From Paraphysomonas bandaiensis (lineage: Eukaryota; Protista; Chrysophyceae): a DNA stretch of 64,000 nt. Location of the stretch: NCBI GenBank assembly GCA_965644295.1, contig CBFFRP010000014.1, positions 9,227-73,226 on the forward strand, in the 5' to 3' direction. Position numbers and translations under genes: made by a program. Below, piece by piece: positions 1-64,000 of the stretch; within the stretch, counting starts at the first letter, position 1, and the number at the start of each line of letters is the position of its first letter. A model generated the notes under the pieces. It did not search any database. It worked only from the letters and a program-made list of their open reading frames with translations, and was not told the origin of the DNA.

Positions 1-18
1 CTCTAACGTGTATTGCAG

Positions 19-965
19 GCCCGTGACTTTCAAAGTGGACGAAAAGTCTCTCGAGAATAAATACAAAGAGTTTCAGAAAGTGACTCATCCTGATAAATTT
101 TCAATGGCTTCAGAGGTGCGCTTGTTGTGTTATGTATATTCACACCTTTAGTAGTGTCAGATAGATAATTTTACTTACAGATAGAGAAGGAGGCGTCATC
201 GGTGTCATCCAGTACAATCAATCAAGCATACCAGGTAGACAAATAATACACAGTGTATATACGATTCACATTCGATGTATATTCCTTCAGGCTCTTCGAT
301 GCCCCGTGGATAGGGCAAAATATATGGTAAGTGCGCATTGTGATATGTTGTATGAGTTCAACTGATGTGTGATATACCGGGTATGCCCGGGAGTGTGCTA
401 TTTCAAGTTTTTAATGAGCGATCGTTTCTACTGTAGCTATCACTGCATGGAGTGAATGCCCTTGAAGAGGATTCTTCGTTTGAGGACCCTGCTCTTATGG
501 TAACCACACTTTAATCGTTGAATATAACCTCAGCTTCATTGTTTTATTTTCGACAGTACTTTTTATTTTAATGGCGTACTGTATGACTGTATAGAGGTAT
601 TTGTGACATCACATGTGCTTGCAGATGGAGATGTTTGAGCTACGGGAGCGTATTGATAACATTGACCATAGTTCGCCTCGAGAGGCAGAAGGACTTCTGA
701 ATGAATTGAGCGACGACATGAATCAGTTATGTGATGAAATTGAGGTATATGTGGAGAATCCGATGTACAAATCACTGAATGGCACTCTGTAGGAATCTTT
801 TCAAGCTGAGAATTTAAAGGCATCCACTCGTGCTGCCGTAAAGTTAAAGTATATTTCCAAGGTATTCTGCTTGTCCAACTGTCACTTTTTTTGCGCAGAT
901 CGTCTAAGCACTCTTTGCAGGCCATGGATGAACTTAGGAGGGTGATAGAGAAAGCGTCGTCGTAG
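19..965 (+). CDS. HSCB: Fe-S cluster co-chaperone HscB/HSC20 (J-domain), 3' part; multi-exon, 5' end lies outside the window
   Basis: Hand-spliced GT-AG exons 19-114, 181-234, 291-326, 437-499, 625-744, 793-861 and 921-965 give PVTFKVDEKSLENKYKEFQKVTHPDKF...STINQAYQALRCPVDRAKYMLSLHG...DPALMMEMFELRE...AVKLKYISKAMDEL. This contains the J-domain HPD motif and HscB-type C-terminal motifs. Missed by the ORF track. Confidence 0.9.
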
Positions 966-1411
966 TCATATAACCATCGTATTTGCGCATCGTGGTCAAT
1001 ATAGAAATTACCATAGTGGTCGTATTATATTTTGCTTATCTGGTGCCATCGAGATCTTTCATCGTCATCAGATTTTTTGGTATTGGCAAACTGATAGTTA
1101 CGTAGTGTTGCGAGTACTAGTTCGTGTTTTGTGGTAAACGATGCAATTGAACATATTATGTGGAGGGATTAGCGGTACTCGTACTTGTAATCAGCGTACG
1201 GATATATATTCTTGCTTCACACCTCCCAAGTTTCATACGCTACTATTTTGTAATAATTATTTTTAAAACCAACTAATTTATTTGAAATCCTATTACTTGT
1301 TCATAACTGAGTACTATGAGTATATAAATGTATTTACCTCAAGTAGAATAGGCGTACATAGTTGTCATTGAATTGTATATAATAATTAGCGTTAAAACAG
1401 GGATAGGGAAA

Positions 1412-1501
1412 AATATATTGCAATACTATTGTTAGATAGCGTTCCGTCAATAGTATTGATGGAGTTTTTAAACCAGCCCAACAATACTATTGCAATATAT
1501 T
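1412..1501. repeat. 22-bp inverted repeat, possible MITE relic
   Basis: aatatattgcaatactattgtt (1412-1433) pairs with aacaatactattgcaatatatt (1480-1501) with one mismatch. No TSD seen. Confidence 0.5.
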
Positions 1502-1828
1502 GTACAATATATTATATATTGCTACCGAATCATGCAGTAGTACATGCGTACGTGAAATGAGGAAGAAAAGACATTAGCGTAGGTCAGACAGTAGAGCGCA
1601 ATATCTACAGAGATGAAACTTATAAAATAAGTACATTTAGATTACTAGACTAAATCTGGCCTAACATTTCATATTAACTTACATAGCAATATTGACTATA
1701 CACGTTCGTCGCATTACACTACCATATTTTATTGTCGTGTATACATTTATCACTAAATAACGTTTCCTACTGCGTGTTCACATCACACAATAACACATTG
1801 CTAAAAACAAATACTATACCACAAAGAT

Positions 1829-4800
1829 TTAATACAGCCCCAACTCCTTTTGCCTGGATCGTATACTTTCAACTGTTGCGAGGCTTTTAGTGTCTAGAGC
1901 TTCGTATTCGTACTCCTCATCCTGCGACCAGCGATGTGGCGCACTTACTGTGTCAAATGGCGATTTCTGATACCTCCTATCCCAATCCATATCGGAGAGT
2001 GGCCGCTTAGGTTTATTCTTAATAGAATCCAAAGCTTCCACACTTTTCTTTCCGTCCTTTGGCGAACGTTGAGTCACAACACGGTCAACTTCAGTATCAC
2101 AACAGCCATACACAGTTGATCGTACGGACAATTTCTCCGGAGGAGGTATTTTAACTTTTCGTGTCCGCTTCGTCGTTTTCGATTGACGAGTTCGATGGGT
2201 ATTGGTATTGTGCTCTGACGTATGTTCAATATTATTGGACGGGCCAGAAGCAGCCTTCATCATGGCTCGAGTGGACGATTCTGGAGCAGTTGAGCGCATA
2301 ATCTCATCTGTAGTTTGGTTATGGCTTGGATGAGATTGCACATTTTCTGTCGACTTGCTACGTTTGATTGGAGCTGTATCGTCATTCGGAGTATCTTGGT
2401 CGTCATTAAAACATAAAAGGAACAACTTATCCGGATCACGAGACTGTTTCGACGATTTATTGAATGGTGAGTTTGTTACTCCTTCCTCCATCCAGTTGCA
2501 ACTCGTATTGCTCTCAAGGCTTTCCGATCGCAAATTTCTTCGCTGTGACGTGCCGTTGTTCGTCGCATAATCTCCATGGACCGACCTCATGTTAATATCA
2601 GGTAATTCAGGACGACTTGTAGACTTATAGTAGGCAGGTTTGAAGTCGACATCTCCAACAGCTGACTTGGCTGCCACAAAATTTTTCGATGGGCAACTAC
2701 CAAACAACAGCTCGTCTATATTTTTGCTGAGTTGACCGCCGTCAATGTCGCCGTTCTCGGTGCCCTCATTATCAGGTTTCGCAACGGAAGCCGATTTGAT
2801 GGACTTAACGCCACGATATCCTCCAAATGCGGCATCAGATATGTCGGAGGTAGGGCTTTGGATGTGTGTATTGGATTCGGATATCGGTCTGCTGGAATTA
2901 GATGAGGGTGTCATAAACCGTTTATAACCCATAAATGCTTCTTTACTGAATCCCCATGGATCCATCAGTCGCCGTTGCTCTTTAGCACGAGACAACTGAC
3001 GTTTCAAATCCTCCTCTCTTGCTTTCAGCTCATCTATTTCGCTTTGCAGGGCATATTTTTCGTCATCGAATGACTTCATCTTATCGAGTGCTCTCTGTAA
3101 TTGTGCCTCACGAGAAGCTGCGTCTACTTCATACCCTTCAATGCTATGGGACAAGAACGATATTTCTGATGATTTCTTATCGCTTTCAGTCGTTAAGTCG
3201 GCAATTTCTGATTGCATACGTTCTGCTTTAAAGGTAAGATCCCCCACCTCAGCTTTCAGACGTTCCACTAAACTATTGGCAGTGCCAAGATTTTCCTGCA
3301 GAGTTGTCAGGTCTCCAGACTTCCGCGAGGCATCGGCTTTCAAATCGTCATATCGACGTTGCAAATCCATTAGTCTCGACTCTATCCCTTCTTTGTCCCC
3401 ACTGTTTTGTTTCAATGTATCTCTGAGCTCCTCGAGGTCATAGTTTAATCCTGCATTCGCTTCACTTAACGTTTGATTCTTCTCACTTTCAGTGTAAAGT
3501 TCCTCTTCAAGATGACTAATTTTATCTTCGCAATTCTGCAATTCCGATCTATGTTCCCGACATTTCTGTTCTAGACTTTCTATAGCTGCTTCTAATTCAT
3601 GTATTCTTGATTTACAGCCAACAAGCTCCTCCGACATACCCTTGTTCTCACTTTCTGCAATACCTAACTTGGCCTCCGCATCTTGAAGAAGTGACCTTTC
3701 CTTGGAAAGGTCCAATGAGACCGCACTAAACTGTTCTTGAAGGTTGGAAACGCTTGCTGATAGCTCTAACTTATCAGCCAAATCTGATTCTAATTTAGAA
3801 TTCTTCTCGTGAGAAGCCTTTAACTCAATCTCCACAGAACTTAAGGCAGCAGACACGCGCTCCGATTTTTCCTCCGCACTACTTAAATTCTCTTTCAAAA
3901 CCACAATTTTTTCCTCCAGCATAGCCTGATATTCTTTCAGAGACTTTTTTGATGTCTCTTCGTCAGCCAAGCGACCCTCTAGAGCTACTACATTATCACG
4001 AGATGAAGATAAATCGTTCTCTAATCCCTCCTTCTGAGAAGATAACAGAGTGATGCTTTCTTTGAGCTTCATCAGCTCGTCTTCACTACCCTCGGTATCA
4101 AGCGATAAACGGCTCTCTAAGGCTTGAAGTTTTGATTCCATTACAGAGACGTCATCTCGAAGTGCTTGAATTACAGACACGGCCAGAGTAACTTCTGCTC
4201 TGAGCTGGGTGTCAATATTGTCACTTGACACTTCATCCAACTTGTTGGAAGTTTTATGATCAGTACTTTCAGATACGAGTACTCCGTGAAGGCGTACAAT
4301 CTCCTCACGGAGTGACATTCTCAGATCGTCGTCTGCATGTGCACTTGCAGGGGAGATACCTGCGGTTGTGCTCCTCAATCTATCCACCTCTGCTTCCAGC
4401 CTTGACTTTTCATCCCTCATAGTTTCAAGATCACTTGTAGCTACGCTTAAAGCTTTGGCTTGCTCAGCTGCACGTGATTCAGCTTCACGATATTTTTCTT
4501 CATAACTACCAATTTGTTTCATAGCAGTTGCAGACACATCGAACATACCGTTTAGAGCATTCGAATCCAATGACTGTGATGCCTCGAGCTGTTCGTTGAG
4601 CTGAGAAATCTTTTCCAACAGGGCTGACTTCTCCGTATCTACAGCTGCATCAGCATCAGCACGGAGTCGAGCTAGCTCGCCAGCAAGTTTTTCTTTTTCC
4701 TCATTTGACGACGATAAGTTCTCTTTAGCGCTTTGGAGGGCAGCAACACTGTCTTTCAACTGAGTTTCCATGGCTACTAGCTTCTGCTGCAGAGAAAGTA

Positions 4801-7800
4801 CACCTTCACCTGGAGCACTTTTCTGGTCAGCAATGTCACTACTATGCACCCCATCCATATTTTTCGCACCACCTTCTTTAGTCGCGTCTTTTAGCGCATT
4901 CTTCAAAGCTTGTAATTCTAAGTCTTGATTGTGAATTTGCTCCTCCAAACAAGAAACCTTAGAGCGAAAGTCGGTGGCAATTGATTCTGATGTGTCAACT
5001 TTCTGCCGCAATGTCTCGATCAGCGTGTCATTCTCGGATTGACTTTTCTTGTGTTCCTCTCGAACCTCGGTCAGCTTATCTTCAGCTTGCTGCAACTCAA
5101 TGGCACCCTGACGAACTTTGGACTCTAAGTCCTCCATAATAGCCTCATAGCTGCCAACTCGTTTCATAGCAGAGGCTGAAATCTCCAGCAAATCGTGCAT
5201 ACTATCCCGTTCACTCAATGGGTCATTGGCAATACTAACCAGCTGTGACTTCGTTGTATGTCCTCGCAACTTAGCTAAATCATTTTTAAGTTCATTATTT
5301 TCTTGCTGGGACATCCTTAGTCTTCTCTCGGCTTCTTGAAGGGCGTCACTGGTCTTCTGCGCCCCATTTTCCTCCTCTTTCAAGTTTTCCTCGAGAAGAC
5401 CCTTCGAACTGGAACTAAGTTTTCTTTTCAAACGCGCAATCTCCTCCATGAGAATATATGGATCGCTTTCCTCGTCAATATTTCGGTCGATAGAATTTGG
5501 GGACACATTAGAACCAGATTGGGCTTCAGAAGTAGCTTTCTCAGTAGCTTTCAAAGTCGCTTCCAACTTCATTTTTTCTTCTTTGATGTCTCTGAGCTGT
5601 TGTTCAGCGTTCTCTAGAGCAGTTGTGAGTTCCGCTTCTCGAAGGCCTGAATTACACAGGGCTTGTTGAGAATCCGCTAGTGCTGACTCCCCATTCTCCA
5701 CAGCTTTCTCCAACTCATGAATTCTCGCTTCATAAGTATTTGTATCGACAGACACCACAGATGCTAGCTTTCTGCGCAGGCGTGCATTTTCCGCCATAAG
5801 TTCATATCTCTCCACATCATCGTGGTCATCACCAGAGGGCGTTGCCACTACAGTTCCAGGAGTTGAGACACTACTCGACGCCTTCAGGATATTCAGCTCA
5901 TTTCGTGCTTGTTCAAGTTCTTCGGTCAATCTGGCATATTCATCATCAGTTTTCTGTATCTTTTGTTCAGCTTCCTGTAAATTCTTCGCACTTCGAGATA
6001 ATTGTGTCTCCAACTCACTTATATTTCCCGAAAGCTTAGAATTTTCAGCACTTCGTGCGAGCTCCTCCTTAAGTCTCGCATTCTCTTGTTGAGATTTTTC
6101 CAATACTATTCGAACATCTTCTGCTGGCAGTTCTGATTGCGGAGACTCACCCTCCACAACACCCCCCTCGTCATTGAAGTCCTTTTGAGTAGAATTACCA
6201 GTATTTAGTATACCATTCACTCTTTGAAGCTCAGATTCTAGGTATATTTTTGCCTGCTGGGCAGTGTGAAGCTCGTTAGTCATGGTCGACAGAGCAGCCT
6301 CTCTCTCAGTTTCCAGGTTTTTGTATGCCTTATTTTCATCAATTGCTATATCATACTGCCCTTGTAGCTGCGTCATTGCGGCCTTCAGCTCTGCAATCTG
6401 AGACATAAGGTCTTTAACACTGTCTACTCCGTCAATAATATCACTGCTCGCTGAGATTTCAGTATCTGAACTGGACTTCTTCACTGTTTCTTGGAGGAAC
6501 TGAATCGTCTCTTCCTGCTCACTGCACTTCTTCTGCAGTGCTTCAATCTCTGCATCTTTCTCCTGAATGCTAATTTCCAAGTCCACAACCTCTTGCTCGA
6601 GGCTATCCAAAGAGTCTGCGTATATATCTTCCTGCCCATCGTAATCTGAGCCTAGTTCTTCATCACCACGCATAACACTATTCACATATTGACGACCCCG
6701 TTCAAATTTCACTATCCATGGGTGATACGCGTTGAATTCTAGCTTCTTTAATTCGTCGATAGCAATATTGATATGTTGCAATCCTGCAGTCATTGTGTGA
6801 TTCTCCATAATCATTATTAAACCTAGATTCCCCTCAGCGTTTATTGTGCGGGGGTGCGTAGGCCCCAAAGCTGCAGTGAACACATCACGAGCACGGAGTC
6901 CAAATGTTTTCGCGGCAGGTATATCGTCCATGGCCCGACACAACGTACACAAATTGTTCAAAGACTCCGCAACAAGAACATGATCTTGACCTAAGCATTC
7001 TATACGTGTCGTGTGAGCATCCTCAAGGTACTTTTTGGCCTCATCAAACTGTGCTTCGATTGTAAGCAGCAAGCCGATGCTGTTGCATATCGATGCGTAC
7101 GCTAAACTTTTCACACCCTCACATCGGCCGGATATATAGCAGCAGTCAATGAGTTCTGTACGAGATACGAGAAGCAACCGGCTGTCTCCTCTACGAAAAT
7201 CTATACAGAAGTCCCTGAGTCCTTGCTTGGATTGCACAACCACCGGGTGCTCGTCACCAAAAAATGAAATACGGTCTTTCAGATTCTTCTCATAAATGGA
7301 CAAGAGCATGGTCAGGTTATCACCACGCTCACGCATGTTTTCGGCTTGACAGTGAATAACTTCACACACCGCCGGGTGACGCTCACCATACATTTGCTTG
7401 CGCAGAGTTAGAGCCTGCTCGTACAAACCTGCAGCCTCAGTGTGTTGCCCAAGGGTACGTAACAGTTCTGCTTTTCCCAGAAAGAATGTCGACCTAGCGG
7501 GAAGGTCCGTATTAATGGATAAGCCATTACCCTCATCTTTTATTGCGGCAGATGTCGCGTCGTAACGCTGTTGAAACAAGGCCTCGAGTGTATCGTAGTA
7601 CCCTTTGCTGTCCAAATAAGATCCAGTCACCAAAAGGTATGATGCCAAACCAAGCATTGTTTTGAAGTACTCTGGGTGGTATTTTCCCAGTGCACGTTCT
7701 TGTATAGTCAGCGCCTCTCTGTACAATTTAGAAGCCTCTTTGTAGCTACCTAACACCGCGTGACTGTCTGCAGCACTGCAGGAACTCCGGGATGACATAA

Positions 7801-10041
7801 TGCTGAACTGACCAAACATGCGTTTGCTTGAGGACGAAGCTTTTCGAAAAAATTTATCCGCTTGTCGATACTGTCCTGCGGCATGTACAGCACATCCATT
7901 TATGTAGAGTCCATAAGAAATACTCGGGTGAAGTTCGGAAAATATTTTTTCATTAATTTCTAATGCTTGCTGTGCACATGCTCTTGCCGATTGGTGTTTC
8001 CCGTTCTCAATATCAATTTCGCATTTGAGCCCCAGGCTGGAAGCAATCTTCGGGTGACTGTCATTCAGAAAAATTCTCTTGTACATCATTAACGCTTTAT
8101 TATTTTCTGCCTCGGCTTCAACCAGTTGCCCAACGTCCTTAAGAATCTTCCCTCGAAGCAAATGTGAATCCGCCACAGGAAGTGATTGCTCTTCGAGGTA
8201 CTCAAGACGAAGTTTCAGTCCTCTGGCCTGCTTATCCAGAGCCTTGTCATAAGAACTCATTCGCCTATGCAACTCAGCAAAATCAGACAGTATCTGAGCC
8301 ATAAGAAGTGCGTTGAACTTTTCGTCAGCAAATTCGTCCGTAACATTAGCAGCTAGCGCAGCTTTCATAGTTTCGTTGGCCTGCAGATAGAAATTTGACA
8401 TAGAATATAACTGCTAAACACGACGCTTACTTTGGTGAAGAGGGCTTTAGCTTCAGTGTGCTTTTCGCTGTCCATGGCACAGACAGCGAGAGCATTAATC
8501 AAACGAGCTACAAGGGGGTGGTCGTTTCCGAGACATGTAGAGCGTATCTTCAAGAGCACTTCATATAGCTCAAGTGCCTCATTGGCGTCCCCTTTCAAGC
8601 GTAAATTTTCCGCCTGAGCAAATGTGATCTCACACATCAGGGGGTCGTTCTCGTCGTACAGGCTTAATGCATCATCCATACAGCTCTTAAACAGATCCTT
8701 TGCCTCTTTGTACTTGGCGTGGTTGGAAAGGTGTAGAGCATTGTGATACTTAGTTTGCCAATTTAAGCGGCACATCGACGCAGTAACCTGACTTTCCTTG
8801 GCAAACCCGTTCTGCTCCATGACTTTCTCAAATAAATCCAGTGCCTCGTCATACTCCCCGTTTTTCGACAGTTTCTCGGCTTCAAATAAAAGCAATTCAT
8901 TCCGAAACTTTACTATCCATGGGTGGTCGTCTTTAAAGTCTTTTTCCTCCAGTATGCGTACAGCACTGCTGATGAGATCTAGTCCTACTTGCGTACCTAC
9001 ACGAGCCTGAAGACTCAGTGTTATCCCCATGTTCCCACGAGCATTCACCACACTCGGATGGTCTGGGCCCAGTGCACTCTCGAAAGTTGCAATCGCCGAC
9101 TCATGGAACATAATGGCCTGTCCATAACTTCCTTTGTCGCGAAACAACTCGGCGAGGTTGTTAAGACTTCCTGCAACGACAGCACCTTTGCTACATAGTT
9201 TTTCTCGCCGGATAGTCAGTCCTTCCATCAGCAATTCTTCTGCAGTGTTGAATTTCCCCATGGAACGATGCACCAAACCCAAATTATTGAGAGACTCTGC
9301 TAAGAGTAGGGGATCCAGATCACCCGTGGAAACCAAATCCCGTCGAATTGCAACTGCAGAATCATGGGCGACTTCAGCGTTGACGAAATCCTTTTGCCCC
9401 CGCAACATCTCACCATAACTGTTCATATACTTGGACGGTCGAGGATCCTCTCGATTAAAATGATCCTTGGTGAACCGGATCATAAAGCGGAATATCAATT
9501 CCGCAATATCATATTCCCCTATGGTCGAATTATACAGAGAAATGTCATACAGCGCATCAAAAACATGATATTTTTCTGTGTCATCTGATTTGTTGGACTC
9601 TATCATACTTATCCAGGAGGTCAACTTTGCCGTTAATTCTTTTCTCTCAACCTTTTGGTATATTTGAACGAGAAATTTTAGAATATCACGAGCCCTTTCA
9701 GAATAACGTTTGACATTGCTGCACTCCTTCACTAAAGCCTCAACACACTTCTTCTCCGCAGCACCTGTATTTCCATTCTCCAACATAGCTTTTCCATAAA
9801 AATACAGGCAGTCGACTTCACAGGGGATGGTCTCTTCTGGGAGCAGAGCGATAACATCCAGCGCCTTCTGGAAGCTATCAATTGCATCTTCAGGCTCATT
9901 GTGCTTTAGCAACAATTCTCCCATACTGCAGTGCACCTGGGCTGAGGCTGGGGATGTGCGCTTATTGTGCGCTGTCAGGTGTCTCAACTCACTCGTAAGT
10001 CTCTCGATTTCGGCATCGAAATCAGACGTATTTCCTTCCAT
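1829..10041 (-). CDS. Giant TPR-repeat (kinesin light chain/NPHP3-like TPR_12) plus long coiled-coil protein, about 2720 aa
   Basis: ORFs 8365-10041 and 1829-8401 are joined in frame by a 50-nt GT-AG intron at 8381-8430. Repeated LG.DHP.VA.SLNNL motifs are followed by more than 1200 aa of heptad-rich sequence and a disordered tail. Confidence 0.9.
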
Positions 10042-10727
10042 CCCAGTCCTTGACCTCGCCCGAGAGCCTATTTATAACATGATCAGTATGGATACGAGCA
10101 CAGAGGTATATAAATATGATATATGGATTATATGGTCGCCGCCCTTTACTTTACTATACCACTACGCGTAAAGTTACTCAATGAGAAACCACTCTGCTGA
10201 CATGTATGTACAGCAGTACCATCCCACACCCTGCAGGACATGTACAATAAACTACAGTGTATTGCACACCATATACGCTGTACGTAGTCTTTACCAAAAA
10301 AAACTTTGTACTAAAATCCCTGGTTTTTCGAAAAACCTACACCACCAACATTGTATGTATAGTTCGTACGGCAAACTACCGTACTGCAATAGATACACCA
10401 ACCGTTACGCTTTTTTCATATCGTATCATATAGTGCCTATAGACTGAGGACTACTCCGTCCCGTCTGTCCCAATAACACTGTGAACGTTTTTTGTTCCAT
10501 GTGATGGGACGGGGGGAAGGGACAGGGACACGGGGAATAAGGGTCCAAGGATGGAGTTCGAAGGCTATATCTACAGTACATACTCGTAGCTGTACAGGAG
10601 CGCAGAGAGCATCTATAGAACTATGGCAAAAATATGGTGAATCATGTCACACTGATATGCTCCAGTCAGCACACTCCACTTCATGAGTCGCTAAGTGATC
10701 TGGAAGCACTGTAATCATTGCGTGATA

Positions 10728-12048
10728 ATGGGAAGCGGAGCGTCTTCGCCCTCAACTGTCCGAGAGGATATATCTATCGGTAACATCATAGGCGAGGGAT
10801 CATTTGCAACTGTGAGGAGAGCTGTTTATATTCCCAAATGTACTGAACTCGCTGTTAAAGTCATATGCGTCAAAGACTGCTTATCGAGAAAGGGCAGTTT
10901 AAATATTCTCAAATCAGAGATAACTGCCCTGAAAACTCTTCAATATCACCCTCTTCTATGCAATCTGCACTTCGCCTATCACGATAATGTCAACTGCTAT
11001 ATGGTGATGGACTTACTAGAGGGTGGAGACTTGCGGCATCACATCAATAATTCCTTTCAATTTACAGAGAAATGCATTGCCTTCATCGCAGCATGTATTT
11101 CTTCTGCTCTGCATCACGTTCACTCCCATGGAATTATCCACAGAGGTATAATGTACTGACAGTGTGCTCCCATTGTTATAACACGTATTTCATCTAGATG
11201 TTAAACCAGAAAACATTGTTCTGGATCGCCAAGGTTATCCACGACTCTGTGATTTCGGTATTTCACACACGAGCTCTACTTCCTCCGGGAGTATGGTGTG
11301 CAGTCATTCAAGCGGCACACTGTGTTATCTTGCGCCAGAAATATTAACCTCATCTCAGCGACATAGCACAGAGAGTGATTTCTGGAGTCTTGGAATAGTG
11401 TTGTATGAATTACTGTTTTTGAAACGGCCTTTCAGCAAGCATTGTCCACGCTCCTTTGTACACTTTGTTGGTGAATTGTACGATGAAATTTGGGACTCTA
11501 GTAAATATGTTGGTACCGTGACCACGCACTTATCATATCGTCAGAGCGAAGCATCCATTCCTTTCAGTACACCTGTATCTCTAAATGACACTGCTGATGA
11601 TGTTACATCAGTGGAATCAATGCCTCTACCGCAATCTCTACAAGTAAATCTGCCCTCTGTCTCCGCCTATGGTATAGAAGTATCCCCTGAGTTCAAGTCT
11701 CTTATCCAAGGACTCTTAGATGTACGTGTGCCGCAACGCCTCGGGTCCGGTGCGACATACAACGCTCTGCGGGGTCACTCCTTCTTTGAAAACCTAGGGG
11801 TGCCCTGGGACAGTCTACTAGACGTAAAGTACCCATCTCCTCTGGATATTAATTTGTATTCGATCAGCGCATACGTTGAGCAAAACTTTGCTAAGAAATC
11901 TTCCCAATTCCCATTAATTAAAAGGGAGAAATTTTTCAATCCTCAGGCTGAATTGAATGAGGCTTTACAGCTGTACTCTTACACTGCTCCGCAGTACAAG
12001 TCGCCGAAAGTTGACATTTCAATTAGGAGTACTTTCAGGCTGAGCTAA
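10728..12048 (+). CDS. Ser/Thr protein kinase, AGC-group-like, with N-terminal MG motif
   Basis: GEGSFATV, AVK, HRDVKPEN (split by intron 11146-11197), DFG, GTLCYLAPE and DFWSLG are present. Starts MGSGASS, a myristoylation-type sequence. Confidence 0.92.
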
Positions 12049-12664
12049 ATAATGTGAATATGAAGGACGTGATTGGTGTCGTCAGGCCAGTCGACAATAT
12101 ATGTTTGATGTAGTATTCAGTGACTGACATGCTCAGTAAATTACTTCGATGTCTTTTGTTTCATAAAATTCATGTAGAATTGAACTGGAGAGTTGTGTGC
12201 TGGTTCTCTTTGGTTTTCAGAAGTCGTTTTTATGTTGCCGGCAATTGAGTTCTTCTTGTTGTCACTTTCAGTGAATAGAGTAGCGTAAGTATAGAGTAAA
12301 TAAATATTTCATGTATGTTTTTTTCGTATCGCTGGTGTTATATTAAATACTTTATTGATTAAGCAGAATTGGGTATTGGGAAAGTATACTGAATTTGACC
12401 TTGATGCTCACGTAAACCTAAACCTTGCTCTGTTGTACAAAACCTACTTTCAAGAAAGAAAACGTACTTATATGAAAGTCTGATTATTACAGAAAACTAG
12501 TTTATGTCTATAGACTAGCTAATAACTAGATTTGCTATATACTACTAGTGGCGGGCAACCGTCTCGGGACTGCTTGTGCATCGCTGCGAGCACCATGGTG
12601 CAACCGTCCCTTGAAAGAAAACGTACTTATAATTCATTATCTCAACACTTCACAGTATATTCAT

Positions 12665-13600
12665 CAGGGCTGCGTAACAATTAATTGCTATTTAATTGCA
12701 AGTGCTTTTTTAGCAATTAAATTGCAATTATTAGTTCTAGCTCACGCAATTATAATTGCAATTATTGTCTAATTTAATTAGTTACTCATTACAAGCACGA
12801 ATAGCATCTTCAACTGTAGTTGCATTCCACAGAAGTCTACTAAAGCGCAAGAACATAAAATCCAATCGATGAGGTGTCATAGATTTGAGCAGATCACTCG
12901 TGTTGAGTTTTGCTCTTCGGAAAAGCCTTTCTATACAATTAGTAGTGGAGTAAATATGCTTCAAGCAGCGGTACTTAGTTGGTTTGGTCATGTGTATATA
13001 TAGTTGCTTCTGTGCTTGGTGCGTTTGGTGTCTTCTCGTCAGTGAGGCGACACCATCATCTTCTCTTTCCTCTTCTTCATCAGTTCTGTCCAACAGAAAA
13101 AGTTTGAGCTGTGCATTCTCAGGTGCAACCATCCTGACCTAGGCCAATTGAATTAGGCAACATTTCTTTCACTTTTTCAGCTTCCTGTCCCAAAGCATCC
13201 AGATATTTCATGATTGTGCTGCTTGATATTGGCTTCAGATTAGTATTCTTTCTTGTCAACGCTTTCTCATAATACTCAGGCATTCACAACAACGCTTTCT
13301 TCACAAAAGAAAATCAATGATCGTCTCTATACTTATCCACTCCAACCATCTGAACGCATTAAGAGAGAGGAAGGAGAAACTTTTCTCTCAACATAAGAAT
13401 CCATGTTGTGATCAGCTCCACGTGAAGCTGCCCTGACCTTTTGACATCGCAGCCTTCGTGCTGCTTTGCACGCTGAGCATAGTGAAACATCCTGTTTATT
13501 CTGTCACTGATACGATTTTTGACATTATCTGCATTCCCATTTCTGACGGCCATTATCAAAGTCCTTGAGTTGGGTAGAAACACCCTTGAAGTTGATTATA
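12665..13600 (-). mobile_element. Decayed hAT transposon fragment
   Basis: Terminus CAGGGCTGCGTAACAATTAATTGC at 12665 resembles the ends of the copies at 43479 and 47357. Encodes YRCLKHIYSTTNCIERLFRRAKL...MTPHRLDFMFLR, a hAT C-terminal dimerization-like motif. The frame is broken. Confidence 0.75.
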
Positions 13601-14859
13601 TTCATGTGACAACATATATTCGCAGTAACATCTGTTTATCATAATATATGTTCACCAGTCACTCCTGTATCGTATATATTATAGTCAAACGTCAGTAATT
13701 AAATTTACTTCACCCGTTACACCCTTTAGTAAATTTTACCTATTTCACACTGTTAACTCACATCAACGGGATCTATTATCGAACCTAGTCACACCAAAAT
13801 TGGTGTAAAAAACTTGTCAAGCAGTGGTTGGAAAATCTAGTCGCCTAATAATTTTCAGTTTACAAATGACTAGGTTTTTCAACCAATTTGACTGGGTTAA
13901 ATAATATTACTCCACTTCAGTTGCACAATACGTTATGCCGCATCATACTGCAGAAGTCTTCGAAAATGACTTTTCGGCTTTAGTACCGTAAATGCGACGT
14001 ATGGGTTAGAACTATTATGGGGATGTCCAACTTTCCCGTGTGTTGATTACATGAGCGAACACACCACGTTTTGCTCTGAGTTCATAAGAACTTCCTCTGG
14101 AGTCTATATACTTGCAGGCGTTTTGTTATGATCGTATTGACTTCGGTAAAGGGATTAATCAATGAACCTACTCTAGTTACACCAAACACCTAGTCAAGGA
14201 GTTGATAATCTAGTCATTAAATAATGAATAATTCATATTTTTAGTTTACAATGACTACGTTGACTAGATGTTCACGGTACTCACCTAATAATCAATTAAT
14301 GAATGCAGACAATAAAGTATTTATTACTACAACAAATTCTTTACACCAGAACTAGTGTGACTATGTGATTGATTCTTGCAACCGTTTCTTGCTGTTATAC
14401 TATTAGTTTTTATTTTTATTATGACCAGCAATAAATAAATCTTCATTGTAGTGCAACTGAAATATATGGACTGCTTAAGATTGTGTCTATCATTGGTATT
14501 GATATTGATTGATAGTTGAGATGATAATATAATTGTACCCAACATCAATTGAATGATGAGACATATATGTTGATTATAATTTACTACTTGATTACTGTGT
14601 GAGTTCAAGTTCAGTTACTTAAGTTCTTTCATCATTCAAAAATGTCAAACGTTGACATCATGATTACCAACTGTTGGCATATATGATGTCACAAAAACTG
14701 AAACACTGACGTACTAATCTGTTGTTGTAAATTTATTGATTATTATGTAGCAGATTCACAAGAAACACAGTTCTTCCACCACAGCTTCAACAACAAATAC
14801 TCGTACATTCAGTACATTTCGTTCCAAAATTGCAGCTCCCGATCCATTTCTAGCACACT

Positions 14860-17800
14860 CTACAGTGCTCGCAGGTAGTGTGGACAAGAGGAAGCCGTAA
14901 GCAAGAGAGCCTCCAACACATCAAACCACTTGTTCCGATCGCCAGTGGTGGAGAATTCAATCGTGATTTCATCATCGGAATGGCCGTCAACGGTGCTCAC
15001 ATACAGGCTACGCTCCTCGCTGGCAGCTGCTTTTTTGCCTGGCATCACTCATCAGTCATTGACGCTACTATGCAGTTCCCAAAACAAAGGAGATAGTCAT
15101 CTATTACCTCCAACAAGTGTCTTCTTGTAGTGACCGGGACCATATCCTTTAGAAACGGATTTCAGATTGCGTAATGGAACTTTTCGTCCCGGCTTGCTGA
15201 CTTTATTAGATGTGTCCTTCAGGATAATGTACTCACAATCTGTTGTCAAAAACATGTGCTTGGAACTCGGCGTGCCCTTTACGAAATCGGTGAGCATCTG
15301 TCCTGCACGCAATAAAGTACGATGTTGGGAAGTGAGGGGGTCAGGCATCGAGGTGTCATATTTGGAAGTCTTGACCTAAGTTAGCGTCACAAACACATAC
15401 ACTCAATACTTGAGTACATTAGGAAGCGCACCTCTTCCTTCTTCATGGCAGCCTCCACATCAACCACATCATTAAGACGAGCAAACAAAGTCCCTTTGTT
15501 GGTCTTTGTTCCCTCTCTCCCCTTGGCTCGTGCGCGAGCACTCATGCTTAACAAGGCGGAGTTAATTGCCTCATGTATCTCATTGTGGCTCTCAGGATAC
15601 ATCTTCTGAACTTTCTCAATGGCAGCTTTGCCACCTGCTCACTTGTATTAATACAATTGAGGTCAACCAACAACACATCACACCTTTCTCGATAACTATA
15701 TTCGCGTATTCTACATCTGCAGACACCACGTTATCCAGCGTCTTTATGGCGGATATCATCAACTCCTCATCATCTCCGAATACTTGCATGGTATCCAATA
15801 TGATTCGTACTCCGCCATACTGGACAATGTTCTTCAGATTGCTTTTAATAAACGCCAGCTGTCCCAGTAAAGAAAATATTCTCGCAACAACTGCAGTGTT
15901 CTCAATGAATGTAGTCACCAACTCCATAAGTTTATGGCAGCCGCGTTCAGCAATAGTCTGAAAATACCGACATTACTTAATTTTGGTATACTCAGAATAG
16001 TAACCTGTGAGAGCGCGTCTGATGTGCTCAGGACAGACATAATTGAAATACAAAGCGTGACTATTGCTTCGTTCTCAGAATACATAGCCAAAACTGTAAA
16101 GACCGTGTTGACACCCCCATTATTGTCCAAAAGCTCTCTGTTCTCCTTGACGGAAAAGGCATTCAACAGAATCTATTAACAGAAGATGGAACTCACTTAG
16201 GTTACTATATACTCTCCACAACTCACCTGCAAGACACTTGCGACCTGCTCTTCGTTGGAAATATTCGCTTCCATAATTTGGAGGAGAAGTACCAGCCTAT
16301 CTCCACTCTCGCCGCACACTTCCACCTGGCCCACCCCGAAGCTTGTGATCACAATCAACATCTGGAATACTGAGGCAGTCAGAGAGACGTCGTCGTCAAA
16401 ACGCGAGAGGGCACTGAATGAACAATCAATAATTCCTGTGCGCACGATATATGGCGCAGATTCTGCATCCACTGCATTATATATAGCATCAACGCCGGTG
16501 CTGATGATTTCCGGTTTGTCGTCGTGCTGCTTGACTACTGAGACCATGAAGTCAACAGCTCCTTCATGAATAAGTATCTCGATGGGAGTCATGTATTCTT
16601 CACTCTCATTTTCTTCCGGCTATTAACTATGAATTACAACGTATATAATAGAAATCAGTCTAAATTTACCTCTAGACTCGCAAGGTTCGAGAACAGTTCT
16701 AACCCAAGCTTCAATATAAGTGGAGTCTTCACATGTGTCATAAGTACAGAAACCACACATTTTGCGACACCTTTATGAATCATCACATTCACGCAATTAT
16801 CGTCCAGTGAAAACGCCCCTAAAAGGCGTAACACTCTGTTGAGGAAGAGTGTTTCCATGGAGAACGTCTGCAAAATACCGAGAAGGCTCACAACGCACAT
16901 CGAGCATATGGTGTGGTTTAAAAACGCGTCCTCGTGTACGATTACGCTCCCCACAAGGTTGAGAATGGTGTAAAACAGAATGACGGGATTGGACTTTGTT
17001 GACGCTACGATTTGATCGGATTGTGAACTATGCTTTCGGACCTTTGCCGCTGTTGCCTTTGTGAGTTTCTCAAGCTCTTCAGATGTCACATTACTCAGAT
17101 GCTTGTCTGTAGCAAGAACGACAATGTCATGCAAGCCATATTGAAGGCATACAGTGGCTGTTGCTGGGGACGACTTTGCAAGAGTAGACAGCGTGCTGAA
17201 TCCCTTGATCAGAACCGATATATGATGGGCGTGTGCACGGCATGTTTCACATAAAACACGGATGTATTCCTCTCCTGTTTAAGTTGTATGTATAATATGA
17301 ACAGCATATGATAGATAGCCTTTATGCCATACCTGTAAGGAAAGCTTGAAACCGTTCAATGGAACACAGTGCCTCAGTCATCTCAAGGGCCCTCTCCAGA
17401 GTACTAATATCCACAGATGACGAAGAAAACTGAAACTAGGGATACATGGTAAAACAACTGGCAACTAAGCACATTTTTCTGTACCTGTAGAGATGATATT
17501 AATGATTGACAATACTCTGAACTGAGGCTCTGCAATATAGTCTGCGAACTCTTCACCGACTACAACCATAAAAACATGAATTGTCAAAATATCTAAAAAA
17601 CTGAAAGAGAGGGGCAGCATTGAAACACAACACACTACACCAAACACAAGTCATAACGTTTCGCACCAGTGCGTATATAAATTTCATAAGCTGACTGATG
17701 ATTAAATTATCAGAAGCATGACTGTGAAGAAGACCATATATAACATCAATGACTTCCTGACTGACTGAAACATCCGTCAAATTATTCTCAAGTCTAAATA

Positions 17801-20800
17801 AAATTCATTAAAAAAAATCAAAATAAGCTATCTCGAAGAACTACCTGTCAACAAGGACAACAATATCCTCCAATTCCACCCGGAGGGCTTTGTATTCCAT
17901 AGGCTCCTCCCACTGAGTGTTGCCATCGGCAGCGTTGTAATAGTAGGGTTGGCTATCTTCGGTAAAAACCTATATAACACAACTGTTACAAAACCATTTA
18001 CAATACTTCACTGTCCACCTGCATCCAAAGACCGTTCGCAGCGACAATAGGTATAAGAGCTGCTAAGTGCCCCTCTAGTTGAGACTCCGGTCCAATGGCA
18101 AACGCGTTGGTAAGGTCATCGCTTATAGACTGGGCCACGTTTTGGAGATATTCATTGCTTGCATACCGCAGCATCAGATCCTTCATCAAACGAATAGTGT
18201 CCTTTGGCAAGCGTAGCTCAGCAATACCAATAGAGTCCGCAAAAACTCGAAGCAGATAGACAGCATTCTGAGCAAATCCCTCGTCTTCTTGCCCCGGCCC
18301 TTTCAGAGCTGAAAGTATCTGTTTGACTACCCCATACTCCACTAAGGTCTGCATTGTTCCCTCCAGCTCGTGTGAGGCGACCTTTGTGATTATGGTAGAT
18401 GCAAACACAGATGTACTGCTGTCACAAAGCGCATCTTGTGTGAACTGGAGCAGTTCAATCGAAGATACAATGGCAAATGACCCCTCTGGAGTGTTGGCTA
18501 AACAGTCCAGCAGCTCAAGAGGACAATGCGGTAGTAGCTTCGTAGTCGCGGCAACTATGGCATTAATATGTGAGGAGCCGTTGAAAGAAGTGACCTCGCC
18601 TGCATTGATAGCCTGACAGAGCATTTCACATATGGTGCTGCTAATAGTAGCTGTGATGTGTGCAGATCGCGGGGTGCTCCGAGTAGGCGTGTAGAGCTCG
18701 GCCAACACACTAAGTAAATAAGGATATCCGAAGGAAGCTTCTAAAATTAGCAACTCCAGTGTGTTCTTCCAGTACATTGGACCAGGAGTCTGTGCATTCT
18801 GACTGCAGAGAATATCACACAATTCACCGACACCATTATTCTCAAGCGATGATAGAAGAGAAAGGTTCTGGAGTAACTTCTGGATAAGCGAGTCCACAGT
18901 GGAGTTTTGCTCAGCCGTAAAGACGGCAGCAGTCACTGTACTCGTGGATTTGCCAATACTTCCACGTCTACTGTTAGTGGAAGAAAGCAACGCCGCACCA
19001 GGCGTCAGCTGTTGCAGCACATTCAGTAGCCCCATTTGTAGAGAATACGGGCCACCGTTAGAAGTGTTTTCGACAAGACCGCGAACAATTCTTAGAATCG
19101 CTACCTTGGTGTCGGGCTGAATCTGATAGGCATCACAGTCACGTAACATCGCCATTGCGAACTCAAGGGTGCGGTGTATGGCGTCCTCGGAGGGAACGAA
19201 CCATTCTAAAGAGAGTAACTTACCCACACAAGTTACACAGGTATGTAGTGCCTCATCTCGCTCTGATTGTACTCCCTCCACAGGAAGCATCAACGCCGCA
19301 CAGGCGCTGAGGAGTGTGTTCAAGAGGTTCTCTGCAACCTCTAAAGTCAATGCATTTTCAAATAGCATCAAGTTTCCAATGAGCTGTACGTATTGTGACA
19401 ATTGCGGAATGACGTCGGGCGAATAGCCAGCGACCAATGCAACCACCTGAATTCGCGAAAAATTTACAAAGTCATGCTGCAGAATAAGCTCCACTTAATT
19501 ACCTGTTCAATGAAAGATGACAAGCTTGAGAGCGCACCCTCCATGCCCAATGCACCAACTGCGGAGGCAAGTTTTTTCTGCAGGGGCATGTCAGTTGGAT
19601 GATAGTTCATCGTGCGAAGAAGATAATCCTGCGTCCCCAATCCCTGGAGATAGTTGCACGTAGACTCATTCTTCCCGGCGAGAATACACATCATGTCAGC
19701 AAGTGCGTGAGTTGGACGAGAGAACTTCAAATACGTATCATCATGAGAAGGCATAAGATGGTCAATCTTCGATATCTCTCCTCCATCAATTAGGAGACTG
19801 CAATAGTCATCCGAGTGATTCCCTTGTAAAAGCGAGACTACAACATCGATTGTACTTGCCAGCAGGTCAGGGTAGAGTCCTTGCTTTGAACCACTGAAAC
19901 TTCTAGAAAGCCCACAAAGTGCCTCGATCACTTCTGACAGTGCGCGAAGGATGGCATGATTGACTCCATCTCCAGATACCATCTTCGATAGAGATAATAG
20001 AACCGCTACTGCAGACCGAATGGATGCCACGTTGTCACCTCCAATCTCAGCACTCATCAGGGACTCTGAGATGTGATCGCACACCAAGCTGGTAGCATTG
20101 CTTTCCACGATGGCATGCAGGCCGGTTGGGTCCAAAGCCAGTGCGGCCAGACAATTAAATGCAGCTGCCAGTACATCAGTCGGGTAGTTTCCTGAGTGAC
20201 AAACTTCTAAGGCGGCAGCAGTCGCCCCCCCACGAGCGAGAGCCTCCAGCACAGAAGGATGAAGAAGTGAAAGTGTGCGGATAGTATTGAACACTGAGGC
20301 AGTGGGATTATTTTGAGCAGCCTGTACCAGAAGAGGGACTGTAGCAATCGTTGCATTGATATCTGCATTACCAAGCGCCGCCCTTCCGAGTGCTTCTATA
20401 CAGAAATTAACAAACTCGTCTCTGGCTCTCGATATAAGAACACTCTCACAAACATTGCTGTTAGTTGAAGGCGAGAACCCCACCAAGCAGTTTTGAATTA
20501 TGGTCACTCCTCCAATTTCTTCAACTTGCTTCACGATATCTTCTCCACAAAGCATCAGCAGACCCAATCGCTGTATATCCAGAGACGCCTTTTCAACAAT
20601 TTCTACAGACGAATCCTTTAAAGAAAAGAATTTAGAGTCACCCACTTTCTTCATCAACTTATTTAAAGTATCTGTAACATCGGACTTCTGTAGAACTATC
20701 TTGATTGTACTTAGACAGAGCTGTTGAACATCTTCTGAAGAACGGAAGCACTCTAACGCATCAAAAAGACACGCAACACACCCCTGCCGTCGAAGTATTT

Positions 20801-23386
20801 CACATCCCTCTGGTATGGTCGCTAGGCGGTGTAGCACAGATACCAAAGACATCACGCATTCCGCCGTGGGGATATCATCAACAAGGTTTTCTTTGACACA
20901 ATGGATAACCATCTTGCTCGCGTTATGGTGGCATATAGCCAATGCGATGTCGTCATCTGCCATACTCAAGTTGAGGAATATGCTAACTACCGCCTCCAAG
21001 ATGCTGCGCTCCGTGGCATTAACCCGCACTATCGCACTGACTGCTGACAGCACATCGCAATCGACGGAGATTTGTTTATTCTCCTGCAGAGCCGTGATTG
21101 CAGATAACAGGCGCAATGCACTGATGACAACAGGGGTTACTTTCGAGTGACGTTGCAGCGCCAAAACACAGGCTTCGATGGTCGAACGCACGTTTATATG
21201 TGCTAGTACATCACCATACGCAATCATTTCCTCCAGTGCAGCACACAGTGTGCGCAACGCCTCGGCATGGTTCTTATCGCTTACAGACACATTCGCCATT
21301 GTACTCAGGAGAATAATAATTGGTGCTATACCTCCAGACGTGGCAATTCGGCCCAAGTTATCGGGAACCATGGAAAGAGCACCTATAGTCATAGCGATAT
21401 TAGGAATTTTTTGCATTATCTCTGGAGTGAAATCGCTAGTAGGAATCGCGGCGTACTCTGACAACTGAGCTACCACCAAGGAAATGAGTTCATCATTACT
21501 CAATTGGATAATTAGTTCCGCCGCTACTTTGCGAATATCCTCCTGCCTAATGTTATTACTAATTGCAGACATAATAATATCCAGTCCCATTCCATCATGG
21601 GCGGAGAGTACGCGACTCATGGCGCCATTGCTAAGAAGCAGAGTAGAGAGCAAGTACAGCGACTCCTTCAAAACGGGCAGATTGTCACTGAAACTGCGAA
21701 TGATGCCAATCACATACTCCACGAGGTCCCTTCCGATAAATGCCTGTTACAAATACTTATTTACTTCAACTACTTCTACTCCTTTCAATAGACATTACCT
21801 GAAGCATATCATCATTTGTGGCTAGATCAGAGAATATCTTCAGTGCTGCCAGGTGAAGTTTTTCATGATGTGGATGAGCATTAATTGCGCCTAACATTGA
21901 GTCTATATCTGTGGCCTGCATGTACTGTTCCAGCACCCCTCCGTGTCCACACAGAGACTCTAGGAAATTCATAGCACTCCAACATAGCGGAAGGTTATCA
22001 GGGTCCGTAGAGAGTACACTGAGGGTAGGCTGGATAGCGTTGGCTGTGCACACTAACAGCACGTTGTCAGGGACAGTTGTGATACGAGTTAGGGCTTGCA
22101 GAGCGTTGGACTTTATTTCCAGGGACGATTTATGAGTGGAGGGATCTATCGTGGACACCTGGGTTGGTTGAGTAATGGCCCCAACAAGGGCAGTGATTGC
22201 ACCATCGTTGACAAGCTCGCGAATGCTCTGGGTATTACTCGACGCAATCCGGAGAAGAGTACGGGTGGAAGTCTCGAGCTGGCGTGCAGACATCTTGGCC
22301 TCGCAACTTTGCACAAGAACCTTTACACCACCACTACGCACAATGTCTACACATAGCAATATCGCGGACAGTTAGTGATGTGATTCACCAACTATGCAAA
22401 ATGAAGTACCTGTGGATGACGATGAATCCATAGAAAGGGATGACAGCAGTCCTAGCATGTGCTCTTGCATCTCCATCGACAGTGAGCTCTGATTCTTTAA
22501 ACTTGTGATTACATTATCAATAGAATCGCTCCCGCATAGAGTGGAAAGTAACTTAGAGCAGATTTTGCAGAGCTGGGCATCTTGGCAATGTTCAATGATA
22601 GCCAAGCACAACTCCATTCCTCCTGCTGTTTTAATCACATCAATGTAACTCTTATCCTTGGAGCACAGACGGGAGAAAAGCATGCAGCCCGCTTGAAGTG
22701 CCGCCAACTCGGGAGCTTCCGCGTGAAGGGGATTCTGCACAAGACTTTTCATCGTCTCTATCGTAGGCCCGATACCACCGCCCTGGACGAAATCATCAAC
22801 ACCTTTCTGAACTTTGGTCAATTTCGTCAGTGCTTTCAAACAGCCGATTTTCACATCCGTTTTCTGGCTGCTTCCAACATTTAATAGGCTAATCAGCGAT
22901 GCGACAGCGTTACGCGACACAAGGGTTTGAAGGGCCTTGCTGTGATTGCAGAGAGTGTCGAGAATGGACAAGGCCACAGTCAAGACATCATCAGAAATGT
23001 CTGGGTTTGCTTCCAGTGACGCCAATATAGCTTCAACACATCCTTCTTCAGCAATTACCTCCGCATTTGCAGTGTCAGCAGCAAGCTTATGCAAGCAATC
23101 GCAGCACACAAGTAGCACATCCTCCTTGCCTGGGTGACGCTTGAGCACATCGACGACTACCTTACCAGCACCACAAGAATGAGCGACCACTAAGTTCTTC
23201 TTATAGTCTCTGTTGATGGGGTCGATAACCTGCATGGATCACCATTAGCGAATAAGAGCATCTCAAGTTATGGATGAGGCGGGGATTCACCTTACTCAGA
23301 CACTCGATCGAGTAGCACGCAAGCTGTCGGAATTTCTGGTGCTCTTTCACCGCTGCGATCAACGCGGGCACCTCGTTCTTTGACAT
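14860..23386 (-). CDS. GAC: Glideosome-associated connector (GAC)-like giant armadillo-repeat protein with internal WW and C-terminal PH domain; multi-exon, about 2500-2600 aa
   Basis: Introns checked in frame: 23230-23290, 22347-22409, 21744-21798, 19447-19502, 17970-18018 and 17794-17844, with more downstream. N-terminus is MSKNEVPALIAAVKEHQKFRQLACYSIECLSKVIDP; a late ARM repeat reads AIKTLDNVVSADVEYANIV; the PH domain reads LLRAGQMLT...HMFLTTDC...DRNKWFDVL. These match Toxoplasma GAC as recalled from memory, as do size and architecture. Confidence 0.8.
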
Positions 23387-23936
23387 TGCAACGGGGAAAT
23401 ACGATAGATTCTATAGCGAGCAATGTGTTGGTGCGGATTTGTTGGATTGAAATTCGAGAAGAAAAGTGTGTGTAGCTAATTGTTGTGCAGGGCGCTGTAT
23501 TTTAGATAGATTGCAGTGGAATTGTATGTATGTACTGTATGTATGTATGTATATGCTGCACTAGAGACGTACACATAGAGGGTGTATATCCCCGTACAAA
23601 GTATATGAGAACATACAGCTGTACGCAGACCCGTGTACATATATACACGTAGCATAGTATCATGGTATGGTGGGGTGTATTTGTACCATATCTTTGTGAT
23701 CATTTTTTCTGTGAATACACTGTACTCTGGGAATACTGCAGTAGGCATACAGCAGCAGCAGAGAGCAGTTGAGCAGGCAGTTTCTTCATTGAGGTGTGCT
23801 GTGTGCATGTATACATCTACCAACATCTAGACATGAAGAGATGGGCATGAGAATGCTGTTTGCATCATAGTTTACAGTAGAATGAACTATAAAAGTTTCG
23901 TTTTACATTCCTAGTATATGAATTGGGCGTAGCGCA

Positions 23937-25441
23937 ATGTACTTCCAGCGCATAAGAGATCGGCCGGCTCCCATTCAACCGGTGAGCGAGCCCTACGCCC
24001 CTGAGCCCGGTGCACTCATTAAAAAGAGGGTCGCTCCGGATCCACAGGATCAGTTATTGGATTGGGATGGGGATGAGACCCCAAATGCAGGAGATGTTCC
24101 AATGCATCCCTTTCACACTACTGTAAAACGAGTCGAACACAGAGAGATGTCGTCAGAGAAGAAGCTGCGGCTAGAGCACTCGCCCTGCATTGAAGAGATG
24201 CTCAAAATGAGGGTCCATTTTTTAAAGGAGAAAGTATGTGTGCTGCTTGATTAAATATGTATTTTATAACTCTATCCGCTGTGTATGTAGGAAAGAGAGG
24301 AACGCAGGGAGATTGAGAAGGAGAAGCGTCGCCAGGAACAACGTGAGCAGATGCAGAAACTGGAGGAAGCTATTGAGAGTGGTAACCTGGATGACTTGGA
24401 TCTAGATCTGGGCGAAGAGCCTGATGGTGACGTTCCAGTTCCTCTTGATGAGGACGATGCAGACACGGAGGAGTTCAAACGAGTTGCGCTCTTTATGAAA
24501 GAAAAGAAAATTGTTACCCAGAGGCAGAGTGCGTTGCTGCATCGCCCTCTCAGTGATTGGCGTATATTTCGTATATCATGGAAGGTGTGGTATAACAATG
24601 GACGGTCATTCGTACCCTGCGCAGCTGTACTCCCTTGGATGTATGTGGGAAGAGGTTCTCTTGCCAAGGACATACATTTCTTGCAGAACATGGGCTTCAC
24701 GCACATCATGAACTGCTCTAAGGAGGTGGGAAGTAGAAGTGTCTTACTATTTTTAGGTAACGTTGATACGTTCTATAGATTCCGAATTTTCACAGCAGCA
24801 AGTTCATCTACCAACGGATTCCAATTGATGACAAAAACTCAGAAAATGCTGCCGCGAGGTTCAACAAGGCGATCGAATTCATCAAGCGCGTTTCTCATGC
24901 CAAAGGCAAGGTGCGTCAAGTCGGTTCAAATTCTGTTTGCTTCTCTTGCCATCTGACAAATATTATGGATAGATCTACATTCATTGCACGGTCGGTGTAT
25001 CCCGTGCACCAGTTATGGCGATGGCGTTCTTCATCGCGATCAGAAAAATAGCACTGCTCGACATATATAAATACTTCCAAGCCGTGCGCACTGTTATACA
25101 ACCTAATAAACACTTTTTGTACCAGTTAGCAGAGTTGGAGGTGGGTTGCATTTGACTTAATTATTGGTGTGTATTTATTTTCGTGGTTATGGGGCGCGCA
25201 GTTAAAGGAGGGTCTCGGGTCGTCTGTGCTCTATCACAAAGACTGGCGCCACTACGAGTACAACAACATAAGGGGGGATGTGGAAGTTTACAGGCGAACA
25301 GAAGGAGTGTACTCGACTGCGAAAAGGATCCACAGTGCTGAGAATGCCAAACTTGATTACGTCGACGACTACGAGGCCGAGTTAGCAAGACGAGCAATGT
25401 GCGAACAAAACTACACTAAGCGTATACATTACACGACGTGA
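23937..25441 (+). CDS. Dual-specificity protein phosphatase
   Basis: Spliced product (introns about 24234-24290, 24726-24778, 24910-24972, 25141-25201) contains PWMYVG, GFTHIMNCS, RIPIDD and the catalytic loop IYIHCTVGVSR (HCxxGxSR). Confidence 0.9.
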
Positions 25442-26865
25442 TGTTTTGTTCAGTCATTCAACAAATATATTGTTGTCTATATATTATGTTGTTCTTTATC
25501 TAGGTTATATTATTGTGTATGTATTTTTCCTTTTTTATATTTTTGCATACACTGCGATATGTCTTTGTAAGTGTTACCGTAAGACTCAGTCAACATTCCT
25601 TCTATCACAACTCTCCCGGTTGCAATGTACGAGTGCTACATACGCGTTTTATATAATTGCATACCACATGTGTTTACTATTATTTAATACCACTGACTAC
25701 ATACAGATTTAGTAGAATGAAAGGATACCTGGATAACAATAACGGCAGCACTATAATATATTTTTCCAACTGGTTATATGATACGGGACGTCTTATGCAC
25801 GCTTAATTTTCCTCCACAATCTTAATCTCATCCTGAATAGGGTATGTCCCTAAAAGAATGATATCTTGGATAGTGGCCCAATTGACGATATACTCTATTA
25901 TACGGATCTTACCATACTTTTGATTCCTCGTACATAATAATAGAAAACAAGAGATTCTATATTATGACCATAATAACAAGAACTACTTAAGTAAAGAATT
26001 CGAAGAGAATGATATGAATGGATGAGATGAATATTCTTTTACGTTCATAAATCTCAGTCTAGTTAATGACGTATACAATTAAGAATGCTTACAATAATAT
26101 TATCCTTTCTTTCATCTGCTCCTGGCATTGCAACGCGAGTAGAATAATGTTCGTTCATTGAACAGCAAATAAAAGATTCACTGAAATATCGGCGTTCTGC
26201 TGTTGATCAACAGCAGCCTTTTCTAACTCATACTACAAGTGATTTGATCTAGATGTAGGTGTACTACGACATATTATGAAGACTACTACACACACGAGTT
26301 GTATGATGGGTCTAGATTTAGGTTAGTCTTGTCCTATTTTTCCGTACACATAGCAATCCTCATCTATTACGCTTATAGACTTCTCTTGTGTAGATACGGA
26401 ACGATCTCTTAAGCTTTATCTGAACAAATTTAAAGTCATTCTCTATAAGCACTCTTCTGTGTTTCCAGCTCTACCACACTTCGGATAGAAACACACCAGA
26501 TTTTGGTCAACGGAATTCATTTCAATCGCCAGAGATGACTATTTGGACTGTTCTTCTGCATAATCACCTCTGCGACATATGTTGTAACTATTTCATTAAA
26601 CGAAGTATTACATTTTGGGTACAAGAAGTTAGCATATATAATATAATGAATGTCTTTTTTTAGCAGTAGTAAGAAGTGTAAGCAGGGAGCTACTAAATTG
26701 AAATAATATAACAAATTCCCAGATATTTTATGCAAGCTATTTAGCTCTACATAAACTATCTGCAAGCATGAAGGTCCAACCATCCTTAAAAGTCGATATG
26801 ATGCCCAAACCTGGTAAAAAGGTAAAAACAAGTGGATAGTAGATACTAAAAAAGTAACATCCGTA

Positions 26866-27063
26866 TTGTGAGGGAGAGCGGGTGTGAAAAAAACTTTTTT
26901 TTCTCTCTTCTTCAATCTTCTTTGATCGCGATTACAAAACTTGCTCACCTACATTAAACAGTACCATAAACCCACAATTACCATGATAAGCACTGCAAAT
27001 CAAGGTGATTTCTTCTACAATGTGTTGAAGCAACCTTCTCTCACATGTTTGTCATTCGCAGCA
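26866..27063 (+). repeat. Left TIR (198 bp)
   Basis: Exact reverse complement of 30143-30340 by base-by-base reading. Confidence 0.95.
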
Positions 27064-28747
27064 TGTCATCAGACAGCCAAAACTCTGAAATAGAAGAAGG
27101 TCTGTGGGTGCGAGTAAAAATTGTCGCTTTGACTAAATTTCGAGAGGAAGCACAGGCATTCTCTGTAAATCGGTCCGAGTTAACTTCTTCGACAGACCAA
27201 TTAACGATTTGGGTGAGAATTACTGCAATTACTGCTAAAGATGTTTTAATATAACATTTTTTTTAGATTCCAGGAGGTAATCTTTTTGAAGACGATAGTA
27301 ATATCTGGCGTGTCAAAGGTCATGCATTCTTGCATGCACTCGTTGAGGGCGTAGCGAGGCAAGCGTATAATCAAAAGTTATTGCCACCACTATCAGACTT
27401 CAACGACCAACTCAGGATAGACTTCAGCAGAGGTATTACTGTTCGAACTGCAACAAGTTCTGGTATCATTGGTAATTTCCACATGATCCCTCCCGATGGA
27501 GAATTGGACATACCGTTACTTCCCACTAGACGCCAGACAGATCACGATAGGAAGTGTTGTCGGGAAAACGCTTCCCACTATGTGGTGATTGCTGGTGTCC
27601 CGTTCCAAAATTGCCCAGACGATGTGATACTACAGAGACAGCTCAGCTTTGTTGATTCTTCCCTTGCGCTTGTTAAACATAAACAGAATGATCTTCCCCT
27701 CTGTAAATACATGCACTCAAAATATTTCAAAGTTGGCCTGAATCATCGTCCAGGAAATGATATGAACACGTACTGGTCACCGGCAATGAAAGAAGCCATG
27801 ACCGAGTGCAGTGAAGAGGGTCAAAGACTCTTCGAGCTTAATCCTCCAAAAAGTATGCAAAGTGGTATCCGCAAGCAGAGAGGATTTGGTCACGGTGGTC
27901 AATCAGGTCTTAAGCTTTCAACCGCCAGTGAACATGATGCGGCGGACACATCGAGTCATTTGGAAGCACAAAGGAATCGCTTGCATATCGAGCGATGTCG
28001 TGCCAAAGCTTGGAGCAAGAAAGATTTGATTTCTGATAGCAAATTGAAAGATCTACTCGAGCTTCCCGAGGGCAAGAAAGTAAAGAGCTACTCGCAGTTA
28101 AGAACATACTTATGTGAATACTTTAGTACCCTAGAAGGTGAAGAACGTGCAGCTGAAGACCCGTTGGAGTATGACCCGACACTCGATACATGGGTTCTCA
28201 AGTTGGATTGGATGGGTCAAGACTTCCCAAAATATAGTGACCTCAAGGGGGGTAATAAGCCAATACCTGCAGCCCGTGAAAATATCATATTCTCGTCGGT
28301 TCGAATAGGACCACACCCGCCACCACCACCGCCCCCTGCTCTACCAGCTCCTCCAGGTGTTCCAGCACAAGGTTGGCCTATCCCAATTGGTGTTCCCCCT
28401 GCTGGAAGTAGTGGCCCTTCTTTTGGTGTCCCTTTTCCCCTTCCACCAGACTGTGGACCATCGCCCTACGGGGTATACCCCCTCCTATTTATCCAACTGG
28501 GGGTTTTCCTTTTCAGCAGCAGCTTCCTCCGTATTACCCACAGGGATCTGCTCCTCGGCATTATCCGCATCACATGCTGTATGGCTACCCGCCAGAATAT
28601 TACCACGGCCACAGGGATTTTGATTATGCATCGCGTTATCGCCAACAGCGATTTGCCTGGGGAGAAGGAATGCGAAAGGATGAGAGGGGTGAGTGGATAG
28701 CATATGAGGCCGAGTATGAAATTCCTTATCCTGCCGACCCTTACTAA
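27063..28747 (+). CDS. Transposon cargo gene of unknown function, about 543 aa, with a Pro/Tyr/Gln-rich C-terminus
   Basis: Exon 27063-27212 (MSSDSQ...QLTIW), GT-AG intron 27213-27266, then in frame with ORF 27330-28700. Adding one C to the C5 run at 28478-28482 continues the composition as YPPPIYPTGGFPFQQQLPPYYPQ...IPYPADPY* ending at 28747. Confidence 0.8.
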
Positions 28748-29101
28748 ATAGAACAGATTGCAGTCAATCGTTATCTGCCGGGTCTCATTTATTATTTATT
28801 TCGAATCTTGGTAATTTTTGGATGAATTTAACACATACGCTCCGATGCATCGAAATTTAGGTTTAGACTCACTAACCGATTTTCTTTTTTCTTCTTAGTA
28901 TGCAACTGTATGAACTGATATTTTAAATTCTCCACAAACTTTTCAAAATTTTGTTTTTTTGATTTATTAATATTACTTGAATCTATTGCGTATAATTAAT
29001 CATATTCTATCACGAAGTAGTAGCAAGCATATCACATTCAATCATCAGTACATCTATATTAGTAACTAGTGAGTAGAGTATAGAGTATAATCTGCAAATG
29101 A

Positions 29102-30132
29102 TCAATAGTTACAGGCTTCGCACTGTTCTTTCCAAGTAACGGTAATATCCACTCGATTGAATAAATTGCACGCAGTTTCGGCAGTACAGCATGACCACAA
29201 AGCTTCATGTAGTTGAGCTGCAAGTGGTTTATATGCGTACATAATTCCCCACTTCTTTCTAATGTGCGCTTTGGCAAGATGAAATACGGGTTCAATTGGT
29301 GAAAAATCATAAGAATAAGGGGGAGAAACACAACCATCACGCCGAATTCTGCACACATATTATAAATATCTATCTTCACGTGCGTCGAAGCATTATCCAT
29401 GAGCAGCACACTGCGATCCCCAGGAAAAGGGTTCATGTGGGGAAAGATGTCATGTTCTAGGGCATCTAGAAATGTATTATGATCAACATTTTCTTCGTGT
29501 ACAGTAACAGCAAAAACTCCTTCGATAGACATTGCAGCAATGGCACAACAACTAACTTGGGGATTGAAGTGGCCTATAACATCACCACTCACGAAGGCAG
29601 GGTAGCCATGTGGTGAACGCCCATATCGGCGTAGAACTTCTGCCGGCTGGAGATGTGATTCGTCCACAACAGCATAGCAGCGAGCTGGAATTTCATCCAA
29701 TGATCGGGCCAAATTATTCTTATAGTAACGCCTCAAGCCCTCATTTCTGTTGTGGGAAATTCTTTGACAAACTTTTACGGTATAGCCCTCAGTGTTCATG
29801 GCATGCTTCATTTGGTGCTCCAAGTACGCCACGCCGTACACATTAAAAACCTTTTCGCATAATTCTTCGTTGGAATAAGTTGAATTTTCTGCCAGCAACT
29901 CTTTAACAAAATTGATATGCTCGAGTGAAATGACAGTGTGGTGCGAATGGTGTGAAGACTCTGGTTTAACTGATCCAGTGTCCAGATATTTGTCCAACCA
30001 CCTTCTAACTGTGCTTTGGGACACATCGTATTTCTCGTATATATGATCTAGTGATGCGGCCACAGAATTTGTGATTTCCAGAGAGTGATCAAACACATCC
30101 AAAATTAAAAGACGGAAAGCCTCGGAATACAT
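29102..30132 (-). CDS. DD34E transposase (IS630/Tc1-like), about 343 aa, with a one-base frameshift in a homopolymer
   Basis: N-terminal HTH (VSQSTVRRWL), VVDESH and LLMDNASTH are present. Restoring one base in the G5 run at 29319-29323 gives FLPPYSYDFSPIE, with 34 residues between the second D and the E. Confidence 0.92.
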
Positions 30133-30142
30133 GTAAATATGG

Positions 30143-30340
30143 TGCTGCGAATGACAAACATGTGAGAGAAGGTTGCTTCAACACATTGTAGAAGAAATCA
30201 CCTTGATTTGCAGTGCTTATCATGGTAATTGTGGGTTTATGGTACTGTTTAATGTAGGTGAGCAAGTTTTGTAATCGCGATCAAAGAAGATTGAAGAAGA
30301 GAGAAAAAAAAGTTTTTTTCACACCCGCTCTCCCTCACAA
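30143..30340 (-). repeat. Right TIR (198 bp)
   Basis: Exact reverse complement of 26866-27063. Confidence 0.95.
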
Positions 30341-30584
30341 TAACTAATATAAACTTTATTAAATGTCTTTTAAAACATCATGTTCTCTTCACACGGTACC
30401 TCTACTACAAAACAAGTCGAGGTAATACCAAAACCTGGGTTTTGATGTAAAACCTGGTGAAATTTTTGGTGATGGTCGGAAAAGGGTATAACTATGCACA
30501 ATAAGTAACTATGAAGTTAATAACAGTGTGAAGAGTATTATTTATAATATTTTTTACTAATTTCTTCCATATTACTTCAGTTTT

Positions 30585-32112
30585 ACAGCAATAAAAGTCA
30601 CCGACTACACATATATATTACATACAGTTCACAAGTATGAACTATAACCATCTCACTAAACACCACTATACCATCTCAGAATACACCCACATACCATCTC
30701 ACTATACACCCATATACCATCTCACTATACACCCATACCATATTACTATGCATCACTATACCATCCCACTATATTATACCACTATACCATCTACTGTATA
30801 CCACTATACCACCTAACTATACACTACACTATCTCACTATACACCCATATACCATCTCACTATACACTCATATACCATCTCACTATACACCCATACCATA
30901 TTACTATGCATCACTATACCATCCCACTATATTATACCACTATACCATCTACTGTATACCACTATACCACCTAACTATACATCACTACACTATCTCACTA
31001 TACACCCATATACCATTTCACTATACACCTACGTATGGGACAAATCATACGCGATGGGCAGAAACCAAGCCAAAGGAAAAACCGGGCCTGATCACATAAC
31101 AACGGCCTCAGCATGCGCAGACTGTGCACTCCCAATCGACAACATGGCACACATGCTTCTCACCTGCACACACCCCGACCTCACTCACATACGTGAAGAT
31201 GTTCACCAAGCACACCACAACAAGTTCGACAAACTTCGCACACGCACGCTCCCTCATCCCTGGTTCCACACCGCCATAATCAAACTAGCAAAAGCCGCAT
31301 GGAATCCACACACACCCCAGGCTGAGCGCTACTGGACCGGCCACATTACTGCCACACAATTGACCGACGCATTCGGACGCCACATATCCAGCTCACTGCT
31401 CGAACATCAGTTCCACGTTCTCGAAAAATCCGTAACCTCTATCCTCCTTCCCCTATATGGTGGAGGGCTCCGCATGCTTCGAAACAGAGGTCTCAGACAT
31501 CACAACACAGAGACACTGCATCAGTAACACCGATTACGACCCCACCACACTCACAGCAACGCCCGTCGCAGGATACTCACCCGACACCAAAAATACTCCA
31601 ACTACTCCTAGCGACATCCACCCCAAGAATTCTATCCGCTGCAAGAGTCGAACCCGACAGAGACAAGCACCACCACTCCGGAAACAACTCCTCCTTACTT
31701 GTGGTCGAAATCCCACCTCGACAACGAGCACCATCTACACCACCGACTTACACTCTCATATACATCTAGCCCCAACCATCCCCCGTAAAACTCACGATAC
31801 AGGCCCGGCAAACACACTGCCCAAAGGCAGACCCCCCGATTAACCTCACTGCAAGGGACGGTTGAACCATGGTGCTCGCAGCGATGCACAAGCAGTCCCG
31901 AGACGGTAGCCCGCTAATAGTAGTATATAGTAAGTCGAGTTATTAGTTATTCTATAGATGTAAAACTAGTTTCTGTACGCAACCGTTCTCATGTAATAAT
32001 CAGCTATTCTTTTATATTTCACTATACACCCATATACTACCTCACTATACAGCACTATATTATACCACTATACCATCTCACTATACATCACTATACCATC
32101 TCACTATATACC
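30585..32112. repeat. CACTATACCATCT-type minisatellite interrupted by a LINE
   Basis: Many cactatac/accatct variants at 30585-31029, including a higher-order duplication of about 155 bp. The array resumes at 32016-32112. Confidence 0.85.
31030..32015 (+). mobile_element. 5'-truncated non-LTR retrotransposon (LINE 3' end)
   Basis: CADCALPIDNMAHMLLTC fits the C-x2-C-x8-H-x4-C knuckle found after RT in LINEs. The 15-bp duplication atttcactatacacc flanks it at 31015-31029 and 32016-32030. Confidence 0.8.
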
Positions 32113-32577
32113 ACACTGCACTAACTGTGTACATATTATGGTGTAGGAGAAGTGCAACGGGAAGAAGAATGTTGTCAACATTCGTGGCGACATATCCAAC
32201 GACGACCCGGAGGCGGAGGAAGAGATACCACGAAAGCGCACGAGCAGGGTAAGTAATACTGTTCATAAAGATGGTGACGGGGTCGTATGTCGTATATATG
32301 CGGTATTGTTCTGATTATTGCTGTGCGTTGTTACTATACACTGCACTAACTGTGTACATATTATGGTGTAGGAGAAGTGCAACGGGAAGAAGAATGTTGT
32401 CAACATTCGTGGCGACATATCCAACGACGACCCGGAGGCGGAGGAAGAGATACCACGAAAGCGCACGAGCAGGGTAAGTAATACTGTTCATAAAGATGGT
32501 GACGGGGTCGTATGTCGTATATATGCGGTATTGTTCTGATTATTGTTGTGCGTTGTTACTATACACTGTACTAACTG
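32113..32577 (+). repeat. 225-bp tandem duplication containing an exon-like unit
   Basis: Units start at 32113 and 32338, with a partial third at 32563, and are nearly identical. Each contains tgtag|GAGAAG...AGCAGG|gtaagt. Confidence 0.9.
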
Positions 32578-33074
32578 CTTATGATCCTTCACCTGCTTAT
32601 GATCCTCCACCTACTAGCAATGTGCCCCCAGCGGCTGTTGCCGCGTCGTTTCCGAGCATAGGTACTAATACTACTGTAAGTAGTAGTGGTAAAGATGGCT
32701 ATATGCGTATGCAATGTATCCGAAATCAGGCTATTCGGTTGGAGCGTTTGCAGTCTCAAGCGAAGCAGATGTAGCTATATGAGAATATGATATTACAAAA
32801 CACAAGTAATAATAGCAGGGCCAACTTTTAACGCAATAAATACTGCTAATAACAACTATACTTGCGACTTTTTCTTTATCTTTAACCTCTCAGATACAAA
32901 TTACAGTAAAATAATAACTCAATACTTATATATGAAACCTGGTGAAATTGCTTTACCAGGTTTTGGTATTACCTCGACGTTACGTCAACTTAAATCAACA
33001 TTTTGGAAATTTCACCAGATTTCGACCGTTTTACCAGATTTGTACATCATATATATCGACTTCTTCTTGTTGTC

Positions 33075-33470
33075 AATCACTCAAAGCAAACGCAGAGAGA
33101 AATAGCATAATGTTTATATATACCTGACATCTGCTGTCTTGTCAGGATTTCTGAGTTCTTAAGGATAACTCATCCTGGGTGTCCGACTTCAGCAAGCAGT
33201 CCAAATCCCAGGATACCCTTCAGGTGGGCTCATACCCGGATGCCCTTGCGGTGGACCCTGTTTATTCGTCAAAACTCAAAGAAGGCATCTACACACATGT
33301 ATGTGACATACATTTAATTGTCGCCCTTGTTGCACCACAGATACACTAGAGACCATGAGTGGGCAGAACAATATCTGCTTACTTTTCATGCGACTCACGT
33401 TAGTTTCCCGGTGAAATATCTTGTGTACTTATCCCCCCAGAACACCACGAAATGGTACGAGTCAGAACCT
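33075..33470 (+). repeat. Copy of dispersed repeat family D
   Basis: Colinear with about 58415-58760 (cactcaaagcaa, tatacctgacat, gacttcagca, gtgggcagaacaatatctgct, gcgactcacg, gaacaccacgaa). Confidence 0.8.
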
Positions 33471-34752
33471 TAAGGGTTCAAGTTAGTGTATAGCTGTTCT
33501 TTTTAGCTAAATTATTGCTTTTTTAGCTACTACGCAGCAATGGGAGGTTCACCCACCTTTACCATTTTTTTGAGTAATTCCCCTGAGACGATCAATGACC
33601 GCATTCATCAAGATTTTCAAACTGGCAAATTGCTTGTTCAACTGGATCAACTCATCACGAAAACGCTCTACTAATCTTGCAATTAAGTAAGAGCTTCTAT
33701 ATCACAGCTTGTGAACAGCCTCAAATATGGAACTGATGAAAGTGTCCTTCAGCTCCAACCGTTCTGTACTTGTTTCGTTTTTGGCGATTGTCTGCAGGTC
33801 TAATCGAACACTTCTTTAGACCTAAATTATTTCGATTCTTGCGCATGAGCTACTTTGAGTTTCTCCGTCCAGTGGATCAGTTCAAACTGATTGAACTTTG
33901 AAAGTTGCTACTCCATGCGTTACTATATAATAAATATATATGTTAGGGTGTGGCTAAAACTTAAGTAACGGAACATTAAACTCACTCAATAATCAATCAG
34001 TAAAATTATAATCAGTATCACTTATCAGTCATTGTCATTCACAGAATTTTATAACCTCAACTGCCAATCCATAATATTAAATTTTATCTATTATTAATCT
34101 TATACAGTCAAAATATTTCAGTTTGTCTAAACAATCTCATTGCTTATCATTAAACTTCATATAATATTGTCTCTGACTGCTGTATTATTCAATTGACGGT
34201 TCTTATTCAGATAATAGTGAATATCTTGTCATTAGCAATGGGCGTATATCGTATAAAAATTCAGGAAACCTTGAAGTACAGCTTTTAATAGCTAACAAGA
34301 AAGCAATACTCAACATACCAGAGAAGTATTTTGTACCCAAAATTTGCTGAAATCTATTCATACTAATGAATAAAATGGGTTAAGGTTAGTGTTTGCTGTG
34401 TTCCGAGTATGCATGTCCATTATATAATATAGTTACGAGTACGGCTGTGCAATGAGAATTCAGATTTGGGAATAAGTCATAAATTTGCTCGTTTGAAATA
34501 ATCGAAATGAAGAAAATGTGAGCTAACTAGTAGTTACACTATTGTATATTGTAACAATATCGACAAATTTATCACAAACATTATTACGGCGAGGGAGAAG
34601 TTGCAAAGTGTACAAAAGGCAGTATAAAGACAGCACACGAGACCCATAACACAGACTACATATACTTATTACAATGACCACTACTCATAAGTAACACAAA
34701 AGACAAAACATGCATGCATGAACTGTGACGATTGTTTTCTGTCAAGTCAACT

Positions 34753-37710
34753 TTATTTTGTGTGCATGCATAACTTCATTGCATAGTGGCCACAAGATTC
34801 ATGATTATCATTGGAGTCAGAATCGCTCCTCAACTCCCCTTCAACAACAGCAGGAATGTCAAGGCTGTCAACTAAGTATCCTAAATCCACTTCAGTCTGC
34901 CCTACCAATTTATCTTCAGAATCAATTTTGCTCAGCACACGAAGAAGGAGAGACGACGATTTCAAATCTTCCAACTTAAAGAAAGAAGAAATATTCAAAG
35001 AAGGCCATGATATATCCGAACTGCTATTCTCCACGACATCAGTAGTATGTTGCCATACAGAACCATCGCCAATTGATAACGTCGCATATATATCCGCTTT
35101 CCCATCTTGTGCGCTCTCTGTGTAACATGTTTTAAACATCGCTTAATGTAAATAATCTAGTAAAGATACCTGAATACATTAATTTAGACAGCAGCAAGTC
35201 TTTAACTTCGAACGCAGGTACTAAAGGTTCTGAGACCGTACGATATCTCATACGAATCATATACCGTCCAACATTGGTATCTTTATTCAATACTGCGCCA
35301 GACAATGTGACCCATTGGTTAATTGAATTCAGTACGCCCTCCATATCAACTTGGCAACGTCCTAAAATTGTATCTTCGGTAGAACTCTTGCTTCTCAAAG
35401 TCAGTGTCAACATTCCGTCTTTGAGATCTCTAGTACAAATATCCTTGTCAAAATTTATCTCCCACATCGCATAAGCCCCTCCATGTTCTTTCGCATCTGT
35501 TGTGTATTTCCATTTGGAACCATCTCCCACAATAAGGGTGGCGTAAGGTTTGCATTTTTCATCATAGTTGCCATCTGAAACAAGTGTAAGTAATGATATT
35601 AACAACAATTAGTAAAACAATCACCAGTGTCTCTGATGTTGTGTATGTTTAACTGTTGGACTTCAAAGACACCCACGACTTCTGAGTCATCACACAAGTC
35701 ATCTGCAGCCGTTTCGTTCTTCTCAGCAGATTTCAGTTCTTCAGCTGGTTCATTTCGCGCGTCAGGCTCCACCAACTCACCAGGTTTAGTTTCAAGTGAT
35801 TCATCGTAGTCTTGCTCTTGTGACAATATCCCGTTAACCTCTCCTTCTTTCGGCAACCGAACCTTAGTTGAAAGTGATTCGATGGCCTCAAAAGACGCTT
35901 CATACTCGGGTTCAGGGACAGGTTCGTGCGATGTGGTCTCAGTTACCGTTTCGTGATCAGATTTCGGATCAACAACACCGTTTACATCCTTTTCAACAAC
36001 CACACCTTGTGATACATCGGTAGAGTTAACACCTGTGTTATTTCCGTGCTCTGTGCTAGATTTTATTAAACCTTCAGTATCATGACCTTCAGTATCATGA
36101 GTCGATACGTCAAGTTCTTCAAAAGAATCCTCGTATGTATCATCAGCAGCTGAGTCTATAGGTTCAACCACTGGTTCAGGTTCTGCCTCTGGTTTAGCAG
36201 TAGGTTCAATCACTGGTTCAGGCTCTGGCTCCGGCTGACGAGTAGGTTCAACCACTGGTTCAGGTTCTGGCTCTGGCTCAGGAGTAGGTTCAACCACTGG
36301 TTCAGGTTTCGGTTCCGGCTCAGGAGTAGGTTCAACCACTGGTTCAGGTTCTGGCTCCGGCTGACGAGTAGGTTCAACCACTGGTTCCGGTTTCGGCTCT
36401 GGCTCAGGAGTTGGTTCAACCACTGGTTCAGGTTCTGGCTCTGGCTCAGGAGTAGGTTCAACCACTGGTTCAGGTTCTGGCTCTGGCTCAGGAGTAGGTT
36501 CAACCACTGGTTCAGGTTCTGGCTCTGGCTCAGGAGTAGGTTCAACCACTGGTTCAGGTTCTGGCTCAGGAGTAGGTTCAACCACTGGTTCAGGTTCTGG
36601 CTCAGGAGTAGGTTCAACCACTGGTTCAGGTTTCGGCTCCGTCTCAGGAACAAGCTCTGGTACAGGTCCTTGTTCCGGTTCTGGAGTAGGCTCTACTGCT
36701 GATTTAGAAGCAATTTCTGTCACATCTACATCCTTTGGTGTCGACTCGTCCGCATCCTCGAAAGAATCTTCATAGTCTTCGGTCGCTGTTTGTGGAATAC
36801 AACTAAAAGGCTTATTTTGAACTGGCTCATCTGGGCATTCACTTTGGGTAGATAAAGTTCTTGGGGCATCGAATGAACTGGGAACTGAATCTACTTGGGC
36901 GGGGGTGTGCTCTCCATGCGGCGAAATGCTCAGTACCCCATTCATTTCAGCACCAATACCAACAATCGACGGATCCTGCAAGAAGACTTTTCGATATATC
37001 GTCTCCATGTCGTGCTTAGGTACGTCAAAGAATATCTTATTTGCCCATGATATGAACTCTTGCTTTAAAATGTGCCTAGATGTGCTCTTTTCTTGGTCTG
37101 CAAATATGGATTGCGTGAGCGCTACAAAAGCAGCATCAGGGGGATATGTGTCCTGCATATTCAGGGCACAAGAGAGTGCACTCGCAACACACATCAAAAG
37201 TATAGTCTGCGAGTGGGCAAGTCAGATTGATCCAAGATATATATGTACAGTCAAACCGTTTCGTCCATGGATATTTGCGCGCTACCATCGAAGTCAAACA
37301 AATCAAAAACCATAGCAACACGTGAATCTAGCATAAGCTGACTGGCATCTCCAATGCATAGTATCGCTGAGAGCAGGGTAACTGCATTTACCCTGACTTT
37401 ACAGTAAGTGTATAGATCTTTTCTATTTTAAAAACTTACATTGTTGCATTTTCAAAGCTAGTTAGTGCACGAATTAGAGTTGCACCGTCCTCTTGTGACA
37501 AGCCCGTAATAGCAGATATGACACTTTTATCAATTCCAAAATCGAATTCTTCGTCTGTATAAGCTCTAACAATAGACACGACTCGTGACCACGGCCCTGC
37601 AAAGTATCACAATTATCAGCAACAATTCGAAGATATGAAGTCAGAAACATACATGACTCAATAGTTAGAAAGATCGGTGAAGGATTCTCTACCGACGAAC
37701 TAACTCCCAT
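34753..37710 (-). CDS. Multi-exon protein with a possible EF-hand-like N-terminus, [10 protein letters not shown] repeats and two C-terminal C2-like domains
   Basis: ORFs 37474-37710, 35599-37197, 35132-35608 and 34753-35139. C2-like signatures KPYATLIVG...YTT...AMWE...LTLTLRSK...[11 protein letters not shown] and [10 protein letters not shown]...LLLRVLSK...[11 protein letters not shown]. The N-terminal exon structure is uncertain. Confidence 0.75.
36160..36693 (-). repeat. Coding minisatellite, (PE)nPVVEPT, with 30/36-bp units
   Basis: Recurrent ggttcaaccactggttcagg; translates as [12 protein letters not shown] repeats. Confidence 0.95.
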
Positions 37711-38382
37711 GCCGTTAGTGTTTTCGAACTCGTACAGATTTATCTAATATGTATGTCTCTATTCATTCCATTCACAAAAGTTCCACACCATTCCACACAA
37801 TGCATGAGTGCGTGCATATGCATGTGCTGCTGATGCAGAGCAGAGTATCATAAGTGAGCGCTGCGGGTATTGTGCGTACTTTGATCATACAGCACGACAA
37901 TGTAACTGATAGCAGCTGCTGCTGGTACTGTCCTGAAAGTATCCCACAAAGGGGATTTTCAGGAGGTCCCATATATGGGATATTATAAACTTCGTGTTTT
38001 TTTGGCGAACAAACATACATAAAATTATTGTGTTGACGAATCCATACATACCAGTGCCAGCGTATCGGCAGTCAGCATCTTATTTTTCGGGAATATAATG
38101 AAGCAAAATTATTCTATATAACTTCAGTATAACTACAGCTAAAATACAGATAATTGTTGTCTCCGTATTACAGGCTTATTAGAACAAAAATATACAAAGG
38201 ATGCCGATACGAGAATACCATACATAAGAACCAGTAGCAATACTGCCCCTGGTACAAGTCTAGTATCGGTACTTGTGATTCCTGGTTGAGACCACTGATG
38301 TGCTGAAAGCGTTCACCACTAGCAAGTTCCTGTAATCTGCAAGTGTATATAATTGACTCTCGTGTCTGTGTTGTTATTCACT

Positions 38383-41300
38383 ATGAGCAGCTCACTGGAC
38401 ACACTCGATATACAGTCATACATCACAGAGGGGACAAAACCCAGTGATAGTACAATAGAAAAGGCATATAATGGAGTGCTCGAGGCGCAGTTAGTCCCTC
38501 CCAATGTCAGAGAGAATCTGGCCAGTAAAATGACACTGGATAAAAAGTGGGACACTGTTCTGGCTTATCACTCGATGATAGGTAATGCTCAGATCACCCA
38601 GCAGGCAGCATTTGGCGACAGCGATAGAGCTTTGATTAAAGCCTTGAAAACTTCCCGAAAACGACCAGATATCACTCAAATTCTTCAACTGAAGTCCCGC
38701 ATTTGTACTAGTAATAAAACCTGGATGGAGGCTTTTGTCGATGCCAACGGAATCGACATAATGATCCACGCCATGGAAGCACGGTTATCTAAGGTTCCCA
38801 TGGGCGAGTTGGATGCTGCTATTTTATTCGAGTTAATATGCAGTGTGAAAGCGATCATTAACAACGGCATGACTATGCAAAAGTTTTTAAACACGAATAA
38901 TGCTCTCCGAACACTGACTTTCTCTTTGTTGTTTGAATGGAAACCGTTAGTTCTTCAAGTACTGGAAGTATTGTCCGTGATATGCGATTACTCTAATGAT
39001 GCAGCTGCATTGATAGTGAAGTACCTCCGACACTTAGGCCGACTCCGTCGCGAGCCTCCGTTTCAACTCCTTGCCCAAGCTATAATTGATGCTGATGTGG
39101 ACGTAAAAGCAGCCGTTATGCTGCTCATTAACAACTTATTAGCAGGCACAGACAAACTCTCTGATCGTATGGTATTGAGAAATGACCTTAAGGCTTTAAG
39201 ATTCGGCAAGATATGTGAGGTAGCAGTGGATGATCTCGAGGATGAACTAGAAAGCATAGTAAATCGTGCATCTATTAGCGGTGCTGTCGACACCCCCCCA
39301 TTGGCTCATAGATCCATTCCTAGGGGTACCAGTAATGAAGAAGGGTATGATATGCGAGCAAGTGAAAGTTCAAAAACTTTTCGCAAGGAACGGATGCGGC
39401 ACAAACACCCATCAGAAACGAATTTTAAGTTCCTCTTTGAAGAGGAAATTGAACAGGTCGCTGATGATGGGGAGACCCCTATCAACCCCAATCAAGGCAT
39501 TATGGCGGGGCAGCTTAGTGCGGGAAAAAATAGGTTTAATGTCACCAAATCTTTAATGAAAGATTTTGGATCGAAAACCACTAAGACAAGGTTTTTCTAT
39601 TTGAATGGCGAGACTTTGCAGTGGTGGGCACCTGGTGAAGACTGGGCGAAAACCCCCCCTCATGGAGTGGTTGAGGCCATGGAAATACAAGAGGTGCGTC
39701 CATACAGCACTAATGAAGATCTCTATTCTATATCTCCACATACGTTTGACATTGTCACGTCAAGTCGTGTGCATTCCTTTTCTAGTCCCACAGAAGAGGC
39801 TAAGGAGTCTTGGATAATCGCACTCAATACAGTGAGAGACAAAGCCATGCTGCGTAAGTGCTCATATACTCTTCTCTCCTCCGACTTGGACTCGCATGAG
39901 TTTGAAATCAGTGCGAATATGTTTCGCAAACAGATCGCTGTGTTTGAAGCTATTGGCCTTGAAGACTATAAGAGGTCAATTACGAAGAGCGGGGTAGATG
40001 TCACTGACGTTACTGCATTAGTTCAATTCCTTCATGCTGAGCTCTCTGCCTCAGGGCTGAATGACAAGCTGATGGAACTTATGCAAGAACTCATTTTTGT
40101 TCCCTCTGATTCTGAATTCGGTGAAATATTTTGGACGAAGCTCGTGTCGATATGCCATGAGCTCAGAGCACTGGAAAAAGACAAGAAGTCTTCAGGACAA
40201 GGTCCTTCCCTCAAGAGCTACACCTTGGATACCGAGACTGTGAAAAAGATGCTGGGAAAAAAGGAGAAAACATCCTCTGGAAAAGTAGCTGTAGAAGTAA
40301 GCAAATTGACACTGGAGTTGTACACCAGAAATGCTGAAATTGAACGCCTTCAAAAGGAAGTGGAATCAATGCGCAAACATGCAGGTAGTTTCTTATATTA
40401 AACTCATCATGTAGTCTGTTTAATGGATATTCTGTTTTTTCAGTTGATGTTCCTGTGATGAGACAAAAGGCAAATACGATGAAGTTACCTGGAAGTGCAG
40501 GATTTTCTGACGAAATTGTAACCAAACCTATTCGTGCAAGAACCTCCGAGTTCACAATGGCACAAGTTTACCCCCCTTCCTCGCTGACTGGGGGAAATGA
40601 CTCTGTGCAACATGTCATGGGTTCTTCGCCCCCAAGCACTGTCTCTACATCCACGCAGTCGACGCAAACGGACATCATCAGTGAGCCAACTGTAGCCCCT
40701 CTTCACTCTCCCAAAGATACGTTGGAGCCTCAGGGAACTAAGCCGCCTCCACCCCACGCATCTGTTCCCTCTCCCTCTACAGACACCCCCGAAGATTGTG
40801 GAAACGCTATTAGTAGTGTAAAGGATAGAGCGAAGGATTCACCTCTGGCGGCAATGTTTGCAGCAAAGGCCCCTCCAGCAAGTGCTGAAAGTATTAAATC
40901 ACGTGCAGCCGCATCACCGCTTGCTGCAATGTTACAGAGTAAGCTCCCGGCGGTCCCGGAAGAAGGCAAGACGGCAAATGGAGTAAAAAAATTGTCTGTA
41001 GCTGGGGCATCTCCTCTTGCTGCCATGTTACAAGCCCGTACACCACCCGGTATGACCCCTGCAGCTGACTCTTCTAAACCAACTACTTCTACCACCGGCA
41101 CAGCTGTTGCTGTTCCCCAGTCCAGTCGACCTGTACCTGCCGCTCCTGCCCTTCCCTCCGATGCAGGAACAATTCTAGGAGCCAAAGCGTCTGGCCAAAC
41201 CGGGGGAGCGCCTCCAGTACCGAATATGGCAGCAATTATAGGAGGAAAAAAGAAATCTAATGTTCCCGAGTCGAAACATAAGCCAACTCGTAAAATGAAG

Positions 41301-42729
41301 GCGTTATTTTGGAGCAAGCTGCAAGGCAACGCTACGTCGAACAGTGCTATTTGGAGCAAAGTTGACATGAAAAAGTTAGATGATATGAGTTTAGACTACG
41401 GAGCTTTAGAGGAGGCTTTCAGTCAAAGTGATGAAAGAGCGTCTGCATCCATACGTTCGTCAATGACCTCGAAACCCACCACGATCAGCCTGTTGGATGG
41501 AAAGCGTACCCAGAATGTACTCATATCAGCTGGGCGTATTCGTAAAACTCCTGAAGCGATGGTGAGTATGGCTATTTCCCTAGATCCATCACAACTCACC
41601 CTTGAATTAACGGAAATTATGCAATCACTTGTACCAAGTGCAGAGGAGATTGCCTCCTTACGTGGGTTTGGTGGGAACGTCATGGAGCTTGGAAAAGCTG
41701 AAAAACTTTTGCTAGCATTGGGTAATGTCCCTAGACTCAAGGAACGGCTCGACTACCACCGCACTGTATTTACTTGGGATCGCACAGCGGATTCATTAAC
41801 AGCTGCAAATAGCGTGGTATCCCGCGCTTGCAAGGAGCTCGTCGCTTCAGAAGCTACGACAAAGTTATCAGTTGTACTCTCTGTTGTCCTAGCCGTTGGG
41901 AACTTTATGAATGGAGGTTCATCGCGCGTGGCTACTGCGGTAAAACTGGACAGCTTATTAAAGCTGAACAATGTCAAAGCCGCCGGGGGACATAAAGGCA
42001 CTTTATTGCATTTTGTTGTGCGTCAGCTGAAACAAAACTATCCTGAAGCGGTGAATTTTTATGAGAGCTGGACTTGCGTGAGTGCCGCTAGCGAGGTGTC
42101 GTTCAGTCAAGTGCAAAGCGATGTTAACACCCTAAAGGTTTGATAACATAGTTGTAGTTATATTATTCACGGAGTTATATATTCAGGGCGATGTGGAAAG
42201 AATTGAGGGCGAGTTGACTACTCTGCGGTCAATGTCTGATACTATTAGCACTGATATTTTGGAAACTGCAGAGGCACGCTTCGGCCCATTTGTTGATCGT
42301 GCTCATGTTCGGGTTGGACAGCTGAGCGAGGCGATAAATACAACCGCTGGATCCATCACGTCAGCTGCCAGTACATTTGGAGAGGTCATCAACCCCACGT
42401 CAGGAGGTGCTGATGGAGATACATGCCAAGCGTTTTTTCGCACACTCGCTGAAGTTGTGCATATCTTCCGCAGAGCTGTGGAGGACGTAGATCAGTGGGA
42501 CGCTGAGGAGGCAAAGCGTTTGCAGAGGAGCAATACTCGAGAGAGCTCGGTCAGCCCGGCTCCTGAGTCTTCTGAACTTAAAACTGACTCGGATTCCCAG
42601 ACAAGAAAGGACAATCACGACAACCTTTTCGGGAGGTTTAGAAACCAACAAGAGGCTTCTACAGATGACATTATCAACCAACTTAAAGCAAAGATGAAGT
42701 TAAGAAAATTAAAAGAAGAAGCTGACTAG
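38383..42729 (+). CDS. Formin: GBD/FH3, inserted PH, atypical FH1, FH2 and DAD-like tail
   Basis: In-frame introns at 40385-40443 and 42138-42186. FH2 motifs KMKALFWSKL, QNVLI, LAVGNFMNG, KLDSLLKL and TLLHFVV. PH segment KTRFFYLNG...TEEAKESWIIAL. Tail DDIINQLKAKMKLRKL. Confidence 0.92.
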
Positions 42730-43478
42730 CCGATATATATATTTATACATATCGAATAGTGTAAGAAAGTGTCTTGACATCTCGCGTCGTTTCTCAGCGA
42801 AGTAAATTAGCCGACGAAGTCTCAGATTATTATCAATGATATGCCTTGTTCACTGCTCCTTGCGATATACTTGTGTGTGTAGTGAGTAACTAAAGCAGTG
42901 ACTTAAGATACTTGCACAAACTATTTTCCTCCTAGTGGATATAACATATAAGTTTTTATTAGCTTGGCGGTGGGATCAGGTATTGGAGACAGAAGACAGA
43001 TGTAGAAATTTTATCACACAAGTACTTTTAAGTGTTTCTCCCGTTTCACACATTAAGACAATATATTGTTAAATACACAATATACACCACCTGTTACGAT
43101 TTTCAGCAAACATGAAAATTCGCATAACACTAGAGTCCATTTTGTGTTACACACTGACATAACATAACAAAACATTTACTCTTTGCTGTAATTATAAATG
43201 ATAAACATATAGTAAAATTATCACTTGTCATTCACTGTCAATCGCCAAATTCATATTATCTCAACTACCAATCTTCCTCAATAAAATCGGACTCGCATCT
43301 TTTTGTGGTATTCTGGGGGATAAGTATCAGAGAGATTCTCTCTGGGAAACTATCGTGAGCCGCAAACATAGACAGCTGATATTGTTCTGCCCACTCGTAG
43401 TCGAATGATTGTGTGGCACAAGGGATACTGAAAAAGTGTCACTTGTGTAGACATCTTTGGGCCCTGATGAATACACAT

Positions 43479-44700
43479 CAGGTTTGCGTAACAATTAATT
43501 GGTTTTCAATTCATTGGCAATAATTTCCAATTACTTGGATTGCCAATTAAATTAATTGGTTTTAAAAGTGATAATTTTATTGGTAAATCTTGCCAATTAA
43601 TTGGCTGGATAAATGATATATAGCATCTTACGATATCTAGCTACTGATGTTAGGTACACGCCCATTATATGTTAGCAGAGTAGTATGGATGTATGTGTAC
43701 AGGCACGTTATCATTTTATTAATCGTAATTAGGATTAGTATACACTTTAACCTAGGCATGCAAGAGTAAGTAATAATATATATATCATGTCAAAGATCGT
43801 TGACAAAGAACAAACTGAGCACCTCCATAACGATTCAAACTGAGCACCTCCATATAACGATTGTCTAGATACGTAGCATATATAATGTGATAGCATATTC
43901 AACTGCTTCGAAATATTCAAGTATAGTAATGTAAATGACGTTATAATATAAGTGTACCCATTAGGTACCACTACCAGAGGAAGAGAAGTATGTGTGTGTG
44001 CAAGAATACCTTAATGCAGAGGATTCGTAGTGTGTGTATAAGAAAAATGAACTAGAAGCATTGGATAGCCATACTTATCATTCTTATTTATTCAATAGGA
44101 TGTCATCGAATGAACAAATTTGATGATTTACTTCGTCAGTACCCTGGGATGAAATTTCACCTGGTGGATGCAGACGCGGAAATTGTTCAAAATGCAGATT
44201 TCGAGAGAGCAGTAGTCAAAATTCAGCGGTAGAGAGAGCAGCGGTAGGGAAGAAGAACTGAACCGCGCCGAAAAAGCACAGGTGCGACGCTTTTTGATAA
44301 ATGATGTACCTGCACACGAAGGTGAACTCGATGAAGAGAACGATGAGGAGGAGGAAGACGAGGCCATTCGTATACTTAAAGAAAAGCGCAAAAAAGCACA
44401 CATCAAATTTCCAACACGATATCGTTGCATGAAGCACTTGTACAGCACTACCAATGTTTGTGAGAGGTTGTTTAGCAGAGCTAAGGTTGTTATGACTAGA
44501 ATTTTGCAAGCGAATGACACCTAGACCCTTAAAAAGTTGAATTTTCTGCGTGAAAATGTTAATGTTTTTGGAATGAGGTTATAGTTCAGAAAATTATTCT
44601 AAAATCTATCAATAGAATTGGATGCTTGATTAATAATTGCAATTATTATTGTTGGACACCTGTCACCAATTAATTGGCAATTAATTGTTATGCAAGCATC
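43479..44700 (+). mobile_element. Internally deleted hAT element inserted into a repeat-D copy
   Basis: Ends caggtttgcgtaacaattaattg and caattaattgttatgcaag. Encodes YRCMKHLYSTTNVCERLFSRAKVVMT. Colinear with 47357-48786. The flanks are the two adjoining halves of a minus-strand repeat D. Confidence 0.8.
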
Positions 44701-45797
44701 CGGGAATGGGCCCACCTCAAGGGCATCCGGAGTATTGGGCTGCCTGCTGAAGTCACAGGGAGACGTCTATCTAGGTTGACTAGTTTCATCTAGCTACTGA
44801 GCTGGTGCTGATTCTTAACACCTATCGCTAATAATAAAACTTTCAATATAACTACCAATTTTTTTCTTAGATATATCACGATCTCATACCGTCAATATAT
44901 TTCAGTTTCACTAATACGCTTGATATCATGACCTTAGTTCTCATAATACAGTTACCCACTTCTGTATTCTTCCATTAACAGTCATAATTCATATACCTTT
45001 TAATGCTCTCAAACAGCAAAAGTATTAGCCAAACTTTGCTATTATTGATGCGGGATTATAGGGTGGTTATTACCAACCACTCAATGAGCCGAAGTGAAAA
45101 GAGAAGTTTTTGCGCTGTATACTATGAATTTCGAGTTAAACTTTACTATTCCAATGTATGAACATGCCACCCAGACGATCACGACCCTCTAAACAGTCGT
45201 CATAGCATGTTATAGACTAAGCAAGAGTGCCAACACATGGTAGCACATGCTTACTCTTGTGTACTCCCTCACAACGCACTCATAGTTTTTGTGGTGTTCT
45301 GGGGGACAAGTACCGAAGAGATTTTCTGTAAGAAAGTAATGTGACTGCTGATATGATTGTGTGATGCAAGAAACACATATATATTTCTTGTGCCAAGTCT
45401 TCGTGCCTTGATGAATAAGCAGGTATTCGAGAACATTCCCACCTTTAGGGCATCTCAGACGTTTGTGCTGCAGATAAAGTTAAGTGTCGGGATGCAACAC
45501 TCTGCCTGAGTGCTCCATGCCGAATACATTCACTACATGTTCAGTATCTCTCCGGCTATTCAACTTGTGATCATTGTCTGTGAGGTATACTGGAGGGCAG
45601 TTCGCTGAGTTGAATGTGTGTATATTGGGATAAACTCAGAGCTTACAGGCTACAGTGGCTCATGAGGTCACACTCCTTCTAACCTCTGCATGCATGTCCC
45701 CCCTGAACTACTGCTGCATTGCTACAAGTACCATGATGATGATAGCTCCACCCTTCGGAATTTAGTCAAGGAGCGTTTGGATGCAGCAGTACTGGGC

Positions 45798-45940
45798 TGT
45801 ATGTATGTATGTATGTATGTATGTATGTATGTATGTATGTATGTATGTATGTATGTATGTATGTATGTATGTATGTATGTATGTATGTATGTATGTATGT
45901 ATGTATGTATGTATGTATGTATGTATGTATGTATGTATGT
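45798..45940. repeat. (ATGT)n microsatellite, about 35 units
   Basis: Perfect tetranucleotide run. Confidence 0.99.
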
Positions 45941-46040
45941 GTGCAGGTACAGCAGTAGGTGGGGGGGGTATGATGGCAGTGGGCTTTGTTTTCATGTGTG
46001 TGTTATTCATTTGTATATTTATTCTGGTCTATCGCTTGAT

Positions 46041-46574
46041 ATGGCGACTCGGGAGACAAATACGTCGAGAAATGCCGACGCATTCAAGCGTGAGCTAATT
46101 AACTTTGGAATTGAAATCACGAAGTTTCCTCGCTCTGGGTCTCCGTATGTTCGCCTCTGTGTGTGTGACGTGAATAAGTGTCATTCTAATGTAGGGCTGC
46201 GCGAGTGATTCTGCTCAGCATGGATCCGTTACAGATATATTGGGTTGGTAAAGGAGGGAAGAGGAAATACATTGATTTAAATAACGTAACTGCTATTACT
46301 CGAGGAAGTTATGAATCTCAAACTGAGGTCATGAGTGATGTCTGTGATTTATTGTATCTAACTCTTGATGTAGTTCCAGTATCCATCTGATGTGTTTCGC
46401 AAAGGTGGAAGACCAGAAAAGGCTGATTTCTATATATCCCTCTCTGTGCAAGGTGATGATAGAGAGAGTTTGGACATGGAAATGGGCACCCTTGAGGATG
46501 TCAAAAATTTAATTGCTGTGTTAGAGGCAATTGTACCGAATTTAGCGCCACAAAAGGATATTGATGGTAAATAA
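46041..46574 (+). CDS. Small PH-domain-only protein, about 145 aa
   Basis: Exons 46041-46144, 46195-46327 and 46374-46574 splice in frame to GIEITKFPRSGSPAARVILLSMDPLQIYW...IDLNNVTAITRG...FRK...YISL...RESLDMEM, resembling a PLC/Mcp5-type PH fold. Confidence 0.75.
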
Positions 46575-47019
46575 GATTTAATTAGAGATATGGACGAGAC
46601 GTGAATGCTTTTGATGATGAATATGTGTCGAATACTTAAATAGAAGTACATGTGATGTGATGAAACAAGGGATGATTGAGCGTTGTATTGAAAATGAGTA
46701 TGATGCACGTAAAAACATTGTCTCATTATCACAATGGAGTATGCGTATAATACGAGACGTAAGCATTCAATGTATGCTAATGAAGTGTCTGTGTATTTAC
46801 GGGAGTTAAAATATATTGCGATACAATCTAGTACCCCCGCTGTACTATCGACTGGTGCAACAAGAAAATGTCGAGTTTGTATTGTACGACTGTAGGACTT
46901 TCATTGCATGCTTATCTTGATGTCTTGATAAACAATTATATACTGATTTATACAGTAAGTTAGCCTAAATACAGCAATTTGTAATGAAAACAATTTCTTG
47001 TTTACGGAGCCTTCCGGAA

Positions 47020-47301
47020 AAGGGCCAACTCATTGGCATCCGGGGTATTGGGCTGCCTGCTGAAGTCAAGCATCCGGGCTGTTCACCTTAAGGACTCAAA
47101 AATCCTGAAATTATGTCAGGTATATCAACATTCTGCTTGCTCACTGCGTTTGCTTTGAGTGATAGAGCGGAGGTGGTTGCACCTTGGTGCTTGCGGTGAC
47201 GTACAAGCAGCTTTCGTAGAGTCAAATAGTAGGATATCAGAGTTAAACTCCAGTTAGCTAAACTCTTACGCGCCTATCATTGCTAATAATCAGACATTCA
47301 C
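47020..47301 (-). repeat. Copy of dispersed repeat family D
   Basis: ggttgcaccttggtgcttgcggtg...caagcagctttcgtag and terminal gacattcac are the reverse complement of the 58272 copy. Confidence 0.8.
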
Positions 47302-47356
47302 ACTCATTTTCTGTACTCTTTTCGTATTAGTTTCACTTTTCCTGATGACTCTTGTT

Positions 47357-48786
47357 CAGGCTTGCGTAACAAGTAACAACTAATTGCTTTTAAAAGTGAT
47401 AATTTCAATTATTATTATTGATGAATGTTGCCAATTAATTGACTGGCTAAACTATATATTTATAGCATCCTAAGATGTATAGCTACTGATCATAGGTATA
47501 AACCCATTATCTGTAAGCATGGAAGTGTGGATGTATATGCACAGTCATGTTATCATTTTATTAATCATAATTGTGTGTAACAGTCAGTATGCGGGTTAGT
47601 ATACACACACTTTAACCTCAGCACGCAAGAAAGTAATATTTTGCATGTCAAAGATTGTTGGCAAAGAACAAACTTAGCACCTCCACAACTATCGTCTAGA
47701 TACATATATTAGCACATAAGGTGATTGCAGATATTCAATGGCTTCGAGATATATTATTGAAGTATTTAGTGTAAATAATGATATTATAAGTGTATCCGTT
47801 AGGTACCACAATCAGAGGAAAAGAAGTATGTGTGTGCAACAATACACTCATACCAAGAAACCGTAGTGTGTGTGTACAACAATAATAGACCAAAATGCTT
47901 ATCAATATTATTTTTTATTCAACAGGATGGCATCGTATGAACAAATTTCACGAGTATATTTTGAACTAAAAGAGGAACTACCAAATGGGGTTTGTAAAGG
48001 GCAATATGCAGAGACTGTCCAGTCGAAAAGGGCCTATTGAGGCGACTTTTCATCATCACATCGATTTTATAATATGATATGATCAAGAGGTATATAATAT
48101 TATGATACTATTCACTCATCTGCGTGAGTGTGACTTTGATGTTGATGTGTTGCGATTAATCTCAAGCGAAGTGAATCATGCCAGGATAGGAGTGCTTTTG
48201 AGTGTTTTAACATCGTCTGTAAACTTTTGAAATTAGATGGAGAAGAATAGCTTGATCTAGATGATGTCCGGGTACAATTTGAGAGTTTAGTTCGTCAGTA
48301 CCCTGGGATGAAATTCCACCTGGGTGCAGACGCCGAAATTTTCAAAATGCAGATTTCGAGAGAGCAGTAGTCAAAATTAAGCACACGTGCGAAGAATTTT
48401 GATAAATGATGTACCTGCACACGAAGGTGAACTCGATGAAGAGAACGATGAGGAGGAGGAAAACTTAAAGACAACCAAAAACGTCAATAAAGAACACATC
48501 AAACTGTCAACATGATATCGCTGCATGAAGCACTTGTATAGCACTACCAATGTTTGTGAGAGGTTGTTTAGCAGAGCTAAGGTTGTTATGACTAGATTTT
48601 GCAAGCGAATGACACCCAGACCCTTAAAATGTTGAATTTTCTGCTTGAAAATCAGCATCTTTGGGATCAGATTATAATTCTAAAACCTAGCAATATAGAA
48701 CTCAAGGCAATTAATTGGATGCTTGACTAATAATTGCAACTATTATTGTTGCACATCTGTCATCAATTAATTGTTACGCAAAAATG
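47357..48786 (+). mobile_element. Non-autonomous hAT element with 8-bp TSD
   Basis: TSD ctcttgtt at 47349-47356 and 48787-48794. Imperfect TIRs CAGGCTTGCGTAAC and GTTACGCAAAAATG. Decayed transposase C-terminus TTNVCERLFSRAKVVMTRFCKRMTPRPLK. Confidence 0.9.
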
Positions 48787-48969
48787 CTCTTGTTCACTGC
48801 TCAATAGTCGTAAATGTAAGGATTTGCGTCTGCAAAGATAAAGTATGCCTTATTAGTTTACGAAAAACTACGTAAATTAAATGTACTAGATACTAAGTAG
48901 GTGTTGTAGATGAATTTTATCTAACTTTTACTATGACTTGCTAATTCTGCTGGTCTATGAACAATGATG

Positions 48970-49184
48970 AAGTCAGCAGATGTCAGGTATATCAACATTC
49001 TGCTTGCTCAATGAGTTTGCTTTTTGAGTAAGAGTGAAAAAATGGTTGCACCTTGGTGTGTGCGGTGACACACAAGCAGCTTGCGTAGCGTAATATAGTA
49101 GGATAATAGAGTTTGTATTAGTTAAATTGTTTTGCTAAATTAGTTCTGACTCTTAAACGCCTGTTGCTAATAATAAGACATTCA
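48970..49184 (-). repeat. Copy of dispersed repeat family D
   Basis: tgtcaggtatatcaacattctgcttgctca...ggttgcaccttggtg...gacattcac. Confidence 0.8.
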
Positions 49185-49436
49185 CGGCGAATTTCTTCTG
49201 CAGATTGAGATATATTATTCTTAATTAGGTAGAAAGGACATGACACTATAAATTACGGGAACTACTGTATCGCTAACAGTATCCCTGGGGTAACCTCTTC
49301 CAGTGCTTCGTATAGCTTCGGCGAAATAGAGTAATTATTTTCTTATGTTACAGAACACATAGATGTACACCGATCTGACACTATATACAACAATACCACA
49401 TATGAAGCAATTCTATTCACCTACTCTATATCTCGT

Positions 49437-52400
49437 CTAATAATCCCCATCGTCACCAGTTATAACGGAAGATTTTAATAGTCCGAGAAATTCATCCTCC
49501 GCGATAGTATCAGATACAAATGAAGATTGGGATGTCCTAGACTTTCCCGCTGACGAGCTACGCTGTCTGCCATGTTCGCTGGAGTCACCTTTACTCCTTG
49601 CAGTTTGCTCCTCCTCCACAGTCCCGCTCTCTTTTCTTCCAAAACCAATCAACCCATAGTCGTCGTCGTCCCCCTCTTCTATATTCGGAATTAATGAGTT
49701 GAACTCTGAGCGAGTTTCATCACCGCCAGCATTCTTTTCTTCTTCGGGCTTCGCTTCTGGTATGGGCTGCCAGTCTAAATCTCCAATGCTTCTACCTCGA
49801 TACCTCTTCTTTCGTTTCTCTTTGGCGCCAAGAATGAGTTTAGTATTGGCGATCTTCTTTTCAGGGGACATCTGCATACGCCCAAGAACACTAAGAGAGT
49901 CTCGAATCAATCGCTTTTGCTCCTGGACAAGTTCGTACGCTGTAAATTCAATAAACATATCTAACATCGCCGAGCCAAGTGAATCAGAAATATGACCCCA
50001 TTCATCTTCATTTGCTTTGGTCGGGAAAAATCGCGCACCCATAGTACTATAATCCCTCTTTGCACCCGTGTTAGCTTTGATACGAGAGGCTAACGATTGG
50101 TGATCAACATCGATATCATCTTTCTCAGGAAACAGCTCAGCATTCAACTTTTCTTTGCGGAACATTCTATTGCCTAGTGAGTACTGATCAATGTCTGTTG
50201 CCAGTTTATAAACTCTACTATGCTTTTCAAACAGCTTCCCGCGACTCAGCTGAATTTCTTTCATCTTCGCATCAGTCTTCGCCGCACCGTTAAGACGCCG
50301 ACGCTCTTTATCATATTCGGCCAATTCTGCTTTCGTTAACTGATCTGGGTTAGCTTTTCTGACAATCAATCGCATTCCCGGATAGCATTCCCGTGTTTCT
50401 TTTATCCCATTCCACTTCATCAAAGTCTGCATGTCGATATCGTATAGACGAGCAATTCCTGGAAGGGTGTCCCCTTTATCCATACTGTGATACTTATCTG
50501 CTGGGGCATGTCGTTTCTCTCCCCACTTCCAATATCGTAGAGTGCTGTCTCTTGAAGCACTGATGATTCGCTCCGTATCAAATGCTAGTGTCACCACTTG
50601 GCCAGTGTGCCCACGAAGGGTTTGCAAAACAGTCCCAGTACCGATATCAGTGACACACACGTTGTTGTCCGCTCCACCGCTCACAATTCCTACACAAATA
50701 ATTAAGAGCGACATATAAGAACACGTAGATAAACTCACTCGTCGCATCAAATTGAATACAGTTCACTTTTCCCACGTGAACATTCTTGACTCGTCTGATA
50801 ATTTCCCCCGTCTCTATCCACCATATGATGAGCTGTCCAATTCTGTCACCCGACACAACCTCCAGTTTTCCGTAACGTGCACACGTTACAGGTGCACCGT
50901 GCCCCTGTAATCGAAATTTCGTGTCTACGGTGGTGGTGTGCTTTGACTTTTCACGGATCTCCCATACTCTTACCTCTTCATCTGCAGACGCCGTAACCAT
51001 CCATGTCGGGCCAAGATGGATGTCCAAGACACTTTCACTGTGGCCATGAATGACTCGAATTTCCTGTCCTGTATGTTTATTCCACAAGCGAATTGTCGCA
51101 TCGGCCCCTCCACTCATCAGCATATGGCTATACAACGCTAATGTCACGATCGTTCCATCATGGCCCCGGAGAACCATTACACGTTTGCGGGTAACGATAT
51201 CCCATACCATAATGGTTTCATCAGCCGAACCACTGTACACTCTGTTCTGGTCGTATGCCAAACACGTGACTACTGCCACATGACCTTTCTTGTCTCCAAT
51301 ACGAGACCTTTCATCACCAGCAAAAATATGAATCAACTCTCCATTGTGGTAGTCAATGAGATGAATATTACTGCTTTCAGCACACGCAAAGTTCTCTACC
51401 CCTCCGGTTGCCATTCCAGTCACTTCATCACTCGCAGCATTTGCTGGGTTAAAAGCAATTGCCCGAAACGGGCGACTATGCTTCACTTTTTGCATTAGGT
51501 TTCCTTGCTCTACCGCAATATCATCGTCACATCCAGCAATCTTATCCTCAGCATTTTTCAAGCGGGTTTTGATTGCTGCTTCAGTATCCTTTTCTCTTTT
51601 ATAATCTTCTAGCACAAGAAGACGTCTCTGATGAAGCCTCGTTTTAACTTCTTCCACATTTACCATCTGAGGCTGGTCGTGAACTAAGTGCGACATCATT
51701 TCGAAGTCATCAGTCGAAGATGCAATATCTAGTTCCTTCTGAATAGCCCCCAGAAGACTTTCAATGTTGCCAACCACCTTTAGCTGATTTTCAAGTACTT
51801 CGCCTTCTCTCTCCAGGTATTCGTGGAGTTCTTGTAATTCTGCTCTCAAAGTCAGGGTCTTTGGAGTTATTCTTTCCATTTGAACCTCCAACTCAAAAGC
51901 AGCCGCATTCAGGCGAAGCCTCACAGTCATATCATTAAGCTTGTCAGAAATTTTCGCAAGTTTATCTTTCAATTCGTTCTCTATTGATGATATCCTGGCA
52001 TCGTAGATTTTCACCAAATCATCCTTGCCCAGCCTCTTATAACATTCCCTCATAGCAACTAGGCATCCACAATGCTTGGGAATATTTCCCAATAACTCGA
52101 ATCTACTTTGTGCAATTTCAAGGTATCGAATAGCTTCAAGATAATCAAATCTCCCCAAATATCCGCTTCCTAAACCAAAATAAGCCTCGGCAGTTTCCAC
52201 TTTATCGCCGATCTCGTTCGCTAAACTCATCTGTCGATCGAAGTCTACAATAGCCCGATCCCAGCGTTCTTGGCGAAGATACAGTTTACCAAGCCGCCCG
52301 TGACATATAGCTAAGTACTTGATGTTTACAGGAGGTCGCGAGCGAATAGTTATGATTTGGGCGTCATAACAGTTCTCAGCCTCAGCATATTTGTTCTCCA

Positions 52401-55096
52401 TCGCCAACCCATCTCCCTCGAACAAAAACTTCATACCACCGTCTCTCACCAAGTAAGATTGACTCATTCCTTCTTCCATGTTCTTTAAATGATCAGATGA
52501 TAATAAAGTAGTATGCTGTTTGTGTGACAAAGTTCCAACTTTCAGAGATGTTGCGATCTCCTTAGTGCCCGCAATGGCCTCACGCAGTGACGACTGGACC
52601 TCTTCTCGCATTTTCCTAGCATTCTGGAGCATAGCACTGCCAATACCTCCCTCAAAGTCTGCACTACTTGTATCGTGACTAAACTTGCCAGTTGCCCATT
52701 TTTCAAACGCAGAGGCCAGGAACCGGCGGACACATGTCGCAAAGGCATGCCTAACGTTTCTTTTTAGCTGCCTGCGGTCAAAAACATTTCTAACCAATTT
52801 GTCAAAGTGGCCTCGCAGAAGGGCGTAGCGAGACGAGCCCCCAACCAAGTTAGACATAATACGCTGCTGTTTCTCATACTCGGTCACAAACTGCTTCATC
52901 TTTGCCTCTCGGTCCTGTTTGTCGTTTTTCCGTTCGACCAGTAATTCTGCAATTCGCTTTTTCCGTTTTTCACCATTAATTATGGAGAGCTTTGCATTCG
53001 CTATTTCAGACAAGCACTCATCCCACGCTTTGTTCAGAGCTATCTTGAATGGAGTAACCAGGTACGTCATAGTTACTCCTTGTAAGACATCGGAAGTAAT
53101 TTGGTCGCCTTCATAATCAACAACTCGGTCTTTTTCATGCTGCAGATCCATTAACCTAGCTTGTCTGTCCTTTAGCAGCGTTGTATTATTGACTCTGTCC
53201 ACTTCAATCTGCATTTTTTCCTTTTCAAGACTCTGCAGTTCGTTATCGAGTGCAATCAACTTTAGCTTAAAATGCTTCTTTCGAGTTTTGTATGGAAACG
53301 TGAAATCCTTCGGCTCTTTTTTCTTTTTCTTTCGCTGTTCTGGTGCCCCAAGCTCTATATAGCCATCATCATCGTCACTGTCATCCCCACCAAGAAGTGC
53401 CTTCTCAGCAAGCTCAGCAGCTCGATTTTCTTCTGCAATTCGGTCAGTGATAGCCTTCCACTCCGCAGCTTCTTGAACCTCAAGTGGCGTTGGTTCGCGT
53501 TGTGCAAGTTCCGCATACAGCTTATTCAAGTAGTCTTTCTTATATAGTTTTTGTACAACTCCCTGTTACATAGTAAGAAGTGACGACACCAATAATTATA
53601 ATGGATATGAACTCACCGAGTAAAAATCAGAGTCAATAAATTCACCATCATGTGCCTCGACTCGATCAATCTCATGCTGTACCTCATAGTACCGCGAGCA
53701 CTCCTTCGTTACGTTGACTGGGTCACCCCATGTCACAAGTCCAGGTGGACCTCTTTTGTCATCTTTGTTAACTGCACGAATACTAATGCTGTGTACTTTC
53801 GTCGAAGTTGGGAGATTTCGAATAACAAAGCTGCCAACACAGTAGATTAGAAATATGACTGTCACGGAAAAGAGAGCGCAGAACAGCTCGAATGACTTAC
53901 TTTGTATCGCTATTTGGTGTGACCACAGTTTTGTCTTTCGAAATCATATGGGCCCGAGAAGTAGAGGTCACATGTCTCTCTACCACAACATATTTAATTT
54001 CATAGTGAGATATCTCAACTCCGCCGTCGAAAAAGGGCGGAGACCAGTCAAGGTGAATGCAGGTGGAGGTGACTTCGCTGACATGAACAAACTGTGGTGC
54101 CCATGGAAGTGTCGACGCAGCAGTAGTAATGATAGACGGCCCTCCAGTCTGCACAAGATCGGTCCATTCCCCGCAGCCCTGAAGATTAATGGCCCGTACT
54201 TGGAAGTCCGTGTAGCTGAATCCCGCAGTCAAACCCATTATTTTGAAACCAGTGTGACAGACAGGATCACGAAGGCACCAGTTGCTTGTAAAGACTCTGG
54301 GTTGGTCTACCACTTTCACAACCCGCATCTTGGTGGTTGTATCCATATATGCCATGTGTTGACTATATCGTATTTCATAGTCTGTAATTGGCAATCCGCC
54401 GTCAAAAACGGGTGGATCCCAGGCGAATTCAATAAAGCGATGTCCCTTGCGTACATATCGACAATTCCTCGGCGGTTGTGGCTTGAAAGTCGTCAGAGAC
54501 GTTTTAAGGTCTACATCTACGTCGAATACTGGTGGACGAGTATCAGTTGTTGACTTCCCTGCATTACGCTGACACGACTCCCGGTGTAAGTCAATAAGAT
54601 GTGCCAAAATCTTTCGCTTGCAAACCTCGCACTCCTTGAAGCGTGCCTCGAGTTCGACCTTATTGTTGGAAGTCAACATGTCAATCATAGAGTGCTCAAC
54701 TTCAGGTACAGCTTTAGGTTCGACCAGACTTTCTCTCATTTTCGTGATGCGCTTTTCTAGATCTGTAAGGGCATCTACTCGTGATTTTCCCAACCGTGTA
54801 GTACGAGTTACATCGTTACTAAGCGTACGCAACTTGCTCTGGATTTCGAGTTGCTGCTGCGTACGCACCAAAGCAATCTTACTATCCTCCATTTTGTCCA
54901 TGATCTCAACAACTTCCTTCCCATGTTTGTTTCTTTCTTGTCGATTCAAATCCTTAAAGTGAACAAGGGTCTTGTCATCCACCCCTCCCCTCGCTATTGC
55001 CTCCTCCAATCGGCGACCAGCATATCGCTTTCTGAGCTCAATAGATCGCGGGTGAAGGTCTTCATCACTTGTATCGAGACTGTAACTCGTTAACAT
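49437..55096 (-). CDS. About 1828-aa multidomain protein: C2HC finger, FN3 x2, coiled coil, TPR, WD40 propeller, LysM
   Basis: Exons 55096-53901, 53830-53617, 53562-50739 and 50689-49437 splice in frame. Motifs include CEVCKRKILAHLIDLHRESC, WDPPVFDGGLPITDYEI, TPR repeats, GH...SGSADETIMVWD repeats and YHSMDKGDTLPGIARLYDIDMQTLMKWNGI (LysM). Confidence 0.88.
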
Positions 55097-56107
55097 TTTA
55101 CCACAATAAAAAATTCAATCAAAAACACATCCGGCAGGCCGCATATTCTCCTCTGCTTCTGCTTGCATGAACATCAACATGACTCGTATGGCTTATCGAT
55201 ACAAATAGAGTCATAGAACTCTTATTCAAACATACATCTTGACCAACAGGTGACAGTGATATCACGTCCTCGACTAGTATATCAACGTAGCAGTTTAACA
55301 CTGAAAGAACCTCATCTCAAACTGCTGCAATTCGATTCAATATACAGTACCAACACACCAAGAAACGGTACAGTAGTTTGCAGTACACTGTATATGAATA
55401 CAACCTACAGCAGGTACAGTGTATGTGTATACTCTGTAGGTAGACGTATATAGAAGTCGGTCGGTAGTATGCGGTATATTTATGTGTAGGCACATGTATG
55501 TGTGTATGTGTGTGTGTGGGTGATGCAAGTACAGCAGTACGGAGTGGGTGTGGTGTGTTCGTATGATGCGGTGTGGTGTGTGCTGGTGTGTGCTGGTGTG
55601 TGTGTGATATTTCGGCTATTGAAGCTGTTGAATGTGAGCTGGCACTATCTCTCATCTATATTTGCAACATACCATTCGGACGATGAACTTTATATGGAGC
55701 TATGAATACTCTACAGTGACGAGGTTGTACCGGTAGCTTATAGCGGTGCAGTGGTATGGCTGTGGTAGACACGAGATGTCTAGAGATATGGGTGCAGGCA
55801 GGAATACCTGACCAGGGAGAGCTCGTATTCAATGTACACGTTAGAAACGCTAGTTCCGTTGAGTGGGAGGTAGGACATCTCTGTATTACCTGTGCTCTAT
55901 GATAATACTTGTATATCGGCATCTGTATAATGCATCTGGCAGGTCTCTTATCGACTGTCTCAATTCGGAGCTCTTGATGTTGAGATCAATAAACGGACTG
56001 ATGCCCTACGCGATGTCGCATTTCCAATTATTCGTAAGGAAACTAGTGCAGCGATATCTTCACCGGGGAAGTCCAAGAGTAGTAGGAAGGAGTTAGAGCA
56101 TTGCCGA

Positions 56108-57843
56108 ATGTCACTTGAACTATGGGTCTTTCACGTAGTCACACGTATTGATGTCGTCCCCAACGACCTGAAAGATATTATTGAGGGTTTTTTCTGTCTT
56201 CCGAATGGTCCTGACAATGATGATGATGCTAGTGTTCATAGTGCCCCCGCGGATGGAGGAAGTGTAAATACCTCCACCCATGGAGGATTGGCTGATCTGT
56301 CTTCACTGAAGGTGTCTAGCAGCAGGAGTCTTCCTGCTGATGCCGATGAGACGGCTTCAATTGATTCAGAGTATACCACTGGGTCATTAGACGAAAATGG
56401 TGTACCAAAAAAGAAAAAGAGAAAGCGTATCATTAAAGGCGCCAAACGCCGACTGAGTAACCTTATCGGAGGGGGTAAAAAGAAAGAATCAGCCGGAGGT
56501 GTTGTCGCTAGGACTGTGGACGCATCTGTTTCCTCTCGTCCGAAGGATCGTGGTAGTGTTATCTCTGCATCCTCTGTTGAAACTTGCAATGTACTGTCTG
56601 ATAATAGTAGACCTATCCAAAGAGTTCAGCCTTGTAAACTTCTTAAAATACGCGTTATACGGGGGGGCGAGCGTAGTCGGGGTCACCCAGAGTATGAGGT
56701 GCGAAGAAATCTAATTTATTAATGCTGTAGAAGTTGTATTTATCGTAGTGTGTGCCTGTATCTATCTTGACATGCGAATCCAACCGTTTTATAATTGTAG
56801 ATTCAATTGGTTTTTAATATTGAGAAGCGTCCGTACACTGCTGCTCATATATTCTCCGATTTTTATGAGCTGAAAACCGACATTGAGTCGGCCAATGGAG
56901 TTGGTGTGGGTGCACCCTTCCCTACGGTCCACGCGAAATCTTCTCTGGGTGTGAGTTTAACTGAAGACCAACACGCTGAAAGGTTAGCTCAGGGATTAAT
57001 TTTATGATGCAAGGCTCTGGTGTGGTGTATGTGTGAATATGCTGACTTTACGTATACCCGCACATCAATCTTGGTAGTCGTTTTTTTAATTTAGTTAATA
57101 GGACCCGTATGTTGGATACTTGGGTGAAGGATATGATAAGCTCATACCAGTATATGAACGAAAAGGAGCGCATGCATGTCCGTGCTTTCTTGAACCTAGA
57201 CCTCAGTCTTCAGAAAGATATCTACCTCCAGGATAAAATGGCTAGTGGAATGGTGGAGGCACCGAGAGCAGCACTAGGGTCATCATCTCCCAATCTTGAT
57301 GTGAAAGTTATAGCGCACACGTCATCGCGAATATCGGACTCCGGCACTTCTCGTATAAGTGGACGGCAACCCTCATTTGTTTCTTCCCGAGATGATGGGA
57401 CATCATCAGTACTTTCTAGTGGATCACCAACTGGTATACTTTCCCCGGTTAGGTCTGATCATAAACGGAGCCCTGCTGAAAGAAGAGCCAAATATACTGT
57501 CAAAATCGCGTCTAGTGGGTGTCTCAGCTCAGACCAAGCTATATCTCCGAATTTAAAACGTAAACTGGACTTCAAGGATAGTGATAGTACTGGATGTAAT
57601 GGCAAAAGTTCTGAGGATGCTGTTAATGGTATTGGAAAAGCAACTGACAAAAAGCTGATGAAAGGCCCTGACGGTGATACTCGCATTGGGGGAAATCGAA
57701 TGTCCAGTCTGGGTAACATTGCTGAGGAGCAATCAAGTTGCCACGACGCCGCCACACGCGACGATAAAATTCTTTTGAAAATTGGAGGGAGAGATTCCAA
57801 ACCTAACAAGAAGAAGATGTCGTCCTGTTGTGTATTGATGTAG
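56108..57843 (+). CDS. PX-domain-like protein with C-terminal CaaX box
   Basis: Three exons (introns about 56699-56800 and 56982-57101) give HPEYEIQLVF...FSDFYELK...APFP...AERTRMLDTWV, which is PX-like. Ends KKKMSSCCVLM. Confidence 0.75.
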
Positions 57844-58271
57844 GACGATAATGCTTCATGGTACTTTAGACTGTCATTTTTATTAACCCCATTGTCAGTT
57901 GCTAAAGGTATGTTCTTTATCGCATGCATACTGCATGTAAAACTTACATAGAAAGGTTACTTGTAGTTGCGTTTTTTCGTGATTTAATTGCCAGATGAAT
58001 TATGATTAGCAAGTCATGATCCTATTTCTGTATTGACACATATATTTTTCAGTATTCTATAAAAATTATTCGTTTGTATAGCTTTCAGTGTATTCGTATA
58101 ACTTTTTTTCAATTCTTCTCAGCACTCACAAGTCGTGTTATAGTGAAACGTCTTCGTAATTCACGCAGGATGAATACGGGAAGTTTAAAATGTTTGTCAT
58201 TTGTAAGTGGTATATTCAGCATAAAACGTAAACGATTCACATAAGGGTTGGCTGTTGGGGTAGTAGTGAGT

Positions 58272-58770
58272 AGTGAATGTCTTATATTATTAGCAATAGG
58301 CAATAGGCATTTAAGAGTCAATGCATAACTCTGATATCCTACTTTTAACACTACGAAAGCTGCTTGTGCGACACCGCAAGTCGCAAGCACCAAGGTGCAA
58401 CCACTTTTGCTCTTCACTCAAAGCAAGCGTAGTGAGCAAGCAGAATGTTTATATACCTGACATGACTTCAGGATTTTTGAGTCCTTAAGATTAACAGCCC
58501 GGATACTTGACTTCTTGACTTCAGCAGGCAGCCCAATACCCGGGATGCCCTTGAGGTGGGCCTATTCCGGGATACCGTTTATTCGTCAAGACCCAAAGAC
58601 ACCTACACAAGTGACACTTATTAGTGTCCCTTGTACCTTGTACCACGCAAGCGTTTGACTGTTAGTGGGCAGAACAATATCTGCTGACTATATTTGCGAC
58701 TCACGCTAGTTTACCGGAGAAATATCTCCGGTGCGAACACCACGAAGAGGTGCGAGTCTGACTTTGTTGA
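58272..58770 (+). repeat. Longest copy of dispersed non-coding repeat family D (about 500 bp)
   Basis: Shares blocks with at least eight other loci in this window and has a common terminus (g)tgaatgtc..ttatt..tagcaatagg. Confidence 0.8.
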
Positions 58771-59004
58771 AAAGGCTGTTGTTTTCTTTTGTAGTAAGTA
58801 ATAGAATTGGGCATGACACTAAAGTTAACCTTGCTCTACACGAAAACCTTAACCTTGCTTTTTGTTGCACACAACGTACTTTTTTCAAGAAAAAATTATA
58901 ATTATAAACCTCAACACTTCACAATTCATATTCATGTACATCTGTTCTCAGTATCACCTGTTTACTGCTGTTTTTCATGTATTCACCGCCAAACGATTCT
59001 ATTA

Positions 59005-60273
59005 AAAGTTTTATTATTTAGCTATAGGCGTTAAAAACCTGCGCCAATGATGATGTAGGGGCTAGTTGAATATTAGACATACTATTTAGACCTCTACCCA
59101 TACTAATCAGCACAAATTCTATTATCCTACTATTTAGCGCTACAGAAGCTGCTTGTGCGTCACCACAAGCACCAAGGTGCGACCACTTCCGTTCTTAATG
59201 TTGAGTTTCGCCATGATCGTGTGTCCTAGGACTCACTGGCGCGTGTTAGCAGGGGGTCTCCCCTTAGGATGCGATTCCACCAGGCTCTGAGGTACAGGGT
59301 TCTGTATTAAGGTCCTGAGCGTACCGAGTGATAGATGTGTGTGCTGAGAGGTGGGTGGCGTGGTGGAATGTGGCGTTGTCTCAGTGCACCGTTTGGGCCT
59401 TAGGCATAGGTGGAATTGCCGGAGACGGCGTCGTTGTCGAGTGCCTGAAGGTTTCATGTTCCTGTGTGTATGAGTGGTGGGGTTCGTGTGTGCGGTGTGC
59501 GGTGGTCCAGTCTCGGATCGCCTGCGGACACCTAGTACTCGTAGCACCCTTGGGCGTTTCCATTGCTGTCTACGTTTTTGACGCGGTCGCGGGAGTAGCC
59601 TGGGTCCTTTGTGTCGGGTAATATATCGTCGACTTCGATCTTGGATTATGAGCATTGCTGCAGCAAAGAGCGGGAGAAGCAGGCTGATGACCGCTGATTC
59701 AAGGTTGCGCAGCCATTGAGGTGTCAGGGACTCATGAATGTGATTTCCAAAATCCATCTCGAGCTGTGCAGTGGTGATGGTGCCTGTCCAGAATCTATAT
59801 CATATATTGAATGTCTTTTTATTTAGCAATAGGCGTTAAAAACTCGTTCCGATATAGTGGCTAGTTGAATGCTAGATCTACTAGTTAGACCTCTACTCAT
59901 AACTAATCAGCACAAATTCTATTATCCTACTATTTAACGCTACAGAAGCTGCTTGTGCGTCGCCGCAAGCACCAAGGTGCAACCACTTCCGTGATCTATA
60001 TCATATATATATTCGTAACTGAATTTACTTCCTTTTTGTAACTATATTCATCATATATTCACACTTTCAACCCCTATGAGAGGTTACTTCACAATTAACT
60101 CGCTTCATATGCACAATACAGTAGTGAATGTCTGATTATTTAGCAATAGGCGTTGAGACCTTGCAGCAATTAGTGGCTAGAAGAATGCTAGTCATACTAG
60201 TTAGACCACTACCCGTAACTAATCAATACAAACTCTTTTATCCTACTATTTAACGCTACGAAAGCTGCTTGTG
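59005..60273 (+). repeat. Tandem partial copies of the repeat-D end (59005-59192, 59807-59992, 60122-60273)
   Basis: Repeated actaatcagcacaaattctattatcctactattta.cgctacagaagctgcttgtg. Confidence 0.85.
59193..59792 (-). mobile_element. LINE 3' fragment related to 31030-32015
   Basis: FWTGTITTAQLEMDFGNHI...LESAVISLLLPLF aligns with YWTGHITATQLTDAFGRHI...LEKSVTSILLPLY. Both end near PKGRPP. Confidence 0.75.
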
Positions 60274-62072
60274 TACTACCTACATACGTCGTCCTTTTCC
60301 TATTACATAATAGCGTCATAAATAACCCATTTACACACTGTTAAGAATTGTACTGCGCATTGTAGTAGCCGTTAAGATGCTAATGTAAAAGGTACTACAA
60401 TGCATAATAGAGTACAAAGCGTATATTGTGGTTGAAACTTACATAGAGTAATGATGTATATTTACCGTATAAGAGTCAATGGATAAGAACATATGGATCA
60501 TAACTGAAAGTGGTGTCAGTTCAAGATATAGAAAATATGTATGGTTTGACATGTGGTGATTCGTCATGTCAAGAATATATAAGTGATATTGCAATCTGTT
60601 AATAATTTGTAATTGTATGTTGAATCAGTAGATAAAGTCTAAACAATCTCAAAATATGGCATGAGAGCGAGTGATAGTTCTCACAAATATGACATAGGGA
60701 TTCCCTGTATTCGATAAGTTCGGAGTAACCAATTGTACTAATTACATGACGTTATAGTTACTAACGAGGAAAATTTTAAATTAACTGAATTTTAAATAAG
60801 AAAAAATATGAGTGCCAATAAAATGGTGTGTATGTTTACTGTGTGCTATTCATAGAACATAGTGACTTTATGTGTGGTATATGATGTGTATATTCTGTGC
60901 TTTCTATGATATGTATGTGTACACTGTGCGTTTCAGTACAATTCACATGGACTGTATAAATGTTATATATATGACGCGTATATGTTCACTCTATATGGGC
61001 TTCGTACAGTACATAGAGGCTCTGCATGTTTTTGATGATGTGTATGGTCTCTGTGCGCTTCATACATGACACATGAACTGTATTTGTGGTGTGTATAAGT
61101 GTATAATATCTGTGGTGTTACTCGTGATGCTTCATTGTATATACGTATATATACTTTTAGTATGTTATCTCTCTGTATTCTTTTAATACGGGCATATTAT
61201 ATGCGCTGTTGAGTAAGCGTTTTAGTATCATGTATGGCTGTATGGTTGCTCCCGTGATATACAATTTACTACACTTGTATATAAGGCACTGCTACTAATC
61301 TCATACAATTCCATTCCATATTGAAACAAGATCATATCACTTATGGTGCTTATTTATATTTCAACTGAAGAATTCAATGTACTCCTGTAGGCAACTTTAC
61401 TCTAATTGTAGCATTGTTTCATTCAATAACTACCTACAGCTACATCATCTTGGTCAGATAGTACTACAAAAGCAGGCTATATTCAACAGAAATACAGTAC
61501 TAGTTACTTAGTTGTTTTAATGATAGAATTGTCAACTGTGTCATTCAAGACACAGAGATGATCATTCCTTGTATCATACTCCTATGCCCGGCATCCTTTG
61601 TTTATTTTTTGTTCAGAGATGCCTCCAATATTGTGTCACGCATACCTGTAGTTACTGTTATACGTGGAGTTATACGGTGTTATACTGCGGTACTCTAGGT
61701 AGCATGCTGTTGTACTTTCATTTTCAGTTTATTTAGTATACATTGCGGTTACTGTATTCTTGAAGGGATATAAGTCCCGTATATGTACAAGTATGATACT
61801 GTAAACTGTAGATGATTCACAGCAAGATAGAGTGTTGTATGATTTCACTTTCTTTCTTTACACGTTTTAACGTAATTTAATTCATTCTATACTCGCGGTT
61901 TGCTTGTGTTAGGAGGCAGTTTCACCGGTTTGGTGTTCTGGACAGTGTATTCTCGGTTTGGGAAGCACTTTAAATTCATATAAAACGTTGTAAACACGGT
62001 CTTTTTCTCATCAGAAAGATTACAGTATTAATACTTTAGTCGGATAGAAAGAAACATTGTTTATTTATATTA

Positions 62073-62696
62073 TTGTCGACTATGAGTTCGGAAAAAGAGG
62101 TTTCAAAGATTATGGAGTTCCTTCAGCAGCGGTTTGCTGAACAAAATGAACAGTTTGCTGAACAAAAGCAGCGGTTTGCTGAACAACAAGAGCAGCTGAA
62201 CAAGCGTTTTGAGTCCATCGATCTTCATTTCGAAATGTTCGAACAAAGATTGCAGCAGTTGGAGTCTCGACGTTCCTCAAGACGAGCGATTCCAGTTAAT
62301 TCAGATCTACTTCAGACCAGAACCGATGAGAACTGTATTGTGCAGAATGTTGTCAATGATATGTTGGAATTTGTTGAGCAGCAGGACGTTCAGTCAGAGT
62401 CATTCGAGGCTGAGATTTTTGTTGATAATTCTCAAGTTGTTATGCAGCATGTTGCCATTGATCCTGAAATGGTAATTCCAAATTCCTTTGGAAAAGAGAC
62501 TACTGCCAATGATGCTACAGATGTAATCGAGCGCATGTCAGTCGTACCTTTTTCAGTGTTCAATTATTCGGTGTTTGAATATTCCTTGTTTATGCTGATA
62601 AAGCAAGATGCAGCTTGTTACGTTTTTCAGTTTCTTACGTTGAACAAGAGTTTGAGTTTATTGCTTTCAAATCTTGTGTTTATTGCGGAGCATTAA
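62073..62696 (+). pseudogene. Coiled-coil ORF running into decayed AT-rich sequence; possible gag/ORF1-like TE relic
   Basis: RFAEQ heptad repeats (QQRFAEQNEQFAEQKQRFAEQ). Downstream frames are stop-ridden and no diagnostic motif was found. Confidence 0.3.
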
Positions 62697-64000
62697 TTCA
62701 GTAAGTTCAATTCCAAATCCAGCAAGTGTCTTTTGTTTCAAAGTTCATCTTATTATTTTTGATGATGCAATATTTATCATGGTTTTATTCATTTTATTTT
62801 GGAATGGATTGAGGTTGTTGTGAGCCTTACCGTTGTGATGGGAGTTACAATATGGGAGTTCTGAGTTTTTGAGAAGTGTGATCCATATTCAATAATGTCT
62901 AGTTAAAATTATGCTCAATAGTCCTGTGTGATACTGACTACTACGAGAGAATAATTCGGTTTTAAGTTCAATGTATAAGAATGGGTTTCAGAGAATTTAT
63001 CAAGTTTCAATGAATGACAGTATTGTCTGAGATTGGTAAAAAGTCTGCAAAGAGTTGTTCAATATCAATGGTATGGTTTCAACATCAATGGCAAGCAATT
63101 ATTGTTATAGTTTTGCAAGGGTCATGTATGGTTTGGATAAGTTTTGCAATACTATATGATTCATATACGAAAGTTTAATTTCAGAGGAAGTAAACAGTTT
63201 TTAATGAACGCGATTGCCTCTATGTGAACAGAATGTAAATTTTGATGTTGTAATTTCAGTATGAGGAAAGTATATTTGGAGCAATATGTTTTCAGTGTGC
63301 TTTGCATTTTGTATTAAAGAGAATGAATGGAAACAGGAAGGAGTTGGAGATATTCATTGTCTTGTTGATGGTTATAAAATGGTTACTCAGTTTTTTTTGG
63401 ATCTGCAATGGGATTGAATTTGAATATATGGTATCCATAAATGCAACGAATTAACTTGTCTAAATTCATGGTTAGTTGTTGATTGAAAGTTGTTCGAAAT
63501 TGAAGTTTCTGTTACGTTGAAGTGAATATGGTTCAGTGATACAACATGTCAATGAAATTTTGAAAACTTTGTCGCTGGTATTTTTCAATTGTTCGACTGT
63601 ATTATGCATCGGGTATGAGATCGATGGTTAAGTGTCAATGATATTTGGAGGTATGGTGTTGATAATACTATTGCATGCGAAAGAATTATATATGCTAGTG
63701 ATGGTTAACTTCGAGACTAAAAATGGGAGTTATTACTTTGCGAGCTTGTTGTTATTTCAGTTGATATTTCTATTGTTGGATTCTTTTCAATGAGATTGCG
63801 TTGAGTGGATCATTCTATTGTTTACAATATTATAATGTTGTATCTGAGGGAAATCGTTACGTATGGTTACTGAAATATAAGACCAGTGCACTATGTTCGT
63901 ATATATTCAGAATGAGATGAATGATGTTTTGATTGGGGTGGTTATTGATTGGTCCGTCCGGTGATATTTTCATTAATCAAATATTGTTTCGTTCTAAAAT

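Follow-up and report, generated by a model that had tools for sequence, protein, structure and literature searches.

A single-copy giant armadillo-repeat gene of a stramenopile with probable remote, profile-level homology to the apicomplexan glideosome-associated connector

The window, i.e., the whole 64,000-nt stretch of Paraphysomonas bandaiensis DNA that was analysed, carries on its minus strand one expressed gene that fits positions 14860 to 23386 exactly, where the sequence-only reading had placed it. We call this gene GAC-like, after the glideosome-associated connector (GAC) of Apicomplexa. An in-frame stop stands before the start ATG at 23386, and the stop codon occupies 14862-14860.

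14860-23386, minus strand: complete coding sequence of the GAC-like gene, 16 exons, 2,550 codons and a stop
23386-23291, 23229-22410, 22346-21799 and 21743-19503, minus strand: exons 1-4
19446-18019, 17969-17845, 17793-17667 and 17559-17485, minus strand: exons 5-8
17435-17333, 17274-16670, 16619-16227 and 16172-16005, minus strand: exons 9-12
15957-15684, 15634-15432, 15375-15108 and 15038-14860, minus strand: exons 13-16
14720-14859, minus strand: 3′ UTR, poly(A) addition at about 14720

All 15 introns are of the GT-AG type and measure 47 to 107 nt each. Spliced transcript contigs, which come from one poly(A) marine metatranscriptome and three culture runs, show the 12 downstream introns directly. 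The remaining three, further upstream at 23230-23290, 22347-22409 and 21744-21798, were deduced from the reading frame, the GT-AG consensus, alignments with homologues and the length of a 7,770-nt transcript contig. Contigs spanning 14720-14880 cover the 3′ UTR, and the poly(A) tail appears in one transcript contig as a run of T ahead of 14720 on the plus strand. With one copy in the 62.6-Mb assembly, the gene is real, expressed and single-copy. As a separate observation, the poly(A) marine metatranscriptome contigs indicate that this giant scaffold is expressed in the sea.

The encoded protein had been described as an armadillo (ARM) repeat protein of about 2.5 kaa ending in a PH domain, a description borne out for the 2,550-aa open reading frame by Pfam (ARM repeats), AlphaFold models and a PH profile. 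Its parts follow the order ARM solenoid, WW domain, second ARM arch, linker and C-terminal PH domain. The ARM repeats are backed by Pfam and by two confident AlphaFold models, and extrapolation from these two segment models, rather than a count, gives an estimate of about 50 repeats. The closest known system is GAC (TgGAC TGME49_312630, structures 8BT6/8C4A, and PfGAC), a giant single-chain ARM/HEAT-like solenoid of 2,639 aa with 53 repeats in TgGAC. In GAC, region I spans residues 1-1665 and region II 1670-2489, with a linker between them and the PH domain at 2511-2639 (PMC10125020); hence both proteins run in the same order from an N-terminal solenoid through a junction, a canonical ARM arch and a linker to the PH domain at the C-terminus.

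23291-23374, minus strand: family-wide N-terminal motif, aa 5-32, H-Q-x-F-R-Q-L-A-x-Y-S-x-x-C-L
18019-23386, minus strand: ARM/HEAT-like solenoid of the N-terminal part (aa 1-1711), corresponding to region I of GAC
19503-21743, minus strand: exon 4, aa 489-1235, modelled alone
17901-18030, minus strand: WW domain, aa 1708-1734, interrupted by the intron 17970-18018
15453-17774, minus strand: C-terminal ARM arch, about aa 1760-2395 with approximate boundaries, counterpart of GAC region II
14863-15342, minus strand: PH domain, about aa 2414-2550, interrupted by the intron 15039-15107

The N-terminal motif is kept in the relatives P0014, P0017, P0028 and P0044-P0049. Exon 4, the largest exon of the gene, lies within the N-terminal solenoid and gave an AlphaFold model with helical repeats throughout (pLDDT 86.7). 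The WW domain was detected by Pfam on exon 6 alone as a partial match (E 8e-6, 26.2 bits) and was also detected in the relatives P0045 and P0006. Its W...YYxNxxTGxxxWxxP pattern is kept in most relatives, and a model of the equivalent segment of P0006 (pLDDT 89.5) predicts beta strands at its start, where the WW domain sits. In this model, the C-terminal arch is built of some 13 canonical ARM repeats that lead into a long helix, with a flexible linker before the PH domain.

The PH domain holds 20 Lys/Arg and is modelled, again on P0006, with seven strands and a C-terminal helix. The window's own two PH exons yield nothing by Pfam, and Pfam PH matches in long-form relatives are weak or sub-threshold; the sole significant one belongs to the short-form relative P0051 (PH_12, E 1.2e-8). 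A family PH profile matches, over about 115 residues, phospholipase C-gamma2 (E 4.5e-9) and PLC-delta1 (1mai, E 7.4e-8), and more weakly TgAPH (6f8e, E 0.048), while the PH domain of GAC gives no match to this profile at E<=10. Profile comparison thus assigns the domain to the phospholipase-C-delta type. It resembles the N-terminal PH domains of PLC delta1/gamma (1MAI, 8JQG) in fold and in this alignment, but here it is C-terminal, sits on an ARM solenoid and is found without the PLC catalytic domains. An alignment read by eye does not clearly show, in the window protein, the residues with which PLC-delta1 binds PI(4,5)P2, and because this Lys/Arg inositol-phosphate pocket is not clearly conserved, lipid specificity cannot be read off. 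It is worth noting that PLC-delta1 (1MAI) and TgAPH (6F8E) are also the closest structural relatives reported for the TgGAC PH domain (bioRxiv 10.1101/2022.12.09.519741), making PLC-delta1 the nearest well-known relative of both PH domains. The PLC-like match is therefore compatible with a shared origin, without showing one.

The family to which the protein belongs is rare, as an exhaustive phmmer search of 1.84 billion representative proteins returned only about 40 matches. Full-length relatives measure 2,361-2,549 aa and align collinearly. In BLASTP, the long-form relatives share collinear N- and C-terminal blocks with the window protein and their motifs align. The window protein matches the family profile over aa 48-2547 with 1,073 bits; aa 48-1893 align to it at 705 bits, and aa 1973-2547 to profile positions 1820-2366 at 374 bits. 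The long ARM-WW-ARM-PH form, which aligns collinearly from end to end (N-terminal motif, place of the WW domain and terminal PH domain included), includes P0014, P0047, P0017 and P0044-P0050, among others. Besides the source genome, its only named host is the stramenopile Cantina marsupialis (P0014 and P0047). A full-length orthologue on the environmental contig L005 covers residues 1-2550 with 43-78% identity per exon, a likeness that the sequences place far beyond chance level. A shorter ARM + PH form of about 1,820-1,900 aa (P0027, P0040 from Paulinella chromatophora, and P0051-P0053) carries the same C-terminal arch and PH module (profile 1620-2364, 145-319 bits), but its N-terminal part is shorter, non-collinear and devoid of the N-terminal motif; by these comparisons it falls outside the subfamily of the window gene.

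The ligands of GAC are F-actin, phosphatidic acid and the tails of adhesins; the protein localizes to the apical complex and is required for gliding (PMC10125020). A profile built from ten full-length relatives was searched against the PDB, where TgGAC ranks first (8bt6_A, E 6.9e-45; 8c4a is also TgGAC), a result that comes from a single 10-sequence profile of a repeat protein and carries a high bias, of 31 bits in the main domain. This main domain aligns profile positions 3-954 collinearly with GAC residues 56-1035 (96 bits). Further collinear stretches pair 927-1132 with GAC 916-1122, and 1958-2026 with 2148-2216, the latter being the only stretch in the C-terminal arch (69 residues of region II, 15 bits). 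GAC is thus the best PDB entry in the forward direction, with the match limited to the N-terminal ~45% of the protein. F-actin binding by GAC maps to residues 1-1114 (PMC10125020), and the N-terminal solenoid of the window protein takes in the stretch that the family profile aligns collinearly with this region, so that the profile-level likeness of about 1,100 residues falls on the part that binds F-actin in TgGAC. The profile evidence indicates that the homology to GAC is remote, with a shared architecture; the sequence relationship would cover the N-terminal ~1,100 residues, the remainder sharing the order of parts only.

No single-sequence search with the window exons or with the full-length relatives reached GAC at E<=1e-3, and a phmmer search of the N-terminal piece yielded no GAC match at E<=10. 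The sequence-only reading had given the GAC N-terminus as beginning MSKNKVP and closely matching that of the window protein. The string it quoted from the window protein, MSKNEVP...EHQKFRQLACYSIECL, is indeed present at aa 1-30, but the TgGAC N-terminus reads otherwise (...VIQHQTFKRMLLFGLRSLADF...), and the proposed match is not confirmed. A second quoted motif, KTLDNVVSADVEYA, is present at aa 2315-2328 (window 15744-15703); the sole GAC match of the KTLDNVVSAD piece, at residues 464-513, is of the generic ARM kind and out of collinear order, and lends the comparison no support. A different N-terminal correspondence emerged by eye, as H-Q-T-F-K-R in TgGAC stands at the same 31-residue ungapped distance from the first HMMER-aligned helix as the H-Q-x-F motif of the family. 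HMMER gives no score for this motif, because it lies outside the profile. GAC forms a closed ring in which AHR1 and AHR17-18 contact AHR48-50 at the interface between the N- and C-termini (PMC10125020), and our guess is that the conserved His of H-Q-x-F could be the equivalent of H24, a TgGAC residue at this interface.

The failure of single-sequence searches, together with the lack of a GAC match to the family PH profile, is what would be expected from a generic giant ARM scaffold without special kinship to GAC, whose resemblance reflects repeat composition or convergence and whose function could be, e.g., ciliary or in trafficking. A decoy control seems at first to agree, since five generic giant ARM proteins reach total scores on the family profile above that of GAC. 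However, these totals come only from 14-21 short repeated matches to profile positions of about 210-430. None of the five shows a long collinear alignment; they repeat one short canonical-ARM stretch, whereas GAC aligns over about 950 collinear residues and two further stretches. Canonical ARM proteins (beta-catenin, importin-alpha, Vac8, ODAD2/ARMC4 and designed ones) are 4-10 times shorter, match one short stretch of the family profile and have no WW or PH domain. The identical spacing of the H-Q-x-F motif from the first aligned helix and the match to GAC in order and sizes of parts also argue against a generic scaffold.

Foldseek aligned the exon-4 model to 8bt6 with a TM score by query of 0.57 and to 8c4a with 0.54; no other PDB chain listed exceeded 0.35, other long solenoids and canonical ARM proteins included, and the ESM Atlas gave at most 0.41. 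GAC is hence the best global structural fit in the PDB for exon 4. The model of the C-terminal arch matched only generic ARM proteins, with 8bt6 at rank 7 (rmsd 24). Weighing these results, we regard a generic ARM scaffold as unlikely, though it is the most serious of the competing explanations.

The remote similarity to GAC, with nothing else found, could in principle mean that the contig is an apicomplexan or chromerid contaminant of the culture and the gene simply a GAC. The genome had been taken as non-apicomplexan, and the marker-gene check agrees: the assembly's own HSP90 belongs to the ochrophyte stramenopile type, with best named matches to chrysophytes and brown algae at 84-87% identity, and is 100% identical to an MMETSP transcript. 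A contaminant is also at odds with the absence of any TgGAC match to the window exons at E<=1e-3, with a closest named relative in the stramenopile Cantina marsupialis and with the presence of the gene in several culture runs, under two organism labels, and in marine metatranscriptomes. Moreover, published work treats GAC as restricted to Apicomplexa and reports that not even chromerids have it (PMC9250747; bioRxiv 10.1101/2022.12.09.519741). Contamination is therefore extremely improbable. Light-harvesting genes were looked for in the genome and none was found; the host is a free-living, apparently non-photosynthetic stramenopile.

The sequence-only reading had proposed a full-length homologue of GAC. 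What survives of it is the profile homology of the N-terminal ~1,100 residues, the size and the order of parts; no end-to-end match to GAC was found, and strict orthology is thus not supported. A true orthologue would do the same job as GAC, linking F-actin to secreted adhesins and phosphatidic acid during gliding or an invasion-like feeding. Consistent with this are the similar size and domain order, the collinear N-terminal homology that includes the actin-binding region, the single copy of the gene and the fact that the N-terminus and the PH domain are the parts most conserved between the window and L005 (64-78% identity). However, apicomplexan GACs are reported to be highly conserved among themselves (53% between the PH domains of Toxoplasma and Plasmodium; PMC10125020), yet the window exons miss TgGAC by single-sequence search, and neither the arch nor the PLC-like PH domain carries a GAC-specific sequence signal. 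In addition, a WW domain, absent from GAC, interrupts the passage from region I to region II, where GAC has the six-residue linker L1. The two also differ in the arch, which has about 13 ARM repeats here compared with 16 in GAC, with no evidence of the AHR50 insertion, and in the host, here a free-living stramenopile. Strict orthology with a conserved role appears improbable, and more so than a generic scaffold.

We favour, with a probability of roughly 0.6, the view that the protein is a member of a rare GAC-like family and a remote homologue of GAC that probably couples cortical F-actin to the membrane. In such a scaffold, the N-terminal solenoid would bind actin filaments, the basic PH domain would dock the C-terminus on an acidic-lipid membrane, and the WW domain together with the C-terminal arch could grip membrane or cortical partners by their proline-rich tails. 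Cortical F-actin would thereby be tied to the plasma membrane, which could serve, e.g., to catch prey, to adhere or to move over surfaces.

A bolder and tentative extension, which we hold to be possible but rather less likely than not to be correct, is that GAC descends from an older actin-membrane linker of the SAR lineage, which would persist near full-length in a few free-living heterotrophic stramenopiles and couple through the WW and PLC-type PH domains. This ancestral linker would have tied F-actin to membrane receptors via these two domains, serving prey capture or surface motility. In the papers covered that name GAC, from 2022 onward, the titles and opening lines of abstracts mention no relative outside Apicomplexa. 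A collinear remote homologue of its actin-binding half in a free-living stramenopile would mean that a core part of the glideosome arose outside parasites. It would also supply an outgroup to distinguish what is ancestral (the solenoid and the PH anchor) from parasite innovations (phosphatidic acid sensing, adhesin binding and conoid targeting) and, if the ancestral linker is real, a tractable non-parasitic model for GAC function and glideosome assembly. The finding also draws attention to an uncharacterised and very rare giant cytoskeletal scaffold of marine heterotrophic flagellates.

The interval 14860-23386, which the sequence-only reading had proposed as an apparent full-length homologue of the apicomplexan glideosome-associated connector (GAC), contains exactly one protein-coding gene in the six-frame listing, read on the minus strand as a chain of long ORF pieces from 23386 to 14860 and including the sequence strings quoted in that reading. 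The gene has 16 exons and 2,550 codons, with an ATG at 23386 preceded by an in-frame stop, a stop codon at 14862-14860 and a 3′ UTR of 140 nts. Transcript contigs from three culture runs and one poly(A) marine metatranscriptome were aligned to 14700-20699 and directly revealed 12 splice joints in this region, all CT..AC on the plus strand, that is, GT..AG for the gene, as well as a T run before 14720 that represents the poly(A) tail of the transcript. Three upstream introns are predicted at 23230-23290, 22347-22409 and 21744-21798; they restore the frame and match the local exon-AG/GTA consensus, in agreement with homologue alignments and a 7,770-nt transcript contig. All 15 introns are GT-AG and very short (47-69 nts, plus one of 107 nts), and two of them interrupt small domains, the WW and the PH. 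Searched with a profile built from the last 800 residues, the 62.6-Mb assembly showed a single locus at full coverage, and the gene also occurs in marine metatranscriptomes. The gene is expressed, conserved and single-copy, and its product is a GAC-sized ARM-WW-ARM-PH protein.

The cytosolic HSP90 of the assembly is 100% identical to an MMETSP transcript, and its best named relatives belong to Paraphysomonas imperforata (87%), Ectocarpus (86%) and Ochromonas/Chlorochromonas danica (84-85%). No light-harvesting (Chloroa_b-bind) gene, not even a first-look candidate, was found in 62.6 Mb, where incomplete assembly could hide some, so the host stramenopile is probably not photosynthetic. Together with the presence of the gene in marine metatranscriptomes, these observations place the host, whose lineage was checked through HSP90 only, among marine stramenopiles, with heterotrophy probable, and outside the apicomplexans and chromerids. 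The earlier view that the genome is unlikely to be apicomplexan is shared here since HSP90 is closest to ochrophytes, namely chrysophytes and brown algae at 84-87%. Apicomplexan contamination as the source of the gene was rejected on this ground among others, which include a stramenopile as the closest named relative.

Other genes in the window
1829-10041, minus strand: two abutting long ORFs of 2,190 and 558 aa with TPR_12/TPR_10 (NPHP3-like) repeats throughout, ending in a coiled coil; the two probably form a single giant TPR protein
29059-30132, minus strand: DDE_3 (Tc1/IS630-type) transposase with HTH domains
38353-42143, plus strand: formin (Drf_GBD, FH3, PH and FH2 domains) spread over two long ORFs that are probably spliced together across a short intron
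49437-53529, minus strand: TPR and WD40-propeller protein, combined, unusually, with an additional LysM domain in the downstream ORF

The GAC-like gene and the formin are 15 kb apart. Formin-1 of Toxoplasma makes the filaments bound by GAC; the adjacency of the two genes here is probably due to chance.

The description of the product as an armadillo-like protein of about 2.5 kaa ending in a PH domain was borne out by its 2,550 codons, by ARM-type repeats, which are the only Pfam matches of the large exons and recur in the structural models, and by the modelled C-terminus of a relative. The AlphaFold model of exon 4 (21743-19503, minus strand; aa 489-1235), for which 22 aligned relatives were used, is an unbroken helical-repeat solenoid (pLDDT 86.7). 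The C-terminal model was built on the homologous C-terminal 794 residues of the relative P0006, which shares 28% identity with the window protein over this stretch, with the window exons included as rows in the alignment. This model (pLDDT 89.5) contains a small beta-sheet WW domain, then about 13 canonical three-helix ARM repeats, followed by a helix of 37 residues and a disordered linker; it ends in a PH domain made of seven strands and a C-terminal helix. In the window protein itself, the WW domain (aa 1708-1734) is split by an intron, its second half alone reaching E 8e-6 in Pfam, and the Lys/Arg-rich PH domain (aa 2414-2550) is divided over the last two exons.

An exhaustive phmmer search of exon 4 against 1.84 billion cluster representatives returned 40 matches in all, including a few close fragments of 45-63% identity. 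About ten relatives are full-length (2,361-2,549 aa, about 23% identity), collinear with the window protein at both ends, and have in common an N-terminal motif (..HK.FRQLA.YS..CL..), the position of the WW and the PH domain. The only named host of this long form besides the window genome is the stramenopile Cantina marsupialis, with two paralogues, the remaining members coming from metagenomes or assemblies. A related uncultured organism carries a full-length orthologue on an environmental contig (L005 8294-17758; ENA ERZ23486764), which aligns over residues 1-2550 with the same multi-exon layout and 43-78% identity per exon, peaking at the N-terminus and the PH domain; gene callers had fragmented it into numerous small "genes". 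A sister family of shorter proteins (about 1,820-1,900 aa; P0027, P0040 and P0051-P0053), one member of which is from Paulinella chromatophora (Rhizaria), shares the C-terminal ARM arch and PH module and has a different, shorter N-terminal part. Exon 4 met generic ARM clusters only in a protein-atlas feature search, and when the family profile was used in a word-indexed search, further family members appeared but no named GAC, with generic ARM proteins saturating the candidates listed.

The claim of a full-length GAC homologue stands in part: homology is found at the profile level over the actin-binding half, but every single-sequence search fails. No exon and no full-length relative matched Toxoplasma GAC (TgGAC; 8bt6_A or 8c4a_A) at E<=1e-3; exons 2, 4 and 5 had no PDB match at 1e-3 by phmmer, the N-terminal piece had no GAC match at E<=10, and the full-length relatives P0014 and P0024 matched designed ARM proteins and importins only. 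Two resemblances proposed in the sequence-only reading did not hold: the TgGAC N-terminus printed by HMMER (..VIQHQTFKRMLLFGLRSLADF..) differs from the string given there, and the exon bearing the KTLDNVVSAD motif drew only generic ARM matches by phmmer, GAC among them but only at 464-513, away from the corresponding position. A profile of ten full-length relatives (A1) ranked TgGAC first among 177,635 PDB sequences (E 6.9e-45), with a main domain of 96 bits aligning profile 3-954 to GAC 56-1035, a second collinear stretch (927-1132 to 916-1122) and a weak third (1958-2026 to 2148-2216). Because ARM repeats inflate profile scores, a decoy control was run, in which five generic giant ARM proteins totalled even more bits than GAC; each gave 14-21 short matches, all at profile positions of about 210-430, and none of the five a long collinear domain. 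By eye and unscored, the family H-Q/K-x-F and the TgGAC H-Q-T-F both lie exactly 31 residues, ungapped, before the first HMMER-aligned helix. The chief weakness is that a single profile, built for a repeat protein, carries the link between the family and GAC.

Comparison with the GAC structure was likewise divided, the exon-4 model fitting GAC best while the C-terminal arch model fits generic ARM proteins only. The exon-4 model gave a TM by query of 0.57 on 8bt6 (rmsd 8.8 over 768 columns) and 0.54 on 8c4a, against at most 0.35 on the other PDB chains among the matches listed, long solenoids included, and at most 0.41 in the ESM Atlas. By VIA-align, more residues aligned at a meaningful rmsd with GAC than with any other structure, but its Z did not exceed that of beta-catenin and its register was shifted. 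Structural matches of the model that covers the C-terminal arch and the PH domain are dominated by its ARM repeats. The family PH-domain profile (A4) matched the N-terminal PH of PLC-gamma2 (E 4.5e-9), PLC-delta1 (1MAI, 7.4e-8) and, weakly, TgAPH (6F8E, 0.048), and gave no match to the GAC PH at E<=10. PLC-delta1 (1MAI) and TgAPH (6F8E) are also the structures reported to resemble the TgGAC PH most closely (Hung et al., bioRxiv 10.1101/2022.12.09.519741), an indirect hint that the two PH domains may be of the same subtype. Another PH of this PLC-like type lies in the same genome (G000:C579:8727-9053, plus strand) within a 951-aa ORF, with E 1.2e-6 to the family C-terminal profile, and may belong to the organism's phospholipase C.

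Parts of TgGAC (PMC10125020) and of the window protein
N-terminal solenoid: TgGAC region I, 1-1665, 37 repeats; window protein 1-1711
Junction: TgGAC six-residue linker; window protein WW domain, 1708-1734
C-terminal arch: TgGAC region II, 1670-2489, 16 ARM repeats; window protein about 1760-2395, about 13 ARM repeats
Linker: ordered in TgGAC; long helix and linker in the window protein
PH domain: TgGAC 2511-2639; window protein 2414-2550

The order and sizes of the parts agree, the clear difference being the WW insertion in the window protein. F-actin binding by TgGAC has been mapped to residues 1-1114, the smallest interface being 559-1114 (PMC10125020), and this is the part with detectable homology in the window family. 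GAC was described as apicomplexan-specific and lacking in chromerids (Boisard et al., PMC9250747), and as unique to apicomplexan parasites (Hung et al.). The suggestion that homologues outside Apicomplexa may already have been reported found no counterpart among the listed papers from 2022 onward that name GAC, judged mostly from titles and abstract openings, and no literature pairing the GAC name with stramenopiles was found. The window family is best read as a remote GAC-like family outside Alveolata and not as a GAC orthologue.

GAC binds filaments, not monomers, and its N/C interface is intramolecular. By homology to the actin-binding half of GAC at the profile level, the N-terminal solenoid of the window protein would bind F-actin, while the basic PH domain would anchor the other end to acidic-lipid membranes; the residues lining the PLC-delta1 pocket are not clearly conserved, so the sequence gives no indication of lipid specificity. 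The WW domain, together with the arch, could recognise membrane or cortical proteins by their proline-rich tails. We propose that, with these three activities, the protein would couple the plasma membrane to cortical actin; since the host probably feeds by phagocytosis, the cell behaviour that it would serve may most obviously be prey capture or adhesion to surfaces.

Follow-up and report, generated by a model that had tools for sequence, protein, structure and literature searches.

A two-gene variant of the IS630/Tc1/mariner transposons from Paraphysomonas bandaiensis, with terminal inverted repeats that provide a spliced leader to both genes

A 64,000-nucleotide stretch of the Paraphysomonas bandaiensis genome (referred to here as the window, in whose coordinates all positions are given) carries a 3,475-bp element at 26866-30340 that is a two-gene variant, new within the IS630/Tc1/mariner superfamily and MuDR-like in its layout. 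We judge it probable, at roughly 0.8, that the element is an autonomous transposon of the cut-and-paste type, active now or until very recently, and that it belongs to an anciently two-gene lineage, the two genes having been carried together since before the known members of that lineage diverged. In textbooks this superfamily stands for the minimal transposon, with one gene between two repeats, and tools such as Sleeping Beauty derive from it.

The element is bounded by perfect 198-bp terminal inverted repeats (TIRs), located at 26866-27063 on the plus strand and 30143-30340 on the minus strand, with TA target-site duplications at 26864-26865 and 30341-30342. An inverted-repeat search returned arms of 200 nt with 100% complementarity (26864-27063 and 30143-30342), these arms being the 198-bp TIRs with one TA on each outer side. 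The ends of the TIRs start TTGTGAGG. Two convergent genes occupy the interior. The second gene, on the plus strand, begins with the ATG at 27063, whose A also forms the final base of the left TIR, and comprises a first coding exon of 50 codons (27063-27212), a 54-nt coding intron (27213-27266) and a last coding exon (27267-28747), in which a conserved core extending to approximately 28316 is followed by a Pro/Tyr-rich tail; the intact product is a protein of 543 aa. The transposase gene is an intronless coding sequence on the minus strand (29102-30132), and its ATG at 30132 lies 10 nt inward from the right TIR. The two stop codons (28745-28747 and 29102-29104) are separated by a spacer of 354 bp (28748-29101), inside which both 3'UTRs lie. 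A sequence-only reading of the window had described the perfect 198-bp TIRs with their TA flanks and end sequence, the start codons at the TIR edges and a distance of about 350 bp between the converging stops, and each of these was borne out. Three features had been missed in that reading, namely the 54-nt coding intron, a 57-nt intron within the TIR and two homopolymer shortfalls.

Transposase, target-site duplication and ends all place the element in the IS630/Tc1/mariner superfamily. The intact transposase (343 aa; L004:1709-2740) scored 104.6 bits against the NCBIfam model of the IS630 family, NF033545, for which the cut-off is 100, and 68 bits against Pfam DDE_3. The catalytic signature claimed by the sequence-only reading was located at D157, D246 and E281, which are invariant in an alignment of eight lineages, and the 34 residues between the last two define the protein as DD34E. 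Matches to HTH_23, HTH_32, HTH_33 and PAX were obtained at residues 27-139, all of them under the curated cut-offs. TIRs were also found in the relatives L043 and L048, where they measure at least 156 and 127 bp, respectively. The single-gene plan typical of the superfamily does not apply here, as each of the nine lineages carries a conserved second gene.

Transcription was analysed through RNA contigs over 26700-30500, which came from two metatranscriptomes, X9 and the marine polyA data set X5, and from the organism A/B runs X1 and X4. The 54-nt coding intron of the second gene was removed in X5, X1 and X4. A further intron, of 57 nt and with GT..AG borders, lies wholly within the TIR at 27005-27061 on the plus strand, with its mirror at 30145-30201 on the minus strand, and 2 nt separate its acceptor from the inner edge of the TIR. 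It was removed from the second-gene message in X4 record 10, X5 record 13 and X1 record 3, in which a non-coding leader exon, with a minimum extent of 26975-27004 on the plus strand, is joined to 27062 (alignment joint 27002>27060, cut +2). It was also removed from the transposase message, in X4 record 11 (joint 30144>30202) and in X5 record 12, which has the same junction on the mirror arm. The main ATG follows the splice junction by 1 nt in the second gene and by 12 nt in the transposase gene. Removal of the TIR intron takes out the upstream ATGs at 27020 and 27045, while the ATG at 26983 stays in the leader. As the same 57-nt intron is spliced in both messages, the TIR supplies a common leader. 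These contigs, which join a TIR-internal exon to each gene, directly show that the TIR is a duplicated 5'UTR for both genes, as had been proposed from the layout of the element. The RNA contigs stop 30 nt before the junction, where a 31-mer graph is expected to branch, and the 5' end of the leader given above is thus a minimum.

The same data bear on where the messages start and end. Depth in X1 was 20 for the contig that spans the outer TIR and flank, compared with 400 for the mRNA body. Contigs of low depth extend beyond the TIR into (TACA)n flanks, indicating that some read-through or DNA carry-over exists. Given that nothing else of the element lies upstream, that the flanks of the copies are unrelated and that depth is 20 as against 400, the simplest reading is a putative promoter within the outermost ~110 bp of each TIR, upstream of the leader exon and leader intron. 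On the 3' side, the contigs of the two messages terminate or meet within 28903-29011, inside the spacer. A scan for bacterial promoters and terminators has no bearing on a eukaryotic element.

The source genome (62.5 Mb in 669 contigs) contains at least 12 full-length copies of the element at 99-100% identity. An additional copy is interrupted by a nested 1,033-bp element, and a decayed, rearranged relic with 83-91% identity is found on contig C375. TA flanks were present in 12 of 12 genomic copies, each at a different site, and also on the metagenome contig L031. The non-repeat flanks of the copies are unrelated, and the copies thus represent separate insertions. The same element, with both frames intact, was recovered on 10 marine metagenome/Logan contigs, some of them from Tara Oceans. 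These near-identical copies support the earlier suggestion of a recent insertion, mobility being inferred here from the copies.

The association of the two genes was followed within and beyond this genome. Both are present together in all 12 genomic copies, in the 10 marine metagenome/Logan contigs and in eight other, diverged lineages, the convergent pair recurring in nine lineages down to ~35% transposase identity (seen in L041, L043, L048, L072, L078, L080, L081 and L082). A word-indexed search of 5.8 billion proteins returned only the second gene itself, on marine contigs with both genes intact. Metagenome relatives of the transposase at 63%, 53% and 45% identity were each found beside a large convergent ORF set, and these three sets proved to be homologues of the partner (39%, 30% and 25% identity; E 2.5e-76 to 1e-5). 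Contig C249 of the same genome carries a second family with a transposase 35% identical to this one, and its convergent ORF resembles the C-terminal half of the partner, a likeness judged by eye. A profile search of 1.84 billion representatives retrieved only 24 relatives of the partner. Four of its full-length matches were new and three of these were on contigs long enough to read; in all three the partner is convergent with a relative of this transposase, with a DDE_3 match on record in two. A wider scan of metagenome contigs added two more loci only, with one further convergent pair. In maximum-likelihood trees of eight lineages, the topologies of transposase and partner are identical, and their comparison gave a rate of evolution for the partner ~2.3 times that of the transposase. 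The position of the first coding intron (..IW|IP..) is kept in three lineages, the exon end being conserved in L041 and L043. In its own genome, the partner showed no homology outside the element copies, save for the decayed relic on C375 and the C249 partner that was seen by eye. The claim that the two genes travel together is therefore supported by the 12 copies, the 10 contigs, the eight diverged lineages and the matching trees, and the second gene, being present throughout, is not missing from other copies and is very unlikely to be a one-off capture. As judged from these comparisons of sequence, the second gene is a conserved partner and most probably not a passenger.

Searches for the identity of the second protein were made at the level of both sequence and predicted fold. 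Pfam searches, run for the partner and for five relatives, returned no meaningful match, and for the partner itself no kinase, zinc-finger, integrase or Myb/SANT domain was found. An MBD-like motif was considered in the partner and had no support in Pfam. A sequence profile search of the PDB gave 0 matches at E values up to 10, and an Atlas feature search gave 0.80, which is chance level. AlphaFold2, run with a 15-row alignment, predicted two confident domains, at residues 1-155 and 230-350 of the last exon, with a disordered linker between them. With the whole-core model (pLDDT 71), fold searches ended at a best E of 0.37 in Foldseek against the PDB, a best Z of 5.2 in the wide VIA-align search and a TM of at most 0.31 in Atlas. 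The C-domain folded alone was modelled with a pLDDT of 88 and a pTM of 0.76, and its best matches (Foldseek E 0.5; VIA Z 3.3) were too weak to name a fold. The weak Foldseek rows for this domain include several winged-helix regulators, which we note as a lead only. The low-complexity tail differs per lineage, being Pro/Tyr-rich here and RS/RD, His-rich or Gln-rich in relatives. A complex prediction for the transposase with the partner core scored 0.00, which gives no verdict either way.

Comparison with known systems places the element close to, and yet apart from, several of them. With the canonical IS630/Tc1 DD34E elements it shares a DDE_3 transposase (preceded here by HTH matches that stay below cut-offs), DD34E spacing, TA duplication and TIRs, and long TIRs of ~200 bp are also known in Tc1-like elements. 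In contrast to their single gene, however, it has a co-inherited second gene and a TIR leader exon and intron common to both. MuDR makes 9-bp target duplications and encodes a MULE (MURA-type) transposase, in contrast to the TA and the DDE_3/IS630 transposase found here, and its mudrB is unrelated to our second gene. The two systems are nevertheless alike in having two convergent genes, long TIRs and a second gene beside the transposase gene; in maize MuDR, two convergent genes lie between ~215-bp TIRs that contain promoters and start sites, and the function of mudrB is unknown (PMC3440606). Since the transposase family and the duplication differ, the likeness is an analogy of layout only. Thus the MuDR-like design put forward in the sequence-only reading stands as regards the convergent layout, while the transposase and the TA duplication speak against membership of Mutator.

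In Harbinger elements, nuclear import and the binding of the ends depend on a Myb-like partner. The PIF/Harbinger superfamily (PMC4482050) resembles the present element in pairing a transposase with a second element-encoded protein, but it has another transposase family and another target duplication, and Pfam gave neither a Harbinger-type DDE match for our transposase nor a Myb/SANT match for its partner. Within Tc1/mariner, the ciliate elements TBE (Oxytricha) and Tec (Euplotes) have, beside the transposase, further conserved ORFs on which purifying selection acts, with three ORFs and with products that are a 22-kDa protein, a 57-kDa zinc-finger/kinase and the Tec tyrosine recombinase (PMC4724952). 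In contrast to our element, these have TIRs with telomere repeats, belong to the ciliate germline and show no convergent, TIR-launched two-gene layout. The partner is also set apart from their accessory ORFs by Pfam, which found no kinase, zinc-finger or integrase domain in it. Our search, which covered the literature, found no two-gene IS630/Tc1 family in non-ciliate protists and no TIR-embedded intron common to two genes. The earlier suggestion of a possibly undescribed family is accordingly upheld in that the searchable literature holds no description of it, but needs qualifying in that multi-ORF Tc1/mariner elements are known in ciliates (PMC4724952).

On the basis of these results we propose that each 198-bp TIR would act as a complete expression front end, consisting of a putative outer promoter, the leader exon and the 57-nt spliceosomal intron. 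Both genes are transcribed inward and receive the same leader because the two TIRs are identical, and their messages stop inside the 354-bp spacer or overlap there by a little. Cutting and pasting at TA would be the work of the DD34E transposase. The second protein, with a low-complexity tail that differs between lineages and two predicted domains that match no recognised fold and are joined by a disordered linker, would be a nuclear accessory factor working with the transposase, for example in import, in the binding of ends or target, or in regulation. This accessory role is suggested by analogy with the Myb-like protein of Harbinger and the MURB protein of MuDR.

Several other readings of the data were considered, one being that the copy in the window is dead and both of its genes truly frameshifted, which would make the element a fossil. 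As assembled, this copy has C5 at 28478-28482, one C short, which breaks the second gene, and G5 at 29319-29323, one G short, which breaks the transposase, whereas other copies and short-read contigs have six bases; each shortfall is present in 8 of the 12 assembled copies. Against a true frameshift, however, the shortfalls are scattered with respect to three SNP-defined lineages, the extra C was found in 10/10 Illumina-based metagenome/Logan contigs and the extra G in 8/8 of those covering the G-run, and both extra bases were present in all four RNA or presumed-RNA runs. Moreover, even as assembled, the transposase is intact in four copies, and in three the second gene is complete and unbroken. 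The scatter of the shortfalls, together with the extra bases in short reads, points to homopolymer errors of long-read assembly; the frameshifts of the window copy are thus most likely assembly errors, and we regard a fossil as improbable.

The remaining readings concern what the second gene does. It could be a passenger, a host gene captured once and with no role for the element, and its protein indeed lacks any recognisable transposon-related domain. Nor is purifying selection visible in the within-family SNPs, six of the eight being non-synonymous and two synonymous; so few SNPs are uninformative, and selection is thus visible only between lineages, where a protein identity of 44% means saturation at synonymous sites. 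This reading is nevertheless already largely refuted, as the gene is present and open in nine lineages, to ~35% transposase identity, its tree has the topology of the transposase tree, its intron position is conserved, no host paralogue outside elements was found in its own genome, and every readable neighbourhood among the few relatives (24 in 1.84 billion representatives) adjoins a transposase. It has very little chance of being correct. Alternatively, the second gene might handle the host, as a silencing suppressor, as a self-limiting regulator, or by steering the element into harmless DNA such as (TACA)n, and we hold this to be possible although rather unlikely. The low-complexity tails, which shift in composition between lineages, and a core that evolves faster than the transposase are in keeping with such a role, as is the location of 6 of the 12 insertions in (TACA)n arrays, which make up ~0.9% of the genome; in addition, the convergent messages abut or overlap and could feed small-RNA pathways. 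In contrast, domain and fold searches gave no evidence of any such activity, and the enrichment in (TACA)n could instead be the survival of harmless insertions or a preference of the transposase itself. A further reading, in which the element is a two-component system whose partner is required for mobility and directs insertion into a (TACA)n safe haven, both genes being co-expressed from a symmetric TIR cassette (promoter, uORF-bearing leader and intron), appears doubtful. Taken together, an accessory role in transposition is the most likely function of the second gene, followed by a host-interface or targeting role, while a passive passenger is nearly excluded.

The retention through deep divergence of a second gene, encoding a protein of unrecognised fold, indicates that the IS630/Tc1/mariner superfamily can evolve two-component systems outside ciliates. 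The TIR leader exon and intron, symmetric for both genes, represent a compact solution to co-expression that is documented by RNA. Across marine metagenome contigs, those from Tara Oceans among them, the element hardly varies, and it is present in polyA metatranscriptomes; this near-invariance together with the presence of polyA RNA makes it a candidate natural, active transposon from which genetic tools for marine protists may be developed. Finally, the apparent preference of the element for (TACA)n arrays could be relevant to the way in which transposons spare compact genomes.

Inspection of the flanks of 12 copies of the element in its own genome revealed that perfect (TACA)n/(TGTA)n microsatellites host six of the insertions (L001, L003, L004, L005, L007 and L011), which lie in either orientation and at unrelated loci. 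An array of this type is found in the window at 45798-45937, and a 24-mer of the (TACA)n repeat occurs 143,498 times, corresponding to about 0.9% of the genome. Insertions in (TACA)n are thus in ~50-fold excess per base and, assuming that TA makes up ~7% of dinucleotides genome-wide, in about 15-fold excess per TA. This excess could reflect either a target preference or a survival bias.

The DNA directly to the right of the window copy carries a C/A-rich tandem array (30609-31052), in which 23-nt units are nested within a pair of 158-nt units sharing 96% identity. Approximately 1 kb to the right of the element, a 484-bp stretch (about 31357-31839) shares 83% identity, in inverted orientation, with the right flank of another copy, L006, and represents a dispersed repeat that is unrelated.

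A single copy on contig C217 (L014) was found to contain a nested non-autonomous element of 1,033 bp (L014:2951-3983), positioned in the spacer separating the two transposon genes. This insertion looks hAT-like, because it is associated with an 8-bp duplication, has TIRs of ~34 bp starting CAGGGATAGGG, and carries many CAATATATTG subterminal repeats.

The leader exon shared by both messages contains an upstream ATG (window 26983-26985) which, once the leader is spliced, opens a short ORF running out of frame across the main ATG of either gene, and this short upstream ORF may dampen translation. In the metagenome relative L048, whose transposase is 45% identical, both called ORFs start at an identical ATG within the TIR (L048:115 and L048:4633) and have their first four codons (MEHH) in common, such that the TIR of this relative may itself encode the start codon. 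As regards reading frames, comparison with short-read contigs indicates that the assembly often lacks one base in five-base homopolymers, as seen at window 28478-28482 and 29319-29323, and frameshifts at such runs elsewhere in the genome should be treated with suspicion.

The same genome encodes a second, distant two-gene family (L072, contig C249), with an intact transposase of 345 aa that is 35% identical to that of the window element, and a convergent ORF which resembles the C-terminal half of the partner and has a tail rich in Arg, Ser and His. A decayed relic of the window element's own family is present on contig C375 (L015-L017); it is internally rearranged, 83-91% identical and interrupted by many stops, and retains fragments of both the transposase gene and the second gene. 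This relic shows that the family was also present in this genome at an earlier time.

Follow-up and report, generated by a model that had tools for sequence, protein, structure and literature searches.

The window, a 64,000-nt stretch of the Paraphysomonas bandaiensis genome, contains a perfect inverted repeat (26864-27063 versus 30143-30342) enclosing two genes in convergent orientation, an ORF on the + strand and a DDE_3 transposase on the − strand (Table 1). Comparison of 12 copies together with their flanks reveals that similarity ends exactly at the repeat ends, and that a single TA restores the empty site in (TATG)n arrays. From this flank divergence and empty-site register, we delimit the element proper to 26866-30340, that is, 3,475 bp with 198-bp terminal inverted repeats (TIRs) and a TA target-site duplication.

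The transposase matches Pfam DDE_3 (PF13358) at 8.7e-10. The intact protein, as translated from copy L008, displays a D...D-34-E triad in which the E lies within ...SPIEP..., in the block ...FLPPYS.D.SPIEP.... The element thus combines a DDE_3 transposase carrying a DD34E triad with both TIRs and a TA target-site duplication, which identifies it as a member of the Tc1/mariner-IS630 group. Additional matches of the transposase to HTH_23, HTH_32 and PAX are all below the curated cut-offs. The element is a young, active Tc1/IS630-type cut-and-paste transposon with two genes, the second of which, hereafter the accessory gene, is the main subject of this analysis.

Table 1. Coordinates of the features of the two-gene element, numbered from the first base of the window
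Feature	Positions	Strand	Basis or remark
Left TA target-site duplication	26864..26865	.	Flank divergence in 12 copies; single TA inside (TATG)n arrays
Left 198-bp TIR; promoter or leader and 5'-UTR intron of accessory gene	26866..27063	+	100% complementary to 30143-30340; RNA contigs begin within
TIR intron, 57 nt, GT..AG, in accessory 5' UTR	27005..27061	+	Joint 27002>27060 (cut +2) in X16, equivalent piece in X15; absent from DNA run X2
First coding exon of accessory gene (50 aa)	27063..27212	+	Translation; exon sequence and ...IW|GT boundary kept in L022 and L026; P0003 carries the exon1-exon2 junction
Coding intron, 54 nt, GT..AG	27213..27266	+	Joint in X15 and X16 RNA contigs, shorter side 152 nt; absent from DNA run
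Second coding exon of accessory gene (493 aa in intact copies)	27267..28747	+	Window copy one C short after 28477
Predicted N-terminal α/β domain (exon-2 residues 1-150, probably also exon 1)	27267..27716	+	Block-mean pLDDT mostly 64-91; 46 around residues 89-99
Predicted disordered linker (residues 155-229)	27729..27953	+	pLDDT < 50; conserved basic/Gly-rich stretch and ...TA.EHDAA.SS...
Predicted C-terminal α/β domain (exon-2 residues 230-348)	27954..28310	+	Block-mean pLDDT mostly 83-95; 67 around residues 291-300
"MBD-like" segment, 34 aa	28011..28112	+	In the model: end of long helix, helix (DSKLKDLL), loop, 3-residue strand (KKV), helix
Low-complexity tail: poly-Pro, then P/Y/Q/H-rich, acidic/aromatic end	28311..28744	+	Translation
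3' UTR of accessory transcript, as far as contigs reach	28748..29002	+	RNA contig ends at 28992 (X16) and 29002 (X15)
DD34E transposase gene, convergent (343 aa in intact copies)	29102..30132	-	Pfam DDE_3; window copy one base short after 29318, in a coding-strand C run
Right 198-bp TIR	30143..30340	-	100% complementary to left TIR
Mirror copy of 57-nt TIR intron, in transposase 5' UTR	30145..30201	-	Joint 30144>30202 (CT..AC on + strand) in X16, equivalent piece in X15
Right TA target-site duplication	30341..30342	.	Flank comparison

Copies and Insertion Sites

The 62.5-Mb genome contains 26 occurrences of the TIR, and hence 13 full-length elements. The left TIR sequence is identical across all 13 genomic copies, 12 of which share 99.8-100% identity, and the last (L011) 99.0%. 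All 13 are full length, and the genome yielded no internally deleted derivative. A decayed relic, in which pieces of both genes are kept, was found at C375, and the element is present in ocean metagenomes too.

The insertion sites are strongly biased. Seven of 12 insertions, in both orientations, are hosted by (TATG)n/(CATA)n arrays, and a metagenome copy (L016) is likewise inserted in a (TATG)n-type array. Such arrays of at least 24 bp total only ~0.57 Mb, which is 0.9% of the genome, and the chance of at least 7 of 12 insertions falling in them is ~3e-8 when weighted by TA density. This bias may be caused by the accessory protein, by the transposase alone, or by the survival of harmless insertions.

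Transcription and Splicing

Transcription of each gene runs inward from one of the identical 198-bp TIRs, and the transcripts are spliced and polyadenylated. The RNA evidence consists of polyA metatranscriptome contigs from two runs (X15 and X16) of one marine sample, with a DNA run (X2) as a control. Spliced polyA contigs exist for both genes, each with the same 57-nt TIR intron removed, and none of the splice joints, whether of the coding intron or of the TIR introns, is present in the DNA run. The short side of the TIR-intron joint measures only 26-28 nt, as is expected of a de Bruijn assembler where the two transcripts have TIR sequence in common. For both genes the contigs begin in the TIRs, their exact starts being masked by the TIR sequence common to both transcripts. 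On the accessory side, TIR splicing takes out an upstream in-frame ATG at 27045. At the other end, the accessory transcript stops at ~28992-29002 and that of the transposase at ~29011, so that the two convergent transcripts nearly abut. An MMETSP culture transcript (P0003), which is independent of X15 and X16, contains the exon1-exon2 junction of the accessory gene. Together with the spliced polyA contigs, it confirms that the gene is expressed, a point on which the initial annotation had made its reading depend.

The accessory gene begins exactly at the inner TIR edge, with its ATG at 27063 and its stop codon at 28745-28747. The initial annotation had described a spliced ORF of about 543 aa. 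This holds for the intact copies, which encode a protein of 543 aa (50 + 493) with one, RNA-confirmed, coding intron, the intact reference copy of exon 2 being L002:904-2382. It does not hold for the window copy, in which the C run after 28477 counts five bases instead of six and the frame is broken. An alignment of 20 copies revealed two polymorphic single-base indels, one in the accessory gene (after 28477) and one in the transposase gene (after 29318), both sitting in C5/C6 runs of the coding strand. The longer form is found at both sites in all eight short-read metagenome contigs, in three RNA runs and in one DNA run, and encodes both the intact 543-aa accessory protein and the intact 343-aa transposase. 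The window copy lacks both bases, which is either a real frameshift pair or an assembly error in homopolymers. P0001, a 99% identical protein from an ocean-metagenome database, has one more C and reads through the C-run region. A second coding intron at 28473-28516 was also considered and was ruled out, since this stretch is continuous, with the extra C, in the RNA and in every contig built from reads.

Relatives and Conservation

An exhaustive HMMER search of 1.84 billion protein representatives with the accessory protein identified six proteins in all. A word search with the accessory protein matched only itself, and word searches with the family profile added no members. A homologous gene is present in five further lineages, and in four of these (L022, L026, L028 and L024) it lies beside, and convergent with, a related transposase, whose identity to that of the window element is 63-64%, 54%, 50% and 33%, respectively. 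The metagenome contig L022 encodes P0002, a protein of 544 aa that is 40-43% identical over ~340 residues, followed by a convergent 343-aa DDE_3 transposase. This contig shares with the window element the exon-1 sequence and the position of the intron after ...IW, and also carries an intron in the 5' UTR ahead of the transposase ATG. The intron position is also kept in L026, which consists of exon 1, the accessory gene (P0005) and a convergent transposase. L028 was found via a transposase-alignment scan of metagenomes, followed by a search of those loci with the accessory profile. L024 (C249) was found by running the accessory-family profile on the genome and is a second, distant family of this same genome, in the form of a two-gene element with 187-nt TIRs and a multi-exon accessory gene. 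In the fifth lineage (L108), a frameshifted contig that is the source of P0004 and P0006, no transposase was seen; being frameshifted, it was left out of rate estimates.

Across the genome, the family profile finds only element copies, and thus no host paralog of the accessory gene. When the window element is compared with L022, nucleotide identity at the three codon positions is 0.54/0.63/0.36 in the accessory gene and 0.68/0.81/0.41 in the transposase gene, a pattern indicative of constrained coding sequence, the accessory gene being less constrained than the transposase. As judged from these comparisons, the accessory gene is under purifying constraint and is co-inherited with one transposase clade. 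While the initial annotation had called the protein a "cargo", a gene that adjoins the transposase in four further lineages, that shows coding constraint and that has no host paralog is better described as a core accessory gene of a transposon clade than as captured cargo. Beside other related transposases, there are convergent ORFs that are not homologous to it.

Predicted Architecture of the Accessory Protein

We modeled the accessory protein with AlphaFold2, using an 11-row alignment of the lineages. The resulting model has a mean pLDDT of 69.9 and covers exon 2 only, without the 50 residues of exon 1. An earlier AlphaFold model based on a five-row alignment (mean pLDDT 48.5) was too poor to use, and a fold search with it returned nothing. 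The predicted structure suggests two folded α/β domains connected by a disordered linker and followed by a low-complexity tail (Table 1), which supports the initial description of an element-encoded protein with folded domains and such a tail. The predicted model draws on five or six lineages only. The putative N-terminal domain contains the conserved blocks LDFSRGI.VRTA and L.R.L.F.D, and the ...TA.EHDAA.SS... motif of the linker is conserved in four lineages. In the model, the C-terminal domain is composed of, in this order, a long helix, a helix, a short strand, a helix, a β-hairpin and two helices, and it is marked by the conserved P[LF]E[WY]D...W..K..W...FP.[YF] motif. The tails of the homologs are unalignable and have other compositions, consisting of RS/RD repeats, H/S/R repeats or, in L028, Q/M/P repeats. 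The tail is thus, as far as these sequences tell, a fast-evolving part of the protein.

Neither domain could be matched to a known fold. Pfam gave no match for any exon of the accessory gene, nor for six family members even at E<=10. With the exon-2 model, the best match of Foldseek against the PDB had an E value of 0.84, and fold searches with VIA-align, BFVD and ESM Atlas returned nothing; the best score of an ESM Atlas feature search (0.81) was at chance level. In the PDB, a weak sequence match to the LOTUS domain of Oskar (E 0.016) was gone when the family profile was used, and was dropped as chance. The apparent lack of a known fold for either predicted domain is provisional, since the model lacks exon 1 and the C-terminal domain was searched only within the exon-2 model.

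Comparison with Methyl-CpG-Binding Domains

The initial annotation had drawn attention to a segment of the C-terminal domain that resembles a string of methyl-CpG-binding domain (MBD) proteins. Translation confirms the exact position of this segment (Table 1), as well as the poly-Pro and P/Y/Q/H-rich tail that follows it. The likeness to MBD proteins (MeCP2, MBD1-4; PF01429) is literal, and consists of the string P-x-G-K-K-x-[KR]-S-x-x-Q-L-x-x-Y-L, with a helix after it. None of the profile, sequence and structure tests raised this likeness above chance. Unlike in MBD proteins, there is no profile match and no β-sheet ahead of the motif, and the family does not conserve the key residues.

Profile and sequence searches were uniformly negative. 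The Pfam MBD profile (PF01429) matches none of six family members at E<=10, and a six-frame search of the whole genome with it identified one host locus (24 bits) and 0 of 13 element copies. When the family profile was aligned to this host MBD with hhalign, the probability was 0.12%, and the aligned columns were not at the motif. PDB sequence searches returned no MBD chain at E<=10; the best partners were trehalose-phosphate synthase for the motif segment (E 0.07) and the C-lobe of MAP kinase 13 for the profile (E 1.5), both of which are helix-loop-helix stretches.

The predicted structure leads to the same outcome. The model, in which pLDDT is mostly 83-95 in this domain, places a long helix (229-250) and a second helix (257-264) ahead of the motif, where MBDs have a sheet. 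These are followed by a loop, a strand (270-272), a helix (275-287) and then a β-hairpin and two helices. No MBD structure is found among the Foldseek or VIA-align matches, the C-terminal domain having been searched within the exon-2 model. The MBD fold that the initial annotation had anticipated is therefore not seen, either as a sheet in the model or among the fold matches.

As for the conservation of the motif, it stands in part. The closer homologs keep it, as LPNDKKIRSFPQLRSFL and LPADKRIKNSEQLRTLF, and by lineage it reads LPEGKKV-KSYSQLRTYL, LPNDKKI-RSFPQLRSFL, LPADKRI-KNSEQLRTLF, APVGIVC-KNFTSLRSLF and LPSNVVILPAGNKVLRHFL. In contrast, other residues take the place of GKK and [KR]-S in L028 (PVGIVC-KN) and L024 (PSNVVILPAGN), the most divergent of the lineages. 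It is therefore the scaffold L..A..LP...LR.FL that is conserved, and the basic GKK/[KR]S residues behind the MBD look are not. By profile, sequence and model, the accessory protein is not an MBD protein.

A Possible Helper of Transposition

The explanation that we favor, tentatively, is that the accessory protein is a transposition helper for the transposase. Its promoter and leader mirror those of the transposase, and it would be supplied in step with that enzyme. Its folded domains would contact the transposase, the long TIRs or target DNA, or more than one of these, its tail would bring the protein to nuclear bodies or chromatin, and it would be required for integration or for target choice, as is MURB for MuDR or the Myb-like protein for Harbinger. 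The (TATG)n insertion bias could then possibly be due to the helper. Counting for this reading are the conserved two-gene element, the expression of both genes, the lack of a host paralog and the target bias. What limits it is that no biochemical function is readable from sequence or model by Pfam, PDB-sequence, Foldseek, VIA-align or Atlas searches, and that the RS-like tails of the relatives would suit an RNA-linked role equally. A predicted complex of the transposase and the accessory protein scored 0.00, which gives no verdict and is evidence for neither side. A bolder version, that the protein represents a new class of Tc1/mariner helper steering integration into (TATG)n microsatellites as safe havens, is unlikely. 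If true, such steering would mean that a protein guides the choice of target for a eukaryotic cut-and-paste transposon of an enzyme family, Tc1/mariner, for which a TA is otherwise considered sufficient as a target.

Several known systems provide points of comparison. In PIF/Harbinger, the transposase enters the nucleus with the help of a second element-encoded protein, which also binds the element ends. The element described here likewise moves by cut-and-paste, and may likewise depend on its second protein. However, the Harbinger helper has a Myb/SANT domain, none is recognizable here, and the transposase superfamily differs. The closest parallel in design is MuDR of maize, which has two convergent genes, the mudrA transposase and the mudrB helper, each driven from one of two near-identical ~200-bp TIRs. 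MuDR TIRs act as promoters. Here too, two convergent genes are each transcribed from a TIR, as RNA contigs beginning in the TIRs indicate. Nevertheless, MuDR belongs to the Mutator superfamily and makes 9-bp duplications, in contrast to the Tc1/IS630 membership and TA duplication seen here, and the likeness drawn here is one of design, with nothing to suggest homology to MURB. The mudrB product is needed for MuDR integration and is, like the accessory protein, lineage-restricted and of no known fold (PMC6446971).

Closer in enzyme are the IS630/Tc1 elements of ciliates (TBE, Tec, Sardine, Thon, Anchois and Tennessee), which contain extra hypothetical ORFs, one of them conserved between Anchois, Sardine and Tennessee (PMC3464196, PMC7325037). 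Compared by description, they share with our element a transposase of the same group (DDE_3, DD34E/DD35E) and the presence of additional ORFs; they differ in that here there are two genes only, no tyrosine recombinase, and TIRs that serve as promoters. No ciliate relative of the accessory protein was found among the 1.84 billion representatives, in which germline-limited elements are poorly represented.

Alternatively, the protein could be an anti-silencing factor acting against host chromatin or RNAi-based silencing, much as VANC does for VANDAL/Hiun, a role that we find quite unlikely. There is precedent in VANC of Arabidopsis VANDAL21/Hiun, which is, like the protein studied here, element-encoded, fast-evolving and accessory, and which acts for its own element family (PMC6446971). 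An element-specific, fast-evolving protein with a variable low-complexity tail would fit an arms race, and convergent transcription could give antisense RNA, a natural trigger of silencing. However, Pfam and fold searches revealed no resemblance to domains linked with silencing, and the conservation of the folded domains from lineage to lineage suggests a constant partner. Signs of a methylation machinery in the host came to a single match to a DNA_methylase exon. We know of no sequence or domain similarity between VANC and the accessory protein.

The tails of the relatives lead to another alternative, that of an RNA-handling factor. Such a factor would bind the element's transcripts or the splicing/export machinery, thereby securing intron-bearing mRNAs launched from the TIRs. 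The RS/RD and H/S/R repeats in these tails resemble those of splicing factors, the linker is basic and Gly-rich, and both mRNAs need TIR splicing, which removes the upstream ATG. Against this, Pfam detected no RRM, KH or other RNA-binding domain, and the composition of the tail varies, from P/Y/Q/H here to Q/M/P in L028. We regard this role as quite unlikely.

We regard as very doubtful a role as negative regulator, in which the protein would limit the activity of the transposase and so control copy number. Identical promoters would hold the ratio of inhibitor to enzyme fixed, and the copy number, 13, is modest. A pure inhibitor would, however, be hard for selection to retain over five further lineages, with transposases down to 33% identity, and to our knowledge no negative regulator of such a form is known in the Tc1/mariner group.

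That the gene is a passenger, either a captured host gene or an ORF without a role in the life of the element, is highly improbable: no function can be assigned to the protein, and other related transposases adjoin non-homologous convergent ORFs, but the genome offers no host paralog of the gene, and in four further lineages the gene stays beside the transposase, its intron position conserved and its sequence constrained as coding. It also starts exactly where the TIR ends on the inside, and depends on the promoter and intron of that TIR. Finally, a methyl-CpG chromatin reader of the MBD type is extremely implausible, since the 17-residue string that resembles the strand-helix core of MBD proteins, kept in three closer lineages and compatible locally with the short strand and helix of the model, is outweighed by the failure of the PF01429 profile to match any family member or any copy in the genome, by unrelated PDB chains that score better, by the hhalign result, by helices where MBDs have a sheet, and by the loss of the basic residues in L028 and L024.

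Significance

Tc1/mariner elements are textbook single-gene transposons, and two-gene DNA transposons are known already. The accessory protein family, its association with Tc1/IS630 elements of marine protists, and a TIR-embedded promoter with an intron appear to be undescribed in the literature searched. A conserved second gene, mirrored TIR promoters with an intron and a microsatellite bias together widen the range of Tc1/mariner designs. The element looks currently active, considering its 13 near-identical full-length copies and the occurrence of both its mRNAs in the ocean and in the transcriptome of a culture. With an apparently active element and a marine protist host that is held in a culture collection, the helper role proposed for the accessory protein is directly testable, and the element could become a tool for gene delivery or mutagenesis in marine protists, where such tools are few.

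Target Sites and Integrity of the Element

The transposon shows a strong insertion bias toward (TATG)n/(CATA)n microsatellites. Of 12 genomic copies, 7 lie within such arrays, which account for about 0.9% of the genome (P about 3e-8). The loci concerned are window 26864/30342 and L001-L011; insertions occur in both orientations, and one metagenome copy (L016) likewise sits within such an array.

In the window copy, each of the two genes is one base short in a C5/C6 run, at 28477 and 29318. None of the assembly copies has both genes intact, and both are intact in all short-read contigs and all RNA contigs of the element. We suspect that the missing bases are long-read homopolymer errors.

Should transcription begin 5' of position 26983, the accessory mRNA would carry in its spliced leader (region 26983-27062) a short upstream ORF that begins at the ATG at 26983 and overlaps the main accessory ATG out of frame. 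Splicing of the 57-nt intron in the terminal inverted repeat (TIR) takes out an ATG at 27045.

Neighboring and Nested Repeats

The copy at locus L007 carries an insertion that looks like a hAT-type nonautonomous element; its TIRs begin CAGGGATAGGGAAC, and the associated duplication is 8 bp long (CTAAGAAG). The second two-gene element is itself nested, being enclosed by a 932-nt inverted repeat whose arms (570-1501 and 5498-6429) are 99% identical and each contain ORFs of their own.

Coordinates of repeats and inserted elements (G000, genome assembly; C, contig)
Feature	Location	Remarks
L024, second, distant two-gene element	G000:C249:7000-14000	187-nt TIRs
Arrays of ~23-nt unit (CCATCTCACTATACACCCATATA-like), including higher-order repeats of 158 nt	window 30600-31050 and 32000-32560	immediately right of element
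Perfect 225-nt tandem duplication	window 32113-32562	right of element
1,033-bp insertion in one element copy	L007:1953-2985	equivalent to window ~28891-28898, between accessory gene and transposase

Possible Host Methylation Genes and Related Transposases

A single genomic locus, L023 (G000:C432:109704-109853), matches the Pfam MBD profile, scoring 24 bits within an open frame of 265 aa, and DNA_methylase gives one exon match in the genome (C74:179914-180213). The host may have a small 5mC toolkit.

On four other metagenome contigs (L033, L036, L038, and L040), a related transposase is accompanied by a convergent downstream ORF. Homology between these ORFs and the accessory-protein family is not detectable; that of L036 ends in GQG repeats, and that of L038 has a faint echo of ...Y.L..NW.... 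The accessory genes found beside related transposases may have been swapped, or have diverged past recognition.
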